Source: an uncultured delta proteobacterium (GTDB lineage: Bacteria > Desulfobacterota > RBG-13-43-22). Taken from it: DNA of 64,000 nucleotides. The first letter of the stretch is position 1. Every line of letters starts with the position of its first letter. Shown one piece after another: positions 1 through 64,000 of this stretch. Location of the stretch: positions 44,563 to 108,562 of the forward strand of contig CAWGEQ010000048.1 in NCBI GenBank assembly GCA_963821645.1. The letters are read 5' to 3'. The translations under genes were made by a program, and so were the position numbers. The notes under the pieces are model-generated. The model saw only the letters and a program-made list of their open reading frames with translations. It searched no databases and had not been told where the DNA came from.

Positions 1-1071
1 TCCAACGACGTCTTTTGCAGCGGCATTGAACACAAGATGGGGATTCACGGCTCATCGACCTGCTCCTTGAACTTCGGCGAGAACGGCGGCTGTCGCGGTT
101 ATCTTCTGGGCGAACCCCACAGCGGCATGGCCAAGATGTTCCAGATGATGAACGAGGCCCGCATGGGCTGCGGGGTCCAGGCCCTGGGTCTGACGGCCAG
201 CGCCTACGACTGCGCCCGTCAGTATGCCAAGGAAAGGCTTCAGGGCCCTCTTTTTACCAACCGCAGCGGGGACCGGGTGCCGATTATTCAGCATGAAGAC
301 GTGCGGCGTATGCTCATGAACCTCAAGTCCGGGACCGAGGCCATGCGGGCCGTGATCGGTAAACTTTTTTATTTGATCGATATCGCCGAACATGATCCCG
401 AGGAAACGAACCGGAAAATGGCCTTTCGTCAGGTGGAGCTGCTTACCCCTCTGGTCAAGGCCTATTTTTCGGACTTTGGATACAATCTGATCCGCGATGC
501 CATGCAGGTCTTGGGCGGGGTCGGCTACTGCTCGGAGTTTCCAGTGGAACAGTATGCCCGGGACTGCAAGATCGTTTCCATCTGGGAAGGGACCAATTAT
601 ATCCAGGCCCTGGACCTGGTGGGCCGCAAGCTGGGCCTGGAAGGGGGTAAGGTTTTTCAGGATTGGATCCAGGGGATCATGAGTTTTACCAGTCAGTATA
701 AAGAAGACCCGGATTTTGCCCCGGACTGTAAGCTTCTTTTTAAGGCCGCCCAGGCCACCGGCGACTTTACCCTGCGGTTCATGCAATATTTCCAGGGGGA
801 AAAAGTCCGCTTGATCGGCTTGACGGCCACCCGTTTCCTGGATTGCTTCTCCGAGGTCCTCATGGCCCATCTCATGCTGGAACAGGGACTTGTGGCCCGA
901 AATCGGCTCAAAGAGGTTGAGGCCGGCTCGTCTGATGGGATTTTTTACCGGGGAAAAATAGAGACCGTGAAATTTTTCTGCCGGAATATCCTGACTAATG
1001 TCTTTGCCCGGCATACTTCTCTTCAGCAGGAAGATTTCTCGGCCCTGGACATTCCGGAAGAGGCCTTTTAA
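1..1071 (+). CDS. acyl-CoA dehydrogenase, C-terminal ~355 aa (5' end lies outside the window)
   Basis: Frame 1 is open from nt 1 (SNDVFCSGIEHKMGIHGSSTC...). ACAD-type motifs are present: GIHGSSTCSLNF, QYAKERLQG, VSIWEGTNYIQALDLVGRKL. Confidence 0.85.
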   Translation, partial: SNDVFCSGIEHKMGIHGSSTCSLNFGENGGCRGYLLGEPHSGMAKMFQMMNEARMGCGVQALGLTASAYDCARQYAKERLQGPLFTNRSGDRVPIIQHEDVRRMLMNLKSGTEAMRAVIGKLFYLIDIAEHDPEETNRKMAFRQVELLTPLVKAYFSDFGYNLIRDAMQVLGGVGYCSEFPVEQYARDCKIVSIWEGTNYIQALDLVGRKLGLEGGKVFQDWIQGIMSFTSQYKEDPDFAPDCKLLFKAAQATGDFTLRFMQYFQGEKVRLIGLTATRFLDCFSEVLMAHLMLEQGLVARNRLKEVEAGSSDGIFYRGKIETVKFFCRNILTNVFARHTSLQQEDFSALDIPEEAF

Positions 1072-1103
1072 AGTCGCAACCGGATTCTAATCTAACTTTT
1101 GAA

Positions 1104-1137
1104 AACCCTCTCCTGCGAATGGGAGAGGGTTTTTTTG
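1104..1137 (+). terminator. rho-independent terminator after the ACAD gene
   Basis: Stem CCCTCTCC (1106-1113) pairs with GGGAGAGGG (1121-1129). A T7 run follows at 1130-1136. Confidence 0.7.
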
Positions 1138-1165
1138 TGGGCGGCAGGAATAAAAGTAAATTCGA

Positions 1166-1984
1166 TCAGCCCCCTAAAGCTATTTTTTCCAAAAAGGTCA
1201 AGGTTCCCAATGAAGGATAATGAGTCAGGTCATAACTGATGGGGGTGAGGGTGATATATCCGGCGGATAAAAGGGCATGATCGGTGTCCGGGGTCTCTTC
1301 CGGTGGTGGCAGGATCCCGGTCTGCCAGTAATAGACGTTCTCCCGGGGATCGATGCGTCGCTCGAACCGTTCCACGAAACGGAAGGTCCCCTGTTTGACT
1401 AAGCGAATTCCCTTGATCTCAGAAAGGGGCCGGGCAGGGACATTGACATTCAAAGAAACCCCGGGTGGTAGAGGAGTTTGGATGAGGAGGTCCACAATAT
1501 CAGCCGTGATTTGAGCCGCGGTTTCAAATTCGTGGGTCTTATAGGAATCAATGGAGACGGCAATCGAGGTTAGGCCCATCATGGCCCCTTCCGTGGCGGC
1601 CGAAACGGTGCCGGAATAAATGACATTGATTCCCACATTGGGGCCCAGGTTAATGCCGGAGATGAGCAGACGGGGTGGAGGAACGATCAATTCTTTGAGG
1701 GCGATTTTGACACAGTCGGCCGGGGTCCCGCTGACCCCGTAACCGAACAAGGCCCCATTTTTTGAAATTTCCCTGACCCTGAGGGGTTGGGTCAAGGTCA
1801 GGGCATGCCCCACGGCACTCTGCTCGGATTCCGGGGCCACAACCCAAAGGGGATACTTTTTTTTAAAAACCCGGACCAGGGCCTCCAGTCCTCTGGCAAA
1901 GATACCATCATCATTGGTCAGGAGGATGCTTGGGGGGTCTGGACTTATTGGTTTCAATGGATTAGCTTCCCTAACCTCCCCCAA
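1166..1984 (-). CDS. surE: 5'/3'-nucleotidase SurE
   Basis: SurE signature ILLTNDDGIFARGLEAL near the N-terminus, plus GINLGPNVG and YSGTVSAA motifs. Confidence 0.9.
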   Translation of the reverse strand: MGEVREANPLKPISPDPPSILLTNDDGIFARGLEALVRVFKKKYPLWVVAPESEQSAVGHALTLTQPLRVREISKNGALFGYGVSGTPADCVKIALKELIVPPPRLLISGINLGPNVGINVIYSGTVSAATEGAMMGLTSIAVSIDSYKTHEFETAAQITADIVDLLIQTPLPPGVSLNVNVPARPLSEIKGIRLVKQGTFRFVERFERRIDPRENVYYWQTGILPPPEETPDTDHALLSAGYITLTPISYDLTHYPSLGTLTFLEKIALGG

Positions 1985-2607
1985 CGAACCCCGAATTCGG
2001 TACGGTCCCAGGACCAGTAGATGATAAAGGCCTGGCCGATGATCTCTTTTTGATCGACAAAGCCCCAGTATCGGCTGTCATAGCTTTCATCGCGATTGTC
2101 CCCCATGACAAAGATTTTATTGGGTGGGACAATAATCGGGCCGGTATTGTCACGAGGTTGTTCCGCTTCCGGGATGATCATCTGGTCGGAATGGACCCCG
2201 TGAGGATCTTCCATGGGCAGGTGATTGATATAAATCTTTTTGTCTATGACCTGGACCGTATCCCCCGGAAGTCCGATAACCCTTTTGATGAAGTCTTTTT
2301 TCGGGTCCACCGGATAGATAAAAACAACCACATCATTTCTTTTAGGAGAACTGATGGGGATCAAGGTGTAGTTAAGAGAGGAAAAGGGGACTCTGAGCTT
2401 TATTCCATAAATAAACTTGTTGACTAAGATGTGGTCTCCCACTAACAGGGTCGGTTTCATGGATCCTGATGGGATTTTGAAGGCCTGAACCACAAAGGCC
2501 CGTATCACCAAGGCCAAGAGAATGGCGATAATGATGGATTCGGCATATTCCCGGACGACGGATTTTTTTCGTTCAGGCCCTTGATTCCTGTTTTTTCCTT
2601 TTTCCAA
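1954..2607 (-). CDS. lepB: signal peptidase I
   Basis: N-terminal TM segment, catalytic-Ser box IPSGSMKPTLLVGD and the GDNRDESYDSRYWGF box. It overlaps the surE start, which suggests operon coupling. Confidence 0.9.
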   Translation of the reverse strand: MEKGKNRNQGPERKKSVVREYAESIIIAILLALVIRAFVVQAFKIPSGSMKPTLLVGDHILVNKFIYGIKLRVPFSSLNYTLIPISSPKRNDVVVFIYPVDPKKDFIKRVIGLPGDTVQVIDKKIYINHLPMEDPHGVHSDQMIIPEAEQPRDNTGPIIVPPNKIFVMGDNRDESYDSRYWGFVDQKEIIGQAFIIYWSWDRTEFGVRWGRLGKLIH

Positions 2608-2919
2608 ATAGTCCTCCTCTGACCGAAAGAAGATTGTTCTCGATTGAAGGAGAGGTTTAGGGCAAATACCTCGGCCTCAATATGAACGCCCCTTAAGCCC
2701 CGAAAAATCGGGGACAATTTTTTTATTTTAATTTATTTGGTCCCACTCTGTCAAGAAGACCCTCGGATTGCCTGCCCGGAAAGGGGTTCTTCTTCCTTAG
2801 GAGATCGTCGGACCGATTGAGCCTCAAGCAGGCCGTGTTGTCTTTCATAACGGGATTAGAGGCAGGAATCAAGAAAAAAGTCTTTATTTTTTTTTAAATT
2901 AAAAATAGTATCCATAAGT

Positions 2920-3477
2920 ATGGACCAATCCTTTTTGTCTAATCACCACCCGGCGCACGAAATCGACCCCCCATTCCGTTTCTGTCCCTTATGCGGCGGA
3001 AATTTAAACAAAAAAAAGTTAAAACCCTTGGAGCCGGATCGTTTGGTTTGCAGCCTCTGTTCTTTTGTCTATTATCTCGACCCCAAGGTGGCGGCGGGAA
3101 CCGTGACCCTTTTTGAAAACCGGATTGTCTTAGCCAAGAGAGGGATTTCGCCGGCCTATGGGAAGTGGGTCATCCCGGGAGGGTTTGTGGATCGGGGAGA
3201 AACTTTGGAAGAGGCAGCTATTCGGGAGACCCTGGAAGAAACCAATCTCCAGGTCCGTTTGATTAGCCTTTTGAACGTCTATTCCTATCCTGGAAAGGCC
3301 GTAGTGGTCGTGGCCTATTTGGCAGAAGCCATGGCCGGTGTTCCGGAAGCCTGTGATGAAACCCTGGAGGTGGGCTTGTTCCAATATGAGGAAATTCCCT
3401 GGGAAGACCTGGCCTTTCCCAGCACCCGGGAGGCTCTAAGAGATTACCGGAAACGATTTGCCTTACCCCGGCAATAA
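2920..3477 (+). CDS. NUDIX hydrolase with N-terminal Cys4 zinc ribbon
   Basis: Nudix box GGFVDRGETLEEAAIRETLEETNL. N-terminal CPLCGG...CSLCSF. Confidence 0.8.
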   Translation: MDQSFLSNHHPAHEIDPPFRFCPLCGGNLNKKKLKPLEPDRLVCSLCSFVYYLDPKVAAGTVTLFENRIVLAKRGISPAYGKWVIPGGFVDRGETLEEAAIRETLEETNLQVRLISLLNVYSYPGKAVVVVAYLAEAMAGVPEACDETLEVGLFQYEEIPWEDLAFPSTREALRDYRKRFALPRQ

Positions 3478-3585
3478 TTTTGTTCCCTAAGGATAAATTT
3501 TTCTTGTCAATCAGGCCGAAGACAGGTTAGAAATGCCGTTTCAATCTTGATTCACCTATTCAAAAGATAAAGGAGTACAGATAAC

Positions 3586-4881
3586 GTGGAGTTCATCAAA
3601 CCCGAAAGACTGACGGATTTAGCCGAGGAGAGGAAAGAGGCCCTGCTCAAGAGGTCTATGGAAGACATCTCGGATATTTATGAAGAGACCCGGTCCATTG
3701 TCCATGACATCCAGAAATCAGGGGAGCGGATTATTTTAGAACATTATCGAAAATATAAATCCGATATTCGGCCAAAGGACATCCTGGTCCAGCCCCAAGA
3801 AGTTCAGGCGGCCTATAAACAGGTTGATAAGGCCGTCCAGCAGGCCTTGAAACAAGCGGCCAAAAATATCGAAAAGTTCCATCGAGCCCAATTAGAAAGG
3901 GAGATGTGGGCCATTGAGGTCAGACCGGGGATCTTAGCCGGGAGGGTCAGAAGGTCCATGGAAATCATCGGGGCCTATGTTCCCGGAGGCAAGGCGAATT
4001 ACCCCTCAAGCGTACTTATGAACATTATCCCTGCCCGGGTAGCCGGGGTATCGACCGTTGTGGCCTGCACGCCGCCACAGAAAGGGATGAAGGCCGACCC
4101 GGTCACGATCGTGGCTGCAGATATTGCCGGGGCTGATTATCTATTCAAGGTGGGCGGGCCTTGGGCCATCGCCGGAATGGCCTATGGCACCAAATCCATG
4201 CCCAAGGTGGATAAGATTGTCGGCCCGGGTAATAAATATGTAACCGCGGCCAAGATGGCCGTCTTTGGGATGGTGGATATTGACTCTCCGGCCGGCCCGA
4301 GTGAGGCCCTCATTGTGGCCGACGATACCGCCAGGCCGGAGTGGATGATCTGGGATTTTCTTTCCCAAATCGAACATGATCCGGATGCCGGGGCTGTTTT
4401 GGTGACCCCCTCTCAAAAATTGGCCGAGAAGGTCTGTGAAATGATTAATCGGGAGTTGCCTGGACTGGAAAGGCGGGAAATTATTCAGGCGGCCTTGACA
4501 CGTCATTCCGCGGTCCTGGTTACTTCTACTCTCAAGGAAGCGATCGATTTTGCCAACGCCTATGCTGCCGAACATTTACAGATTGTTACCGAGGACCCCT
4601 GGATCATCCTGCCCATGATAAACCATGCCGGTTCTATTTTCATGGGTCCCTACGCACCGGTTCCGGCGGGCGATTATGCCTCGGGGACCAATCACGTTTT
4701 GCCGACCGGTGGGTGTGCCAGGATGTTTTCCGGTCTCTCAGTGGATGATTTTATCAAAAAGCCGACCTTTCAATACCTAAGCCGGAATGGATTACAGGGT
4801 CTAAAGAAGACGATCACCCTGTTGGCTAAAAAGGAAGGCCTGCCACTTCATGCCCGGGCGATCGAAGAGAGGTTTAAATAA
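3586..4881 (+). CDS. hisD: histidinol dehydrogenase
   Basis: 431-aa ORF with a GTG start behind AAAGGAG. HisD-like motifs include [22 protein letters not shown] and [13 protein letters not shown]. Confidence 0.9.
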
Positions 4882-4887
4882 TAAGAC

Positions 4888-4964
4888 AGGTATAAGGTAT
4901 AAGGTTATAGGTTTTAGGTTCAAGGGAAAGACCGTATACCGTAAACCTTACACCTTAGACCTTG
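4888..4964. repeat. 7-nt-periodic inverted repeat: (AAGGTWY)n arm and (RWACCTT)n arm forming an imperfect long hairpin
   Basis: Left arm is aggtataaggtataaggttataggttttaggttcaagg. Right arm is accgtataccgtaaaccttacaccttagaccttg. It sits between convergent hisD and iorB and belongs to the same family as 32368-32443, 59380-59448 and 62575-62649. Confidence 0.6.
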
Positions 4965-5554
4965 TTTTTATCGGCCGCCTCAAAGCCCAGGTCAAAGGCC
5001 TTCAGATTGATGGCCCATAACTTTTGCTTCAGGTTCATCTTGAGGGTCTCTTTGATTTGATCGGCCGTGACGGGAACGGTATTGCTTTGGACCAAGGCCC
5101 CAAGCATGACCACATTGACGGCCATGGCCGATCCGGCCTCTTCGGCCAGGGCGTCGGCATTCAAGGCGATCAATCGCTTGACCTTCTTTTGAATCAGACC
5201 CAGGGCCTCTTTGATATTCGGATAGACCCCCTTGCCTACGGCTACGGTAAAGGGCATCAAGGGGGTGACATTGGTTATCACCGTCGTCTCATTGGAACAT
5301 TTCCCCATGGCCCGCAAGGTCTCGGAGGGTTCAAAGCCGATCAAAACATCGGCCTCCCCATCGGAAACGATGGAGCTCAAGGCCCCGCCTAAGACCACGG
5401 CCGATTCGACCACACCGCCCCGCTGGGCCATGCCATGAACCTCGCTGACGTTGACCGGAATCCCGGCTAATAAGGCGGCTTCTCCTAAGACTCGGGAGGA
5501 GAGCAGGTTCCCCTGTCCTCCAACTCCGACAAAAACAATCCGTTTGATATCCAT
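4955..5554 (-). CDS. iorB: indolepyruvate:ferredoxin oxidoreductase subunit beta
   Basis: 199 aa with N-terminal VGVGGQGNLL...HGMAQRGG, typical of the IorB/gamma-type 2-oxoacid oxidoreductase domain. It lies directly downstream of iorA. Confidence 0.85.
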   Translation of the reverse strand: MDIKRIVFVGVGGQGNLLSSRVLGEAALLAGIPVNVSEVHGMAQRGGVVESAVVLGGALSSIVSDGEADVLIGFEPSETLRAMGKCSNETTVITNVTPLMPFTVAVGKGVYPNIKEALGLIQKKVKRLIALNADALAEEAGSAMAVNVVMLGALVQSNTVPVTADQIKETLKMNLKQKLWAINLKAFDLGFEAADKNKV

Positions 5555-5566
5555 AAGGCCCTCCTG

Positions 5567-7414
5567 TTATTTCCTGGGCAGAATAGCGTGTTCCGGGCAG
5601 ACCTGAGCGCAGACCGCACAGCCGATGCACTGGTTTTCGTTGATTTGAACCCGGCCATCTTCGACAAAAAAGGCCGGACAGGCAAATAAATTGACACAGT
5701 CCCGATGGTCCTTGCACCGGCTTTGGTTGATCATAAAGGTGCGTGACTTGGTCGAAGGGGCCACTTTTTTGGCGTACAGGGGGCAGATCTCTTTGGAGAT
5801 GATCACCGAAACCCCATCGTAGTCCAAGGCTTTTTGGACGGCCTCCATGGTCTCCTTAACTTTCCGGGGAGCGACGACGGAGATCTGTTTGACCCCGATC
5901 CCTCGTACCACCTCCTCGATGGAGATTCGGGTATTGGGTTGTCCCAAAAGGGCCATATCCACGCCGGGGTGGGGCTGATGCCCGGTCATGGCCGTGGTTT
6001 CATTGTCCAGGATGACCAGGGTAAACCGATGGTTGTTGTGTACGGCGTTGACCAGACCGGTGATACCGGAATGGAAAAAGGTGGAATCGCCGATAAAGGC
6101 AATGACCCGCTTCCCCGTGGCCTTGGAAAATCCGGCAGCCGAACTGACACTGGAACCCATGCAGATCAGAAAATCGGCCATACTCAAGGGCGGGAGCATG
6201 CCCAGGGTATAACAACCGATGTCGGTAGGATAGATAGCCTCCTCGCCGGCTACTTTCTTGACCGCATAAAAGGTCGATCGATGGGGGCACCCGGGACAAA
6301 GATTGGGGGGCCGGCCGGGAAGGGGGGGAATATCGGAAAGATCTACCGCCTTTCGACCCTCATCGGGCAAACAAAAATACTGGGCGATGGAGGTGCGGAC
6401 ACGGGCAGGTTCGTATTCGAAGAGGCGGCTGAGCTTACCGATCCCTTTGCCCTTAATAGGAATGTTCCTTCCCATGGTCTGGGCCAGGGCCCGCAAGGCT
6501 TCCTCCATGATGGGCTCCAACTCCTCCACTACCAAAACCTGGTCGACCGTATTGAGGAATTTTTTGCCCATTTCTTCCGGGAAGGGATAAGAAAATCCGA
6601 CCTTCAAGACGGTAAAAGAATTTTTGACCTTCAGGTCTTCCAGGGCATCCTGTACGTAAGCAAAGCTGACCCCCTGGGTAACGATTCCCCGTTTTCCGGT
6701 TCCGATGATTTCGTTAAAAGGAGAACGGTTGGAGATTTGTAAGGCCTGATCGTATTTCTCTATGAGTTTTATATGCAGGTTTCTAGACACGGCCGGCACC
6801 GTGACATAACTGAAGGGATCTTTTTTAAAAAACCCCTGGGTCTGCCTGGGTTTTATTTCGCCCAGGGTGACGACACCCCGAGAATGGTTGACGCGGGTTG
6901 TGGTCCTCAGCAGCACCGGTACTTTTAATTTTTCGGACAGGTCGAAGGCGGCCAGGGTCATGTCTTTGGCCTCTTGAGGCGTCGTCGGCTCCAGCATGGG
7001 CAGTCCGGAAATCCGGGCGTAGTAACGGTTGTCCTGCTCATTTTGACTGGAAAAGAGAGAGGGGTCATCGGCCGTCAGGATGACCATGCCCCCGATTACC
7101 CCGGTATAGGCTAAGGTCATCAGGGGATCGGCGGCCACATTTAGTCCCACATGCTTCATGGTAACCATGGTCCGCAAACCGGAAACCGCCGCCCCGGCGG
7201 CAACTTCCAGGGCGACCTTCTCATTGGTCGAGTATTCAAAATAGAGGTCCGATTCCTGGTTGATTTGATAGAAATTTAAAGCCACTTCCGAGGAGGGGGT
7301 TCCCGGATAAGCAGTCGCAAAAGCCAATCCGGCTTCAATGGCCCCTCGGGCAATGGCCTCGTTACCCAACAACAACATCTTTTCTCCGGATTTTCCTTTT
7401 AATAATTCATGCAT
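5567..7414 (-). CDS. iorA: indolepyruvate:ferredoxin oxidoreductase subunit alpha
   Basis: 615 aa with a TPP-binding region (GDSTFFHSG) and a C-terminal 2x[4Fe-4S] cluster (CxxCxxCxxxCP: CIGCAVCAQVCPEHAI). Confidence 0.9.
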   Translation of the reverse strand: MHELLKGKSGEKMLLLGNEAIARGAIEAGLAFATAYPGTPSSEVALNFYQINQESDLYFEYSTNEKVALEVAAGAAVSGLRTMVTMKHVGLNVAADPLMTLAYTGVIGGMVILTADDPSLFSSQNEQDNRYYARISGLPMLEPTTPQEAKDMTLAAFDLSEKLKVPVLLRTTTRVNHSRGVVTLGEIKPRQTQGFFKKDPFSYVTVPAVSRNLHIKLIEKYDQALQISNRSPFNEIIGTGKRGIVTQGVSFAYVQDALEDLKVKNSFTVLKVGFSYPFPEEMGKKFLNTVDQVLVVEELEPIMEEALRALAQTMGRNIPIKGKGIGKLSRLFEYEPARVRTSIAQYFCLPDEGRKAVDLSDIPPLPGRPPNLCPGCPHRSTFYAVKKVAGEEAIYPTDIGCYTLGMLPPLSMADFLICMGSSVSSAAGFSKATGKRVIAFIGDSTFFHSGITGLVNAVHNNHRFTLVILDNETTAMTGHQPHPGVDMALLGQPNTRISIEEVVRGIGVKQISVVAPRKVKETMEAVQKALDYDGVSVIISKEICPLYAKKVAPSTKSRTFMINQSRCKDHRDCVNLFACPAFFVEDGRVQINENQCIGCAVCAQVCPEHAILPRK

Positions 7415-7561
7415 GGTCTCACTCCTTAAATCGAAAATGCCGACAGGTGCCCTTTATATCCGATTGAGGCTGACAGGGACTTCAAACGAGTTTTGTGTCG
7501 TTCCTGAATAGTTATATTGTAGCTACGCTATCTCTTTAGAAACGCCTTGTCAAGGTAAAAC

Positions 7562-8227
7562 CTAACCGTTCAATCTTCCCAAACGATCTTTGACCATGGG
7601 GGCAAAAGTCGATTTAGGAAAGGATTGGAGAAAATTCTGGTAAGTGGCTTTGGCCTCTTGGGATTTGCCCATCTTTTGATAAACCCGGGCCAGACTTAAA
7701 AGGATATCCTCTTTCAAAAGATTCTCTTTCTCCCGGGAGAGTTCTGAAAATATTTTAGCGGCCTGCTGGAGATAGCCCTGTTCCTCGTAGGCATAAGCCA
7801 GATCCTCCAAGATCAGGACCCTGAAAGGGGAGGGGAATTTCCCTTGATTCAGCGCCGACCGGTATGCCCAAGCGGCCCTGGGGAAATCTTTTTTCTGGTA
7901 ATAGAGTTGTCCCAGAGTCACCCAGGAGGCATAGGCAGCCTTGGTCCTGGGGTAATCTTTGACGAGGGCCTCTAACTGTTTTATTCTCTGATTCGAATCG
8001 GTTGATTCCTGGATGGTAAAATATTTTTCATGGGCTTGTCTTTCCTGACGGTTTTGATAAGCCGAATACCCAAAAAAAAGAATTAGAAGTAAGACCACCG
8101 CCGAGCCCAGCCAGATTACCGTTGGATAGTTTTCTTTCACCCAACTCAGAATCTGGGTGGAAAGGGTGAGAAACTCGTCGGGCCTTTTCAGCATTTCTTT
8201 CCTGGTGATTTTTTTCTTCCTGGCCAT
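7562..8227 (-). CDS. membrane-anchored TPR-repeat protein (YfgM-like architecture)
   Basis: One N-terminal TM helix (VIWLGSAVVLLLILFFGY) followed by TPR-like helical repeats. Confidence 0.6.
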   Translation of the reverse strand: MARKKKITRKEMLKRPDEFLTLSTQILSWVKENYPTVIWLGSAVVLLLILFFGYSAYQNRQERQAHEKYFTIQESTDSNQRIKQLEALVKDYPRTKAAYASWVTLGQLYYQKKDFPRAAWAYRSALNQGKFPSPFRVLILEDLAYAYEEQGYLQQAAKIFSELSREKENLLKEDILLSLARVYQKMGKSQEAKATYQNFLQSFPKSTFAPMVKDRLGRLNG

Positions 8228-8274
8228 GAAATCCTTTCCTATGCTTTAATCGTTCAGAATTCGTTGCTGAAAGC

Positions 8275-9306
8275 TCAGAGGAAAAAAGGGTCTAATTTCG
8301 TCTTCGAGCCTTGGGCTTTCAGCACTCTTTTGCTTCTGTCCATCGCCATCTTGGCGGCCCCCAGGATCCCACTTTTTTCTCCTAAGGACGAAATCCGGAT
8401 CGACACCCGGTCCGGTGGCATCATGGTCAATCGTTTTTTAAATTCTTTTTCCAGATATGGCAAGAAAATTGTGGCTGCCTTGCTGACACCGCCTCCCAAG
8501 ACCACCCCTTCTATCCCCAGGGTATGAACGAGATTGGCAAGGGCAATTCCAAGAAATTTCCCCATTTCGGCAAAGAGGGAGAGGCAAAAAGGGTCTCCTT
8601 GCCGGGCCGTCTCATAGAGGAGCTTGGCCGAAATATCCCTTGACCCTTCTGCGAGGGTTTCCCTGAGAAGGGTGGGAATTTTTTTATCCAACCCCTGTTG
8701 GGCCTTTTTTACCAGATAAGGGGCTGAGGCCAGGGTCTCCAGGCAGCCCCGGTTGCCGCAATTACACCGGTCTCCCTTTGGTAGAACGGTCGTATGACCG
8801 AATTCGGGACCGCTTCCTTGACTACCGTACCAGGGTCGCCCATTGAGGATAAGTCCGCTTCCCACGCCGGTTCCTAAGGTTAAGCAGGCAAAATGAGTCA
8901 GATCCTTTCCGGCCCCGACCCATTTTTCGCCGTAGGTTACCACATTGGCGTCATTATCAATAAAGGCAGGTAGTCCGACCTCAGTGGATATAACACGGGC
9001 TAAAGGCACCTCTTTCCAGTCCGGGAAATTCGGCGAGAGGCGAACAATCCCTTCATCCCGGTCAATCATACCCGGAGATCCCAGGCCGATTAATCCCGGT
9101 GATGCCCATTTTTTCTTTGAAATTTCGACGAGCTGCTTAATGATCCGTACGATTTTTTTTAATACCTGATCCTTTCCCATTTTAACGTCTGTCGCATAAT
9201 TTTTCGAAAAGAGGACCTCCCCGTTTATGTCGATCAAGCCTGTTTTGATCCGTGTGCCTCCCAGGTCGATCCCAATTATTGTGGATGCTCCCTTGGCCAT
9301 GGCCAT
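8275..9306 (-). CDS. ROK-family glucokinase / sugar kinase
   Basis: IGIDLGGTRIK ATP-binding start and the ROK Cys motif CNCGNRGCLE. The start is moved to the internal Met (MAMAKGAS), which sits directly before the conserved N-terminus. Confidence 0.8.
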   Translation of the reverse strand: MAMAKGASTIIGIDLGGTRIKTGLIDINGEVLFSKNYATDVKMGKDQVLKKIVRIIKQLVEISKKKWASPGLIGLGSPGMIDRDEGIVRLSPNFPDWKEVPLARVISTEVGLPAFIDNDANVVTYGEKWVGAGKDLTHFACLTLGTGVGSGLILNGRPWYGSQGSGPEFGHTTVLPKGDRCNCGNRGCLETLASAPYLVKKAQQGLDKKIPTLLRETLAEGSRDISAKLLYETARQGDPFCLSLFAEMGKFLGIALANLVHTLGIEGVVLGGGVSKAATIFLPYLEKEFKKRLTMMPPDRVSIRISSLGEKSGILGAAKMAMDRSKRVLKAQGSKTKLDPFFL

Positions 9307-9500
9307 CCTTTCAACTTTAAGGGAATGAAAATAACAAAAAAGATGAATCAAATCCGCTTTTTTTTCTTTCTTTTAACATTTTTTGCCTGCCAAGACCACA
9401 TCTGAATAGGACTTTCTTAAAAAAAAGGAAATTTGTTCTATAACATATTGAAATTTAACATAATCCATAAAAAATGAAATTTATGTGATAATTAATATAG

Positions 9501-9528
9501 TTGACAAGAAATTTTTTTCTGCTATAAA
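9501..9528 (+). promoter_or_regulatory. candidate sigma-70 promoter for the lytic transglycosylase gene
   Basis: TTGACA (9501-9506), a 16-nt spacer, then TATAAA (9523-9528), in an AT-rich intergenic region. Confidence 0.4.
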
Positions 9529-9700
9529 TAAAACCATAAAATAAAAATTTAGGACTGGAAAATGGATATTACCTGGGGGAGATCTTCAGAGATGCTTGCT
9601 TTTTTAAGTGGGATTCTGGGCCTATCCATTCAGTTCACCGGGGTCTTTTTTTTATATCAGAAGGGTATAGAAGGTTGTTTATCAAATAAAGGTGATTCCT

Positions 9701-10300
9701 ATGCAAAGTCTTTATATAAAAAAAATATCGATTGGTCTGGTTCTTATCACTCTATCAGGCGTAAATGGTTTCTATCTTTTAGGGACGGCCCAGGACCAGC
9801 TCGACCCAAATTTGGTTTCAAATCGGATTGACCTGCCCATTAACTTCCCTGAAAAGACCCTATCCCATTTGACGCTGACCTCCCAGGAATTAGAGTCGTC
9901 AGTCACCACCTATGACCACTGGATTAAGGCCGCCTGCCGCAAACATTCCCTGGATCCTGCCCTGGTCAAGGCCGTAATCCACGCCGAATCCCAATTTGAC
10001 CCCCTGGCGGTTTCCCCAAAGGGGGCCATAGGACTGATGCAAATAGATCCCAATACGGTCAGGGAATTAGGGATAAAGGACCCCTTTAATCCCAAATATA
10101 ATATCGATGGGGGAGTGCGTTATCTCAAGGACTTGCTGGATGCCTTCGAAGGAGACCAGAAATTGGCCCTGGCCGCTTATAACGCCGGCCCCACCCAGGT
10201 CCACCGGCATAATGGTGTGCCTCCCTTTAAAGATACCAAAAATTATCTCAAACGGGTTTTTCGGTATCTGGCCTATTATCAGAAAAACCTGATCAGTTAA
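9701..10300 (+). CDS. lytic transglycosylase (SLT domain), exported
   Basis: Signal-like N-terminus. SLT catalytic region AVIHAESQFDPLAVSPKGAIGLMQI and AAYNAGP. ATG 9701 is preferred over GTG 9692 because of the AGGTGA Shine-Dalgarno sequence. Confidence 0.8.
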   Translation: MQSLYIKKISIGLVLITLSGVNGFYLLGTAQDQLDPNLVSNRIDLPINFPEKTLSHLTLTSQELESSVTTYDHWIKAACRKHSLDPALVKAVIHAESQFDPLAVSPKGAIGLMQIDPNTVRELGIKDPFNPKYNIDGGVRYLKDLLDAFEGDQKLALAAYNAGPTQVHRHNGVPPFKDTKNYLKRVFRYLAYYQKNLIS

Positions 10301-10441
10301 TCAGTTAAAATGTTCGTTCCTGCCTTATTCGCCCAACCTCAAGGAACACGAGGTCTATCAAAACATCCTCCGAATTTTTTATCCTTACGGGAATAACTTT
10401 TTCTTTCCCTAATCAGGAAGTTATGTTAAGGAAGAAGGCTT

Positions 10442-12030
10442 ATGGTCGGACAAAAGATAAAAGCCAGCAAACAAGTCGGCCTAAAGGATTTTCGGTCCAA
10501 GTCCGGGCGGATTAATGAATATGTCCTGATCTGTTTCAGCGCTCTCTTAGTCGTTCTTTCTTTTCCCAAATTCTCCTGGTCCATTTTGGCCTGGGGTTCC
10601 CTGGTTCCATTCTTTAAATCCCTTGAAGATAAACCGGCCCGAACAAGATTTCGGCTGGGATATCTATTCGGCATTGTTTATAACCTGGGGATTTTTTATT
10701 GGGTAACCCACTCCATGCGCTATTACGGCGGCTTGGACCCCTTTACCAGTTATTTTGTCCTGCTGCTTATGGTCCTTTATTTGGCCCTTTATACCGGGGC
10801 CTTTGGTTGGCTTTGGGGGTTATTCCCCACGAAGGGTCTTTTCCCTCTCATTTGGGTCCCCTCGACCTGGGTCGGCCTGGAATTCCTGCGGGCCCACCTA
10901 TTAACCGGATTTCCCTGGGAATTATTCGGCTATTCCCAATATAACTGTCTGCCGATAATCCAGATGGCCGAGATAACCGGGGTCTTGGGGGTCTCCTTTT
11001 TAATCATCTTAGTCAACCAAAGTTTATACCAGCTTTTTTTGACCGACCGCCCTTATGAAAAGAGGTCCCGGAAATGGAAATTGGCGGCTTTCCCCCTTTG
11101 TTTAATCATCTTAGTCCTTATTTTCGGCTTCAATGCTTTATATCAACAAAGGCAAAAAGATCGACAGGCCCCGTCTTTAAAAGTAGCCCTTATTCAGGGG
11201 AATATCGACCAATCCTTAAAATGGGACCCGACCTTTCAAGAAAAGACCATTGACCTTTATGAGAACCTGACCCTTAAAACAAGTTCTTCCGCCGCCGATT
11301 TGGTTGTCTGGCCGGAAACAGCGGTTCCTTTTTTTTCTTGAGTGAAAATCGTTTGTCCCCCAGATTATTTCAGTTGACCCGGAGAACCGGGGCCTCTCTT
11401 TTATTCGGGAGCCCGGCGGTTAATTATCCAGGAGGACAACCCCAATTTTATAATCGGGCCTATCTGCTGAGCCCCGAAGGCCGGATAAGTTTCTACGATA
11501 AGGTCCATCTGGTTCCCTTTGGAGAATATATTCCCTTAAAGAAGCTCTTACCCTTTGTGGGGAAAATAGTCCAAGCCATAGGTGATTTCAGCCCTGGGCC
11601 GGGAAGCTATGGGTTGGACCATCCAAAAGGGAAAATAGGTGTTCTGATCTGCTTTGAAACCATTTTCCCGGAATTATCCCGGGCCTATAAACAAGAAGGG
11701 TGTCGGCTTCTGGTCAACATGACCAATGACGCCTGGTTTGGGAAGACCTCGGCTCCTTACCAACACCTGTCCATGCTTACCTTTCGGGCCGTCGAAAACC
11801 GGCTCTGGATCGCCCGAGCCGCCAATACGGGTTTTAGCGCTGTTATTGATTCTACCGGGCGGATCACCAAGCGATTTCCGCTGTTTCAAACCGGGGGGAT
11901 TTATGCTACTATTCCCTTAAGGGAAGGAAAGACTTTTTATTCCCGCCACGGCGACCTGCTGATCATTTTTTGCGGCCTGGTTTTCCTCTCGGGAATTATT
12001 ATTGGGATAGTAAAGAAAAAAGGGGATTAA
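10442..12030 (+). CDS. lnt: apolipoprotein N-acyltransferase, interrupted by a frameshift in a T8 run (11329-11336)
   Basis: ORF 10442..11341 carries the multi-TM N-domain and the start of the CN-hydrolase domain (VALIQGNI...VVWPETAVPFF). ORF 11338..12030 continues the CN-hydrolase domain in another frame (ICFETIFPE...AANTGFSAVID). Confidence 0.8.
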
Positions 12031-12034
12031 GATC

Positions 12035-13121
12035 ATGAATGAAGAAATCAGTCGGGTTAAGGATAAATTGAATAAATTAGGAGACTATCTTTGACCTGGC
12101 CCACAAAAAAGAACGGATGGCCTCCCTGGAAAAGGTTATCGCCCAAAACAGCTTCTGGGACAAGCCGGATCAGGCCAGGGTCGTCCTGAAAGAAAGGGGA
12201 AAACTCAGTCAGGTTGTTTCCGAATGGGAACAAACCCGAGCCCAATTAGAGGAAGTAGAGATCCTTCAGGACCTGGGTTCAGCCGAAGACGACCAGGAAA
12301 CCCTGACCGAAGTGGTAACCCGTTTAAAGGATCTTGAGAGGCAATTGGCCCGGATGGAATTTAACAAACTTCTTTCCGGGGAAGAAGATATCAATAATGC
12401 CATCATGGCCATTCATGCCGGTGCCGGCGGCACGGAAGCCCAGGATTGGGCCGAGATGCTGCTCCGCATGTATCTGCGTTGGAGTGAACGGCGGGGGTTT
12501 AAGACCGAGATCCTCGATCAGTTGCCCGGAGACGAAGCCGGTCTCAAAAGTGTGACCTTTACCATCGAAGGGAAATATGCCTACGGCTATCTGCGCTCGG
12601 AGAGCGGGATCCATCGTCTGGTCCGCATCTCTCCTTTTGATGCCGGGGGACGCCGCCACACCTCCTTTGCTTCGGTTTTTGTCTATCCGGAGGTGGAAGA
12701 CGACATCGAGATCGAGATCAATGAGTCCGATGTTCGGGTTGACACCTTCCGGGCCAGCGGGGCCGGTGGACAACATGTCAACAAGACCAGCTCGGCCATC
12801 CGTTTGACCCATATGCCCACGGGAATTGTGGTCCAATGCCAAAACGAGAAATCACAGCACCGCAACAAAGACATGGCTTTTAAGGTCTTGAAATCAAGAC
12901 TCTATGAGTTGGAACTGGAAAAGAAAGAGGAAAAAAAGAAGGAGATCCACGAAGGGCAGGCCGATATTGCCTGGGGAAGTCAGATCCGTTCTTATACCCT
13001 GGCCCCCTACCAGTTGGTGAAGGACCATAGGACTCAATTGGAGATCGGCAATGTGGCTGATGTCCTTGACGGGGGGATCGATCCTTTTATTGAGGCCTTT
13101 TTGTGGAAAAAAAATAAATGA
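12035..13121 (+). CDS. prfB: peptide chain release factor 2, made by programmed +1 frameshift (12035..12091 joined to 12093..13121)
   Basis: A short frame (MNEEISRVKDKLNKLGDYL) ends at CTT TGA C. The +1 frame continues DLAHKKERMASLEKV... through the SPF and GGQ (SGAGGQHVNKT) motifs. Confidence 0.95.
12079..12095 (+). promoter_or_regulatory. prfB autoregulatory +1 frameshift site
   Basis: SD-like AGGAG (12079-12083) upstream of the slippery CTT (12089-12091) and an in-frame TGA (12092-12094) followed by C. Confidence 0.9.
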
Positions 13122-13267
13122 GGTTCAACTTAAACTCGCAGGCCCGCCTGATGCGGCTGACACGAAACATGAAAAGGAGCGTCAAAGGCCCAAAACCAAC
13201 TATGGCGTTCTAGTTTTTCCCTTGTACCTTAAACCTTGAACCGTTATTTTCGGACTAAGGAGGACTG

Positions 13268-14032
13268 ATGAGCTACCAGCATATTCAAAGCGAAGTAAAA
13301 GAAGGAATAGCCATTATTACCTTAAACCGGGAACCTCTCAATGTGCTTAATATCGCCATGATGAAGGAGATCAATCAGGCCCTGGATTCCTTGAAAGAGG
13401 CCAAGATCAAACTCCTCCTTTTCAAGGCCAAAGGCAAGGCCTTTTCGGCCGGGGTGGATGTGGGAGAACATCTTGGCGACCAGGTGGCGGAGATGATCGA
13501 GGTCTTTCACGGAATTTTCAGGCGCCTGGATGCCCTGCCGGCCTTATCCATCGCCTCGGTACAGGGGGCGGCCTTGGGCGGGGGCTGCGAGCTGGCTCTG
13601 TATTGCGATCTGGTCGTGGCCTCGGAGAAGGCCAAATTCGGCCAGCCTGAAATCCAGGTGGGGGTTTTCCCGCCCATAGCCGCTTTGATCCTTCCCAGGA
13701 TTGCCGGCCGGAAAAAGGCCCTGGAATTGATCCTATCAGGAGAAACGATCGGCGCCCAGGAGGCCCTGTCTCTGGGGCTGATCAATAAAGTGGTCCCTCC
13801 TGATGCCCTGGAAGAAGAGTTTCAAAAATTCTGCGCTAAATTTACGCCCTTAAGCGGCCTGGTCCTGTCTTTAACCAAAAAGGCTTTTAATGCCGGGTTG
13901 ATGGATCCTTCAGACCGGGGTTTGAAGGAGATCGAAAAAATCTATCTTCAGGAATTAATGAAAACCAAAGATGCCCAGGAAGGATTAAAGGCCTTTTTGG
14001 AAAAGAGAAAACCGGTTTGGAAGGAAGCCTGA
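13268..14032 (+). CDS. enoyl-CoA hydratase/isomerase (crotonase) family protein
   Basis: Crotonase fold motifs KAFSAGVDV, GAALGGGCELALYCD and QPEIQVGVFP. Confidence 0.85.
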   Translation: MSYQHIQSEVKEGIAIITLNREPLNVLNIAMMKEINQALDSLKEAKIKLLLFKAKGKAFSAGVDVGEHLGDQVAEMIEVFHGIFRRLDALPALSIASVQGAALGGGCELALYCDLVVASEKAKFGQPEIQVGVFPPIAALILPRIAGRKKALELILSGETIGAQEALSLGLINKVVPPDALEEEFQKFCAKFTPLSGLVLSLTKKAFNAGLMDPSDRGLKEIEKIYLQELMKTKDAQEGLKAFLEKRKPVWKEA

Positions 14033-14161
14033 GTAGTTGAACACGGATAGCGAAGACTCATAAATCCCCGCAGCTTGCTGCGTGGATTAGCGAGCGAACT
14101 ACGAAAAATAGAAATTTACCTTGCCGGGAAGATTCCCTGCACCTTGGTGCCGGGAGCTAAT

Positions 14162-14206
14162 CAGGATCGGGGATGAGGGGTCACGATCCCTCATCTCCTG
14201 ATCCTG
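14162..14206. terminator. nested GC-rich hairpin between convergent genes (possible bidirectional terminator, no clear U-tract)
   Basis: CAGGATC..GGATGAGGG..loop..CCCTCATC..GATCCTG. Confidence 0.4.
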
Positions 14207-14222
14207 GTCCGCCAATTCCACT

Positions 14223-14802
14223 CTAAGCAACATCGGAAACGGTGAAAACCGCCAAGTAATTGTAAGACCCGACATCCACTGTTTTAATCAGATTAAAAGA
14301 ATAGGGTCGAAGCCTATCGGTCACTTCTTCCACGGAGATTCGGATTTCAAGAGGAGGCCCTGGAGGGCCTTGCATTTTTTTAAATTCAACGACAGCCACC
14401 GTCCCCTGAGGTTTCATAACCCGTTTGATTTCTTTTAAGGTGCCTTGATCCGTATGGTCCTGGATAAGGTCATGTAAAACCGTGGCCAAAAGACAGACAT
14501 CCACGCTCCGGTCTTCCATCGGAATTTTCAGACTCACATCAGCCACAAGGGCTTCAATGTTAAGGATTTTACCGGTCAGCGACCGCTCTCCGCAAATCCT
14601 CGATCCCTTCCTTCCAGAGATCAACCGCAATGATACGGCCGGCAGGCCCAACATAGTCGGAGGCAGCAAGAGAATAGGCCCCCCGGCCGCAGGCAACATC
14701 AAGAAAGGTGATGCCTGCCTGGAGGTTCAGTTCCGAGAAAAATCTTTGGGTATCTATAAGGTTAAAACTGCTTTTTCCGGCTGCGATAGGTTTGTCGTTC
14801 AT
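14223..14802 (-). CDS. class I SAM-dependent methyltransferase, frameshifted near 14570-14590
   Basis: N-part ORF 14569..14802 carries motif I (FLDVACGRGAYS). The C-part continues in ORF 14223..14702 (VDVCLLATVLHDL...MKPQGTVAVVEF). The two overlapping frames read as one protein. Confidence 0.7.
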
Positions 14803-14861
14803 TCATACCCCTCTCTTGAGAAATTTTTTCAGCTTTCGGTCTTTGGTTTATTTTAAGGCCA

Positions 14862-15326
14862 TTATTCTCGGAGGTCCAACTTAGCCCCTTGATGACTGAA
14901 CACGAATCCAAGCTTACCATAGAACTGATGGGCTTTAGTCCGCTCATTGAAGGAGGTAAGTTGCACCAGGCAACATCCCTTTTCCCGGGCCCTGGCGATG
15001 GCCCATCGCATCATGGCCGTCCCGATTCCCTGGTTGCGGAGATTTGCCGATACCATGACCCCTTCGATCTGGGCGCGCCATCCCCCTTGATAAGTCATGT
15101 TGGGGATGAAAGATAATTGGAAGGTCCCCATAATTTCTCCGTCCTTGTCGGCCACAAAAAGTCCATGATTCGGGTCGGCCGAAATCGCTTCAAAAGCCGC
15201 GACGTAGGACTCGGCGATGGGATCCGTCAGCCTTTCTCGTGAACCGGCCACCTCATCGTCGGCCAAAAGCTTAACTATGGCCGGCAAATCCTCTTGGATA
15301 GCAGTGCGGATAACGATCTCATCCAT
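14862..15326 (-). CDS. GNAT-family N-acetyltransferase
   Basis: Acetyl-CoA binding motif RNQGIGTAMMRWAIARAREKGC within a 154-aa GNAT-sized ORF. Confidence 0.8.
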   Translation of the reverse strand: MDEIVIRTAIQEDLPAIVKLLADDEVAGSRERLTDPIAESYVAAFEAISADPNHGLFVADKDGEIMGTFQLSFIPNMTYQGGWRAQIEGVMVSANLRNQGIGTAMMRWAIARAREKGCCLVQLTSFNERTKAHQFYGKLGFVFSHQGAKLDLRE

Positions 15327-15394
15327 GGGCCTTATTCTTCCTCTCGGTTCTCTGACCTTTTATGCCCTATTATTTCTCCGGCGTTGATCTGGGT

Positions 15395-16018
15395 TCATTT
15401 CGGGCAGCTCAAATAATAGTGCCAGAAGACCCGCGCTGCCACCGCCCGCCAGGGTTTCCATTTGTGGCTGAGGACTTCGAGCTCCGCCGGCGAAGGGCGT
15501 GATCCAAGTCTCTTGACCCGCTGAACGGCAATGGCCAGGGCGAGATCTCCTACGGGCCAAACATCGGGCCGCCGCAGGGCCATCAGAAGATAGATGTCCG
15601 CCGTCCATCGACCGATGCCGGTTATCCTGATCAATTCGGCGCGAGCTTTATCGTCATTCATCCGGTCAATCCTTTCCAACTGGAGTGACCTTGAAGTAAT
15701 GGCCTCTGCCAAGAGACGACAATACCTGGTTTTCTGCCGGCTGAACCCGAATTGCTTCAGCCTTTCATCATCCAGCATCAGGAATTGGTCGGGCGTTAAT
15801 ATCGGGAGGGCCTCCTGGAGGCGATCAAAGGCCGCCTTGGCCGAGGCCAACGAAACCTGCTGCTCGAGGATAATGCGAATCAATGTCGCGAATCCCGGGT
15901 CGCGCTTCCACATCGGCGGTGGACCAAGGTTCGACAGTATATCTTCCACATCCGGGTCCCGGTCTTTAAGGACGGCCAGGGCCTGTTTGAAGGCCGGTCC
16001 GGTCAGGTGTTTAGACAC
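15395..16018 (-). CDS. HhH-GPD DNA glycosylase (3-methyladenine glycosylase II / AlkA-like)
   Basis: ILEQQVSLASAKA, helix-hairpin-helix LIRITGIGRWTADIYL and the downstream catalytic-Asp region PVGDLAL. Confidence 0.75.
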   Translation of the reverse strand: MSKHLTGPAFKQALAVLKDRDPDVEDILSNLGPPPMWKRDPGFATLIRIILEQQVSLASAKAAFDRLQEALPILTPDQFLMLDDERLKQFGFSRQKTRYCRLLAEAITSRSLQLERIDRMNDDKARAELIRITGIGRWTADIYLLMALRRPDVWPVGDLALAIAVQRVKRLGSRPSPAELEVLSHKWKPWRAVAARVFWHYYLSCPK

Positions 16019-16134
16019 ACCATCCCTTCCGTTTGTGGCATAAAGGCATAAACGGTACCTCCTACCTGGCAGATATTGAGGACAGGCGAAAAACCAGCCA
16101 TTACTTGTTTAGAAGCCGAATCGTCTTCGAGTTT

Positions 16135-16437
16135 TTACCCGGGAAGTTTGGCCGCCAGGACATCGACCTTCTCGATAACGGGCGGCTGGGCTAATAACTC
16201 GGAAGCTTTGGCCATAAGGGCTGCGGCCACGCGGCCCGAGAGGTGGGCCTGCCGTCCCGCCTCGTCCGGGAAGGCATCAAAGATCCCGAAGGTGGACGGC
16301 CCGAGACGGATGCCGAACCAGGCCGTGGTGGCCGGTTCCTCCTGGACTATCGACAGGCCGCTTTTAAGAAAGCTTTCGACCTCCGCTTCCTTTCCGGGTT
16401 TGGCTTCCAATCGAACAAACAAGGCTACTTTAACCAT
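16135..16437 (-). CDS. ABM-domain (antibiotic biosynthesis monooxygenase-like) protein
   Basis: 100 aa with a ferredoxin-like beta-alpha-beta pattern (VALFVRLEAKPGKEAEVESFL...IFDAFPDEAGRQAH). Confidence 0.65.
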   Translation of the reverse strand: MVKVALFVRLEAKPGKEAEVESFLKSGLSIVQEEPATTAWFGIRLGPSTFGIFDAFPDEAGRQAHLSGRVAAALMAKASELLAQPPVIEKVDVLAAKLPG

Positions 16438-16508
16438 GTCTTTTCTCCTTTCTTAAATGAGCCGTTTATTTTAACTCCTTCAGGTTATTCAAAACGAACT
16501 GACCGGGA

Positions 16509-17478
16509 TCAAATTTCTCCTTTTGTTTCTTTTAACAGGCCCTCCAGGGGTATTTCAGCCCTGGCGGCACCCTTGTGCCCACCGGCGGAGGCCCCCCATC
16601 GTTCGAAGAGTCGCTGGGCCGTTTTTCCGGCATCCCCGCGAAAGCTGGCCTTTCTCAGGATAACGATCAGCTTGTCCTGGTTTATTCCCGAAACAACGCT
16701 CCAGGTCGATTCGGCAATCCGGAGAAAAAAATCGGCCAGGATCACCAGAACGTCTGGATTTTCCACCTCACCCATATGGGCGAAGGCGATTTTTTTTAAA
16801 AAGATCAACTTATCCAGGCCGATTTTGAAATAGGCCAGCATCTTCTTGTTCAGTTCGGAGGACTCGATTTTTTTGATAATATTCATATTGGCGTACTGAT
16901 AAAGATACCTGAAGGCGCTGACATCGTTGTACACCGAATCCCTGACGAAACTATCGGTATCGGTCTTGATGCCGTAGAACAGGGCCGTGGCCAGCATCTC
17001 AGAGGGCTTGATCCTGGCCGCCCTTGAGGTACTCGGTCATGATCGTTGAGTTGGCCCCGTAATCCTCCCTGATATCAAGGAAGCGGGCCTTGGACGTCGT
17101 TTCAACCGGGTGATGATCGATGATGATGTCGAAATTCAGGTCTTTGAACTGCTCATCATGGCTTGGTTGAGAATCGACCAGGGCCCATTTGGTGATAAGG
17201 GCAGGGTTCATATGCCGGATATGCTGCTGCTTAATCTTGAGGAGCTTGACGAAAGCCAGGTTATCGGCCCGCTGAATGGGATTGACGTGATAAATCGAAA
17301 TCTTTTTTACCTTTCGCCACAGCAGTCTCTTTAAGGCAACGGCGCTGGCCATGGAATCAGGGTCGGCCTTGATCAAAATCGCCAGGGTATCCTCCTGATC
17401 CACCATCTCGAAAAGCCGGTGGCACTTCCCGGTGGAGGGCGGGGATTTCGGCAAGGGATGTTCTTTAGCGTTGCTCAT
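16509..17478 (-). CDS. DHH/DHHA1 phosphoesterase (NrnA-like), frameshifted near 17015-17027
   Basis: N-part carries the DHH motif (IIIDHHP). C-part carries GIKTDTDSF and the DHHA1 motif GGHKGAARAE. Shifting one base at CTCAAGGGCGGCC restores ...TEYLK-AARIKPSEMLATAL. Confidence 0.75.
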
Positions 17479-17880
17479 GCTGGTTTTCTCTCCAGGCCCG
17501 GAAGACGGCCTTCCGCTCGGTAAGTACCGCTCTTCAAGTTATGGGAATTAGGTCCTTCTTCTAAATTTTTAATCAGTTCACTTGAATCCTTGAACCCTTG
17601 AATCCTCGAATCCTTTAATCGTCGCCAACTTTTGGCGATGATTAAAAATTATAAGATAAGATGACGATAGAGACAAGGAAAAAGGCTTTAATCTCGGGTA
17701 TATTGTAGGAATCAAGGTGTATTTATTGAAATAAGTGAACTGAAAAAAATTAAAATAAATGTTGTAAAAATCTATTAACCGTTTAATAATCATCGATAAT
17801 CATTTAACCAAGATAGACCATCCTTGGATTTCTGTCAGAAAAAACGGACAAATTTTTTGGTTTATGGCCTGATAAGCTTC

Positions 17881-18008
17881 ATGGGGCGCCGTTTCCCACC
17901 CGGTTGTCCCGCCGCGCAAACGCGGCAGAACAGCGCTGTTGCACCTGACGTCCCCGCGTCCAAATAAATTTGTCTCCGGTTCCGCAGGTGAACCGGCGCC
18001 CATTAGAT
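17881..18008 (+). repeat. long imperfect palindrome ending in ATTAGAT; proposed left boundary of the cassette array
   Basis: ATGGGGCGCCG (17881-17891) pairs with CCGGCGCCCAT (17993-18003). TTAGAT (18003-18008) is the exact complement of ATCTAA (18956-18961) at the end of the mrr cassette. Confidence 0.4.
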
Positions 18009-18027
18009 GCAAAAAGGAGATTGATAC

Positions 18028-18961
18028 ATGGCCATTCCAGATTATCAGAGCGTGATGTTGCCACTTCTCAGATTTTCCGCGGAAAAAAAAGACGAGACCT
18101 CCACAGGGGAGGCCGTTGAAGTCCTTCAAAAGAATTTGGCCTGACAGATGAAGATCTAAAAGAGCTACTTCCAAGCGGTATTTCAATCTACCTTTGTCAA
18201 TAGAGTTGGTTGGGCGTCTACTTACATGAAGAAAGCCGGTCTACTTGAAGCTACACGGAGAGGCTACTTTCGAATCACATCGCGCGGTCAAGAACTACTC
18301 AGGAAGCAGCCAAAAGCTATCAATATAAAACTTCTCAAACAGTATCCTGAGTTCCTTGAGTTCCAACAACTCAAAGGAACACGAAGTGGTGAGAAAGATA
18401 AGCGCCTCAGGAGGAACACCTGACATTTTAGCAGCTACTCCGTCTGAGGCATTGGAAAACGCCTATGAAAATCTACGTAATGAACTTGCTAACGAACTAC
18501 TCGCCAAAGCTTAAAAAATCTTCGCCATCCTTTTTCGAACGTGCTGTTGTCGAGTTGCTCGTGAAGATGGGTTATGGAGGCTCACGCTCCGACGCAGGAA
18601 AAGCCATTGGGAAAAGCGGAGATGGCGGCATTGATGGAATAATAAAAGAAGACAGACTTGGACTCGATGTCGTCTACATTCAAGCAAAACGATGGGACAA
18701 CTAATCCTGTTGGAAGGCCAGATGTTATGCAGTTTGCGGGAGCGCTACAAGTTGCAGAAAGCAAACAAAGGCATATTCATTACGACTTCCAGATTTACCG
18801 ACGATGCGAGAAGCTTTGTTTCACAAATTGGAAGCAAAATTGTCTTAATCGATGGGGAACAACTCACCAATTTAATGATTGAGAGTGATGTTGGCGTATC
18901 GGTTGTATCGATGTATCCGGTGAAGAAAATAGATGCTGATTATTTTGATGAAAGCATCTAA
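18028..18961 (+). pseudogene. mrr: Mrr-family restriction endonuclease, decayed (at least 5 frame disruptions)
   Basis: Mrr_N motifs MAIPDYQSVMLPLL, GLTDEDLKELLPSG and FVNRVGWASTYMKKAGLLE, plus Mrr_cat motifs FERAVVELLVKMGYGGS, GKSGDGGIDGIIKEDRLGLD, YIQAKRW, VGRPDVMQFAGAL, KGIFITTSRFT and VLIDGEQLTNLMI. These are spread over three reading frames. AAGGAGA Shine-Dalgarno sequence at 18014-18020. Confidence 0.8.
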
Positions 18962-19019
18962 CAAGCGGCTCCACCGGATCGCCGAAAAATCCGGCTTCCG
19001 GTGAGCTCTAACGGTGGCG
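18956..19019 (+). repeat. attC-like module A, copy 1
   Basis: ATCTAAC (fits RYYYAAC and contains the mrr stop codon), AAGCG, GCTCCAC, a 25-nt centre, GGTGAGC, TCTAAC, then GGTGGCG (a degenerate R', GGT instead of GTT). Confidence 0.45.
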
Positions 19020-19182
19020 CCGCCTGCGGCGTCGCCAATGCGGCGTTGACCCTATCTGGTTCATGTCCCGTTCGGCTTCGCCTACGGCTGCGCCAACCAG
19101 GCCATTGGACCTCGATGTCCCTCGCTCGCATGGGCCTTCGGCCCCCGCAAGCTTCGGGACACGGGTCAACGCCGCATTATGT
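19020..19182 (+). repeat. module B, copy 1: ~160-bp GC-rich long imperfect palindrome
   Basis: AATGCGGCGTTGACCC (19038-19053) pairs with GGGTCAACGCCGCATT (19163-19178). The apical 62 nt (19092-19153) are identical to 20465-20526. The module ends in ATTATGT. Confidence 0.55.
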
Positions 19183-19194
19183 AAGGAAAGAGAC

Positions 19195-19725
19195 ATGGCC
19201 ATATCCGATCGTATACTGGAGTGTATCAACAAATACAATGCCAATGATCTCGATAACGCTCTTATTCAAGTCTGTATTGCCATGGATGGAACGGCAAAGA
19301 AAGAGTATCCGAAAATAAAAAAAGTCGGTGAGAGGTTCAGGACGTTCATCAAGTCCAATCAAGACATAATCACCTTCTTTACGTTCAACACGAATATCTT
19401 CATCAACTGCCAGTTCGGAGAGTACACAATCGAGCAGTTTATATACAAAGTCCTTCGCTGCGGGTTGCTGCATGAAGGAGACATCCCCGAGATGTTCGAG
19501 TTTGCGGAAACGGGTGGTCCCATCGAAATCGGCGATAGAAAATGGCGTCTCCCGAAGACCTTCGTGTTTGGCGCAATGCTTGCCGTGATTGGCGCTCATT
19601 CCAATTCGGGGGAGAATTTGCCGGAAGACCTGACCGTCACCATTATGGGGCAGCAGTTTACCGTAAACCAGTTGTGGGGTCGTGCAGACATTATCAGAAC
19701 GACATTAGAGCCAAGGGCTGCATAA
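19195..19725 (+). CDS. hypothetical protein (177 aa), cassette-borne
   Basis: ATG 19195 follows AAGGAAAG. The 44 upstream codons of track ORF 19063..19725 lie inside repeat module B and were rejected. No motif was recognised. Confidence 0.6.
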   Translation: MAISDRILECINKYNANDLDNALIQVCIAMDGTAKKEYPKIKKVGERFRTFIKSNQDIITFFTFNTNIFINCQFGEYTIEQFIYKVLRCGLLHEGDIPEMFEFAETGGPIEIGDRKWRLPKTFVFGAMLAVIGAHSNSGENLPEDLTVTIMGQQFTVNQLWGRADIIRTTLEPRAA

Positions 19726-19782
19726 CCGCATGAACCGGATCATGTCCCTGGCGGGCCACTCCTGGATATGCATGCGTTGTAC
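19720..19782 (+). repeat. attC-like site (63 bp) after the 177-aa ORF
   Basis: GCATAAC (contains the stop TAA), then CGCATG..AACCGGA // TCCTGGAT..CATGCG, then GTTGTAC. The sequence is unrelated to module A but has the same architecture. Confidence 0.4.
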
Positions 19783-19828
19783 ATAAAAATCAATTGACTT
19801 ATAACCACATTGTATTTACACTGTATTT

Positions 19829-20137
19829 ATGTCTGAGATTCGCTTTGAATGGGATGAAAAGAAGCATTCTCTAAATATGAGAAAGCATGGAGTTTCTTTC
19901 AACGAAGGACAGACGGTGTTTGCTGATGAAAACGGTTTGTTACTTGACGATCCAGACCATTCTTAGGAGGAAAACCGCTTTATCCTTCTCGGACTAAGTT
20001 CCAGCCTACGCCTCATAGTCGTTTCCCATACCTATCGAAAGAATGATGCTGTTATAAGAATCATCTCGGCCCGTAAGGCGACTAACTCGGAACAAAAACA
20101 ATATGGAGAAGATGGTAACCATGAGAAAAGAATATGA
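19829..20137 (+). pseudogene. brnT: BrnT-family (DUF497) toxin with an in-frame TAG at 19964-19966
   Basis: The translation MSEIRFEWDEKKHSLNMRKHGVSFNEGQTVFADENGLLLDDPDHS*EENRFILLGLSSSLRLIVVSHTYRKNDAVIRIISARKAT parallels the intact paralog at 20613..20885. Confidence 0.75.
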
Positions 20138-20339
20138 TTTTTCCAAAGCCAAGAAAAATCCTTATGCGAACATGCTGAAGAAACATGTCTCCATAAGGTT
20201 AGATGAAGAAACCATCAAGTATTTCAAGGAGCTTGCAATGGGGGCCGGGATCCCCTACCAAACCCTGATAAACCTTTATTTACGGGATTGTGCGTCATCG
20301 GGTCGGAAGCTTTCTATTCAATGGAAAGAAGCTTCCTAA
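20103..20339 (+). CDS. brnA: BrnA-family antitoxin (RHH/CopG-like)
   Basis: KEYDFSKAKKNPYA...VSIRLDEETIKYFKELAMGAGIPYQTLINLYLRDCA. It overlaps the 3' end of the brnT pseudogene. An alternative start is ATG 20121. Confidence 0.8.
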   Translation: MEKMVTMRKEYDFSKAKKNPYANMLKKHVSIRLDEETIKYFKELAMGAGIPYQTLINLYLRDCASSGRKLSIQWKEAS

Positions 20340-20346
20340 AATATTT

Positions 20347-20411
20347 GCCCAACAAGACGTTCCACCGGATCGCCCGAAAACCGGGCTTCCCGGTGAACTC
20401 TTTCGTTGGCG
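20347..20411 (+). repeat. attC-like module A, copy 2 (best-preserved)
   Basis: R'' GCCCAAC (20347-20353), AAGAC, L'' GTTCCAC, atcgcccgaaaaccgggcttc-containing centre, L' GGTGAAC, TCTTTC, R' GTTGGCG (20405-20411). L'' carries one extra C relative to L'. Confidence 0.5.
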
Positions 20412-20556
20412 CCGCCTGCGGCGTTGCCCCTGTCGGGTCCATGTCCCGGCTGGCTCGCCCGGCTGCCAACCAGGCCATTGGACCTCGATGTCCCTCGCTC
20501 GCATGGGCCTTCGGCCCCCGCAAGCTGCGGGCCACGGGTCAACGCTGGATGCGGAG
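20412..20556 (+). repeat. module B, copy 2
   Basis: It shares the start ccgcctgcggcgt and the identical 62-nt core (20465-20526) with copy 1. The flanking stem arms have diverged. Confidence 0.55.
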
Positions 20557-20576
20557 ATCAGGTGATTACAAAACTC

Positions 20577-20605
20577 TTAGCATGATTCCAAGAACATGAT
20601 ATAAT
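20577..20605 (+). promoter_or_regulatory. candidate promoter of the second brnTA pair (near-leaderless)
   Basis: TTAGCA (20577-20582), a 17-nt spacer, then a perfect TATAAT (20600-20605). The brnT ATG at 20613 lies only 7 nt downstream. Confidence 0.4.
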
Positions 20606-20612
20606 CTGAAAT

Positions 20613-20885
20613 ATGAAAATCGAATGGGACCGGAAGAAGGCAAAAATCAACATTAGGAAGCATGAAGTCTCTTTTGAGGAAGCGGCCACCGCATTGAGTG
20701 ACCCTATGGCCGCAACCGGTCCCGATCCCGATCATTCAATTTCTGAAGAACGTTATATTACCTTTGGTGTATCAGAAAAAGGTCGGCTGCTGGTGGTATC
20801 TCACACTGAAGAAGGCGAAAACATTAGAATTATAAACGCTCGCAAAGCGAGCAAAGGAGAACGGGAACTTTATGAAGAAGGATAA
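20613..20885 (+). CDS. brnT: BrnT-family (DUF497) ribonuclease toxin
   Basis: MKIEWDRKKAKINIRKHEVSFEEA...DPDHSISEERYITFGVSEKGRLLVVSHTEEGENIRIINARKA. Confidence 0.85.
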   Translation: MKIEWDRKKAKINIRKHEVSFEEAATALSDPMAATGPDPDHSISEERYITFGVSEKGRLLVVSHTEEGENIRIINARKASKGERELYEEG

Positions 20886-21135
20886 AAAACCTGAAAAAGA
20901 CGAACTACGGCCGGAGTATAGGCGTTCAGATTTTCCCGGGGGCCTTGTACGGGGGAAATACACAAAACGTATAAAGGAATCATCAAATATCATCGTCCTT
21001 AAACCGGAAGTAGCCCGTGTATTTCCAAACGGAGATGCTGTTAACAAGGCTCTTCTTTCTCTGATCGACCTGGCCCGAAAAACAACACACCCAAGACGTT
21101 CCACCGGATCGCCCGAAAACCGGGCTTCCCGGTGA
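20872..21135 (+). CDS. putative cognate antitoxin; 3' end reads into the attC-like repeat
   Basis: It overlaps the brnT stop by 14 nt. It has the DELRPEY...VRGKYTKRIKESSNIIVLKPEVARVFPNGDAVNKAL pattern often seen next to DUF497 toxins. The last ~15 codons (HPRRSTGSPENRASR) are encoded by repeat module A. Confidence 0.6.
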   Translation: MKKDKKPEKDELRPEYRRSDFPGGLVRGKYTKRIKESSNIIVLKPEVARVFPNGDAVNKALLSLIDLARKTTHPRRSTGSPENRASR

Positions 21136-21183
21136 ACTCTTTCGTTGGCGCCGCCTGCGGCGTCGCCGATGCGGCAGTTAGAA
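21088..21183 (+). repeat. attC-like module A copy 3 plus a truncated module B, ending in GTTAGAA
   Basis: It is identical to copy 2 from gacgttccaccgg through gttggcgccgcctgcggcgt. The 5' R'' region carries a 3-nt deletion. Module B is cut to ~35 nt. Confidence 0.5.
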
Positions 21184-21322
21184 CAAATGATGAAAAGCAA
21201 GGCAGGGGAGGGCGTATAGCTCGAAACCGCGCTGGAATCGACGAGGGGTTAAGGGGGCTTAAGGGAGGGGGGAGATTCCCTGCGCCTGGTGCAGGGAGCT
21301 TTAAATAGTTATAAAAAATTAT

Positions 21323-21351
21323 TTGACTTGCTTATACAAAGGGGTTATCAT
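21323..21351 (+). promoter_or_regulatory. sigma-70 promoter upstream of the cold-shock gene (implies a ~155-nt leader)
   Basis: TTGACT (21323-21328), a 17-nt spacer, then TATCAT (21346-21351). Confidence 0.55.
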
Positions 21352-21427
21352 ATAAAAAATTAAATCCGTTATTGACCCAGTATGGTGTGAATAACGGTCG
21401 AAGTTGGTGAACAATTCGATGAGTACA

Positions 21428-21462
21428 GGCATCGGAGGATTTATCTTCGATGCCTTTTTTTT
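21428..21462 (+). terminator. terminator-like hairpin plus T8 inside the csp leader (attenuator or sRNA 3' end)
   Basis: GGCATCG (21428-21434) pairs with CGATGCC (21448-21454). TTTTTTTT follows at 21455-21462, about 50 nt upstream of the csp ATG. Confidence 0.5.
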
Positions 21463-21513
21463 AGGCAAGTCGTTATCCCAACTTGAGAAATACTTCAAGA
21501 GAGGAATAGGACT

Positions 21514-21717
21514 ATGCCAGAAGGAAAAGTAAAGTGGTTCAACGAGAACAAGGGTTTTGGCTTTATTGAAGTTGATGGTCAGGATAAAGACGTTTTTATT
21601 CACCATTCAGCCATCAGTATGGCGGGATTTAGAACCTTGGAAGAGGGCCAGCGGGTTAGCTTTGACATCGAGCAGGGCAAAAAAGGCCCAGCCGCAGTCA
21701 ATGTAACGATCCTGTAG
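21514..21717 (+). CDS. cspA: cold-shock protein (CspA family)
   Basis: 67 aa with RNP1 KGFGFI and RNP2 VFIHHS motifs. Confidence 0.92.
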
Positions 21718-21742
21718 CCTTTCGTTAATCACGAAAAAAGCA

Positions 21743-21775
21743 AAGGGGGTGAATGAAAATTCACCCCCTTTTTTA
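21743..21775 (+). terminator. rho-independent terminator of csp
   Basis: GGGGGTGAA (21745-21753) pairs with TTCACCCCC (21760-21768), followed by a T6 run. Confidence 0.75.
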
Positions 21776-21969
21776 TTCCTTAACCCAAATCCCCTGTTTT
21801 ATCCCTGTCCATTCCTTTTCCGTATTAAGATCTCATGCCCGCTTGAAGCGGGCACCGACGAAGCATGAAAATAAAACTTAGTATCAACGGGTTAAACGTT
21901 TTTATTCTGAATTCTGACTCCTGAATTCTGGATTCTTGGGTTTTATTTTCGAACTAAGATCCATCCGGA

Positions 21970-22410
21970 TCATCCCTTCTTCTTGAGCGTTTCTTCTATC
22001 TGATCAAGATGCATTTTGCGATGCTCGGATCGGTAGAGCCGGTGTTTTTCTCCGAGGCTTTCGATGGCGGCAATCAGCTCGTCAGGGGCTTCTTCCAGTT
22101 CCCGGTCTATGGCCTCGGTCGATGAAACGGCCAGGTCGGCAGCCGCCCTGGGCGGGAGGGCCAGCCAAAGGGGAAGGAGCGATTCATTGATGACATCGAT
22201 GTCGATCGGGCAGGGGGCCACCCCGTCCTCCTCCCATTTCCGCATCAGGACCAACGACCGCTGGTCCCAAAAAGCCAGATGGGCCAGGGCCACGGCCACC
22301 GTCCAGTCGGTCCCCAGTGGATGGCTGAGATCTTCGTCGGTCAAGTTTCCGACAAGGGAACGGAGCCTTTTCCGTTCTCTGGCATTCTCGTCCACAAAGG
22401 GTCGATCCAT
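21970..22410 (-). CDS. DinB-superfamily (DinB_2 / maleylpyruvate-isomerase N-terminal-like) protein
   Basis: 146-aa four-helix-bundle-like protein with conserved His positions (LAHLAFWD ... SEHRKMHLDQI). Confidence 0.55.
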   Translation of the reverse strand: MDRPFVDENARERKRLRSLVGNLTDEDLSHPLGTDWTVAVALAHLAFWDQRSLVLMRKWEEDGVAPCPIDIDVINESLLPLWLALPPRAAADLAVSSTEAIDRELEEAPDELIAAIESLGEKHRLYRSEHRKMHLDQIEETLKKKG

Positions 22411-22522
22411 AATCCCTCCTTTTTTTGATTATTGATAGATATAGAATAGTACCAATTCCTTTTCCTTTGGGAAACAAAAAATATCTGTTGAAAAAAAACT
22501 GGAATACGATAGCATACTTTCC

Positions 22523-23917
22523 ATGCCTTCCAAAACCATCCAGGATCTGCAGGAAAAAATAGAATTTTACGAACGGGTGCTGGATAACATTCGTAACGGG
22601 GTGATGATCACCGACCCCAAGGGCAAGGTCATCTTTTTCAGCCGGACCTATGGGAATTTTTTGGGGGTCGATCCCCAAAAGGTCATGGGCAAACACTGCC
22701 GCGAGGTGGTGGAACATACCCGGATGGATGTGGTGGCCCGGACGGGCATACCGGAGATCAACCATCCTCATCGCATCAAAGGCCGGGATATGGTGGTTCA
22801 GCGGATTCCCATCCAGAAGGACGGCAAGGTCATCGCCGTCTACGGGCAGGTGATGTTTGAAGATATCCGCGATGTCCAGACCCTGGCCAAAAAATTGAAT
22901 TTTTTGGAATCCAAGATTGAGCTCTATGAAAAGGAATTGGTCAGCCTGCGCTCTTCCAAATATACCTTCAATCATATCGTCGGGAAAAGTCCGTCCATCA
23001 TGGAGTTAAAAAAGATCGCTCAAAAGGCGGCCAAGACCAATGCCGCGGTGTTGATCACGGGGGAAAGCGGTACGGGTAAGGAGCTGTTTGCCCATGCCAT
23101 CCATCATGCCAGCCACCGCAGGGCCTTTCCCTTTGTCCGTTTGAATTGTGCGGCCATTCCCAGGGATCTGTTGGAAGCCGAGCTGTTCGGCTATCAGCCC
23201 GGGGCTTTTACCGGAGCGGGGAACCGGGGAAAACCGGGCAAATTTGAGCTGGCCCACCAGGGGTCCGTCTTCCTCGACGAAATCGGGGACCTTCCCCTGG
23301 AAATGCAGCCCAAGCTGCTTCGGGTCATAGAAGAGAAAGAGACCGAGCGTCTGGGCGGGACCCGGGTCTTTAAATCCGATTTTCGCTTGATCACCGCCAC
23401 GCATGAAAACCTGGAAAAATTGGTCCAGGAGGGCCGTTTTCGAAAAGACCTCTATTACCGTTTAAATGTCATTCCCATTAACCTGTCCCCTTTAAGGGAA
23501 CGAAAAGAGGACATTATCATCTTGGTCCATCATCTGATTGAAATCCTGAACCGGGATTTGGGCTTGAATGTTACTCGACTGGCCCCGGAAGTTCTCCGTT
23601 GTTTTGAAAACTACCATTGGCCGGGAAACGTCCGGGAATTGGCCAACATTTTGGAAAGAATCCTTTATTCCCTGGATGGGGATACCATCGAACGGCATCA
23701 CCTCCCCATCTTTCTGCAAAATAGCGGTCAGGGAATTTCTCGATCCCCCAATGCCTCTCTAAAAAGAGTTAAGGACGAGACGGAAAAGGAGACCCTCCTG
23801 CAAGCCCTTCAGCAATCCAAAAATAATAAAAACAAGGCCGCCCTGGCCTTGGGGATCCACCGGACGGCCTTGTATAAAAAAATAAAAAAATATCAGATTC
23901 CCTTACAACCTTCTTAA
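22523..23917 (+). CDS. sigma-54-dependent transcriptional activator (PAS - AAA+ - Fis HTH)
   Basis: N-terminal PAS domain, Walker A GESGTGKE, GAFTGA loop (YQPGAFTGA) and C-terminal HTH AALALGIHRTALYKKIKKY. Confidence 0.9.
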   Translation: MPSKTIQDLQEKIEFYERVLDNIRNGVMITDPKGKVIFFSRTYGNFLGVDPQKVMGKHCREVVEHTRMDVVARTGIPEINHPHRIKGRDMVVQRIPIQKDGKVIAVYGQVMFEDIRDVQTLAKKLNFLESKIELYEKELVSLRSSKYTFNHIVGKSPSIMELKKIAQKAAKTNAAVLITGESGTGKELFAHAIHHASHRRAFPFVRLNCAAIPRDLLEAELFGYQPGAFTGAGNRGKPGKFELAHQGSVFLDEIGDLPLEMQPKLLRVIEEKETERLGGTRVFKSDFRLITATHENLEKLVQEGRFRKDLYYRLNVIPINLSPLRERKEDIIILVHHLIEILNRDLGLNVTRLAPEVLRCFENYHWPGNVRELANILERILYSLDGDTIERHHLPIFLQNSGQGISRSPNASLKRVKDETEKETLLQALQQSKNNKNKAALALGIHRTALYKKIKKYQIPLQPS

Positions 23918-24115
23918 AGTATCTTCTTTTTTCTATATGTAGTTTTTTATCTACTCTTATAAGAATCATTCGGAATTGCTCATGTTTTTTTGAATTCTCC
24001 ATTAAGTATAGCTTTTTATCTACATTAAAGATTCCCAAGGCGAAATCCCTTTTAAGATTTTCTTGAAAAATTCTTTTATTTTTTATGGATTTGTAAAAAG
24101 GTAAAATCAGCTTTA

Positions 24116-24146
24116 GACGTCATTCCGGCGAAGGCCGGAATCCAGG
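24116..24146. repeat. REP-like palindromic element (single copy)
   Basis: gacgtcattccggcgaaggccggaatccagg. It belongs to the same family as 53214-53292 and 60948-61024. A degenerate copy lies at 31702-31730. Confidence 0.6.
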
Positions 24147-24257
24147 AATATTAAACCCTTCTGGACCCCGGCTGTCGCCGGGGTGACGGTTCTGTCTGAG
24201 TTATTATGAGTCTCTCCTCTTTGGTTGGTCGGGTGTTTTTTGAACAAACGGATGGCT

Positions 24258-24273
24258 TGGCCTGCATCTTGCT
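24258..24273 (+). promoter_or_regulatory. sigma-54 (-24/-12) promoter
   Basis: TGGCCTGCATCTTGCT matches the consensus TGGCACG-N4-TTGCW, with GG and GC spaced by 10 nt. It lies 45 nt upstream of ATG 24319 and downstream of the EBP gene. Confidence 0.6.
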
Positions 24274-24318
24274 CACTATAAATAGAGTTTCTAAAAAACC
24301 AAAGCAAGGACGAGATTT

Positions 24319-25191
24319 ATGCGCCTGAGTAAAGACCTGATGGAACCGGTGATCAAGAAAGAGGATATCATGATCCTTTCCGACCCGGATTTTAATCCCG
24401 GTCATGTCTGTCTGGTGACCGGGGCCGCCGGAGGGATCGGCCGGGCCACGGCCGTGGCCGCCGCGGCCAATAACCTGATGACCGTGGGTTTGGATATCGA
24501 CGAAAAAGAGGGAAACAAGACCCAGAGACTGGCCCGGGAAATGGGCGGCCAGATGATTTTTATCAAGGCCGACCTGACCCATGATGAAGACCTGAAACAG
24601 GCCGTTTCCGAGGCGGCCAAGCTCGGGTCCATTAAATTCCTGGCCAATATTGCCGGTATTCAGCATATCGATTGCGTCGAAAACTTCCCCATGGAAAAAT
24701 ATGATTATATGCAGCGGCTCATGCTGCGCGCCCCTTTTTATTTATCCCAATTGGTGATCCCCCATATCAAAAAAAGCAAAAACGGGACCGGGGCCATCGG
24801 GGCCATGGCCTCCATCCACGCCCACATCTGCACCCTGAACAAACCGGCCTATAATGTCATGAAATTCGGCTTGCGGGCTTTGACCCAGTCTTTGGCCGCC
24901 GAGGGGATGGGCAAGATCCGGGCCTTTTCAGTCAGCACCGGTTTTGTCAAAACAGCCCTGACCTTGAAACAGATTCCCATCCAGGCCAAGCAGCGAGGCA
25001 TCAACCCGAAAGAGGTGGTCCAGGATGTGATGCTGGGCAATTCCCGGGTAAAGGAAATGATGACCCCCCTTGAGGTGGCCAATTTATTCCTTTTCGGATT
25101 TTCCCGGTTTGCCAAATACCTGGTCGGCGGCGACCTGCTCTTTGACGGCGGTATGGTCTTAACCTATGCCGAGAAAAAAACGGGGAAGTAA
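24319..25191 (+). CDS. short-chain dehydrogenase/reductase (SDR) family oxidoreductase
   Basis: Cofactor motif TGAAGGIGRA, with a catalytic S...YxxxK-like region (YNVMKFG). Confidence 0.85.
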   Translation: MRLSKDLMEPVIKKEDIMILSDPDFNPGHVCLVTGAAGGIGRATAVAAAANNLMTVGLDIDEKEGNKTQRLAREMGGQMIFIKADLTHDEDLKQAVSEAAKLGSIKFLANIAGIQHIDCVENFPMEKYDYMQRLMLRAPFYLSQLVIPHIKKSKNGTGAIGAMASIHAHICTLNKPAYNVMKFGLRALTQSLAAEGMGKIRAFSVSTGFVKTALTLKQIPIQAKQRGINPKEVVQDVMLGNSRVKEMMTPLEVANLFLFGFSRFAKYLVGGDLLFDGGMVLTYAEKKTGK

Positions 25192-25270
25192 AAAGATATT
25201 TTTTTCAGGTTCATCAAAAATTTTTTTGGTGTAATAAAAAAAACTTTTTAAGCTCGAAGGAGGAAAAAAA

Positions 25271-26551
25271 ATGAAAAGAACGGCCTTATTGACAGTTGTT
25301 TTTTGTTTAGTGGCATTCTTAACGGCCTCGATGGTCCTGGCCCAGGCCAAGGCTCCGGCCAAAAAGGCCGCCGAAGCGGCCATAAAAACCGGGGCCAAAG
25401 ATGCCATCCGTTTGGGGGCCATCTGGGACTTTGCCGGACCCTGTTACATGCTTTCCGAGTCGGCCGTCCAGGGTATGCGGATCGCCGTGGAAGAGATCAA
25501 TGCCAAGGGGGGCGTCCTGGGTAGAAAATTCGACCTGATCGTCCGGGATACGGAGATGAAGGTCGATGTGGGGGCCAGGGAAACCAAGGACCTGATCCTG
25601 CGTGAGAAAGTCAATTTCCTGGTCGGGCCATGCAGCAGCGGGGTGGCCTTGGCGGTTCAGGTGGTTCATGCCGAGAATAAAATTTTGCGGGTCACCTGTA
25701 TGGCTAATACCGAGGCTCAGGTGGTCGATAAATTCACCCCTTACGTGGTCCAAGTAGTTCCCAATACCTACATGGAGGCCGTGGCCGCCACCCAGTTCCT
25801 GCATAAGAAATATCCCCAGGCCAAAAAATTCTGTACCATTGCCCCGGATTATGAATACGGCCGCCGGGAAGAAGCCGCCTTTGAGGAAGAAATTAAAAAA
25901 CTGGTGCCCGATGCCGAAATCCTTTATCAGGCCTGGCCCAAGCCCGGGGAAAAAGATTTAACTTCTTTCATCACCGCCATTATGGCCAAGAAGCCCGATG
26001 CCGTCCACAGTTCCTTTTTCGGTGGAGACTTAGTGGCCTTTACCAAACAGGCCGCCCCTTACGGCTTTTTTGAAAAGATCCCCTTTATCGCCCTCTATGA
26101 CCTGCCGGTCTTTATCGCCCTGGGGGCCGATGCCCCGGAAGGGGTTATGGCTTTCGGTCGGGGGTGTTTCTTCATGGACCCCAATCCCAAGATGATGCAA
26201 TTCGTCGAGAAATATCGAAAGGCCCGCGGCGCCTATCCGGATTCCTGGGCGGTCATGGCCTATGATTCGGTTTATCTGATCAAGGCCGCCGTGGAAAAGG
26301 CCAAATCGGTCGATACCGATAAGGTCATCAAGGCCATGGAAGGGATGACCCTGGACAGTTTACGGGGCAAATTTTTCATCCGGCCTTTGGACCATATGGG
26401 CAGTGTACCCTGCTATCAGGGGATCATCGCCAAGGACCCCAGATATCCATTCAAAATTTGGAAGGATATCGTGCGGGTCCCTGGAGATAAGGTCTGGCGG
26501 TCCGAAGCCGGTGTGCGGGAAATCTGGAAAAAGACGGGGGTGGTCCGATAA
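25271..26551 (+). CDS. ABC transporter substrate-binding protein (LivK / Peripla_BP_6 type)
   Basis: Signal peptide (MKRTALLTVVFCLVAFLTASMVLAQA) and a type-I periplasmic-binding fold length of 426 aa. It heads the Liv-type permease/ATPase genes. Confidence 0.85.
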   Translation: MKRTALLTVVFCLVAFLTASMVLAQAKAPAKKAAEAAIKTGAKDAIRLGAIWDFAGPCYMLSESAVQGMRIAVEEINAKGGVLGRKFDLIVRDTEMKVDVGARETKDLILREKVNFLVGPCSSGVALAVQVVHAENKILRVTCMANTEAQVVDKFTPYVVQVVPNTYMEAVAATQFLHKKYPQAKKFCTIAPDYEYGRREEAAFEEEIKKLVPDAEILYQAWPKPGEKDLTSFITAIMAKKPDAVHSSFFGGDLVAFTKQAAPYGFFEKIPFIALYDLPVFIALGADAPEGVMAFGRGCFFMDPNPKMMQFVEKYRKARGAYPDSWAVMAYDSVYLIKAAVEKAKSVDTDKVIKAMEGMTLDSLRGKFFIRPLDHMGSVPCYQGIIAKDPRYPFKIWKDIVRVPGDKVWRSEAGVREIWKKTGVVR

Positions 26552-26656
26552 TACTGGATGCTGGATGCTTGATACTCGGATACTGGATATTGATCTGGAT
26601 GTTATGTCATGAAAATACCTCGAGGATCGGGATTTAATCCAGTATCCGTACATGAC
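26552..26656 (+). repeat. GGA-rich 7/8-nt-periodic tract plus its inverted partner, between the SBP and permease genes
   Basis: tactggatgctggatgcttgatactcggatactggatattgatctggatg. CGGATACTGGAT (26577-26588) pairs with ATCCAGTATCCG (26637-26648). There are 7 GGA motifs in ~85 nt. Confidence 0.55.
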
Positions 26657-26741
26657 GCTCCAAGCGTCGAGGTCAATTGGACCCGAAGATCTTAGAAGAA
26701 GTAATTCGATATAGAACTCGAAGTTTATTAGGATACTCCGC

Positions 26742-27624
26742 ATGTCCTTTGATGTCCTTTTCAACCAGTTTCTAAGCGGGATAGCCCGGGGCGCCTTGTT
26801 GTTCCTGGTAGCCTCGGGCCTTTCCCTGACCTTCGGGGTCCTGAGGGTATTGAATTTCGCCCATGGATCTCTTTATATGTTGGGGGCCTTTATTGCCTAC
26901 AGCATCTGGAAATGGCTCCTGATCCCGGTTGTCGGGTTTTATGTGGCCACCGTGCTTAGCGCCCTGATCATGGGCGGTATCGGGCTTTTGATCGAATACT
27001 TTATCTTGAGACGCCTTTACTCCCGGGGTTGGCCCGAGCAGCTCCTGGCTACCTATGCCCTGATCCTGATCATCACCGATATCGTCAAATGGTTCTGGGG
27101 AGGAGAATTTCTTTCTATCCCCAGACCCCAACCGTTTGCCGGAGCGGTCTCTCTCTTCGGATTTCCCTTTCCTTCGTATAACTTTTTCATCATCCTTTTA
27201 GGACTGGCTCTGGTTGTTTTCCTCTGGTGGCTGGTCTACAAGACCCGCCTGGGCGACATCATCCGGGCCGCGGCCCACGACCGGGATATGGTCTCGGCCC
27301 TGGGGATCCCTATCCCCTGGCTCTTTACCTGTATCTTTGTCCTGGGCGCTTTTATCGCCGGTTTAAGTGGAGCAGTGGTCGCTCCTTATGGGGCCATCGC
27401 CCTGGGCATGGATATCGACATTATTATCGAGTGCTTTGCCGTGGTGGTCATCGGCGGCATGGGAAGCTTGCCGGGAACCCTTGCTGGGGTCCCTGATCGT
27501 CGGCCAGGTCTATTCCTTCGGCATCATGTATAAACCCGAGCTGGCCCTGGCCTTTATCTTCATGGTCATGGCCATAGTCCTGATCATCCGCCCCTGGGGG
27601 ATTTTCGGAAGGCCGGAACGCTAA
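26742..27624 (+). CDS. branched-chain-amino-acid-type ABC permease (LivH type), frameshifted near 27474-27482
   Basis: ORF 26742..27533 ends out of frame after VVIGGMGSLPGT. ORF 27367..27624 supplies the expected continuation LLGSLIVGQVYSF...RPWGIFG. Confidence 0.8.
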
Positions 27625-27626
27625 GC

Positions 27627-28601
27627 ATGGAAGCCAATCAAATGGAAGAAAAGCAATCCTGGGTGAAACGGGGATGGTGGCTGATCCTCTTAGTCATCTT
27701 CGGTCTGATCGCCCCCCAGGTGATCAGCGAGTTTTATTTGTTGATCCTGGGCGAAGCCCTGATCATGAGCCTTTTTGCCTTGAGCTTTAACCTGCTCTTC
27801 GGGGTTATGGGTCAGCTCCCTTTCGGCCAAGCCGCCTTTTACGGCCTGGGGGGGTATGGAATGGCCATGCTCCTGACCAAATTCCAGTTCAATTTCTGGG
27901 TAAGTTTTGTCGCCGGGATCGGGATCGCCGCCTTGATCGGTCTTCTGGTCGGACTTTTTTGCGTCCGACTTCGGGGTATTTATTTTTCCATATTGACCCT
28001 GGCCTTTGGACAATTGATCTTTGTGGTCATCTATAAGTGGCATGATTTTACCGGCGGTGATGATGGAATCCAGGGGGTTTTTCCTCCGGAGTTTCTCAAA
28101 GACCCGACGGCCTACTATTATTTCATCCTGCTCATCTTTTTGATTTCGGCCTTTATCTTGTGGCGGATCATCCATTCCCCCTTTGGCTACACCTTGCAGG
28201 CCATGCGTGAAAATTCCGAGAGGACCGAATTTTTGGGGATCCCCATTGCCCGTTATCAGTTGATCGCCTTTGTCATTTCAGCGGCTTTTGCCGGCTTGGC
28301 CGGTGCCTTGTGGGCCCCCTTTTATCGATCGGTGGCCCCCTCGACCCTGATGTGGGTCAAGTCCGGTGAACCGGTTATGGCCACGATCCTGGGCGGGGCC
28401 GGTCTCTTCTTTGGGCCGGTACTGGGCACCTTTTTAATTACCTTTGTCCACGCCTATCTCCTGGGGTTCACTCACTTCTGGCCCATTATCATGGGGACCT
28501 TGATTTTGATCGTCATCTTCCTTTTGCCGGGAGGGATCCTCGGATTTATAAAAGAAAAATGGGAAAATCGTCAAAATAGAAACCAGCAAAACCAAGGGTA
28601 A
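27627..28601 (+). CDS. branched-chain-amino-acid-type ABC permease (LivM type)
   Basis: 324-aa multi-TM protein with the QLPFGQAAFYGLGGY motif. Confidence 0.85.
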   Translation: MEANQMEEKQSWVKRGWWLILLVIFGLIAPQVISEFYLLILGEALIMSLFALSFNLLFGVMGQLPFGQAAFYGLGGYGMAMLLTKFQFNFWVSFVAGIGIAALIGLLVGLFCVRLRGIYFSILTLAFGQLIFVVIYKWHDFTGGDDGIQGVFPPEFLKDPTAYYYFILLIFLISAFILWRIIHSPFGYTLQAMRENSERTEFLGIPIARYQLIAFVISAAFAGLAGALWAPFYRSVAPSTLMWVKSGEPVMATILGGAGLFFGPVLGTFLITFVHAYLLGFTHFWPIIMGTLILIVIFLLPGGILGFIKEKWENRQNRNQQNQG

Positions 28602-28608
28602 TCCAATC

Positions 28609-29349
28609 GTGATTCTGGAAACCAAAAAAATAGTCAAAGTATTCGGGAAACTCGTGGCGACTAACAGCGTCAGTCTGGCCGTGCGTCCCGGGGACATTCA
28701 TGCCATTATCGGGCCCAACGGCGCCGGTAAATCGACTTATTTTAATTTGATCACCGGGTATCATCTTCCGGATTCGGGCCAGGTTTTTTTCAAGGGGAAA
28801 GACATCACCAAGCTCCCGCCCTATCGCCGATGCCGGATGGGGATCACCCGTTCTTTTCAAATCACCAGCATCTATCCAAAAATGACGGTGTATGAAAGCG
28901 TCCTCATGGCCCTTCTATCCCATCAGAAGAAGACTTTGGATTTCTTCGCCTCAGCGAAAAATTATTTCAAGGATGAGGTCTGGCGTATTTTGGAGGACGT
29001 GGGGCTGGCCGACCAGGCCCTGATTAAAGGGGATTCCATTTCCCACGGAGATAAAAAGAGGCTGGAATTGGCCGTTACACTCGGGACCAAGCCCGAGCTG
29101 CTCCTCTTAGATGAACCGACCTGCGGCATGTCCCCCGAGGAGACCGACAGTATCATGGAGATCATCAAAAAATTGGTCGATGAAAAGGGGTTGACCATCT
29201 TTTTCACCGAACATGATATGGCGGTGGTCTTCGGGATCGCCCGGCGGATCTCCGTACTGCACCAGGGCACCCTGATCGCCGACGGGACCCCGGAGGAGGT
29301 CCGGGCCAGCGAACAAGTTCAAAAAGTCTATTTGGGCGGTGCGGCATGA
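28609..29349 (+). CDS. ABC transporter ATP-binding protein (LivG type)
   Basis: Walker A GPNGAGKST, signature region SHGDKKRLELA, Walker B LLLLDEP. GTG start. Confidence 0.9.
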   Translation: MILETKKIVKVFGKLVATNSVSLAVRPGDIHAIIGPNGAGKSTYFNLITGYHLPDSGQVFFKGKDITKLPPYRRCRMGITRSFQITSIYPKMTVYESVLMALLSHQKKTLDFFASAKNYFKDEVWRILEDVGLADQALIKGDSISHGDKKRLELAVTLGTKPELLLLDEPTCGMSPEETDSIMEIIKKLVDEKGLTIFFTEHDMAVVFGIARRISVLHQGTLIADGTPEEVRASEQVQKVYLGGAA

Positions 29350-30044
29350 TCCTGGAAGTGAAAGAGATCCACACCTATTACGGAACCAGTCACATCCTCT
29401 TCGGGATTTCTCTGCAGGTTAAGGAAGGGGAGGCGGTTTGTCTGCTTGGCCGAAACGGGGCCGGCAAGACCACGACCTTGAAGAGCATCATCGGTCTGAC
29501 CGTACCGAAAAAAGGCAGCATCAAATTCCAGGACAAAGAGGTGGTCGGTAAGCCCCCTTATACCATCGCTCAAATGGGAGTGGGTTTTGTTCCCGACGAT
29601 CGCCGTATTTTCCCGGACCTGACCGTTCGTCAGAACCTCCTTCTGGCCAAAAGGGAACGCGACGGCGGGCTTTGGAATCTGGACCGGATCTATTCCCTGT
29701 TTCCGAAGATAAAAGAATTGGACACCCATATGGGGGGTCATTTAAGCGGCGGAGAACAACAGATGCTGACCATTGCCCGCACACTGATGACCAATCCGAC
29801 CCTGCTTTTGTTGGATGAGCCGGGGGAAGGGCTGGCCCCCATGGTGGTCCGGACCATGGGCGAGAAACTCATGGAGATCAAAAAATTAGGGGTCACCATG
29901 CTCATCTGTGAACACAATGTGGGGTTGGCCTTGTCCCTGAGCGACCGGGCCTATGTCATGGACAAGGGGACCATCCGCTACCAGGGCACCATCGAGGAGT
30001 TGAAGGCCAGCGAAGAAGTGCGCAAGAAATACCTGATGGTGTAA
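29346..30044 (+). CDS. ABC transporter ATP-binding protein (LivF type)
   Basis: Walker A GRNGAGKTT, signature LSGGEQQML, Walker B LLLLDEP. It overlaps the previous gene by 4 nt. Confidence 0.9.
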   Translation: MILEVKEIHTYYGTSHILFGISLQVKEGEAVCLLGRNGAGKTTTLKSIIGLTVPKKGSIKFQDKEVVGKPPYTIAQMGVGFVPDDRRIFPDLTVRQNLLLAKRERDGGLWNLDRIYSLFPKIKELDTHMGGHLSGGEQQMLTIARTLMTNPTLLLLDEPGEGLAPMVVRTMGEKLMEIKKLGVTMLICEHNVGLALSLSDRAYVMDKGTIRYQGTIEELKASEEVRKKYLMV

Positions 30045-30091
30045 AGAATAAAAAAACATCAATCGTTTTAAATATGATCGGTTTCTTAAAG

Positions 30092-30141
30092 AAATCCCCC
30101 TTTTCCCTCTTTATTTATAGGGGAGAAAGTGGGGATTTTTA
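30092..30141 (+). terminator. terminator-like hairpin between the ABC genes and the acyl-CoA ligase gene
   Basis: aaatcccccttttccctc pairs imperfectly with gggagaaagtggggattt, followed by TTTTT. Confidence 0.4.
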
Positions 30142-30179
30142 GTTCTGATTCGTCGATATTATCACCTTAAGGAGGAACT

Positions 30180-31697
30180 ATGAACCTTGGCACCTTATTA
30201 CCACGTCAGGCCCGTTTCCGTCCGAATCAGACGGCCGTCGTCTTTCAGGAAACCCGCCTGACCTACCGGGAACTCAATAAAAGCGTCAATCGTTTAGCCA
30301 ATGTTTTTTGGGCGCTGGGGATCCGAAAGGGAGACAAGGTGGCCACTATCCTGCCCAACTGCCTTGAGCTTTACGAAACCTACTGGGCCGTGGCCCGCAT
30401 CGGCGCCGTGGTAGTCCCCTTGAGCCCTTTGCTCCGGGGAACCGGGCTGATCAGCCTGCTCAATGATTCGGACACCCTTTTGGTTATTACCAATAAATCG
30501 TTCGTGGAAGTGTTGGACCCCATCAAAAACCAGCTCCCGGCTATTCAAGGCGACCGGTACCTGCTGATTGATGGGGGCCAAATCCCGGGCTATCAAAGTT
30601 TCCATGCCTTGAAGGCCCAAGCCGGAGACCAGGATCCACCTCCAGTGGAGATTGACGACCAGGACCCTTACAACATCATTTATAGCAGCGGGACGACCGG
30701 TCTGCCCAAAGGGATCATCCATACCCATTATGTGCGGGCCATGTACTGTACCCACTTTTCGTCGTCCTTCCGTATTCATCCGGAAAGTGTCATCCTCCAC
30801 ACCGGATCCATCGTCTTCAACGGGGCATTCTTGACCCTCATGCCGGCCATGTATCTTGGAGCTACCTACATCCTGCACCCCCAATTCGAGGCCGAAGCCA
30901 TGATCCGGACCATTGAAGAAGAAAAGGTCACCCATGTGGATACGGTCCCGGCCCAGATTATCGGCCTGCTCAATTCTCCGAACTTCGGACTTAAGACCTG
31001 CGGCTCCCTGGAATGTTTGATCTGTCTGGGTGCCCCGCTGCACAAAGAGCATAAGGAAGAATTACATCGCAAGCTGCCCGGCCGATTTTATGAGCTCTAC
31101 GGCTTGACGGAAGGGTTTGTGACCATTTTGGATAAGAATGATTTTCCGGCCAAGCTTTCTTCCGTGGGCTGCTGCCCTCCCTTTTATGAAATGAAAATAA
31201 TGAACGATCAGCGAGAGGAAGTCCCGGTGGGTCAGGTGGGCGAGATCGTCGGACGGGGTCCCATTTTGATGCCAGGTTATTATAAAAGACCTGATTTGAC
31301 CGAGAAGGCGATTATCGACGGCTGGCTCTACACCGGCGACATGGGCTTTGTGGATGAAGAGGGGTATCTTTCTTTAGTAGACCGAAAGAAAGACATGATC
31401 ATCTCCGGGGGAATCAATGTCTATCCTAAGGACATCGAGGAGATCGTGGTCCAACATCCGGCGGTTCGCGAAACAGCGGTCTTCGGCATCCCCCATGAAA
31501 AATGGGGAGAAACGCCGGTGGCGGCCGTTATTTTAAACCAACCGGCGGATATCAGCGAAGAAGAGCTCAAGGATTGGATCAACAAAAGGGTAGGGGCCGC
31601 TTATCAGCGGGTCAATAAGGTTGTCTTTATGAAGGACTTCCCGCGCAGTACGGCCGGCAAGACCCTCAAGCGGGTTTTGCGGGAAGATTTAAAATAA
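30180..31697 (+). CDS. AMP-dependent acyl-CoA synthetase/ligase
   Basis: AMP-binding motif IIYSSGTTGLPKG, plus YGLTE, TGDMGFVDEEGYL and the terminal GKTLKR. Confidence 0.85.
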   Translation: MNLGTLLPRQARFRPNQTAVVFQETRLTYRELNKSVNRLANVFWALGIRKGDKVATILPNCLELYETYWAVARIGAVVVPLSPLLRGTGLISLLNDSDTLLVITNKSFVEVLDPIKNQLPAIQGDRYLLIDGGQIPGYQSFHALKAQAGDQDPPPVEIDDQDPYNIIYSSGTTGLPKGIIHTHYVRAMYCTHFSSSFRIHPESVILHTGSIVFNGAFLTLMPAMYLGATYILHPQFEAEAMIRTIEEEKVTHVDTVPAQIIGLLNSPNFGLKTCGSLECLICLGAPLHKEHKEELHRKLPGRFYELYGLTEGFVTILDKNDFPAKLSSVGCCPPFYEMKIMNDQREEVPVGQVGEIVGRGPILMPGYYKRPDLTEKAIIDGWLYTGDMGFVDEEGYLSLVDRKKDMIISGGINVYPKDIEEIVVQHPAVRETAVFGIPHEKWGETPVAAVILNQPADISEEELKDWINKRVGAAYQRVNKVVFMKDFPRSTAGKTLKRVLREDLK

Positions 31698-31777
31698 GTC
31701 TGTCATCCCAAAGAAAGCCGGAATCCGGGAATTCTTCCGAACTTAGGCGGACCTCGGACACCGGCCTTTTTCTTTCC

Positions 31778-32335
31778 CTAAGGCAACTGGTATTCTTTGA
31801 TTCCTTCCTCATACAGGTCCCGTCCCTGGGTATCATTGATGACCACGGCCGGAAAATTTTCCACCACCATCCGCCGAATGGCCTCTGGCCCTAATTCCTC
31901 ATAGGCAATGACCTCGGCGGCTTTGATGGCCCGGGAAATCAAGGCCCCGGCCCCGCCGGTAGCCCCGAAATAAACCGCTTTATATTTGACCATGGATTCC
32001 TTGACGGCCGGGGCGCGTTTGCCTTTGCCGATCATGCCCTTCAGACCCAGTTCCATCAACCGGGGTGCATAAGGGTCCATGCGGTAACTGGTGGTCGGCC
32101 CGGCGGCCCCGATCACGCCGCCCGGCTTGGCCGGAGAGGGGCCTACGTAATAGATAACCTGTCCCTTGAGGTCAAAGGGCAGGGGTTTCCCGGCATCCAA
32201 CAGGTCGATTAACCGTTTATGGGCGGCGTCTCTGGCCGAATAAACGACGCCGCTCAAAAAGACCTTGTCGCCTATTTCCAGGGAAGAAACCATTTCATCG
32301 GTTAACGGGGTGGTTAGATAGACTGTTTTAGGCAT
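31778..32335 (-). CDS. class I (Fe-S) fumarate/tartrate hydro-lyase, beta subunit
   Basis: LSGVVYSARDAAHKRL...GPTTSYRMD...GKGKR motifs. The start is set at the internal MPKTVYL. Confidence 0.85.
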   Translation of the reverse strand: MPKTVYLTTPLTDEMVSSLEIGDKVFLSGVVYSARDAAHKRLIDLLDAGKPLPFDLKGQVIYYVGPSPAKPGGVIGAAGPTTSYRMDPYAPRLMELGLKGMIGKGKRAPAVKESMVKYKAVYFGATGGAGALISRAIKAAEVIAYEELGPEAIRRMVVENFPAVVINDTQGRDLYEEGIKEYQLP

Positions 32336-32367
32336 TGGATTTATCCTTATTGTTAGCAAAAAGGTTC

Positions 32368-32443
32368 AAGGTATAAGGTTCAAGGTACAAGTCAAAAATA
32401 AAAGGTTTAAACCGTATACCGTGTACCTTGCACCTTATACCTT
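32368..32443. repeat. AAGGTAT-family hairpin (21/22-bp stem) between the hydro-lyase alpha and beta genes
   Basis: AAGGTATAAGGTTCAAGGTACA (32368-32389) pairs with TGTACCTTGCACCTTATACCTT (32422-32443). The right-arm 20-mer TACCTTGCACCTTATACCTT is identical to 59429-59448. Confidence 0.7.
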
Positions 32444-32447
32444 TATA

Positions 32448-33289
32448 TCACAACGTCACTTCCTTATGCCGGCTGGCATGACACTGCACATTGACCGCCA
32501 CGGGAAGGCTGGCGATATGGCAGGGCAGGAGCCGGATATGAACCGCCAAGGAGGTTGTTCTGCCCCCCAAGCCCTGGGGTCCTATGCCCAGTTTATTGAT
32601 CAACCCAAGGACCTCCTTCTCCAGTTGATCAAGCTCCGGATCAGGATTGGCGGTCCCGAGGGGGCGGAGCAAGGACTTTTTGGCCTGCAGGGCGGCTTGT
32701 TCGAAGGTCCCGCCGATGCCTACGCCGATAATGGTCGGCGGGCAGGGGTTCGGCCCGGCATCCCTTACGGTTTCCACAATTTTTTCCTTGATACCGGCTA
32801 TTCCGGCCGAGGGGGGAGCATAAATAAACGGCTCATGTTTTCACTGCCGCCCCCCTTGGGGACGACCCAGATCTTCAGCCGGTCTCCGGGGACTACATCG
32901 GTGTAGATGACGGCCGGGGTATTATCCCCGGTATTGGCCCGGGAAAAGGGATGGCAGGAGGATTTGCGAAGATACCCCTCGCCGTAGCCCTCACGGACAC
33001 CTTGGTTGACCGCCTCTTTTAGATCTCCGCCGATCAAGTGTAGATCCTGACCGATTTCCAGGAAGATAACGGCCAAACCCGTATCCTGGCACATGGGTAG
33101 ATGCTCTTCTTTGGCGATTCGGGCATTTTCGATCAACTGCCCCAGGATCTCTTTTCCGACCGGAGAAATCTCCTTCTGCAAGGCCTGCTGAAAGCAGAAA
33201 AGGACGTCTTCCCCTAACTCCTCATTGGCTTCGATGGACAACTTTTTGATGGCCCGGGTAATCTCTTTGACATCAAGTTCTCTGATCAT
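32448..33289 (-). CDS. class I (Fe-S) fumarate/tartrate hydro-lyase, alpha subunit, frameshifted in a C6/G6 run (32811-32816)
   Basis: N-part (ORF 32798..33343, start taken at MIRELDV with an AGGAG Shine-Dalgarno sequence) carries LPMCQDTG and KGGGSENMS. C-part (ORF 32448..32777) carries PPTIIGVGIGGT. One extra C would restore ...LFMLPPSAGIAGIKEKI. Confidence 0.8.
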
Positions 33290-33476
33290 CGGATCTCCTG
33301 ATTTTTTTGCAAGATTATCAAAATCAAAACCTATTCCCTTCATTGATTATCAAATTTAAATTGATTTGGCAACCACCTTATTAAGCGGGATAAAAGTTCG
33401 AACGTAACCGCATAAAAATAGGTTAAAAATGAAAAGGCTTGACTTCAATAAAAAATAGTTATATTACATAACAATT

Positions 33477-33977
33477 ATGAAAAATAACCAAAAGGAGCTC
33501 CTCCGGAAGGGGGGAGGGAGGGACAGGCCCGGACTCAACGATCAATTCGTCAGCGATCTTCTGACCACCCTTTCTCTGTTCCATAAACTGATGCGACAGG
33601 GCTGGCGCCGGAAGAAAGGAGGGTATTCCTCTTTCCTTCACTATCATGTCCTCGGCGTCTTAGGGCATTTCGGCGCCTTGCCCGTTTCGGAAATAGGAAA
33701 GCGTCTTCATATATCAAAACCCAATATGACCCCATTGATCGACCGGTTGGTGGAAGACGGGATGGTAGTCCGAAAACCGGATGCCCAAGACCGCCGGGTC
33801 ACCAAGATCGCCATTACGCCAAAGGGCCGAGCTCTCATGAGTGCCGGCCAAAACAGGATGAAAGGGACCATGGAAAAGGTTTTTAACGTATTTACCGAAG
33901 AGGAACTAAGCCGGCTCTCAGGGGCCCTGGAGACCTTGAAAATTTTATTGCTAAAAGCCGCTTCTCCGGAGAAATGA
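33477..33977 (+). CDS. MarR-family transcriptional regulator
   Basis: Winged-HTH region LPVSEIGKRLHISKPNMTPLIDRLVEDGMVVRKPDAQDRR. Translationally coupled to the MFS gene by a 4-nt overlap. Confidence 0.8.
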   Translation: MKNNQKELLRKGGGRDRPGLNDQFVSDLLTTLSLFHKLMRQGWRRKKGGYSSFLHYHVLGVLGHFGALPVSEIGKRLHISKPNMTPLIDRLVEDGMVVRKPDAQDRRVTKIAITPKGRALMSAGQNRMKGTMEKVFNVFTEEELSRLSGALETLKILLLKAASPEK

Positions 33978-35527
33978 TGACCTCCGCTGAAAACCGACAA
34001 TCCAATATCCCGGCCATCATGATCAGCGTCATGATCAGCCTTCTGTTGGCGGCCCTGGACGGCACCATCGTGGGCACGGCCATGCCCAAAATAATCGGCG
34101 AACTCCACGGCATGGCCCAGTATAGCTGGCCTTTTACCGCTTATATGCTTTTTTCCACCCTTTCCATCGTGGTCTTCGGCCGACTATCGGACCTGTATGG
34201 TCGGAAGCCGGTCTATCTCTTCGGGATCCTTTTTTTCCTTTTCAGTTCCGCCTTGTGCGGTTTATCGCGGTCCATGCTTCAGCTCATCATTTTTCGGGGG
34301 CTTCAGGGGATCGGCGGCGGGGTCCTCTTTTCCAGTTCTTTTATCATCGTCGGGGAACTCTTTCCACCCAGGGAGCGGGGGAAATACATGGGACTTCTGG
34401 CGTCGGTCTATGGCTTCGCCAGTGTCCTGGGACCGGCTGTGGGCGGATTGATCGCCGACCACCTGAGCTGGCGTTGGATTTTCTATGTCAACATCCCCCT
34501 GGGAGGTGTGGCCTGCCTCCTCGTCTTTCTTTTCATCCCCCGATGGCATCCGGTGGCCGCTGGAAGAAAGATCGATTACTGGGGGGTCCTCTTTCTGATT
34601 CTGGCCTTACTCCCCTTCTTTTTGGGTCTCACCTGGGCCGGGACCCGGAATGAATGGCTTTCCGGCCAGACCCTTGGTTTGCTTCTTCTTTCACTCCTGA
34701 TGTTTCTGCTTTTTTTCCGGGCGGAGCGCAAGTCGGCGGAACCTTTTCTTCCTCTGGGCCTTTTCAGGAACTCGATTTACGCCATTTCTATTGTGGCCAT
34801 GTTTCTGTCGAGCGCCGTCATGTTCTGTGGGGTCATCTATATTCCTCTTTTCGCCCAGGCGGTTTTGGGGGCCAGTGCGACCAACTCCGGGGTGGTGACC
34901 ACTCCGATGATGCTCGGTCTTTCCCTGTCCATCATCGTCAGCGGACGGATACTCTCTCGAACGGGCCGCTATAAACCCCTGGCCCTGACCAGTCTCGGCC
35001 TGGGCGGAGTGAGCCTCTTCCTTTTGGTCCGAATGGACCTGACCACCTCCATGCCTTTCCTGATGGGTTATGCGGCGCTCTTCGGAATCGGTTCCGGCAT
35101 TATTATTCCCAGTCTCAATATTGCCGTTCAAAATGCCTTTCCGCAACGCCAATTGGCCGTGGCCACCTCTTCGATGCAGTTTTTCAGAAATATGGGCGCC
35201 ACCGTCGGGACTTCATTTTTTGGCTATGTGATGAACGCCGGCATGGCCCGGGGATTGAAAACGATCAATATTAGCCAACTACCGACTCAGATGGCCAAAG
35301 CCTTCGGTAGCCCCCGTATTCTTTCAAGTCAGGAGACTCTCATTCAAATCAGGACTCACTTGCCCGATAACCTCCGTCCTATTTTTAACAGCCTGCTCAA
35401 CCGGATGCGGATGATCGTGGCCCATTCGATCCATGATGTCTTCCTCCTCGGTCTCATCATCATCATCGTTTCCTTTATCGTCATTCTGGGGCTGAAAGAA
35501 ATACCCCTGGGACACGGAAAAGAGTAA
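33974..35527 (+). CDS. MFS transporter, DHA2 (EmrB/QacA-like, 14-TMS) drug:H+ antiporter family
   Basis: 517-aa polytopic protein with GRLSDLYGRKPV (motif A) and the LQGIGGG motif. Confidence 0.85.
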   Translation: MMTSAENRQSNIPAIMISVMISLLLAALDGTIVGTAMPKIIGELHGMAQYSWPFTAYMLFSTLSIVVFGRLSDLYGRKPVYLFGILFFLFSSALCGLSRSMLQLIIFRGLQGIGGGVLFSSSFIIVGELFPPRERGKYMGLLASVYGFASVLGPAVGGLIADHLSWRWIFYVNIPLGGVACLLVFLFIPRWHPVAAGRKIDYWGVLFLILALLPFFLGLTWAGTRNEWLSGQTLGLLLLSLLMFLLFFRAERKSAEPFLPLGLFRNSIYAISIVAMFLSSAVMFCGVIYIPLFAQAVLGASATNSGVVTTPMMLGLSLSIIVSGRILSRTGRYKPLALTSLGLGGVSLFLLVRMDLTTSMPFLMGYAALFGIGSGIIIPSLNIAVQNAFPQRQLAVATSSMQFFRNMGATVGTSFFGYVMNAGMARGLKTINISQLPTQMAKAFGSPRILSSQETLIQIRTHLPDNLRPIFNSLLNRMRMIVAHSIHDVFLLGLIIIIVSFIVILGLKEIPLGHGKE

Positions 35528-35582
35528 CACACGGCTACTTTTCTTCTTGACCCCTTCCCTTCTATAATTTAAACTTTTCTCG

Positions 35583-38500
35583 ATGGCTGACCCTAAAACC
35601 TCCAATCAAAATCAGGAATCCAAAGAACCCCTGGGAGCTGCAGGCCCTTCATTTCCGGCGGATGAAACTCGACGCTTGGACTTGCCCCAGGCGATCGTCG
35701 GTGTGGGGGCTCCGGCCGGAAGGCTGGATCTTCTCATAAAACTCTTTGCCGCCATCCCGACCGGACACGGGTTGTCTTTTGTCCTGGTCCAGCATGTCGG
35801 GCCGTCCCAGGAAGTCCTCACCGTCGATCAGTTAAAGAACCATACTTTCTTAGAGGTGGTCGAGGCCGGAGAAGGCCTGATCGCCGAAGCCGACCACCTT
35901 TATGTGATTCCCTCCAACAGACATCTCACCATCTTCGAAGGCCGGATGAGTGTGGTTGACCCGATCCAGTGTCATGGGTTGTGCCTGCCGATCGACCATT
36001 TTTTCTGCGCCCTGGCCGCAGATCAGAAGACCAGGGCCGTGGGCGTCGTCCTGTCGGGGACGGGCAGCGACGGAAACATAGGACTATCGGAAATCAGGGC
36101 CGCCGGGGGCCGGACCATTGTAGAAGAACCGAAATCAGCGGAGTTTGTTGACCTGCCACCAGGCACCATACCGGCCGGAGTGGCCGACCAGGCCCTCTCC
36201 GTGGAGAAGATACCCGAGGCCCTGCTGGACTTGGTTTCCCGGATGGCCGATCAGGGCCGTTCCGGTGAGAGCGGGAAAATGGACGCGGACTTCCGAGCCA
36301 TCTTGAACATCCTGCTCGTCAGGACCGGCCATGATTTCCGCTGCTATAAAAAGAGCACTCTCGTCCGGCGGATACGCCGACGCATGGCCTTGAACCAGTT
36401 CAAGGCCCCGGCGGATTACCGGGCCTTTCTCGAGGATCATCCCGACGAAGCCCGTCTGCTCCAAAAAGATTTGCTCATTGGCGTGACGGATTTTTTCCGT
36501 CAGCCGGAAGCCTGGCTCCTGCTGGAGGAAAAGGTCCTCCCTCTTTTGATCGCCAAGGCCAGTCCGGAGAACCCCATCCGCGTCTGGGTTCCCGGATGCT
36601 CAACCGGCAAAGAGGCCTACAGTCTGGCCATTCTGCTGACCGAGCAGGCGGAAGCCTCCGGCAAGCCGATAGGCATCCAGATTTTTGCCACCGATACGGA
36701 TGAAGACGCCCTGACCATCGCCCGAAGCGGAATTTATCCCGAAGACGACCTGGGCGCCGATATCTCACCGAAGAGAAGGGAAAAATTCTTCGTCTATAAG
36801 AACGGACAGGTCCGGGTGACCAAGGCGATACGAGAACGGGTGATTTTCGCACCGCAGAACCTCACCAGTGATCCGCCGTTTTCCAGGCTTGATTTGATCA
36901 GTTGCCGCAATCTTTTGATCTATCTGGGCCGCGATGTCCAACGCCAGATCATCGCCCTGTTTCATTTCGCCTTGCGCGACGGCGGGTTTTTGTTCCTGGG
37001 CAACGCCGAAACCGTAAGCGGTCATGAGGAGTTGTTCGAGCCGGTTTTTAAAAAATGGCGGATCTACCGTCGGATCGGCGTGGGCCGGCGGGTGCCCCTG
37101 GAATTGCCTGTCGGCAAAACCGCCGGGGTGCGTCGGGTCGCACCACCCATTCCTTCTCGTCAGAACAACCTCGTCTTCGCGGCCCAACAGGTCCTGGTGG
37201 ATCGTTTCGCTCCCACGGCGGTCATTGTGGACCGCCGCCAGCAACTGCTCTACGCCCACGGGACCACCGAGGACTATCTGACGATTCCCAGCGGTGAAAC
37301 CACCATGGATATCGTCAACCTGGTCAAAGAGGGCTTGCGGACCCGGCTGGGGGCGGTGATACGCAAAGCCGTCGAAGAAAACCGGCCCGCCGCCATCACC
37401 ACCCGTATCAGGCGCGGTGCCAAGTCCTTTCCGGTAAGAGCGACCGTAACTCCATTACACCAGCCGCGCGAGGTGGACGGCCTGTTGTTGATCAGTTTTG
37501 AAGAATACCAACCCCGGGACAGGCACCGGGCAGCTCGTGAGGTTTCGGCGGCCGGTGAAAACGACCTGCGGCATTTGGAAGACGAGCTCAAAATCACCCA
37601 GGAAGAATTACAGGGCACGATCGAACAGTTGGAGAGCTCCAACGAGGAGCTCAAGGCCTCCAACGAAGAGGCGATTGCCTCCAATGAAGAGATGCAGTCG
37701 GCCAATGAGGAACTGGAGACCTCCAAAGAGGAATTGCAGTCCCTCAACGAGGAACTGAATACCGTCAATGCCCGCCTCCATGAAAAGGTGGAGGAGTTGG
37801 AGAACACCAACAACGACGTTGTCAACCTGCTGGGCAGCACCAATATCGCCACCATATTCCTGGACCGGGACTTTAAGGTCATGCGCTACACCCCGGCCAT
37901 CACCCTGTTGCTGAGCCTGATCCCTTCCGATGTGGGGCGTCCCATCGCGGACATCACCCGAAAGTTCGGGGATGAGGCCTTGTTGTCCGATGCCCGGCGG
38001 GTGTTGGCCGACCTGGCACCGGCGGCCAAAGAAGTACGGGCCGAAGACGGGCGGTGGTATATCCGCCGGATTACGCCCTATCGCACCCACGACGATCGCA
38101 TCGAGGGCGTGGTCGTTACCTTTTTAGACGTCCATGACCTCAAACAGAGCGAACAGGAACGGGAGCGGCTGGCCTCTTTCCCGCTGTTGAACCCGCAGCC
38201 GATCATCGAAGCGGACCTGGAAGGAAACGTGCATTTTCTTAATCCCTCGGCCCAGAGGTTGATCCCTGATCTTGAGCAGCGCGGTATTGAACATCCCTGG
38301 TTGGCGGATTGGGGGACGGTGGTCCGGGCCTGCCAGGAGGACGGAGTGGAACTCATAACCCGCGAGGTGATCGTTGGCGAACGTTACTACCAACAAACGA
38401 TCCATTACGTCTCCGAAGTCGGCCGGTCCGGATCTACGGCGCGGAAATTACCGATCGCAAACAGGTGGAAGAGACATTGCAGGAGAGTGAGGAACGTTAC

Positions 38501-38618
38501 CACGCCCTGTTCGATAAGATGTCGGAGGGTTTTGCCCTCCATGAAATCATTTGCGACCAGTCCGGCAAACCGACGGACTACCGATTTCTCGACATCAACT
38601 CCGCTTTTGAGACTTTGA
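35583..38618 (+). CDS. CheB-like methylesterase / CheR methyltransferase / coiled-coil / PAS sensor protein; first segment of a ~4.9-kb frameshifted hybrid histidine kinase (the true frame leaves this ORF near 38420)
   Basis: CheB-like [11 protein letters not shown]...LVQHVGP...LSGTGSDG. CheR FFRQPEAW...[17 protein letters not shown]. Heptad region [47 protein letters not shown]. PAS domains follow. Confidence 0.8.
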   Translation: [1011 protein letters not shown]

Positions 38619-39316
38619 CCGGGCTTAAGCGCCAGACCCTGATTGGGAAGACCTTGCTGGAAGTCCTGCCCGACACCGAACCAGTGTGGATAGAAAAATA
38701 CGGTGAGGTGGCTTTGACCGGCCAGTCGATTCATTTTGACCAATATCATGCCGGGCTCTCTAAACATTACGAAGTGTTCGCTTATTGCCCGGCACCGCGC
38801 CTGTTCGCGGTCCTCTTTCTGGACATCACCGAGCGCAAACGGGTTGAAGATTTATTAACGGAAAATGAAAATCGTCTGAAAAGGGCCCAGGAAATCGCCC
38901 ATCTCGGCAGTTGGGAACTCGACGTCGTCAATAACCGGCTTACCTGGTCCGATGAGGTCTACCGGATTTTCGGATTACAACCCCAGGAATTCGCTGCCAC
39001 CTATGAAGCCTTCCTTGAGGCAGTACATCCCGATGATCGAGCGGCGGTGGACGCCGCCTATTCCGGATCACTGCGAGAGGGAAAAGAAAGCTACGAGATC
39101 GAGCACAGGGTTGTTCGAAAATCTACCGGAGAAATACGCTTTGTCCATGAAAAATGTGAGCATGTCAGGGACGAAACCGGCAAAATCATCCGGTCTGTCG
39201 GCATGGTGCAGGACATCACCGAACGCCGACAGACCGAGGAGGCCCTGCGTGAAAGCGAGCGGCGCTATCGCCATCTTTTTGAGTCAATGGACGAGGGTTT
39301 GCCCTTTGTGAGATGA
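38417..39316 (+). CDS. two PAS domains (second segment of the same sensor kinase)
   Basis: This frame continues ...RIYGAEITDRKQVEETLQESEERYHALFDKMSEGFALHEII...DITERKRVEDLL...IAHLGSWELD...VQDITERRQTEEALRESERRY. Confidence 0.75.
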   Translation, partial: SRPVRIYGAEITDRKQVEETLQESEERYHALFDKMSEGFALHEIICDQSGKPTDYRFLDINSAFETLTGLKRQTLIGKTLLEVLPDTEPVWIEKYGEVALTGQSIHFDQYHAGLSKHYEVFAYCPAPRLFAVLFLDITERKRVEDLLTENENRLKRAQEIAHLGSWELDVVNNRLTWSDEVYRIFGLQPQEFAATYEAFLEAVHPDDRAAVDAAYSGSLREGKESYEIEHRVVRKSTGEIRFVHEKCEHVRDETGKIIRSVGMVQDITERRQTEEALRESERRYRHLFESMDEGLPFVR

Positions 39317-39370
39317 TTTACGATGAAGCGGGCAACCAATGGACTTCGCTATCTGGAGTGAATCCGGCCT

Positions 39371-40453
39371 TTGCCAGCTGACGGGCCTGAAGAAGGTTAT
39401 GGGCGAACGGTCAAGGGTGATCCTAGGCATGAGTCCTTCTGGATTGAGTCGTTGATCTGCTACGAACAGGTCCACGGAACGGATGCCCCCCGCCTTCTGC
39501 CCCCATACCATACCCTGGCGGATGGGCAGGAGCATGTCGCCGAAGTGCATGAGGAGCGTCTCGGCGGTGACTTCTTAGTCAGCACTACCCCTGTTTTCGA
39601 TGCCAGGGCGGTTGATCGGTCTGTCCACGTGGCCAGGGACATCACCGAGCGCAAAAAACTGGAAGAGGAAATACGTCGGTCCGGGACGAGCTGGAAATCC
39701 GGGTTCGAGAACGAACTGGCCGTAACCAATGAAGGGCTGGTAATCGAAATTATCGAACGACAGAAGGCCGAGGAAGCCTTACAGAGATCGGAAGATCAAC
39801 TGCGTTCCCTGGCCACCCAGATTCTTTCGGCTCAGGAAACTGAAAGAAAACGGATTGCCCTGGAAGTTCACGACGTCCTGGGGTCGTCCCTGAGCGCCAT
39901 CAAATTCAAGGTGGAAGAGGCATTACATAACAGCAATAACGGGAAGTCGGCGAGGTTAGTCGAATCTCTGGAGGCGGTCATCCCCCTTGTCCAGGATACG
40001 ATCGAAGAGGCCAGAAGGATTCAGAGTGATCTGCGGCCCCCTATGCTGGACGATCTGGGGATCATCGCTACCTTCTCCTGGTTCTGTCGCCGATTTGAAT
40101 CGATTTATTCGGGCATCCGCGTTGAACGAGGAATTTCTATCCAGGAAGAGGAAGTGCCTGATTATCTGAAGATCGGGCTTTTCAGAATTGCCCAGGAAGC
40201 GATGAATAACATCGGGAAACATGCCGGCGCCACGCGGGTGCATCTCGGACTGCGAAAAGTCGAGGGCCAGATAGAACTGACTATTCGGGATAATGGGGAA
40301 GGATTTGAACCGGAAAGTCTTTACAACGGGAATTTGAAAAAAGGGCTGGGTCTGGCCAGCATGAAAGAGCGGGCCGAATTTTCGGGCGGCACTTTTTGCC
40401 TTGAATCCTCCGCGGGGAAAGGAACGGTCATCAGGGCCGTTTGGCCCGTTTGA
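39371..40453 (+). CDS. degraded PAS plus HisKA_3 and HATPase_c (C-terminal segment of the same sensor kinase)
   Basis: H-box ERKRIALEVHDVLGSSL, N-box EAMNNIGKHAGA, G-boxes IRDNGEGF and GLGLASMKERAEFSGG. The 39300-39420 stretch needs several 1-nt corrections to read as PAS (DEGFALCEMIYDEAGN...YLEVNPAFAS). Confidence 0.75.
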   Translation: MPADGPEEGYGRTVKGDPRHESFWIESLICYEQVHGTDAPRLLPPYHTLADGQEHVAEVHEERLGGDFLVSTTPVFDARAVDRSVHVARDITERKKLEEEIRRSGTSWKSGFENELAVTNEGLVIEIIERQKAEEALQRSEDQLRSLATQILSAQETERKRIALEVHDVLGSSLSAIKFKVEEALHNSNNGKSARLVESLEAVIPLVQDTIEEARRIQSDLRPPMLDDLGIIATFSWFCRRFESIYSGIRVERGISIQEEEVPDYLKIGLFRIAQEAMNNIGKHAGATRVHLGLRKVEGQIELTIRDNGEGFEPESLYNGNLKKGLGLASMKERAEFSGGTFCLESSAGKGTVIRAVWPV

Positions 40454-40628
40454 TTGATGATAGGGGGACTGAGATAGGAGGAGAACGGTGAGAAACGGAG
40501 AAAAATCACACCGTACCCGATTCTTATTCATCAATCCTCAATAGGTCCTTGTTCTCCCTTCAAGTAAGAGGAGATTGGGATTATTCCTATATTTTTTCGC
40601 TTTTTGGGGCTGAATTTTTAAATTTGTC

Positions 40629-40656
40629 TTGACGGATTCCCGCCCGCACCTATAAG
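40629..40656 (+). promoter_or_regulatory. candidate sigma-70 promoter of the MarR-RND operon
   Basis: TTGACG (40629-40634), a 16-nt spacer, then TATAAG (40651-40656). Confidence 0.5.
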
Positions 40657-40682
40657 TTGTCATGACAATGTTGTCATGACAA
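40657..40682. promoter_or_regulatory. tandem perfect palindromes, putative MarR operator
   Basis: TTGTCATGACAA (40657-40668), tg, TTGTCATGACAA (40671-40682). It lies immediately downstream of the -10 and 33 nt upstream of the MarR ATG. Confidence 0.65.
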
Positions 40683-40714
40683 CTTTTTTATTTTGATCTC
40701 CCGGAAAAATACCC

Positions 40715-41204
40715 ATGAAAAAGAAGAACGCTCTTCTGTATGAAGCCTTAGGCTTCTGGATCTATAGACTGTACAATCAGGGAAGTAACCTTCTACGGAA
40801 GACCTTCCAGGCCGAGGGGTATCGACCTGACGCCGGAACAATGGGGTGTACTGACCCGTCTGCGGGAAGAGGAGGGGATGAACCAGAGTCATTTAGGCGA
40901 AAAAACGTTTAAAGACCGGCATAACATCACCAGGATCCTGAACCTGCTGGAAAGACGGGGGTGCATCGAACGCCGGGCCGATAAAGCCGACAAGAGGGTT
41001 TATCGCCTTTTTTTAACCAAAACCGGGCAGAAGGTGCAAGAGAATCTGGGGGCCATCGTCCTGACCCATCGGGAGGCGATATTTGAAGGGTTGAGCCGGG
41101 AGGATATCGTTACCATGCAAAGGATCGTCGAGCATATTGTGAAAAATGTGGAAAGAAGATTTGAGGCCATCGCCGTGTCAAGGAGGATAAAGAATGGCTT
41201 TTAA
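40715..41204 (+). CDS. MarR-family transcriptional regulator, frameshifted at a G4 run (40816-40819)
   Basis: ORF 40715..40912 leaves the true frame after FQAEG. The frame of ORF 40878..41204, read upstream of its listed Met, gives the expected GIDLTPEQWGVLTRLREEEGMNQSHLGEKTFKDRHNITRILNLLERRG. Confidence 0.75.
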
Positions 41205-42402
41205 AGACAGGCTAAGATCGTATTTGGGCCTGAGCATCCTTATCATGGCCGGGTTGCTGCTTTTGACCGCGGGATGCCAAAAAGTCCAAACCAAAGAAGT
41301 CCCCCCGGTGCCCTCGGTAGAGGTGGCGGAAGTCGTGGCTAAGGATGTCCCCATCTATTCGGAATGGACCGCTTCAACCGATGGTTTCGTCAATGCCACC
41401 ATTCGGGCCCAAGTCCAGGGTTATCTGGTCGAGCAGGATTATAAGGATGGGGATTTTGTCCTGAAAGGGCAGATCTTGTTTAAGATCGATCCGCGCACCT
41501 TCCAGGCGGCTTTGGAGCAAGCCAGGGGGCAGCTTACCGAGCAGATGGCCAGGTGGGAAAACGCCCGGGCCAATCTCGAGCGTATCAAACCCCTGGTTGA
41601 GCAGAAGGCCGTCAGTATGAAGGACTTCGATGAAGCCGTCGGTACGGAGCAGGCAACCCATGCGGCGGTGATCGCCGCCCAGGCGGTGGTTGAAAAGGCC
41701 CAGTTGGACCTGGGGTTCACCAAGGTCATCTCTCCCATCGACGGCATCGCCGGGATTGCCCGGACCCAATTAGGCAACCTGGTGGGACCCGGGTCCATCG
41801 AGGAATTGACCATGGTCTCAACTGTCAACCCGATCAAGGTCTTCATCCCCATGAGCGAACAGGAATACCTGAAATACGTAGTCAACGGCCACGGTAGGGC
41901 TCAGCAGATACCATTGGAATTGATCCTGGCCGACGAAAAGGTCCATCCGTACAAAGGAACCTTTGCCTTTGCCGCCCGACAGGTGGATGTCCGGACCGGC
42001 ACGATCAGGGTCGCGGCCTTATTTCCCAATCCGGGAAATGTGCTCCGGCCCGGTCAGTTTGCCCGGGTCCGGGCCCAGACCATGATCAAGAAAGGGGCCC
42101 TCCTGGTGCCTCAGCGGGCGGTCGTGGAACTGCAGGGAAAATATCAGGTGGCCGTGGTCAACTCCGACAACCAGGTGACCATCAAACAGGTCAAACCGGC
42201 CGAACGGGTGGGGAACCTCTGGGTGATTGAAGAAGGCTTAAGACCCGCAGAGCAGGTCGTCGCCGAAGGGCTTCAGAAGATCAAGGACGGAACGGTCGTT
42301 ACGACCAAGCCCTTCCACCCCGATACCGGGACCCCCCCTGAGATCAAGCCCCGGGTCAAGACCGAGCTCCAACCGGCAGCGCCCAAGGCCGGGAAAAATT
42401 AG
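41194..42402 (+). CDS. RND efflux periplasmic adaptor (membrane fusion protein), lipoprotein
   Basis: Lipobox LLLTAGC and HlyD/AcrA-type barrel-sandwich and coiled-coil regions. Confidence 0.85.
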   Translation: MAFKDRLRSYLGLSILIMAGLLLLTAGCQKVQTKEVPPVPSVEVAEVVAKDVPIYSEWTASTDGFVNATIRAQVQGYLVEQDYKDGDFVLKGQILFKIDPRTFQAALEQARGQLTEQMARWENARANLERIKPLVEQKAVSMKDFDEAVGTEQATHAAVIAAQAVVEKAQLDLGFTKVISPIDGIAGIARTQLGNLVGPGSIEELTMVSTVNPIKVFIPMSEQEYLKYVVNGHGRAQQIPLELILADEKVHPYKGTFAFAARQVDVRTGTIRVAALFPNPGNVLRPGQFARVRAQTMIKKGALLVPQRAVVELQGKYQVAVVNSDNQVTIKQVKPAERVGNLWVIEEGLRPAEQVVAEGLQKIKDGTVVTTKPFHPDTGTPPEIKPRVKTELQPAAPKAGKN

Positions 42403-42413
42403 GGGTAGGCCGC

Positions 42414-45400
42414 ATGTCGAAGTTCTTTATCAATCGCCCCATTGTGGCCATGGTCATTTCCATTTTGTTTGTCATCCTGGGTTTGGTGGCCATGAAAGGC
42501 TTGCCCGTGGCCCAGTTTCCGGAGATCGTGCCCCCGGAGATCCAACTCTACGCCACTTATCCCGGTGCCGATGCCGAAACCGTGGAACAATCCGTAGCCA
42601 CTCCCATCGAACAGCAGATCAGCGGCGTGGACAACATGAGCTATATGTATTCCGTGAATGCCAGCAACGGGACCATGCGGATGTTCGTCGATTTCGATGT
42701 CAAGACCGACCCCAACACGGATTTGATCTTTACCCAGATGCGGCAAAACCAGGCCCAGCCCCAGCTTCCCCTGGATGTGCGCAATTACGGGGTGACCATG
42801 GTCAAATCCAGGGCCGCCCCGATGCTGCTCGTCGGTCTCACCTCCCCCAAAGGCAGTTACAGCGCGGCTTTTTTGGCCAACTACGCCAATATCAACCTGG
42901 TCGACCAGCTTTTGCGTGTGCCCGGTATCGGTCAGGTGGCCATCTTCGGTGCCGGCCCTTATGCCCTGCGCATCTGGGTCAAACCCGACACCCTGGGCAA
43001 GCTGGGCATGACTGTTTCCGATATCATCAACGCCATCCAGAAACAAAATACCGTCAATCCGGCCGGACAGGTCGGCAGCGAACCCGCCCCTCCCGGACAG
43101 GAATACACCTACACGGTGCGCGCCCAGGGTCGTCTGGTATCCGAGGAGGAATTCGGGGCCATTGTGGTCCGAGCCAACTCCGATGGCTCGATCGTCCGGT
43201 TGAAGGACGTGGCCCGGATCGAATTAGGGACCCAGACTTACACGATCAACGGCCGCATCGACGGCCGGCCGGCCGGGATCATGGCCATCTACCAGCTCCC
43301 CGGTTCCAATGCCCTGGCCACGGTCCAGGCCATCAAAAAGTTGATGGGCGACGCCAAGAAAAGGTTTCCGGCCGACCTGGATTACACCGTGGCCTTAGAT
43401 ACCACCAGGTCCATCAACGAGGGAATCAAGGAGATCGTCATTACCCTTTTGGAAGCCTTGCTTCTGGTCATCCTGGTGGTCTTTCTCTTTCTCCAGGGCT
43501 GGAGGGCCACCCTTATCCCGGCCCTGGCCGTTCCGGTCTCCCTGATCGGCACCTTTGCCGTCTTTCCTTTGTTGGGGTTCTCCATCAACACCCTGTCGCT
43601 CTTCGGCCTGGTTCTGGCCATCGGCCTGGTGGTCGATGACGCCATCATTGTCGTGGAGGCGGTGGAGCGCCACATCGGAGAAGGTCTGGCCCCCAAGGAG
43701 GCCGCCATCAAGGCCATGGGCGAGGTTTCCGGGCCGGTCATGGCCATTGCCCTGATTTTAAGCGCCGTCTTCGTCCCCACCATATTTATTCCGGGGATCA
43801 CCGGCCGGCTCTACCAGCAGTTTGCCGTAACCATCGCCATCTCGGTCCTCATCTCGGCCTTTAATGCCCTGACTTTGAGCCCGGCCCTCTGCGCCCTGCT
43901 GCTAAAACCCCGGAAAGAGACCCGGGGACCTTTGGGTGTCTTCTTCGGCTGGTTCAACCGCTCCTTCGGCCGGGCCTCAAAAGGATATATCCGTCTCTGC
44001 GGGACCCTCATCCGTAAGAGCGCCCTGAGCCTTATTCTGTTGGCCGGGATAGCCCTGCTCGGCGGTCTTTTAGGTAAAGGCATCCCCCACGGGTTTCTGC
44101 CCGAAGAAGACCTGGGATATATGTACGTCAACGTGACTTTGCCCAACGCCGCCTCTCTCCAGCGCACGGACGCCGCCTGTAAAAAAATTGAGGAGATCCT
44201 CCGGAATACCCCCGGCGTCGAACATTACCAGACCATCGTCGGTATCAGCCTGATGAGCATCGCCCAAAACACCTACAGCGGCTTCTTTTTTGTGACCCTC
44301 AAGGAGTGGAAGGAGCGGAAGAGGCCGGAAGAACAGTACCAGGCCATCATGGCCCATCTGAACAGCGAATTGGGCAAGCTGCCTGAGGCCGTGGCCTTTG
44401 CCTTTCCCCCCCCGGCCATTCAAGGCATCGGGTTGGCCGGCGGAGCCACCCTGGTGCTCGAGGACCGGGCCGGCAAACCCATCTCTTTTTTGGCTGAAAA
44501 TGTCAATAAATTCCTCTCGGCCGCCCGCAAAAGACCGGAATTGGCCAGGGTGACGACCACCCTTCTTCCGTCCGTGCCCCAGCTCTTTGCCAAGGTGGAC
44601 CGCGACAAGGTGCTCAAACAGGGGGTTGACCTTAGCGAGGTCTACCAGACTCTCCAGACCTTTATGGGAGGATATTTCATAAACTTTTTTAACCGTTTCG
44701 GACGGCAGTGGCAGGTCTTTGTCCAGGCCGAAGGGGAATACCGCACCAAGGCCGAAGATGTCCGGCAATTCTATGTGCATAACGACAAGGGGGATTATGT
44801 GCCGCTGTCGGCCTTGACCACCATGGAGTTCCGGCCCGGTCCTGAGTTCACCATGCGCTACAATCTCTACCGCTCGGCCCAGGTCAACGCCATGGGCAAG
44901 CCCGGTTTCAGCTCGGGTCAGGTCATGAAGGCCCTGGAAGAGGTCTTTCATCAGACCATGCCCGGTGAAATGGGGCTGGATTACATCGGGATGAGCTTTC
45001 AGGAAAAAAAGGCCCAGGAAGGGATTCCGGCTTCGGCCATTTTCGGATTTTCCCTGCTCTGTGTCTTTCTCATACTGGCGGCCCTTTACGAGAGCTGGTC
45101 CCTGCCCTTTAGTGTGCTGCTCTGCACTCCGGTGGCCGTTTTCGGGGCCTTCGCCGGTATTTGGCTCACCGGCCAGGTGAACAATATCTACGCCCAGATC
45201 GGTCTCATCGTCCTCATCGGCCTGGGTGCCAAGAATGCCATCCTGATCGTCGAGTTTGCCAAGGCCCGGCATGAGCGGGGGAGTCCCCTGGCTGATGCCG
45301 CCCTGGAGGGGGCCCGTCTTCGTCTCAGGCCGATCCTGATGACCTCCTTCGCTTTTCTTCTGGGTGTGCTCCCCCTGGTTTTTTCAACGGGCGCCGGCGC

Positions 45401-45563
45401 CGTGGCCCGGCGGATCATGGGCACGGCGGTCATGGGAGGAACCACCGCCGCCTCGTTGATCGCTATTTTCCTGATCCCGGTGACCTTCTACGTGGTGGAA
45501 AAATTCTTCAGGCCCGGGAAGAAAAAGGACCGGGAGAAAGAAAAGGAGGCAGACCATGTTTAA
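42414..45563 (+). CDS. RND multidrug efflux permease (AcrB/MexB family)
   Basis: 1049 aa starting MSKFFINRPIVAMVISI, with a 12-TMS/two-large-loop architecture and conserved GLVVDDAIIVVE. Confidence 0.9.
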   Translation: MSKFFINRPIVAMVISILFVILGLVAMKGLPVAQFPEIVPPEIQLYATYPGADAETVEQSVATPIEQQISGVDNMSYMYSVNASNGTMRMFVDFDVKTDPNTDLIFTQMRQNQAQPQLPLDVRNYGVTMVKSRAAPMLLVGLTSPKGSYSAAFLANYANINLVDQLLRVPGIGQVAIFGAGPYALRIWVKPDTLGKLGMTVSDIINAIQKQNTVNPAGQVGSEPAPPGQEYTYTVRAQGRLVSEEEFGAIVVRANSDGSIVRLKDVARIELGTQTYTINGRIDGRPAGIMAIYQLPGSNALATVQAIKKLMGDAKKRFPADLDYTVALDTTRSINEGIKEIVITLLEALLLVILVVFLFLQGWRATLIPALAVPVSLIGTFAVFPLLGFSINTLSLFGLVLAIGLVVDDAIIVVEAVERHIGEGLAPKEAAIKAMGEVSGPVMAIALILSAVFVPTIFIPGITGRLYQQFAVTIAISVLISAFNALTLSPALCALLLKPRKETRGPLGVFFGWFNRSFGRASKGYIRLCGTLIRKSALSLILLAGIALLGGLLGKGIPHGFLPEEDLGYMYVNVTLPNAASLQRTDAACKKIEEILRNTPGVEHYQTIVGISLMSIAQNTYSGFFFVTLKEWKERKRPEEQYQAIMAHLNSELGKLPEAVAFAFPPPAIQGIGLAGGATLVLEDRAGKPISFLAENVNKFLSAARKRPELARVTTTLLPSVPQLFAKVDRDKVLKQGVDLSEVYQTLQTFMGGYFINFFNRFGRQWQVFVQAEGEYRTKAEDVRQFYVHNDKGDYVPLSALTTMEFRPGPEFTMRYNLYRSAQVNAMGKPGFSSGQVMKALEEVFHQTMPGEMGLDYIGMSFQEKKAQEGIPASAIFGFSLLCVFLILAALYESWSLPFSVLLCTPVAVFGAFAGIWLTGQVNNIYAQIGLIVLIGLGAKNAILIVEFAKARHERGSPLADAALEGARLRLRPILMTSFAFLLGVLPLVFSTGAGAVARRIMGTAVMGGTTAASLIAIFLIPVTFYVVEKFFRPGKKKDREKEKEADHV

Positions 45564-46968
45564 AGGGATCGTGGTCCTCTGCTCGGCCCTGATCATCTCG
45601 GCCTGTACCCTCGGGCCTGATTACCGTCGCCCGACTATGGACATCCCCTCGTCCTGGCGTTTTGAAGAAAAAGAAGCCAGGGATGCGGCCAATACCGCCT
45701 GGTGGGGGCAGTTCGAGGATCCGGTCTTGAATGAGTTGATCGCCATGGCCCTTAAAGAGAACCTGGATCTTAAGACCGCTGCCTTGAGGGTCGAGGAATT
45801 CATCGGACGGTACGGCCTTTCCAGGTCCGGGCTCTTTCCCCAGGTTGGTGCCACGGGCATCGGCCAGAGAAAGTCCCTAACCCAATACAGCAATCCTCCC
45901 TTTCCTTCAACGTCCGACAACACCTATTACGATTTTCAGACACTCCTGACGGCCAGTTGGGAGATCGATGTCTGGGGGCGGCTCCGGAGGTCCACGGAAG
46001 CGGCCCGGGCCGATCTTTTGAGTACCGAAGAGGGACGGCGGGCAGTCATCATGACCGTAGTGACCGCGGTGGCCACGGCCTACACGGACCTCCGGGACCT
46101 TGATAAACAGCTTGAAATTGCCCAAAGGACCGCTAAAAGCCGCGAAGATTCTTTCAAACTTTTCAATCTCCGTTTTGAGCGGGGTCTGATTTCGGAACTG
46201 GAGTTGCGGCAAATCGATTCGGAGTACCAATCGGCCTTGGCGACCATCTCGTTACTTCAGAAGCTGATCCTCCAACAGGAGAATGGCCTGAGCCTATTAC
46301 TTGGGCACAACCCGGGTCCAATTACGCGGGGCAAAACCCTGGACCTTCTTGTTCTGCCGGCTGTTCCGGCCGGGGTCCCTTCGCAGCTCCTGGAAAGACG
46401 CCCGGATATCCGTCAGGCCGAGCAGGACCTTATTGCCGCCAATGCCCGGATAGGGGTGGCCAAGGCCCTTTATTTCCCGACCATTTCCCTGACCGGTTTT
46501 TTAGGGCTGGAAAGCACCGACCTGTCCAGTCTCTTCAGCGGACCGGCCAGGACCTGGAATTATGCGGCCCAGATCACAATGCCTCTTTTCTCAGCGGGCG
46601 GTATCGCCGGGACCATTAAGGCCACCGAGGCCCTACAGCAACAAGCCTTGGTTCGTTACCAGCAGGCCATCCAGACGGCCTTCAGAGAGGTAGAGGATGC
46701 CTTGATCGATCAGGCCAAGTCGAGGGAGCAACTTGAAAGGCAAAAAAAACAGGTGGAGGCTTTACAGAAATACCTGGGGCTGGCCAGGTTACGTTATGAA
46801 AACGGCTATACCAGTTATCTGGAAGTCCTCGACGCCGAGCGGGGCCTCTTCAATGCCGAGCTTTCCTATACCCAGACCCAAGGTGTTTTATTTCGGGCCC
46901 TGGTCAACCTTTACAAGTTCATGGGCGGGGGCTGGGCGGTTGACGCCGATAAACTGACCGGAGGATGA
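45556..46968 (+). CDS. outer-membrane factor lipoprotein (NodT/OprM family)
   Basis: Lipobox LIISAC, PDYRRP motif and duplicated TolC-like repeats. Confidence 0.85.
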   Translation: MFKGIVVLCSALIISACTLGPDYRRPTMDIPSSWRFEEKEARDAANTAWWGQFEDPVLNELIAMALKENLDLKTAALRVEEFIGRYGLSRSGLFPQVGATGIGQRKSLTQYSNPPFPSTSDNTYYDFQTLLTASWEIDVWGRLRRSTEAARADLLSTEEGRRAVIMTVVTAVATAYTDLRDLDKQLEIAQRTAKSREDSFKLFNLRFERGLISELELRQIDSEYQSALATISLLQKLILQQENGLSLLLGHNPGPITRGKTLDLLVLPAVPAGVPSQLLERRPDIRQAEQDLIAANARIGVAKALYFPTISLTGFLGLESTDLSSLFSGPARTWNYAAQITMPLFSAGGIAGTIKATEALQQQALVRYQQAIQTAFREVEDALIDQAKSREQLERQKKQVEALQKYLGLARLRYENGYTSYLEVLDAERGLFNAELSYTQTQGVLFRALVNLYKFMGGGWAVDADKLTGG

Positions 46969-47148
46969 AAAGCTAAAGATACCCCTCAATTCAATCTTCA
47001 AACTCCATAATAAATATTCCTTCAGGTTCATTGCTCTTCAGAAGGCCTTGAGGCACGCCCCGGTTTTCTCAAAATACCGTCCCTTTTCAAGAAATATACT
47101 GTCCAACCATTATTTATTTCCGGAGATAAGGTTGATAAGATATTAAAC

Positions 47149-47180
47149 CCTCATGCCCCAAGTGGCATGAGGATTAGTTT
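47149..47180 (+). terminator. possible terminator downstream of the efflux operon
   Basis: CCTCATGCC (47149-47157) pairs with GGCATGAGG (47164-47172), followed by attagtttt. Confidence 0.4.
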
Positions 47181-47245
47181 TAAAAAATGGGTCCCGTGGT
47201 GGGAGGAAATGACCGAGGGCTTTATTTCCGAAGGGAGCCAGGGAG

Positions 47246-48127
47246 GTGTTTATGGTCAACAATTGGATTGCTAATGCCTATGAAGGGATGTCCCGACGGC
47301 AATTTCTCGCCGGGATGAGCGCTGCGGGTGTCGGATTGGCCGGATATGCCATCGCCGCCCATCCGGTGGCCGGTGAGATCATCAATACCCCTACGAATAA
47401 TCTCGTGGCCAAGGACGGCAAGGTGCTTTCAGATGGCTTCCAGGTGCCGATCTATGAGGCAAGGCCTGAGGCCGCAGGAAAATATCCCATCATGCTGGTG
47501 ATTCCGGAAATATTCGGGATGCATGAGCACATCAAGGACGTCACCCGTCGTTTTGCCAAAGAAGGGTTCTTGAGTTTTACTTTTGAGCCTTATGCCCGTG
47601 AAGGAGGGGTTTTATCCCAGTTCGACATCGATGCGGTCAGGAAGGTGGTCGACCCGGTCCCTGACCAGCGGGTTATGATGGATTTGGATGCCCTCGTGGC
47701 CTTTGCTAAGCAACATCCGGCCGGGCGGCCAGATCGGATCGGGGTGACGGGATTCTGCCGGGGCGGGATGTATACCCTTCTTTTTGCCGCCCACAACCGG
47801 GAAATAAAGGCGGCTGTTGCCTGGTACGGCCAGATCCGACCGGCTAAAACACCCGGAGTTAGGACCGAAGGACCGCTCGACGTGGCCGACCGAATCAATG
47901 CCCCCGTGCTCGGTCTGTACGGCGAGGCCGATTTGGGAATTCCGGCGAAGGACGTGAAGGAGATGGAGGCCGCCCTGAAGGCAGCCGGCAAAACGGCTGA
48001 GTTTGTTCTTTACCCTGGAGCGCCTCACGCCTTTTTCGCGGACTACAGGCCAAGTTACCGCCCCGAGGCGGCCAGGGAAGCCTGGGGACGATGTCTGGTT
48101 TGGTTTAATAGGTATCTTAAAGGGTAA
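47246..48127 (+). CDS. dienelactone hydrolase family protein with twin-arginine signal
   Basis: Tat motif SRRQFLAGMSAAGVGLAG. DLH-type nucleophile region GVTGFCRGG and a C-terminal YPGAPHAF. The exact start is uncertain (47246, 47252 or 47288). Confidence 0.75.
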   Translation: MFMVNNWIANAYEGMSRRQFLAGMSAAGVGLAGYAIAAHPVAGEIINTPTNNLVAKDGKVLSDGFQVPIYEARPEAAGKYPIMLVIPEIFGMHEHIKDVTRRFAKEGFLSFTFEPYAREGGVLSQFDIDAVRKVVDPVPDQRVMMDLDALVAFAKQHPAGRPDRIGVTGFCRGGMYTLLFAAHNREIKAAVAWYGQIRPAKTPGVRTEGPLDVADRINAPVLGLYGEADLGIPAKDVKEMEAALKAAGKTAEFVLYPGAPHAFFADYRPSYRPEAAREAWGRCLVWFNRYLKG

Positions 48128-48165
48128 CCGTAGGAGAGACAAAAACTTATTTTGAAACTGGTGCC

Positions 48166-48546
48166 TCAATGCCTGTCTTTGACGGTTTGTTCCTGTATTT
48201 CGGATAAATAGTCATCCATTTCTTGGATGCTGGCGAAGATCTGCAGGGAGGGGAGGGCATGGATGATCTCAAAGACCTTCTCAATTTGGGGCTGTAGATT
48301 CATCATGGATAGGAGACCCCCATTTTTTTTGAGATCCTTGAGGGCCTTGAGGACGACCCGGACCCCCATGCTGCTGATGTAGTCCACCCCGGTCATATCG
48401 ATGGTCAGGTGCCAGGCCTGACCCTCACGCATCAGGTAATCTATCTTCTTCTCCAGAACCGTATAGGTGTTTGAATCCAAACGACCTATGGGATAAAGGA
48501 TAAAGACGCCGGGCCTTTTTTCGGTTGAACGGACGGTTAGGGACAT
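48166..48546 (-). CDS. STAS-domain protein (anti-sigma-factor antagonist-like)
   Basis: 126 aa in the SpoIIAA-like pattern, with DMTGVDYISSMGVRVL containing the phosphorylatable Ser context. Confidence 0.7.
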   Translation of the reverse strand: MSLTVRSTEKRPGVFILYPIGRLDSNTYTVLEKKIDYLMREGQAWHLTIDMTGVDYISSMGVRVVLKALKDLKKNGGLLSMMNLQPQIEKVFEIIHALPSLQIFASIQEMDDYLSEIQEQTVKDRH

Positions 48547-48722
48547 GGACTCTCCTTTCCCAACGGGATTCGTACCTTCCCGATAAAAGAAGTATAAAAT
48601 AAGTCAACCAGTGGAGCAAGAAGAAAACAGGGCCTGACTCATCCCACCATTAATGCATTTTCTCATTGATTGAAAACAGACCTCTGGAATATAATAAAAT
48701 AAACCCATAAGGAGGGATTCCC

Positions 48723-49148
48723 ATGGAGACTCACGAAAAGATTCTGGTTCCTTTGGACGGCTCCCAATGCGCCGAGGATATCATTCCTACGGTCGAGAAA
48801 CTGGCTACTGACTTCAAGGCCGACATTTCTCTTTTGCGGGTGGCCTTGGCGCACACCTTCCCGGGAATGGACCCGACCGATGCCGAAGTGAAAGTCATTC
48901 GGGAAGCGGAAGAGTACCTTGCCGGAGTAGAGGAACGGCTTAAGGCCAAGGGGTTCAAGGTGGACAGTCATATACGTTATGGTAATGATGCCGAGGAAAT
49001 CCTCAATCATGCCGCCCAAAAGGACATCGGCCTGATTGCCATGTCCAGCCACGGGCACGGCGGGGTCAAACGTTTTTTCCTCGGAAGCGTGGCCGAGAAA
49101 TTGATGCGCCATTCTCCGAAACCGATCTATCTGGTTCGCTGTACTTAA
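48723..49148 (+). CDS. universal stress protein (UspA family)
   Basis: KILVPLDGS start and C-terminal GSHGHGGVKRFFLGSVAEKLMRH ATP-binding motif. Confidence 0.85.
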   Translation: METHEKILVPLDGSQCAEDIIPTVEKLATDFKADISLLRVALAHTFPGMDPTDAEVKVIREAEEYLAGVEERLKAKGFKVDSHIRYGNDAEEILNHAAQKDIGLIAMSSHGHGGVKRFFLGSVAEKLMRHSPKPIYLVRCT

Positions 49149-49173
49149 TCATTTGAAAGAAAGGAAGAATCAA

Positions 49174-49740
49174 ATGGACTTTAAGGAATTATTGGAAAAA
49201 CGGCGTTCTGTCAGGGACTTCGAAGACAAAGCGGTTTCGCCGGATCTGATTAAAAAAATCATCACTGAAAGCCTCAAGGCCCCCAACGCCAGCAATCTGC
49301 AGCCCTGGAAATTCATCGTGGTCAACAATCGAAAGATGATGAAAAGGATTTCCGATGCCAGTAAGAAAACGATCATCGCCGGCATCGAAAAAGACCCCAA
49401 TTCGCCTATGAAAGGATACCTGGAGATTCTGAAAAACGAAGGCTTCAATGTCTTTTACAATGCCCCCTGCTTAGTGGCCGTTGTCGGCCGCCTCAAAGGG
49501 GCCACCATTGCCATAGATTGTGCCCTCGTCGCCGCCTATTTTATGCTCTCGGCCGCCGACAAGGGCTTGGGCACCTGCTTTGTCGCCCAGGGAGCGGAGG
49601 CCAGGGACCCCGAGTTGCTTGAGGAAATCGGACTCCCCGAGGGGTACCGGATATGGGCCCCCATCATCGTCGGCTACCCGAAGAATATCCCTCCCATGCC
49701 GGATCGCAAGGAAGCCGAGATTCTAAAAATCATCTCCTAA
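49174..49740 (+). CDS. nitroreductase family protein
   Basis: RRSVRDF, PNASNLQPWKF. ATG 49174 with an AAGGAAG Shine-Dalgarno sequence is preferred over TTG 49153. Confidence 0.8.
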   Translation: MDFKELLEKRRSVRDFEDKAVSPDLIKKIITESLKAPNASNLQPWKFIVVNNRKMMKRISDASKKTIIAGIEKDPNSPMKGYLEILKNEGFNVFYNAPCLVAVVGRLKGATIAIDCALVAAYFMLSAADKGLGTCFVAQGAEARDPELLEEIGLPEGYRIWAPIIVGYPKNIPPMPDRKEAEILKIIS

Positions 49741-49765
49741 AAGTGCCCGGCGCACCGGAAAGGAG

Positions 49766-50140
49766 ATGGTAATGACACCGAGGCTCTTCCTGGCCATAGC
49801 AATAGTACTATTCGGGACACTATGTCAGTGTTTCGGAGAGACAGCCAGACCTTTTGGTCAGACGGTCATGGCCGCCGCCAACCCAACGGAAACGGTAGAG
49901 ATCTATATAACGGACTGGTGCCCGTATTGTGCGCAGGCTGTTAAGTTTTTTCAAGCTAATCAGATTCGGTATGTAGCCTATGATATAGAAAAAGACAGGG
50001 AAGCAGCGGAACGATATAAAAAGCTTTCAGGACGCCGGGGTGTTCCTTTCGCAATCATCAAAGGGAAAAAGATCCACGGCTTTTCCGAGCAGACGTATTC
50101 GAAAGCTCTTGACCTCAAGAGTCGACCGGGGCGGCCTTAG
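49766..50140 (+). CDS. exported glutaredoxin-like protein (CPYC active site)
   Basis: N-terminal signal peptide and a thioredoxin-fold motif YITDWCPYCAQAVKFF ... GVPFAII. Confidence 0.7.
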   Translation: MVMTPRLFLAIAIVLFGTLCQCFGETARPFGQTVMAAANPTETVEIYITDWCPYCAQAVKFFQANQIRYVAYDIEKDREAAERYKKLSGRRGVPFAIIKGKKIHGFSEQTYSKALDLKSRPGRP

Positions 50141-50183
50141 GTTATAGGTATTCAAGTGACATCAAGACTGGGTATTCTGTGAA

Positions 50184-50402
50184 ATGAGAGAGATTGAAAT
50201 TTCAGAAGAGCCCATCGAGCTCTATAAAATTCTGAAGTTCGAAAATTGGGTCGATAGCGGCGGCGAGGCGAAATTTGTGATTTCTGAAGGCCAGGTCAGA
50301 GTCAATGGCAAGGTTGAAACCAGAAAGCGAAAAAAGATCTTGTCAGGTGATGTGGTCGCATTTGGGAAAAATAAAATTCGTGTCATAGTCAAAGGAAAAT
50401 GA
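50184..50402 (+). CDS. S4-domain RNA-binding protein (YbcJ-like)
   Basis: 72 aa with VRVNGKVETRKRKKILSGDVV. Confidence 0.65.
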   Translation: MREIEISEEPIELYKILKFENWVDSGGEAKFVISEGQVRVNGKVETRKRKKILSGDVVAFGKNKIRVIVKGK

Positions 50403-50508
50403 TCTCCTCAAAGCCCTTGGCGACGTCATCGTAGACCCGGGTCATCATGGTCATTGATTCCAACAGTCGGCCGTGAAAATCGTGTTAATACTATCAGACA
50501 CTATTTTT

Positions 50509-52005
50509 TCAGGCCTTCAGTGGTGCCCGCTTGGTGAACCAGGGGAGAGCCTTTTCCAGTTGGGAGGCTAAGCGGAAGAGCAGGGCTTCGTCTCCGAAAG
50601 GTCCGATGAACTGGACGCCGCAGGGCAGACCATCAGCCGTCCAGGATAGGGGTATTGACATGGCCGGAAGTCCGGTCAGGTTGGCTAATTGGGTAAAAGG
50701 CGTTCTTTCAAGGCTCTTTTCAGCCATCTGGTCCACGAGGCCCAGGCCCTTTAAAAGCCGGCCCAGTTTCAATCCGTTGACCACCTTCATCATAAAGATC
50801 TCCGAGGCCTTGGGTTCCAGCTCACCGATTTTTGCCGGAGGATAAGCCGTGGTCGGGGTGAGGTAGAGGTCGTACTTCCCGAAGAAGAGGCCCATCTGGC
50901 GGGCCGCCCGATCCCATTGGAGCAAGGCCTGGTAGAGATAGCCGGCTGAATAGGTGCGTCCGAGCATACCGAGGGTCTGGGTCAGAAGCTCGACGTCTCC
51001 CGGTCCGGCTTTCCGCTTCAACATGGCTTCCAACTCTTCAATCTGAGCCGCCACCAGGCCGAAATACAAGGCCAGATAGCTTTTGGCCAAAGCCTTGCCG
51101 TCAACGTCTGGCCGGGCTTCTTCCACGTGATGTCCCAAACCTTCCAAGAGACGGGCGGCTTCTTCCACGGCCCGTACACATTCCGAATGGACCGGAGTAC
51201 CGAGGGGTGATTGGCTGTTAAGGGCGATTTTTAATCGACCGGGGTCCTTTTCCAGCTCTTTTAGAAAAGGGCCTTCTGGGAGACGAATTTCATAAGGTGC
51301 GCCCCTGTCCGCACCCTGGGTAGCGTCCAGCATGGCCGCGCTATCCCGGACAGACCGGGTGAGGACATGATTTTGGACCGCCCCCAGCCAGACCTGACCC
51401 GAGTCCGGGCCGCTGGGGTTGCGTCCCCGGCTCGGCTTTAAACCGAAAAGACCGCAATAGGCCGATGGGATCCTGATGGACCCCCCGCCGTCGCCGCCGG
51501 CGGCCATGGGAACAAGGCCCGCGGCCACCGCGGCTGCTGAGCCACCGCTGGAACCACCCGGAGTGTGTGAGGTGTTCCAGGGATTGCGGCAGGGCCCGAA
51601 AAGCTTGGGTTCGGTGACGCCCAGGAGTCCGAATTCCGGGGTATTAGTTTTGCCGAGGATCACCAGGCCGGCTTTCTTGAAACGCAGGACCATTTCATCG
51701 TCATGGGAGGGGACATAGTCCTTAAGGGCCTGGCAGCCCGAAGCCATAGGCACACCGGCATAAGCATAATCCAGGTCTTTAATCAGAAAGGGAACCCCGG
51801 CGAAGGGTCCGGCTGGCAGGGATGTTGAGGCCGCTCGGCGGCCCTGGTCGACCATGGGGGTGACCACCGCATTTATTTTCGGATTGATTTTTTCGATCCT
51901 GTCAATGGCCTCCACGCACAGTTCCATCGGCGTGACTTGACCCTGTTGGACCAGTTCGGCCAAGCCCAGCCCGTCGTATTGATCATACTCCGGGAAGCAA
52001 CCCAT
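50509..52005 (-). CDS. amidase (amidase-signature family)
   Basis: AS signature GGSSGGSAAAVAAG with the upstream Lys context FLIKD, and GGSIRIPSAYCGLFGLKPS. Confidence 0.85.
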   Translation of the reverse strand: MGCFPEYDQYDGLGLAELVQQGQVTPMELCVEAIDRIEKINPKINAVVTPMVDQGRRAASTSLPAGPFAGVPFLIKDLDYAYAGVPMASGCQALKDYVPSHDDEMVLRFKKAGLVILGKTNTPEFGLLGVTEPKLFGPCRNPWNTSHTPGGSSGGSAAAVAAGLVPMAAGGDGGGSIRIPSAYCGLFGLKPSRGRNPSGPDSGQVWLGAVQNHVLTRSVRDSAAMLDATQGADRGAPYEIRLPEGPFLKELEKDPGRLKIALNSQSPLGTPVHSECVRAVEEAARLLEGLGHHVEEARPDVDGKALAKSYLALYFGLVAAQIEELEAMLKRKAGPGDVELLTQTLGMLGRTYSAGYLYQALLQWDRAARQMGLFFGKYDLYLTPTTAYPPAKIGELEPKASEIFMMKVVNGLKLGRLLKGLGLVDQMAEKSLERTPFTQLANLTGLPAMSIPLSWTADGLPCGVQFIGPFGDEALLFRLASQLEKALPWFTKRAPLKA

Positions 52006-52266
52006 GGTTTGGTTCTCCTTTCAGGTGTTATGTTAGACGCGCAATCCTTTTATGATTTTTCCATTCCGGTTCTTGGCCTTTTCTCTTTCCCGGCATCTCT
52101 CTACAGGGGATACCCTACTATAAAATAGGCTGGAATGTTAGGTCAAGAATATTAGATCAACCAGGGAGTCATTTAAGATGGCAACCATTTTTCTTTCGCC
52201 GATTGTTTGATATTCCCCGATTCTATGGTTATAATAAAACAATCAAGATCGTTGGGAGGAGTGGGG

Positions 52267-53097
52267 ATGTCTAAGCGAGAAAAATCGGAAAAGATCGAAA
52301 ACGGAGAGTATAGAATAACCGAAGAACCTTTTTACCTTCCCCAGGGAAACGAAATAGCCATTTTTGAGGCGGCCCAGGCCAACAAGCTCCCGGTTTTGCT
52401 CAACGGTCCCACGGGAAGCGGAAAGACCAGACTGGTAGAACATATGGCCTGGCGGTTGAAGCTTCCCCTATACACCGTGGCCTGCCATGAGGACCTGAGC
52501 GCCAATGATCTGACCGGACGTTATATCATCAAGGGAGACGAGGTGAAATGGATAGACGGACCTCTCCTGATGGCCGTTCGTGAGGGGGGCATCGCCTACT
52601 TAGATGAAGTGGTCGAAGCCCGGAAGGATGTGACGGTGGTGATCCATCCCCTGACCGACCACCGGCGCTGTCTGCCGGTGGAAAAACGGAGTAAAATCTT
52701 TCACGCCCCGGAAGGATTCATGCTGGTCATTAGCTATAATCCAAACTACCAAAGTGTGCTTAAAGAACTCAAACCGAGCACCAGGCAGCGTTTCGTGTCG
52801 ATCAACCTGGGCTGGCCGAAGGAAGAGTTGGAAATACGCATCGTCAGCCGTGAGGCCGGTGTGGATGAAGAGACGGCGGATAAGCTGGTCAGGGCGGCCA
52901 ACCGGATACGTAATCTGGTCAATCAGGGACTCGAAGAGGGCGTATCCACCCGCGAGCTGGTTTATGCCGGGACGCTTCTTCGTAACGGATTGCCGATGAA
53001 AGATTCCCTTCAGGCCACCATGATCGAGCCCTTGACCTATGATATAGACCTGAAGAAAAGCATCGAAGAGGTACTGAAAAATTATTTTAGTTTTTGA
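52267..53097 (+). CDS. CbbQ/NirQ/NorQ/GvpN-family AAA+ ATPase (MoxR class)
   Basis: Walker A LNGPTGSGKT, Walker B GGIAYLDEV, and the conserved HPLTDHRR and VISYNP stretches. The start is set at MSKREKS behind GGGAGGAG; the track ORF starts at 52207. Confidence 0.85.
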   Translation: MSKREKSEKIENGEYRITEEPFYLPQGNEIAIFEAAQANKLPVLLNGPTGSGKTRLVEHMAWRLKLPLYTVACHEDLSANDLTGRYIIKGDEVKWIDGPLLMAVREGGIAYLDEVVEARKDVTVVIHPLTDHRRCLPVEKRSKIFHAPEGFMLVISYNPNYQSVLKELKPSTRQRFVSINLGWPKEELEIRIVSREAGVDEETADKLVRAANRIRNLVNQGLEEGVSTRELVYAGTLLRNGLPMKDSLQATMIEPLTYDIDLKKSIEEVLKNYFSF

Positions 53098-53213
53098 CAA
53101 TAGGATTCGAGGGGTCCGTGGTTCGAGGGTGGGGGGGCTGAATAAAATATGAAAAAGATTTCTCCAGCATTGAACCTTGATGAAATCATAAAAATCTCGG
53201 AGCACACATTTTT

Positions 53214-53292
53214 ATCATTCCCGTGAAAACGGGAATCCAGTATTTTTAAACAGTTGAGAATCATCTGGATTCCCGCCTTCGCGGGAATGACG
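53214..53292. repeat. paired REP-like elements in inverted orientation
   Basis: ATCATTCCCGTGAAAACGGGAATCCAG (53214-53240), a 24-nt spacer, then CTGGATTCCCGCCTTCGCGGGAATGACG (53265-53292). The layout matches 60948-61024. Confidence 0.7.
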
Positions 53293-53352
53293 AGTTTTTA
53301 CGAGACCATCGATGATGGATGTCGAAGGAAGACAAAAACAATTCACCTGATG

Positions 53353-53421
53353 ATTCGAAATTCGAAATTCGGTATTCAATATTCGTATTTATTGAATTCT
53401 CTGAACTTGAACCTTGAACGG
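53353..53421. repeat. heptamer tandem tract (ATTCGAA)n followed by (CTTGAAC)-type units
   Basis: attcgaa attcgaa attcggt attcaat attcgta, then ...gaattctctgaacttgaaccttgaacgg, directly upstream of the giant VWA gene. Confidence 0.55.
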
Positions 53422-53431
53422 TATTTCTTCC

Positions 53432-56400
53432 ATGTCCCATACTTCTAAAAATAAAACAGGTCATATCGATAAGGACTATGAAGAGGAATTGATCGCCCGG
53501 TTCGGCGAGGCCCTTTCTCCTCTGATTGATCGCTTCGGCTATGGAGGGATCGATCAAATAGGCATACTGATGGCCAGGCTCAGGCAAGATGACCCGCAGG
53601 CTGCTTTGTATCTTCTTAAAATAAGTCCTTCTCTTATCGACAGGCTTCTTCCCCAGGGTGAAGAGTTGATTTTGAATGTTTATGAATTGGGAAATCAGAT
53701 GGTCCCCTTTGGGTCCGTTTTAACCGTGAGACTTCTGGAGATGAGTCCTGAGATCCTTGAAAAGGGTGATTACCAAACCTTGGTTAAAACAGCCTCCCTG
53801 GCCCGTGAAGTGGCCCGTGAAAATAGTGCCACCGCAGTGACCCTGATTCAGAAAAGTCCGGACCTTCTCGAGTCCATAGGCTTCGAAGGACTCGAAAGGA
53901 TCGGCTTGTTTAGCGCGGCCATAGCCCGTTCAAGCCGGACCTATTCGCTGAAGGCCCTTGAACAGAGCACCTCGGCTGTCGAGGTCCTCCTCAAGTCGGG
54001 AGGTAAAGGGTTGGTCCTCACCGTCTATGGCCTGGGGATGCGCCTGGCCGATGAGGATTGGAGCAATGCCCTGGAAGTGGTCAAAAGAAGTCCGGACGTG
54101 GCCGAAGCGCTGGTTTCACAGGGAAACGGCCCACTCCTTACGGGTCTCTACGAGCAGGCGTCCAGGGCCGCTTCTTTCGGGGCCGGTCTGACCTTGACGT
54201 TCCTTGATACGGCCCCTTCCTTGATCGAACAGATCGGTCCGGCCGGGTTGGAACCAATTTGGAGGTGCGCCTTGGCCATGGCCGCCGAAAATCCGGAAAA
54301 TGCCCAGTCCCTCCTTAAAAAAAGCCCTGACATCGTACAGGGCCTGCTTTCCCGATTTTCTTCCTTAAAGGTTGGGGAAGTCTATGAACTGGGAATGGAT
54401 CTGGCCCGGATCAGTTCCCAATTGGCCCTCGGGTTTTTGGAGAAGAGTGTCGATCTGGCGGAGCGACTCGATGACGAAAATTTAATGCACCTTTTAAACA
54501 GGGCCAAAGAAATGGCTCAAGCGAGTCTGCCCGCGGCTGGGGCCTTTCTCCAGAACGCTTCGGCCTTGATCGACAGGGTCGGCGTCGGGGGACTGGACAA
54601 GATTGCCGATTGGAGCATACCCATGGCCCGTCAAAGCTTTGAAGCGGCTACCCGGTTCCTCCAAAAAAGCCCTGAACTGATCAACCGTCTGGGTCTTGAC
54701 GGAGTCAAGACGATCGGCGATTTTTCGGCCCTCTTGGCTCAAGAAAGCGAGACATCGGCCATCCGCCTTATTGAAAAATGCCCCTCTATCATCGACGGCC
54801 TCTTGAAGATCGACGGTCTTTCCCTGATAGCCGAAGTGTGCCGATTAGGCGGCCGGATCGCCCGAACCAACGCCCGACTGGCCGTGAGTCTTCTCGAAGG
54901 AAGCCCTGAAATCATAGGGATGGCCGGGTTCGCCGGACTTGAAAAGGTGGAGGAACTGGCCCATCAGGTGGGCCTCGAGAATTGGACAGCCGCCGTCAGC
55001 CTGGTCGAAGCAAGTCCCCGGATCATTGAACGGGTAGGATTCGAAGGGTTGGAAAGGATCGCCGCCGTGGCCCGGAAGATGGCCCGGGTGAATAGTTATA
55101 ACGCGGTCAATCTTCTGGAAAAATGTCCCGATCAGATCGATCGTCTCCTCCACTACGGAGACCAGACCCTGGCCCTCCATGTCTATGATCTGGCCGGAGA
55201 AGCGGTTTCCTTAGGCTGGAGAATGGCCTCGATCCTGCTGGAGCGAAGTCCGGAATTCCTCTCCAGTATAGGCGCTGATGGGCTGGAAAAGTTGATCGAC
55301 CTGGTCAACAAGAAGGCGGAAAAAAACCTGCCGGTGGCCTTGGGTATTCTGGATAAAGGCCTGGCCATTATGGATCGATTGGGATTTGAGGGGCTGGAAA
55401 TCCTGTCGGATCTTTCCTCGGTCGTCTTTAAGGCCGATCAGGAGGGGGCTTTATCGCTCCTGGAGAATGGCCCTTTGTTAATCGACCGTCTGGAGAATAC
55501 CATGGAGGGAAACGTGGCCTTGGCCGTTTATGACCTGGCGGCCAAGGTGGCCCGAACCAGCCCGGCGGTGGCCATGAGGCTCCTTGGAAAAAGTCCGGAA
55601 TTTCTCGACTGGGTGGGATTCGAAGGATTCGGGAGGATTGCGGCCTTTGTGGAAAATGCAGCCAAAGTGGATGAAGAAAAGGCCCTTTCTTTTTTAAAAA
55701 GCGATTCTCCGGCCTTTGCCGACTTTATGGAAAATATTCCCAAAGGGCTTGAGTTAAAGACCGTCAAGCCGGTGCTTTCCATCTATCTGAAGGCATTGCT
55801 GGGCAGGAGGGTGGAGATTGCCGAGGCTGACATGGTCTACACGGACGGCCAAAAAATATACCTGCCCCGTCGGATTAAGGAATTTCAGGACCGGGAAGAT
55901 AACTTCGCCCTTTATAAGGTATCGGCCACCCATCAGGAGGCTCATCTCGAATACGGAAGCTTTGAATTCGACCTGGACAGGATCGGGGACAGCGTCGAAC
56001 GACTCAGGTCTCTTTATGGAGAAAAGGCCGGTGAGGACGAAGGCGATATAGACCGGTTTGTCCTGCTTTTTCCGGAACCGGACCTGGCCCGGGATCTTTT
56101 TAACATTATGGAAGACTTTCGTATTGAAGACTTGCTAAAACGGGAATATCCTGCCCTCGGAAAAGATATTACCCGGATGAATCTCCACAAACTATCCCAG
56201 AGACGTCCACCTAAAAATATGACCAATCCCAAACAGCGGGCGGTGGAAATGATCGGTCAGTCTTTGATGGGTGGAAAGACCTTTGATGAACCCGGTGATC
56301 CGGCCTTTCCCATCCTCCAGGAGGCCTTGGAAAGGGCAGGGTTCCTGGAGCGGCCCGGGGCCGATGTGCATGACGCGGCACGAATAGCCGCAGAACTGAC

Positions 56401-57817
56401 CATTAGGCTCGATCGGGAATTTAAGGAACCCTACCGCCCGGCCAAGCCCATGGCCAAACCCCTGGATCAGGACATGGTTTCCCGGAATATCGGCAGCTTC
56501 GGCAAAACTTCCCAGAAGATCCAGGAGCGGATCAGTCGAAGGGAATCGGCCGGGCCCATACGGCCCCAGGACCAGCCTGAGGCGGAAAGCGGTTCGGAGG
56601 CGGAAACACAGCCCAGCCAAAGTCGGCCCGGCCAGGATAATATTCAACAGCGGCCCCGGCCTGTTGGTAAAGATCAAAGGACTTTTCAGGGACCCGTCGG
56701 AGGAGGAAAACCGGAATCCGGGGGTTCGGATACAGAAGCGGAAGAAACCGGCCGAGTGGGGGAAGTTATGAAATTTGATTCCCCTGAAAAGATAGAGCGT
56801 CTGCTAAAGGCGGCTTACCGGGAGCAGGGGATAACCCCCAAGGAGATCGAGCGGCGCCTTGAATCTCTTTACCAAAATGAAATTTATCTCTTCCTCCATA
56901 ATCTGGAAGCCTCGCTCGATAAAAAGACAGAGCTTCAAAGCGAAAGGGGAACCTCTCTGTACCCCGAATGGGGCGAAGATATCCAGGAATACCGGGGCAA
57001 CTGGGCCAGAGTACGCGAACAGACCCTGGCGGGGAAAACCCCGGATTTTTACCGGGAAACCCTGGACAGGTATGCGGGTCTTCTTAAAAAAATAAGAAGA
57101 GAATTTCAGATACTGAAACCCGAAGGGTTCGTCAAGCTCAAGCGGCAATACGACGGTGATGATATTGACCTGGATGCCGTGGTGGAATATTGGGTGGACC
57201 GAAAAGCAGGGCTTTCTCCTGGCGAAAACAACTACACCCTAACCCGGAAAAAAAGACGGGACATCGCCGTGGCCTTTCTGATCGATATGAGCCGGAGTAC
57301 CAAAGGGGCTACCATCGAAAGGGAGAAGGAATCACTCATCATCATGTCCGAGGCCCTTCATGAAGTGGGGGATAGCTTTGCCGTTTTCGGCTTTTCAGGG
57401 GACAACCGGGACAATGTGGATTTTTACCGGATCAAGGGCTTTGATGATCCCTATGACGATCCGGTGAAAAAAAGGATTTCCGCCATCACGGATCGCTTTG
57501 AAAACCGGGACGGTACGGCCATCAGACACACCGTAACCAAACTACGGAGGAGACCGGAACGAACCAAGCTGATCATCCTCCTGAGCGACGGCAAGCCGGT
57601 GGACAAGGAGTATACCGGCCTCTATGCCATCGAAGACACGCGTATGGCCCTGAAAGAGGCCCAGCATTTCGGTATCAAAACCTTCTGCATAACCGTTGAC
57701 CGGACCGCTGCTGAATACCTGCCCAGAATGTACAGCCACAGTAGTTGGACGGTTATCGATGATGTTATCAGACTTCCCGAGAAAATCACCAGGATTTACC
57801 GGGGTCTGACGGCTTAA
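53432..57817 (+). CDS. giant CbbO/NorD-like von Willebrand factor A protein with an N-terminal array of 19 tandem 37/41-aa helical repeats
   Basis: C-terminal VWA/MIDAS domain (VAFLIDMSRST...FGFSG...ILLSDGKPVD...ITVD). NorD/CbbO-like middle region (TDGQKIYLP...NFALYKVSATHQEAHLEYGSF). An acidic/Pro-rich linker. The repeats are in track aa 35-763. Start ATG 53432 is preferred over TTG 53414, but there is no clear Shine-Dalgarno sequence. Confidence 0.8.
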   Translation: MSHTSKNKTGHIDKDYEEELIARFGEALSPLIDRFGYGGIDQIGILMARLRQDDPQAALYLLKISPSLIDRLLPQGEELILNVYELGNQMVPFGSVLTVRLLEMSPEILEKGDYQTLVKTASLAREVARENSATAVTLIQKSPDLLESIGFEGLERIGLFSAAIARSSRTYSLKALEQSTSAVEVLLKSGGKGLVLTVYGLGMRLADEDWSNALEVVKRSPDVAEALVSQGNGPLLTGLYEQASRAASFGAGLTLTFLDTAPSLIEQIGPAGLEPIWRCALAMAAENPENAQSLLKKSPDIVQGLLSRFSSLKVGEVYELGMDLARISSQLALGFLEKSVDLAERLDDENLMHLLNRAKEMAQASLPAAGAFLQNASALIDRVGVGGLDKIADWSIPMARQSFEAATRFLQKSPELINRLGLDGVKTIGDFSALLAQESETSAIRLIEKCPSIIDGLLKIDGLSLIAEVCRLGGRIARTNARLAVSLLEGSPEIIGMAGFAGLEKVEELAHQVGLENWTAAVSLVEASPRIIERVGFEGLERIAAVARKMARVNSYNAVNLLEKCPDQIDRLLHYGDQTLALHVYDLAGEAVSLGWRMASILLERSPEFLSSIGADGLEKLIDLVNKKAEKNLPVALGILDKGLAIMDRLGFEGLEILSDLSSVVFKADQEGALSLLENGPLLIDRLENTMEGNVALAVYDLAAKVARTSPAVAMRLLGKSPEFLDWVGFEGFGRIAAFVENAAKVDEEKALSFLKSDSPAFADFMENIPKGLELKTVKPVLSIYLKALLGRRVEIAEADMVYTDGQKIYLPRRIKEFQDREDNFALYKVSATHQEAHLEYGSFEFDLDRIGDSVERLRSLYGEKAGEDEGDIDRFVLLFPEPDLARDLFNIMEDFRIEDLLKREYPALGKDITRMNLHKLSQRRPPKNMTNPKQRAVEMIGQSLMGGKTFDEPGDPAFPILQEALERAGFLERPGADVHDAARIAAELTIRLDREFKEPYRPAKPMAKPLDQDMVSRNIGSFGKTSQKIQERISRRESAGPIRPQDQPEAESGSEAETQPSQSRPGQDNIQQRPRPVGKDQRTFQGPVGGGKPESGGSDTEAEETGRVGEVMKFDSPEKIERLLKAAYREQGITPKEIERRLESLYQNEIYLFLHNLEASLDKKTELQSERGTSLYPEWGEDIQEYRGNWARVREQTLAGKTPDFYRETLDRYAGLLKKIRREFQILKPEGFVKLKRQYDGDDIDLDAVVEYWVDRKAGLSPGENNYTLTRKKRRDIAVAFLIDMSRSTKGATIEREKESLIIMSEALHEVGDSFAVFGFSGDNRDNVDFYRIKGFDDPYDDPVKKRISAITDRFENRDGTAIRHTVTKLRRRPERTKLIILLSDGKPVDKEYTGLYAIEDTRMALKEAQHFGIKTFCITVDRTAAEYLPRMYSHSSWTVIDDVIRLPEKITRIYRGLTA

Positions 57818-57923
57818 GGGCTCGGTTCGTTTTAAGGAAGAAAAATGATCACCAATGAAACACAATGGATTCCGGCTTTCGCCGAAAGAACTCTAACTGA
57901 TTCAATAAAAAAAGGAGAAATTT

Positions 57924-58493
57924 ATGGCTCAAGATTCCAAAGAAAAAAAACGGGGAACGACAATTGAATTGTTGAATAAGGCCCGTGGCATGGAGTTGCT
58001 GGCGATTTCACAGTATATGAACCAGCATTATAACCTGGATAACCTGGATTATGGGGATATGGCCGCCAAGGTTAAATTGATCGCCATCGATGAAATGCGC
58101 CACGCGGAGATGTTTGCCGACCGCATAAAAGAGTTAGCCGGAGAGCCGACTTCAGACCCGGCTGGAAAGGTACAAAAAGGTCAAAAAGTCGAGGGGATGT
58201 TTTCCTTTGATGCCAATCTCGAGGACAATACGATCGACACCTACAACCAGTTTCTGACGGTGTGCAGGGAAAACGGCGACAGCATCAGCATGAAGCTTTT
58301 TGAAGCGATCATCGATGAAGAGCAGGTCCATTTCAATTACTTTGACAATGTAAATGACCACATCGAGAAGCTCAACGGGACCTATCTGGCTCAGATAGCC
58401 GGGACCCCATCGACCACCGGCCTGCAGACTCAGGGCTTTGTCGCCAGGCAGGGGATTAAACCACCGCCGGGGGGCGCCACTCCCCTTCGATAA
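57924..58493 (+). CDS. bacterioferritin-like / ferritin-like di-iron protein with a ~30-aa Gly/Pro-rich C-terminal extension
   Basis: Ferroxidase-type ligand pattern (ELLAISQY...IDEMRHAEMF...EEQVHFNY). 189 aa, longer than I recall for typical Bfr proteins. AAGGAGA Shine-Dalgarno sequence. Confidence 0.75.
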   Translation: MAQDSKEKKRGTTIELLNKARGMELLAISQYMNQHYNLDNLDYGDMAAKVKLIAIDEMRHAEMFADRIKELAGEPTSDPAGKVQKGQKVEGMFSFDANLEDNTIDTYNQFLTVCRENGDSISMKLFEAIIDEEQVHFNYFDNVNDHIEKLNGTYLAQIAGTPSTTGLQTQGFVARQGIKPPPGGATPLR

Positions 58494-58533
58494 AAAAAGA
58501 ACGGATCGTCTGACCTGATGGTCCTGTAAAAGC

Positions 58534-58577
58534 CACCAAGGCCGCCACCCGGCTTTTACCGGGTGGCGGCCTTGGTG
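58534..58577. terminator. perfect 19-bp hairpin between convergent genes (bidirectional terminator candidate)
   Basis: CACCAAGGCCGCCACCCGG (58534-58552) pairs with CCGGGTGGCGGCCTTGGTG (58559-58577), with a 6-nt loop. Confidence 0.65.
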
Positions 58578-58645
58578 AGTCTATCAACCGGAGAGTAAAG
58601 TGATTTGAATAGAATTTTTTGGAAATGAGGGGACGATCGGCGCCG

Positions 58646-59356
58646 TCAAATAAATTTACAGACCCCGACGGGGCAGCGTTTTTCTTTGATGTGGATCTCA
58701 AACTCTTCCCTGAAATTGGTCAAGATAGCCAGAATAATATGGGAGGTCTTACCGGCGAAGGCACAATAGGCCGCCTGCTGCATCAGGGTCATCAGCGATT
58801 CCATCTCCTGAAGGGCATCTTCCGGCGCTCGGCCGTGACTGATGGCTTCAATGAGATCGGAAAGCCTTTGAATACCCAGGCGGCAGGGGACGCATTTGCC
58901 GCAGGATTCACCGTAATGGAACTTGATCAGATAGTCGGCGACCTGAACCATACAGGTGGAGGGGTCCATGACCATAATACAACTATGGTCTTTTTCCCAA
59001 ATCAAGTCGCCCCGGGTGGACTGAAGGGGATTCAGACGCAATAAAGGAAAGAGGATCTTCCCCTTTTGAATCGTCTCTTCCAGAATAAAGGGGACATGGG
59101 CTTCCTGGACCTGTTCATAAAAAAGGCCCATGTGAGGCAAACTCAAGAAAGGTCCCCGGCGGCACGTTCCGCTGCAACCGCATTTGGCCGGCTCAATGAC
59201 TACGGGGATATTCAACCTTTGGGCTTCGGCAATAAGGCCCTTATAAAGGGCTTCTGCCCCACAGCTCGGCTTGGGTCCTTGACCCCGGCAAACCGTTATC
59301 CTTGGGGCCTGGGTAGCCTGGGGCTCCGCGATCAGATTGGTGGATACTGCTGGCAT
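58646..59356 (-). CDS. Fe-S protein fusing a thioredoxin-like [2Fe-2S] (NuoE-type) domain to the NuoF C-terminal [4Fe-4S] domain; no FMN/NADH domain
   Basis: N-terminal VCRG...SCGAE...CGCSGTCRRGP. C-terminal ESCGKCVPCRLG...YCAFAG. The intervening region aligns with the NuoF region just before the cluster (DPSTCMVQVADYL). Confidence 0.7.
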   Translation of the reverse strand: MPAVSTNLIAEPQATQAPRITVCRGQGPKPSCGAEALYKGLIAEAQRLNIPVVIEPAKCGCSGTCRRGPFLSLPHMGLFYEQVQEAHVPFILEETIQKGKILFPLLRLNPLQSTRGDLIWEKDHSCIMVMDPSTCMVQVADYLIKFHYGESCGKCVPCRLGIQRLSDLIEAISHGRAPEDALQEMESLMTLMQQAAYCAFAGKTSHIILAILTNFREEFEIHIKEKRCPVGVCKFI

Positions 59357-59379
59357 ATATATAAACTCCGTTTTGGTTT

Positions 59380-59448
59380 AAGGTATAAGGTGCAAGGTAT
59401 ACGGTATATGGGTTTTCCTTTTACCTTGTACCTTGCACCTTATACCTT
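59380..59448. repeat. AAGGTAT-family hairpin (perfect 20-bp stem) between nuoN and the NuoE/F-like gene
   Basis: AAGGTATAAGGTGCAAGGTA (59380-59399) pairs with TACCTTGCACCTTATACCTT (59429-59448). Confidence 0.75.
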
Positions 59449-59452
59449 TCTT

Positions 59453-60871
59453 TTATGAGATGATCGTCTTACAGGCAGTCCGGGCCATTTCGATAAACCA
59501 GGACGGCAAGGAGCCCATCAGGATGATCGCCAGGATCAACCCATAGTTTAATATTTTATTGGAAAAACTTAAGGACACGACCGGCAGTCCGCCTGGGTCC
59601 TGCCCATAGGCGGCGCGAACGATATTTAGATAGTAATAAATCGAAATGGCCGTATTGACCGCGGCGATAATCACCAGGGCCAGATGTCCCTGATTCAAGG
59701 CCGCCGTGAATAGGAACAATTTGCCGGTGAATCCGGCGGTGGGCGGAATACCGGCCAGGGCAAAGGCCCCCACGGCCAGGGTAAAGGCCAACAAGGGGGA
59801 ACGGCGATAAAGGCCGGAGAGGTCGCTGACCATCACGTTTTCCCCTTCCTGGGAAAGGGAACAGATGACCAGGAAACAGGCCAGATTCATCAAGAGATAA
59901 GCGGCAATGTGATAAATGGCCGCGCCGTAGCCCAGGGCATTCAGGGTCAGGACCCCCAGCATGATATAGCCGGCGTGGGCGATACTGGAATAGGCCAGCA
60001 ACCGCTTAAGGTCTTTCTGGACCAGGGCCGCCAGATTACCGAAGGTCATGGACAGGGCCGAAAGTAAAACCAGAACCTGAATCAGGTCTACCGCTCCTGT
60101 CCCGGCCAGACTGGTAATGCGCAGCAGCAAGGCCACCCCGGCCAATTTGGGCATGGTGGCCACATAGGAGACGGTTTCATTGGCTGCCCCCTGGTAAACA
60201 TCGGGGGTCCAGAATTGAAAGGGTACGACGGCTAATTTAAAGAAAAAGCCGCAGAGAATCAGCAGGAGTCCGATAAGGGCCACCGGCTGGCTGATGATAA
60301 GGGGCATCTTGGTGAGGATGTCCACCAGATAGGTCGATTGGGTGACGCCGAAGATATAGCTCATGCCGAAAATCATGACCCCGGTGGCCGCGGCCCCGAA
60401 TATGATGTATTTGATGGCCGCTTCCATCTGCCCGCCGTGATTCTGTTTTCGGATAGGGATGAGGACATAGAGAGAATAGGAGGACAACTCCATGGCGATA
60501 AAAATAGTCACCAGCTCTACACTGCTGACCATCAACATCAGCCCCAGGGCGCTTAAGCTCAGAAACATAAAAAATTCCGGCAGGAGACGGTCCTCAATGC
60601 TTTTGAACTTCTGGCCCAGGACGATAATTAAAAACAGCCCCAGGCTGATGAGGATCTTAAAAACCTGGGAAAAGAGATCCACCCGGTAGGATTTATAAAA
60701 AAGGTCTCCGCTTATATTCAGGGAACAAAGGCTCAGGATGAGGCCGATGGCGGAAAGAAAAAGGGCCAGACCCTGATTGGTCTTGGCGGACGAAGTCCAT
60801 AAGGATTGGCAAAAAAAGATCAGGGCCATCAACAGCAGAAAGGTTTCCGGTATGAATAACGAGAAATCCAT
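59453..60871 (-). CDS. nuoN: NADH-quinone oxidoreductase subunit N-like antiporter-type subunit
   Basis: 472 aa, ~14 TMS, NuoN/ND2-like motifs (FQFWTPDVYQGA, LLAYSSIAHAGY). Confidence 0.8.
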   Translation of the reverse strand: MDFSLFIPETFLLLMALIFFCQSLWTSSAKTNQGLALFLSAIGLILSLCSLNISGDLFYKSYRVDLFSQVFKILISLGLFLIIVLGQKFKSIEDRLLPEFFMFLSLSALGLMLMVSSVELVTIFIAMELSSYSLYVLIPIRKQNHGGQMEAAIKYIIFGAAATGVMIFGMSYIFGVTQSTYLVDILTKMPLIISQPVALIGLLLILCGFFFKLAVVPFQFWTPDVYQGAANETVSYVATMPKLAGVALLLRITSLAGTGAVDLIQVLVLLSALSMTFGNLAALVQKDLKRLLAYSSIAHAGYIMLGVLTLNALGYGAAIYHIAAYLLMNLACFLVICSLSQEGENVMVSDLSGLYRRSPLLAFTLAVGAFALAGIPPTAGFTGKLFLFTAALNQGHLALVIIAAVNTAISIYYYLNIVRAAYGQDPGGLPVVSLSFSNKILNYGLILAIILMGSLPSWFIEMARTACKTIIS

Positions 60872-60947
60872 TATGATTCGTTCCTTAGACTTATTATAAA
60901 TCCGATAAAGTTGACAATTCCGTAATGTTCGAAAGCACTCATTTTCG

Positions 60948-61024
60948 CCATTCCCTGAAAAGGGGAATCCTGCGTTTCTTGTCGGCTTCGTTGGTCTGGA
61001 TTCCCGCCTGTCGCTGGAATGACG
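60948..61024. repeat. paired REP-like elements inside the nuoM-nuoN intergenic space
   Basis: GCCATTCCCTGAAAAGGGGAATCCTG (60948-60972), a 23-nt spacer, then CTGGATTCCCGCCTGTCGCTGGAATGACG (60996-61024). Confidence 0.7.
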
Positions 61025-61040
61025 ACTTCTTGCGACTTCA

Positions 61041-62541
61041 TCATTTCACTAAAGCCAAGGCACTTCCGGCCTGAACCTGCTTGATCAAATGATCCACACT
61101 GGCGTGCATAACATCCAAAAATGGGGTCGGGGCAAAGCCGATCCACAAAACGAAAACGGCCAGGGGGACTAAATAAACGATCTCCCGGGCATTAAGATCG
61201 AAAAAGTGATGGGTCCCTAAGTTGGGTCCCCAGGCGATCTTTTGGAGCAAGCGGAGCATATAGGCCGCCGCTAAAACCACCCCGGGAATGGACAGGGCAC
61301 CCACTATTTTATTGTTTAAAAAGGTGCCGATCAAGACCAGCAGCTCGCCCACAAAACTGTTGGTTCCGGGAAAGGCCATGGAGGACAGTGAAAAAAAGCC
61401 CAAAAACCCGATATAATAGGGCATGATCTTGCTGAGGCCGGAATTGTCGCTGATCTCACGGCTGTGGGTCCTTTCATAAATAATACCCACGCAGAGAAAG
61501 AGGGCCCCGGTGGTGATCCCGTGATTGATCATCTGTAAGATGGCCCCTTCCATCCCCTGTTTGTTGAACAGGAAGATGCCCAGGGTGACAAACCCCATGT
61601 GGGCCACGCTGGAATAGGCGATCAATTTTTTCATGTCACTTTGCCCCAGGGCCACATATCCGCCGTAGATGATGGAGATGATGGACATCCAGAGGAGATA
61701 GGGGGCGAAGTAAAGGCTGGCCTGGGGGGTGATGGGCAGACAAAAACGGACAAAGCCGTAGGTGCCCATTTTCAGCAATATGCTGGCCAGCAAGACACTG
61801 CCGGCGGTCGGGGCCTGCACATGGGCGGCCGGCAACCAGGTATGAAAGGGGGCCATGGGGACCTTGATGGCAAAGGCGATTCCAAAAGCCAGAAAGATCC
61901 AGAATTGAAAGGCGAATGAATAGTGATGGGTCATTAGCTCCGGAATACTAAAGGTCCCGGCCGCCAGGTAAAGGGCGATCATGGCCACCATGAGGAAAAC
62001 GCTGCCGGCCATGGTGTAGATAAAGAACTTAATCGAGGCGTAGACCTTTTCCGGGCCTCCCCAGACGGCGATCAATAAATACATGGGGACCAGCATGGCC
62101 TCCCAGAAAATATAAAAAAGAACGAAATCCAGGGCGGAGAAGACCCCGACGCAGGCCGTTTCCATGAAGAGGAGACAGATGTGGAATTCCTTGACCCGTT
62201 TCTCGATGTATTTCCAGGAGGCCAGAACGCAGATGGGGGTGAGCAAGGTGCTCAGACAGGACCAGAAGGAGGCTGATGCCGTCGACCCCCAGGGTATAAT
62301 TGATTTTGAACATGGGGATCCAGGGGGCATGCTCGGCAAATTGATATTTATAGGTCGCCAGGTCGAAATTGAAGTAAAGGGGCAAAGAGAGAAAAAAAGC
62401 CGCCAGACTGACGAGCAAGGTCCAGATCCTGGCCGCTTTTTCATTTTTGAATAGAAAAAGGACCACGGCCCCGGCCAGGGGCAAAAAGATCAAGGTGCTT
62501 AAAATCGGGTAACTAAGCTGATTGGGGATAAGAAAATCCAT
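61041..62541 (-). CDS. nuoM: NADH-quinone oxidoreductase subunit M-like antiporter-type subunit, frameshifted near 62255-62270
   Basis: The N-terminus MDFLIPNQLSYPILSTLIFLPL...YTLGVDGISLLLVL (ORF 62029..62565) continues in ORF 61041..62444 as LSTLLTPICVLASW...FYIFWEAMLVPMYLLI...HTWLPAAHVQAPTAGSV...LIAYSSVAHMGF. Confidence 0.8.
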
Positions 62542-62574
62542 GGTTGTATATTTCCCTAGTAACAATAAATATCG

Positions 62575-62649
62575 GTTTACGGTCTAAGGTTTACGGTCCA
62601 CGGTTGGTCTAAGGTCAAAGGTTTTGCCTTGCGCCTTGAACCTTGCACC
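62575..62649. repeat. AAGGTAT-family (ACGGT/AAGGT variant) inverted repeat between the nuoL-like and nuoM genes
   Basis: Left arm ggtttacggtctaaggtttacggtccacggttggtctaaggtcaaagg. Right arm gccttgcgccttgaaccttgcacc. Confidence 0.6.
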
Positions 62650-62655
62650 TGTTAT

Positions 62656-64000
62656 TTATAGAAACCAATAGATCCCCACGATGGCAAAGATGATCAGAAT
62701 GGCCAGGGCCAAGTAATTCTGGATGTTACCGGTTTGGACCCGGCGTACTTTATTCCCTATTCCCTGGGTACCATAGGCGACATTATCGACCACCCCATCG
62801 ATCCCCCAGCGGTCAAACCAGGCAAAGAAGCCGGCAAAGGCCATCAAGGATTTAAGGGCCAGACTCCGGTAGAGTTCTCCCCAACCGGTATCAAAACCCT
62901 GGATGAATTTCCGGTCGAACCACATAAAACCTGGCTAGCATTTTCCGGTAAGTCCAGTCAAAATCCAGATTGATTTTGGCTTCCGGCTGGTCAGCCGCTT
63001 AAGGAGCAGAAAGAATCCCAATCCGGTAAAGAGCAGGATCTGGATGGTCTCCGAGAGATGGGGGAGATTATAGGGATGGAATTCCGCGGCGGCCTCTTTA
63101 AAAGGCAGCAGATCATACAAAACTTTGGGATAAACCCCGATCAGCAAGCAGAGGAAAGAGGTAATACCCATGGCCCAGAGCATATTTTCCGGCGGTTCCT
63201 TGGGCTTCAACCCCGAGTCTTTTCCGAACCAGGCGAAATAGGGGAGTTTCAAGCCCACAGAAAGGAAGGTACCGACCGAGGCTAAAAGCATCAGGACCAT
63301 CAGCACCGGATGATGGGACTCGCCGGCCCCGGAAATGATCATGGATTTGCTGACAAAGCCGCTGAAAAGAGGCGAAGCCGGATATAGAGATCCCTCCTAC
63401 TACATAGAAGATCAAGGGTGAGGGGCATATATTTGTAAAGACCGCCCAATTTATTTAATTTGGAGGTCCCGGTCATCATCAGAACCGAACCGGCCCCCAT
63501 AAACAACAAGGCCTTGTAAAGGATATGGGCATAGGCATGGGCGCAGGCCCCGTTTAAGGCCAGTTCCGTGCCGATTCCGACACCGGCCACCATGTAACCC
63601 ACCTGGCTGATGATGTGATAGGAAAGGATGCGGCGCATGTCGTTTTCGATGGTGGCGTAACAGACCCCGTAGACGGTCATGACCGTACCCATCACGGCCA
63701 GGACATCATAGCCGGGGAAGGCCCGGGCCAGGACATAGATGGCCGTCTTGGTGGTAAAGGCGCACATAAAGACCGCCCCGGTGACCGTGGCTTCCGGATA
63801 GGCATCGGGCAGCCAGGCATGGAGCGGAAAGACGGCGGCATTCAAGGCAAAACCGGCCAGGATCAGATATTCGGCCAAACCGGCGCTGGCCTTGGGGACG
63901 AGCTCAAAGGCCATACTGCCGGTATTCTGGTAATGTAAAAAGATGCCGGCCAAAAGCAGCAGACCGCCGAAGATGTGCATCAACAGATAGCGGAACCCGG
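62656..64000 (-). CDS. NuoL/MrpD-like antiporter-type subunit; at least 3 frameshifts; 5' end outside the window
   Basis: Pieces 63339..63983 (HAWLPDAYPEATVTGAVF, ILSYHIISQVGYM), 63113..63415 and 62935..63342 (MIISGAGESHH...), and 62656..62925 (NuoL-type C-terminus IDGVVDNVA...RRVQTGNIQNYL) read as one protein across frames. Confidence 0.7.

Follow-up and report, generated by a model that had tools for sequence, protein, structure and literature searches.

The N-terminal half of a giant NorD/CbbO-like VWA protein is formed by an array of helical repeats, and this repeat type (37/41 aa, with a 115-aa super-repeat) is new to Pfam, NCBIfam, PDB and BFVD. The array is somewhat likely to act as a client-recognition or scaffold arm on the VWA adaptor of an ATP-driven CbbQ/NorQ-type machine. 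Searches of the literature turned up neither this repeat nor any giant proteins of NorD/CbbO type.

To our knowledge, MoxR-VWA pairs are widespread and their clients are known for few of them (cNOR, Rubisco, cobaltochelatase, CODH). This subfamily bears on how a VWA adaptor picks its client by means of the variable N-terminal part, as it offers a very large, regular and confidently modelled N-terminal arm. Since archaea encode this arm as a separate polypeptide, it is a natural bait for client finding. The hosts (Smithella/Syntrophaceae, ANME-1) are central to methane and hydrocarbon cycling and, as far as we know, the maturation of their key metalloenzymes is poorly understood.

Gene locus and NorD-like core

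The gene was analysed in a 64,000-nt stretch of DNA (the window) from an uncultured delta proteobacterium (GCA_963821645.1, contig CAWGEQ010000048.1, 44,563 to 108,562 of the forward strand). Its features, in window positions, are as follows.

52207..53097, + strand: CbbQ/NorQ-type MoxR AAA+ ATPase gene (Pfam AAA_5 and CbbQ_C; NorQ/CbbQ structures)
53098..53413, + strand: cbbQ-VWA intergenic spacer of unusual length, containing two hairpins and one short tandem repeat rich in AT
53414..57817, + strand: giant NorD/CbbO-like VWA adaptor gene (ORF list; 1467 aa from TTG 53414)
53516..54556, + strand: irregular array part, repeat units 1-9 (aa 35-381; order A-B-A-A-B-B-A-B-A)
54557..55702, + strand: core array, repeat units 10-19 (aa 382-763; three 115-aa A-A-B and a final A)
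55703..56533, + strand: NorD/CbbO/CobT-type N-terminal domain (aa 764-1040; two sub-domains, flexible loop at aa ~869-877)
56534..56893, + strand: low-complexity linker, predicted to be disordered (aa 1041-1160)
56894..57814, + strand: predicted finger, VWA/MIDAS domain and putative ATPase-binding C-terminus (aa 1161-1467)
57284-57298, + strand: MIDAS DxSxS motif (D1291-S1295)
57924..58493, + strand: ferritin-like gene, downstream of the VWA gene (Pfam Ferritin E 3.2e-25)

The true start of the VWA adaptor gene is probably ATG 53432, as read from the sequence, which would give a protein of 1461 aa. Full-length homologues (n=50) share 40-98% identity. The start of the ATPase is likewise probably M21 at 52267, giving 276 aa; the protein matched Pfam AAA_5 (E 9.5e-33) and CbbQ_C (E 2e-27) and, in the PDB, NorQ (9qh4_A, E 3.2e-98) and CbbQ (5c3c_A, E 3.5e-91). 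In the spacer, reading of the sequence revealed hairpins at 53217-53236 and ~53268-53290 with the common stem ATTCCCG/CGGGAAT, a terminator-like match was found, and the AT-rich tandem repeat was located at 53353-53389 by TRF. Smithella loci such as L005 have a cbbQ-VWA gap of ~15-20 nt, compared to 53098..53413 in the window. Rfam gave 0 matches over all 64,000 nt.

In 60 loci the gene immediately upstream of the VWA gene is a cbbQ orthologue, and cbbQ is regarded as the obligatory partner. When the flanking ORFs were clustered, no conserved neighbour family beside cbbQ occurred in more than 15 of the 83 loci, and this clustering showed no conserved linkage to the client genes norCB or cbbLS/cbbM. 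The next commonest neighbours were a nitroreductase-family gene (15/83), which recurs in bacteria and ANME-1, and a ferritin-like gene (7/83); the latter was considered as a conserved partner and rejected, being downstream in 7 loci of one subclade (the closest clade) only. Toxin-antitoxin and transposase genes were seen near the homologue at locus L001.

The last ~700 residues (aa 764-1467) are an apparently complete NorD/CbbO-type module composed of an N-terminal domain, a disordered linker, a predicted pore finger and a MIDAS VWA domain. The VWA domain was matched by Pfam VWA (E 5.1e-10), the C-terminal part by its profile to residues 352-643 of NorD 9qhd_G (E 2e-53), and the C-terminal region by Foldseek to NorD chains (E 9.1e-13). 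The aligned NorD stretch, 352-643, contains the IYRxL motif of the C-terminus as well as the finger, which in P. denitrificans is 403-448; the finger region has a pLDDT <50 in the AF2 model, which was made without the ATPase ring. Residues D1291, S1293, S1295 and D1392 are invariant in 27 homologues. For the third MIDAS element, the NorD Thr aligns to an invariant ENRDG loop with no conserved Thr, so the Thr element of the MIDAS is uncertain. The N-terminal domain (aa 764-1040) was modelled with a pLDDT of 80-94; its model, queried without the VWA domain, gave partial matches of probability 1.0 in BFVD to a CobT subunit and VWFA proteins, and its TDGxxIxLP motif aligned weakly by HMM to NorD residues 83-117. 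The linker has a pLDDT of ~30 at aa 1043-1118 and is, over aa 1041-1160, analogous to the NorD linker 242-393, which is unresolved in the structure (PMC13036017). The layout of globular N-terminal domain, long disordered linker and VWA domain is that of NorD (PMC13036017, PMC9976466).

Periodicity, age and fold of the array

The array covers aa 35-763 (53516..55702, in frame) and consists of 19 tandem units of 36-41 aa each. The unit lengths listed in the first-pass annotation (36, 40, 37, 37, 41, 41, 37, 41, 37, 37, 37, 41, 37, 37, 41, 37, 37, 41 and 37 aa) sum to 729 and the units align in register. Its division into types A (37 aa) and B (41 aa) also held, the two differing by one 4-residue indel when aligned. 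The order A-A-B, which it had read three times in units 10-18 as a 115-aa super-repeat, is exact in every homologue examined, down to 33% identity. A partial unit-like helix is present ahead of unit 1 at aa ~20-34 in the AF2 model.

The periodicity was analysed by BLOSUM62 autocorrelation of aa 1-770 and was significant, with z up to 15.6 compared to ~4 for shuffles (99th percentile of the per-shuffle maximum z ~4.1). Peaks were obtained at lags of 37 (z 12.7), 41 (6.4), 78 (12.7), 115 (15.6), 152 (10.3), 193 (8.2) and 230 (10.5), and the autocorrelation revealed no periodicity in the C-terminal half of the protein. An independent test used a profile built from units 10-18 of the homologues only, with the window sequence excluded. 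This profile scored 216 bits on window aa 1-381, spanning units 1-8, whereas 200 shuffles reached 6.3 bits at most. The very divergent unit 9 was recovered weakly (4.2 bits), and no match was obtained within aa 764-1467.

Identity between units is ~25% for protein (maximum 46%) and 43-46% for nucleotides, while third codon positions show 0.33 identity against 0.26 expected at random. Tandem Repeats Finder detected no DNA tandem repeat in the array, and therefore the repeat exists at the protein level only. By the divergence of its units and the lack of a DNA repeat, the array is ancient. Each unit is kept as an orthologue across ~50 homologues, down to 33% identity and in exact 115-aa registers, and units are closer to their own orthologues than to neighbouring units. 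Positions that are unit-specific yet conserved among orthologues form clusters at A27-30 and B31-32. The array is the least conserved part of the protein, at 47% identity; the N-terminal domain reaches 62% and the VWA region 80%. Most invariant residues within the array are G, A, L or P, which hints at constraint by structure rather than by binding.

The AF2 model has a mean pLDDT of 88.6. The array is entirely helical in it, and the units are predicted to run on as a single continuous repeat structure. DSSP assigned one ~36-residue helix to the A unit (37 aa) and two helices, of 19-21 and 15 residues, to the B unit (41 aa), giving a helix pattern of 36-36-19/21-15 per super-repeat, and placed the unit boundary 'EKSPxLIDR' within a helix. 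Helices of 36 residues with single-residue breaks are unusual and could in part be an artefact of modelling or assignment. With one helix per A unit and two per B unit, the pattern departs from HEAT/ARM proteins, in which each unit is a two-helix hairpin. Of the earlier suggestion of an alpha-solenoid of HEAT/ARM type, the helical-repeat array stands by the model, while the HEAT/ARM part is not supported, with no HEAT/ARM/TPR model match and no natural solenoid found by Foldseek at E<=1e-3. No Pfam match to HEAT, HEAT_2, HEAT_PBS or Arm was obtained at E<=0.1 for the whole protein, nor to HEAT/ARM models at E<=10 for the window array or the more regular array of homologue P0042; at E<=10 the two arrays and the N-terminal domain gave only noise. 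The first-pass annotation had recognised no named repeat family in the unit, in accordance with the finding of nothing in NCBIfam or, even at E<=10, in Pfam. In the PDB, Foldseek with the array model gave 0 matches at E<=1e-3, and no natural HEAT/ARM protein was among the 46 weak matches; BFVD likewise yielded no significant match.

The distribution of the repeat was obtained by an exhaustive HMMER search of 1.84 billion clusters with the super-repeat profile (E<=1e-3). The repeat is rare, being found in 198 clusters (50% identity), and the array-bearing clusters nearly all fall within one NorD-like subfamily, to which it is thus nearly private; canonical CbbO/NorD clusters were absent from the 198 matches at this threshold. 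A homologue search with the super-repeat profile had given no scored match, probably owing to a word-seeding limit. The earlier remark that CbbO/NorD proteins are much shorter is borne out by characterised NorD (638-646 aa) and the closest array-less relatives (745-807 aa). Its companion, that none is known to carry such an array, applies to characterised NorD but not to the subfamily, where ~200 clusters carry one.

The array differs in size between lineages. Syntrophales have ~19 units, with number and register strictly conserved; ANME-1/Methanosarcinales have ~10-11 units, often with a split gene; another form has ~8 degenerate units; and no array was detected in the Desulfurivibrio relatives. 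A proto-unit in the ~110-aa N-termini of these array-less forms was considered and dropped (hhalign against the super-repeat profile, probability 0.2%). The core of units 10-19 is common to the window protein and the archaeal forms. The Methanosarcinales form L060 lacks units 1-9 and keeps this core, and units 3-4 are missing in Desulfatitalea and P0050. In the ANME-1 split, one ORF encodes the array and half of the N-terminal domain and a second encodes the other half and the VWA domain; the split point is the flexible loop at aa ~869-877, and the two halves are sometimes unlinked. Rare repeat proteins without VWA (P0074, P0084, P0070) gave no match in Pfam, NCBIfam or PDB; relatives of P0074 lie on Woesearchaeota-type contigs without cbbQ and are uninformative on function. 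P0094, P0111, P0172 and P0182 contain Ank, TPR or low-complexity sequence and were treated as false positives.

Proposed role of the array

In the favoured reading, the gene product is the VWA adaptor of a MoxR AAA+ machine of CbbQ/NorQ type, which is encoded by two genes and, by analogy, may work like NorQD/CbbQO. As in NorD, the N-terminal domain would dock on the side of the ATPase ring, the finger would enter the ring pore and the C-terminus would bind the ring. As an extended arm with position-specific units, the array would hold a putative large client at a point distant from the MIDAS site. Driven by ATP, the VWA domain could then rotate against the docked N-terminal domain and work on the client at two points of contact, resulting in remodelling or metal insertion. 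Rotation of this kind is the 'twisting' mechanism proposed for NorQD. For NorD, a grip on the client at two leverage points has been proposed, the N-terminal domain being one of them (PMC13036017). In VWA proteins associated with MoxR, the N-terminal region differs in length and is proposed to determine the target (PMC9976466). A client-binding or scaffold surface, as suggested by the first-pass annotation, is reasonable as a hypothesis and fits these views. An arm of this kind is supported by units that differ mutually, yet are each kept among orthologues, and by modularity (the ANME-1 split and an array of 0 to ~19 units between lineages). Counted against it are the low conservation of the array relative to the other regions and the lack of a conserved client gene in the 83 loci.

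The more specific idea that the three A-A-B super-repeats with the older irregular units form a multivalent ruler, on which several copies or several subunits of a large oligomeric client would be bound at a fixed spacing, is speculative and has a small chance of being correct. If true, the CbbQ/VWA machine would serve to assemble, or to insert metal into, a multi-subunit enzyme complex characteristic of syntrophic and methane-oxidising anaerobes; MoxR chaperones would gain a further class of client, and the repeats would be a functional family of a new kind. The nitroreductase-family and ferritin-like neighbours would then come first as candidate client and iron donor.

A less probable but serious alternative is that the array is passive structure, i.e. 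a spacer or lever arm, a scaffold for oligomerisation or localisation, or a tether to the membrane or a large assembly. Its 47% identity with mainly G, A, L and P invariant, its length differing by lineage (~19, ~10-11 or ~8 degenerate units) and its best weak structural analogues, namely designed helical-repeat scaffolds that are rigid and long helices resembling phage tape measures, are consistent with such a part. However, a pure spacer would tolerate homogenisation or copy-number drift, whereas in Syntrophales unit number and register are strictly fixed, units resemble their orthologues more than their neighbours, and the unit-specific conserved positions gather at one turn.

It is improbable that the array is a divergent form of HEAT/ARM, TPR or the organellar 35-38-aa PPR/OPR/HPR repeats, the last of which could read nucleic acid unit by unit. 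The unit length of 37-41 aa is within the HEAT/OPR/HPR range, and the family profile marginally matched the RAP-domain protein RESC6 (E 0.0088, no stretch significant alone) and designed repeat cages. Against this, no Pfam repeat model matched at E<=10, including the TPR/PPR/OPR/HPR sequence models, no natural solenoid was found at E<=1e-3 by Foldseek in PDB/BFVD, and the predicted helices do not form one hairpin per unit. The array is also acidic (pI 4.87, net charge -25), unlike nucleic-acid-binding repeat arrays. Least probable, and very much so, is a MoxR-vWA conflict or defence system in which the array would sense invaders, on the pattern of the ternary systems described by Kaur et al. 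(2020). MoxR-vWA pairs with repeat-rich sensors do occur in conflict systems, some in deltaproteobacteria, and the ternary systems are of VMAP, iSTAND or FtsH types with a conserved third component and variable effectors fused to vWA (PMC7159879); the genes noted near L001 would also agree. The 83 loci, however, have no conserved third gene and Pfam revealed no effector domain; the VWA domain is C-terminal and the ATPase is of CbbQ/NorQ type, not CoxD-derived. PADLOC gave no match to the VWA protein and only P-loop-level matches for the ATPase, and the stable orthology with fixed unit count is not rapid diversification.

Comparison with known systems

The de novo designed DHRs (FD15 'flat repeat helix-turn-helix-turn', 8ugc) are the best structural analogues of the array, at non-significant E 0.012-3. 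They share regular all-helical tandem repeats but are artificial, which precludes homology, and TM-scores are low (TMt 0.13-0.52).

The VWA adaptor itself was compared with three adaptor-ATPase systems. CobT with CobS is the VWA subunit of an ATP-driven cobaltochelatase. Pfam CobT_C covers part of the VWA domain (E 8.7e-6) and the BFVD models of CobT and VWFA proteins align to the N-terminal domain, but the NCBIfam CobT equivalog, whose cut-off is 759 bits, scored 13.6. A cobN context is missing, and CobT itself lacks a repeat array. CbbO with CbbQ is the Rubisco activase adaptor-ATPase pair, with one VWA adaptor per CbbQ hexamer. The same MoxR-VWA logic is seen here, the partner ATPase matched CbbQ structures at E 3.5e-91 and 4.2e-84, and the nearest array-less relatives (Desulfurivibrio) are CbbO-sized; however, no conserved Rubisco-like neighbour showed up in the 83 loci and characterised CbbO is without the 730-aa array.

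NorD with NorQ is a VWA adaptor and MoxR AAA+ pair that inserts the non-haem FeB into cNOR. The partner ATPase is very close to NorQ, and the C-terminal VWA/MIDAS region is homologous to that of NorD. Unlike the present protein, NorD is without a repeat array; beside the homologues no conserved client gene of the norCB kind was found, their hosts are strictly anaerobic syntrophs and ANME archaea, and the N-terminal domain is weakly similar to that of NorD in sequence. Both have an adjacent, co-oriented ATPase gene and the same domain order of N-terminal domain, disordered linker and VWA domain, and the NorD structures are 9qh6 and 9qhd-9qhg (PMC13036017).

Periodicity, age and conservation of the repeat array

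The repeat organisation of the VWA protein, the adaptor encoded next to cbbQ, was analysed using the following features.

53414-57817, forward strand: VWA gene, ORF of 1467 aa
53516-55702, in frame with the VWA ORF: repeat array, aa 35-763
52207-53097, upstream of the VWA gene: cbbQ gene with AAA_5 and CbbQ_C domains, probable start M21 at 52267

The true start of the VWA gene is likely ATG 53432 (M7) rather than the start codon listed first (53414-53434), a shift that leaves the array unaffected; the recorded start of a homologue with 98% identity (P0001) is residue 17. The first-pass annotation had described 19 tandem units of two types, and cutting the translation at the unit lengths it gave yielded 19 units aligned in register, in which the 37-aa type A and the 41-aa type B were told apart by a single 4-residue indel. 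BLOSUM62 autocorrelation of aa 1-770 revealed z values of 12.7 (lag 37), 12.7 (78), 15.6 (115), 10.3 (152), 8.2 (193) and 10.5 (230) against a 99th percentile of the per-shuffle maximum of about 4, indicating that the array is real, and the same analysis found no periodicity in the C-terminal half. An independent profile, with units 10-18 of homologues as sole input, scored 216 bits on window aa 1-381, spanning units 1-8, while the best of 200 shuffles reached 6.3 bits. Unit 9, at 4.2 bits, has diverged strongly, and no match to this profile was found past aa 763. The 19-unit array is confirmed. The family-wide consensus is SP[EAD]LI[DE]R[VLI]G[FY]EGLEKIAxLAxxIARE[SDN]WxTAVSLLEK for type A and SPDIIDRLLxxGDxSLVLxVYxLAxxxAxx[SNG][AWP]RLA[LV]xLLEK for type B.

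The expansion of the array is old, because identity between units is low in protein (mean 25%, maximum 46%), in nucleotides (0.43-0.46) and at the third codon position (0.33, where composition predicts 0.26), no nucleotide word common to two units is longer than 11 nt, and no DNA tandem repeat was found underlying the array. In contrast to this divergence within one protein, every unit is kept as an orthologue among homologues, and the Syntrophales proteins carry 19 of 19 units. The A-A-B order noted from unit 10 onward also held, with exactly 115 aa per block over units 10-18 in homologues down to 33% identity.

Predicted structure of the array and the adaptor core

Modelling of aa 1-1040 in AlphaFold2 from a 43-sequence alignment gave a mean pLDDT of 88.6 and a pTM of 0.62. 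The whole array was helical in this model, as its composition had suggested. DSSP assigned each 115-aa super-repeat of the regular part helices 36, 36, 19-21 and 15 residues long, with breaks near position 27 of A units and near 10-13 and 29-31 of B units, and the 'EKSPxLIDR' unit boundary falls within a helix. HEAT and ARM repeats have a two-helix hairpin per unit; the predicted helix pattern differs from this, and the HEAT/ARM-like label was not upheld.

The core of the protein resembles NorD. Homology to the NorD of the solved NorQD complexes covers residues 1171-1467, which align with NorD residues 352-643 (E 1.9e-45 with the single sequence, 2e-53 with the family profile), and the MIDAS DxSxS (D1291, S1293, S1295) and D1392 are invariant. 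A second AlphaFold2 model (aa 764-1467) showed aa 764-1040 as a confidently predicted domain (pLDDT 80-94), together with a disordered linker of about 75 residues (aa 1043-1118), a low-confidence finger region and the VWA alpha/beta core. In Foldseek the best matches of this model were NorD chains (E 9.1e-13), of which the deposited chains cover just about 220-290 residues, with the N-terminal domain outside the comparison. In BFVD the model of aa 1-1040 gave probability-1.0 partial matches to a CobT subunit and VWFA proteins; as this model holds no VWA domain, these matches place aa 764-1040 as a CobT/NorD/CbbO-type N-terminal domain.

Distribution, split genes and gene neighbourhood

An exhaustive search of 1.84 billion representative proteins with the 115-aa super-repeat profile gave only 198 matches at E<=1e-3, of which 71 reached E<=1e-10 and 32 reached E<=1e-30. 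The array span varied from about 250-330 aa, in 900-1100-aa proteins with degenerate units, to about 730 aa. L-numbers below denote loci of homologues and P-numbers homologous or profile-matched proteins.

Table. Protein length and array content by lineage
Syntrophales (Smithella, Syntrophaceae): 1460-1480 aa; 19 units
Desulfatitalea and P0050: 1330-1418 aa; without units 3-4
Methanosarcinales MAG (L060): 1040 aa; units ~10-19 kept
Desulfurivibrio relatives: 745-807 aa; no unit detectable (hhalign probability 0.2%)

The repeat occurs without a VWA domain in few proteins (P0070, P0074, P0084), which had no Pfam, NCBIfam or PDB match and no recognisable domain. P0074 (L084 3798-5762) carries five near-consensus units and a C-terminal region of about 400 aa of no recognised type, and P0070 and P0084 have divergent K/E/I-rich arrays. 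Relatives of P0074 lie on Woesearchaeota-type contigs without cbbQ and are recorded as Woesearchaeota hypothetical proteins.

Homologues from ANME-1/Methanophagales and one Desulfobacteria MAG are encoded by two ORFs, consistently divided at window aa ~871-877, the lowest-confidence, flexible loop inside the N-terminal domain. ORF1 then holds about 11 units and the first half of this domain, and ORF2 its second half, the linker and the VWA domain, often with a 4-nt overlap (L037 9863-13119; L045 9935-13131; L048 8733-12088; L053 1463-4785; L080; L081; L033). The split ORFs are about 690 nt apart in L047, and some ANME-1-type genomes have the two halves at separate loci: an ORF2-like gene (half N-terminal domain and VWA) stands alone with no cbbQ nearby in L042, L043, L050, L055 and L058, and L086 (5002-7584) has cbbQ and the repeat ORF1 with no adjoining ORF2. 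In the closest genomic relative (L034, cbbQ 97% identical) the VWA gene (10001-14412) lies in three ORFs (10001-13174, 13044-13913, 13939-14412), the breaks being frameshifts from either assembly errors or a pseudogene.

A cbbQ orthologue was immediately 5' of the VWA gene in 60 of 83 surveyed loci from named genomes and metagenomes, the sole widely shared neighbour family. Its product matched the structures of NorQ (E 3.2e-98) and CbbQ (E 3.5e-91), and the gene probably starts at M21, downstream of the listed start (52207-52269), in agreement with the 276-aa orthologues. No client gene could be read from the neighbourhood of these loci. Two further neighbours are listed.

49153-49740, forward strand: nitroreductase-family gene
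57924-58493, forward strand: ferritin-like gene (189 aa; Pfam Ferritin E 3.2e-25)

The only recurrent neighbour besides cbbQ is the nitroreductase-family gene, found no more than a few kb from the VWA gene in 15 of 83 loci. Among these are members of a Syntrophales subclade and of ANME-1 (L035, L042, L043, L047, L052, L055, with 23-26% identity to the window copy; elsewhere L001, L014, L017, L018, L022, L073). The signal is weak since these 15 loci are not independent. The ferritin-like gene directly follows the VWA gene in 7 loci, all from the closest clade; its product is below the NCBIfam bacterioferritin cut-off and has a G/P/T-rich C-terminal tail of about 35 aa. As NorQD inserts iron, it could conceivably act, by analogy, as iron donor.

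The cbbQ-VWA gap (53098-53413) is 317 nt in the window and about 15-20 nt in Smithella loci. It contains a hairpin at 53217-53236 (ATTCCCGTGAAAACGGGAAT) followed by a T-run, a second at ~53268-53290 (GGATTCCCGCCTTCGCGGGAATG) with an identical stem, and an AT-rich 'ATTCGAA' mini-repeat at 53353-53389. This stretch could be a terminator/attenuator or a small REP/MITE-like insertion; Rfam gave no match in the gap. The reverse strand at 58646-62444 encodes a 236-aa protein bearing NuoE/NuoF-like cysteine motifs (CGKCVPCR) and, after it, membrane proteins that by sequence resemble NuoN and NuoM, probably the end of a complex-I-like operon convergent with the ferritin gene.

Role of the array and comparison with known systems

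The array is a separable, ancient module with individually conserved units. It could be a passive spacer or scaffold, as it is the least conserved region (47% identity to the window protein; the N-terminal domain has 62% and the finger and VWA region 80%) and its invariant residues are mostly structural. However, the positions that differ between units yet are conserved in orthologues cluster at A27-30 and B31-32, the turn and start of the 'W-x-T-A' helix, which favours a position-specific surface over a homogeneous spacer. Another rival, and an unlikely one, is that the array belongs in divergent form to a repeat family already known. No Pfam model matched it even at E<=10, NCBIfam gave nothing, BFVD gave nothing significant, and Foldseek against PDB returned 0 matches at E<=1e-3, the best weak ones being de novo designed helical-repeat proteins; this agrees with the earlier remark that the unit was not recognised as a named repeat family. 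A nucleic-acid-reading repeat code is disfavoured by the acidic character of the array (pI 4.87, net charge -25). A conflict system was also considered and rejected, failing the defining features of those systems.

[quoted passage not shown] The best-supported reading, in which both client and mechanism are inferred, is that the array would serve an ATP-driven remodelling or metal-insertion machine as an extended arm for client recognition or scaffolding.

Pfam, NCBIfam, PDB, BFVD and the searchable literature yielded neither the 37/41-aa repeat with its 115-aa super-repeat nor giant NorD-like adaptors bearing it, and the only names given to these proteins in public records are 'VWA domain-containing protein', 'NorD protein' and 'YegL'. 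The CbbQ/NorQ-VWA pair is an already known system type. The order of parts, from N-terminal domain through linker, finger and VWA domain to C-terminus, is the same as in NorD (PMC13036017, PMC9976466); the VWA protein is thus an entire NorD/CbbO-like adaptor preceded by an added array of 730 aa.
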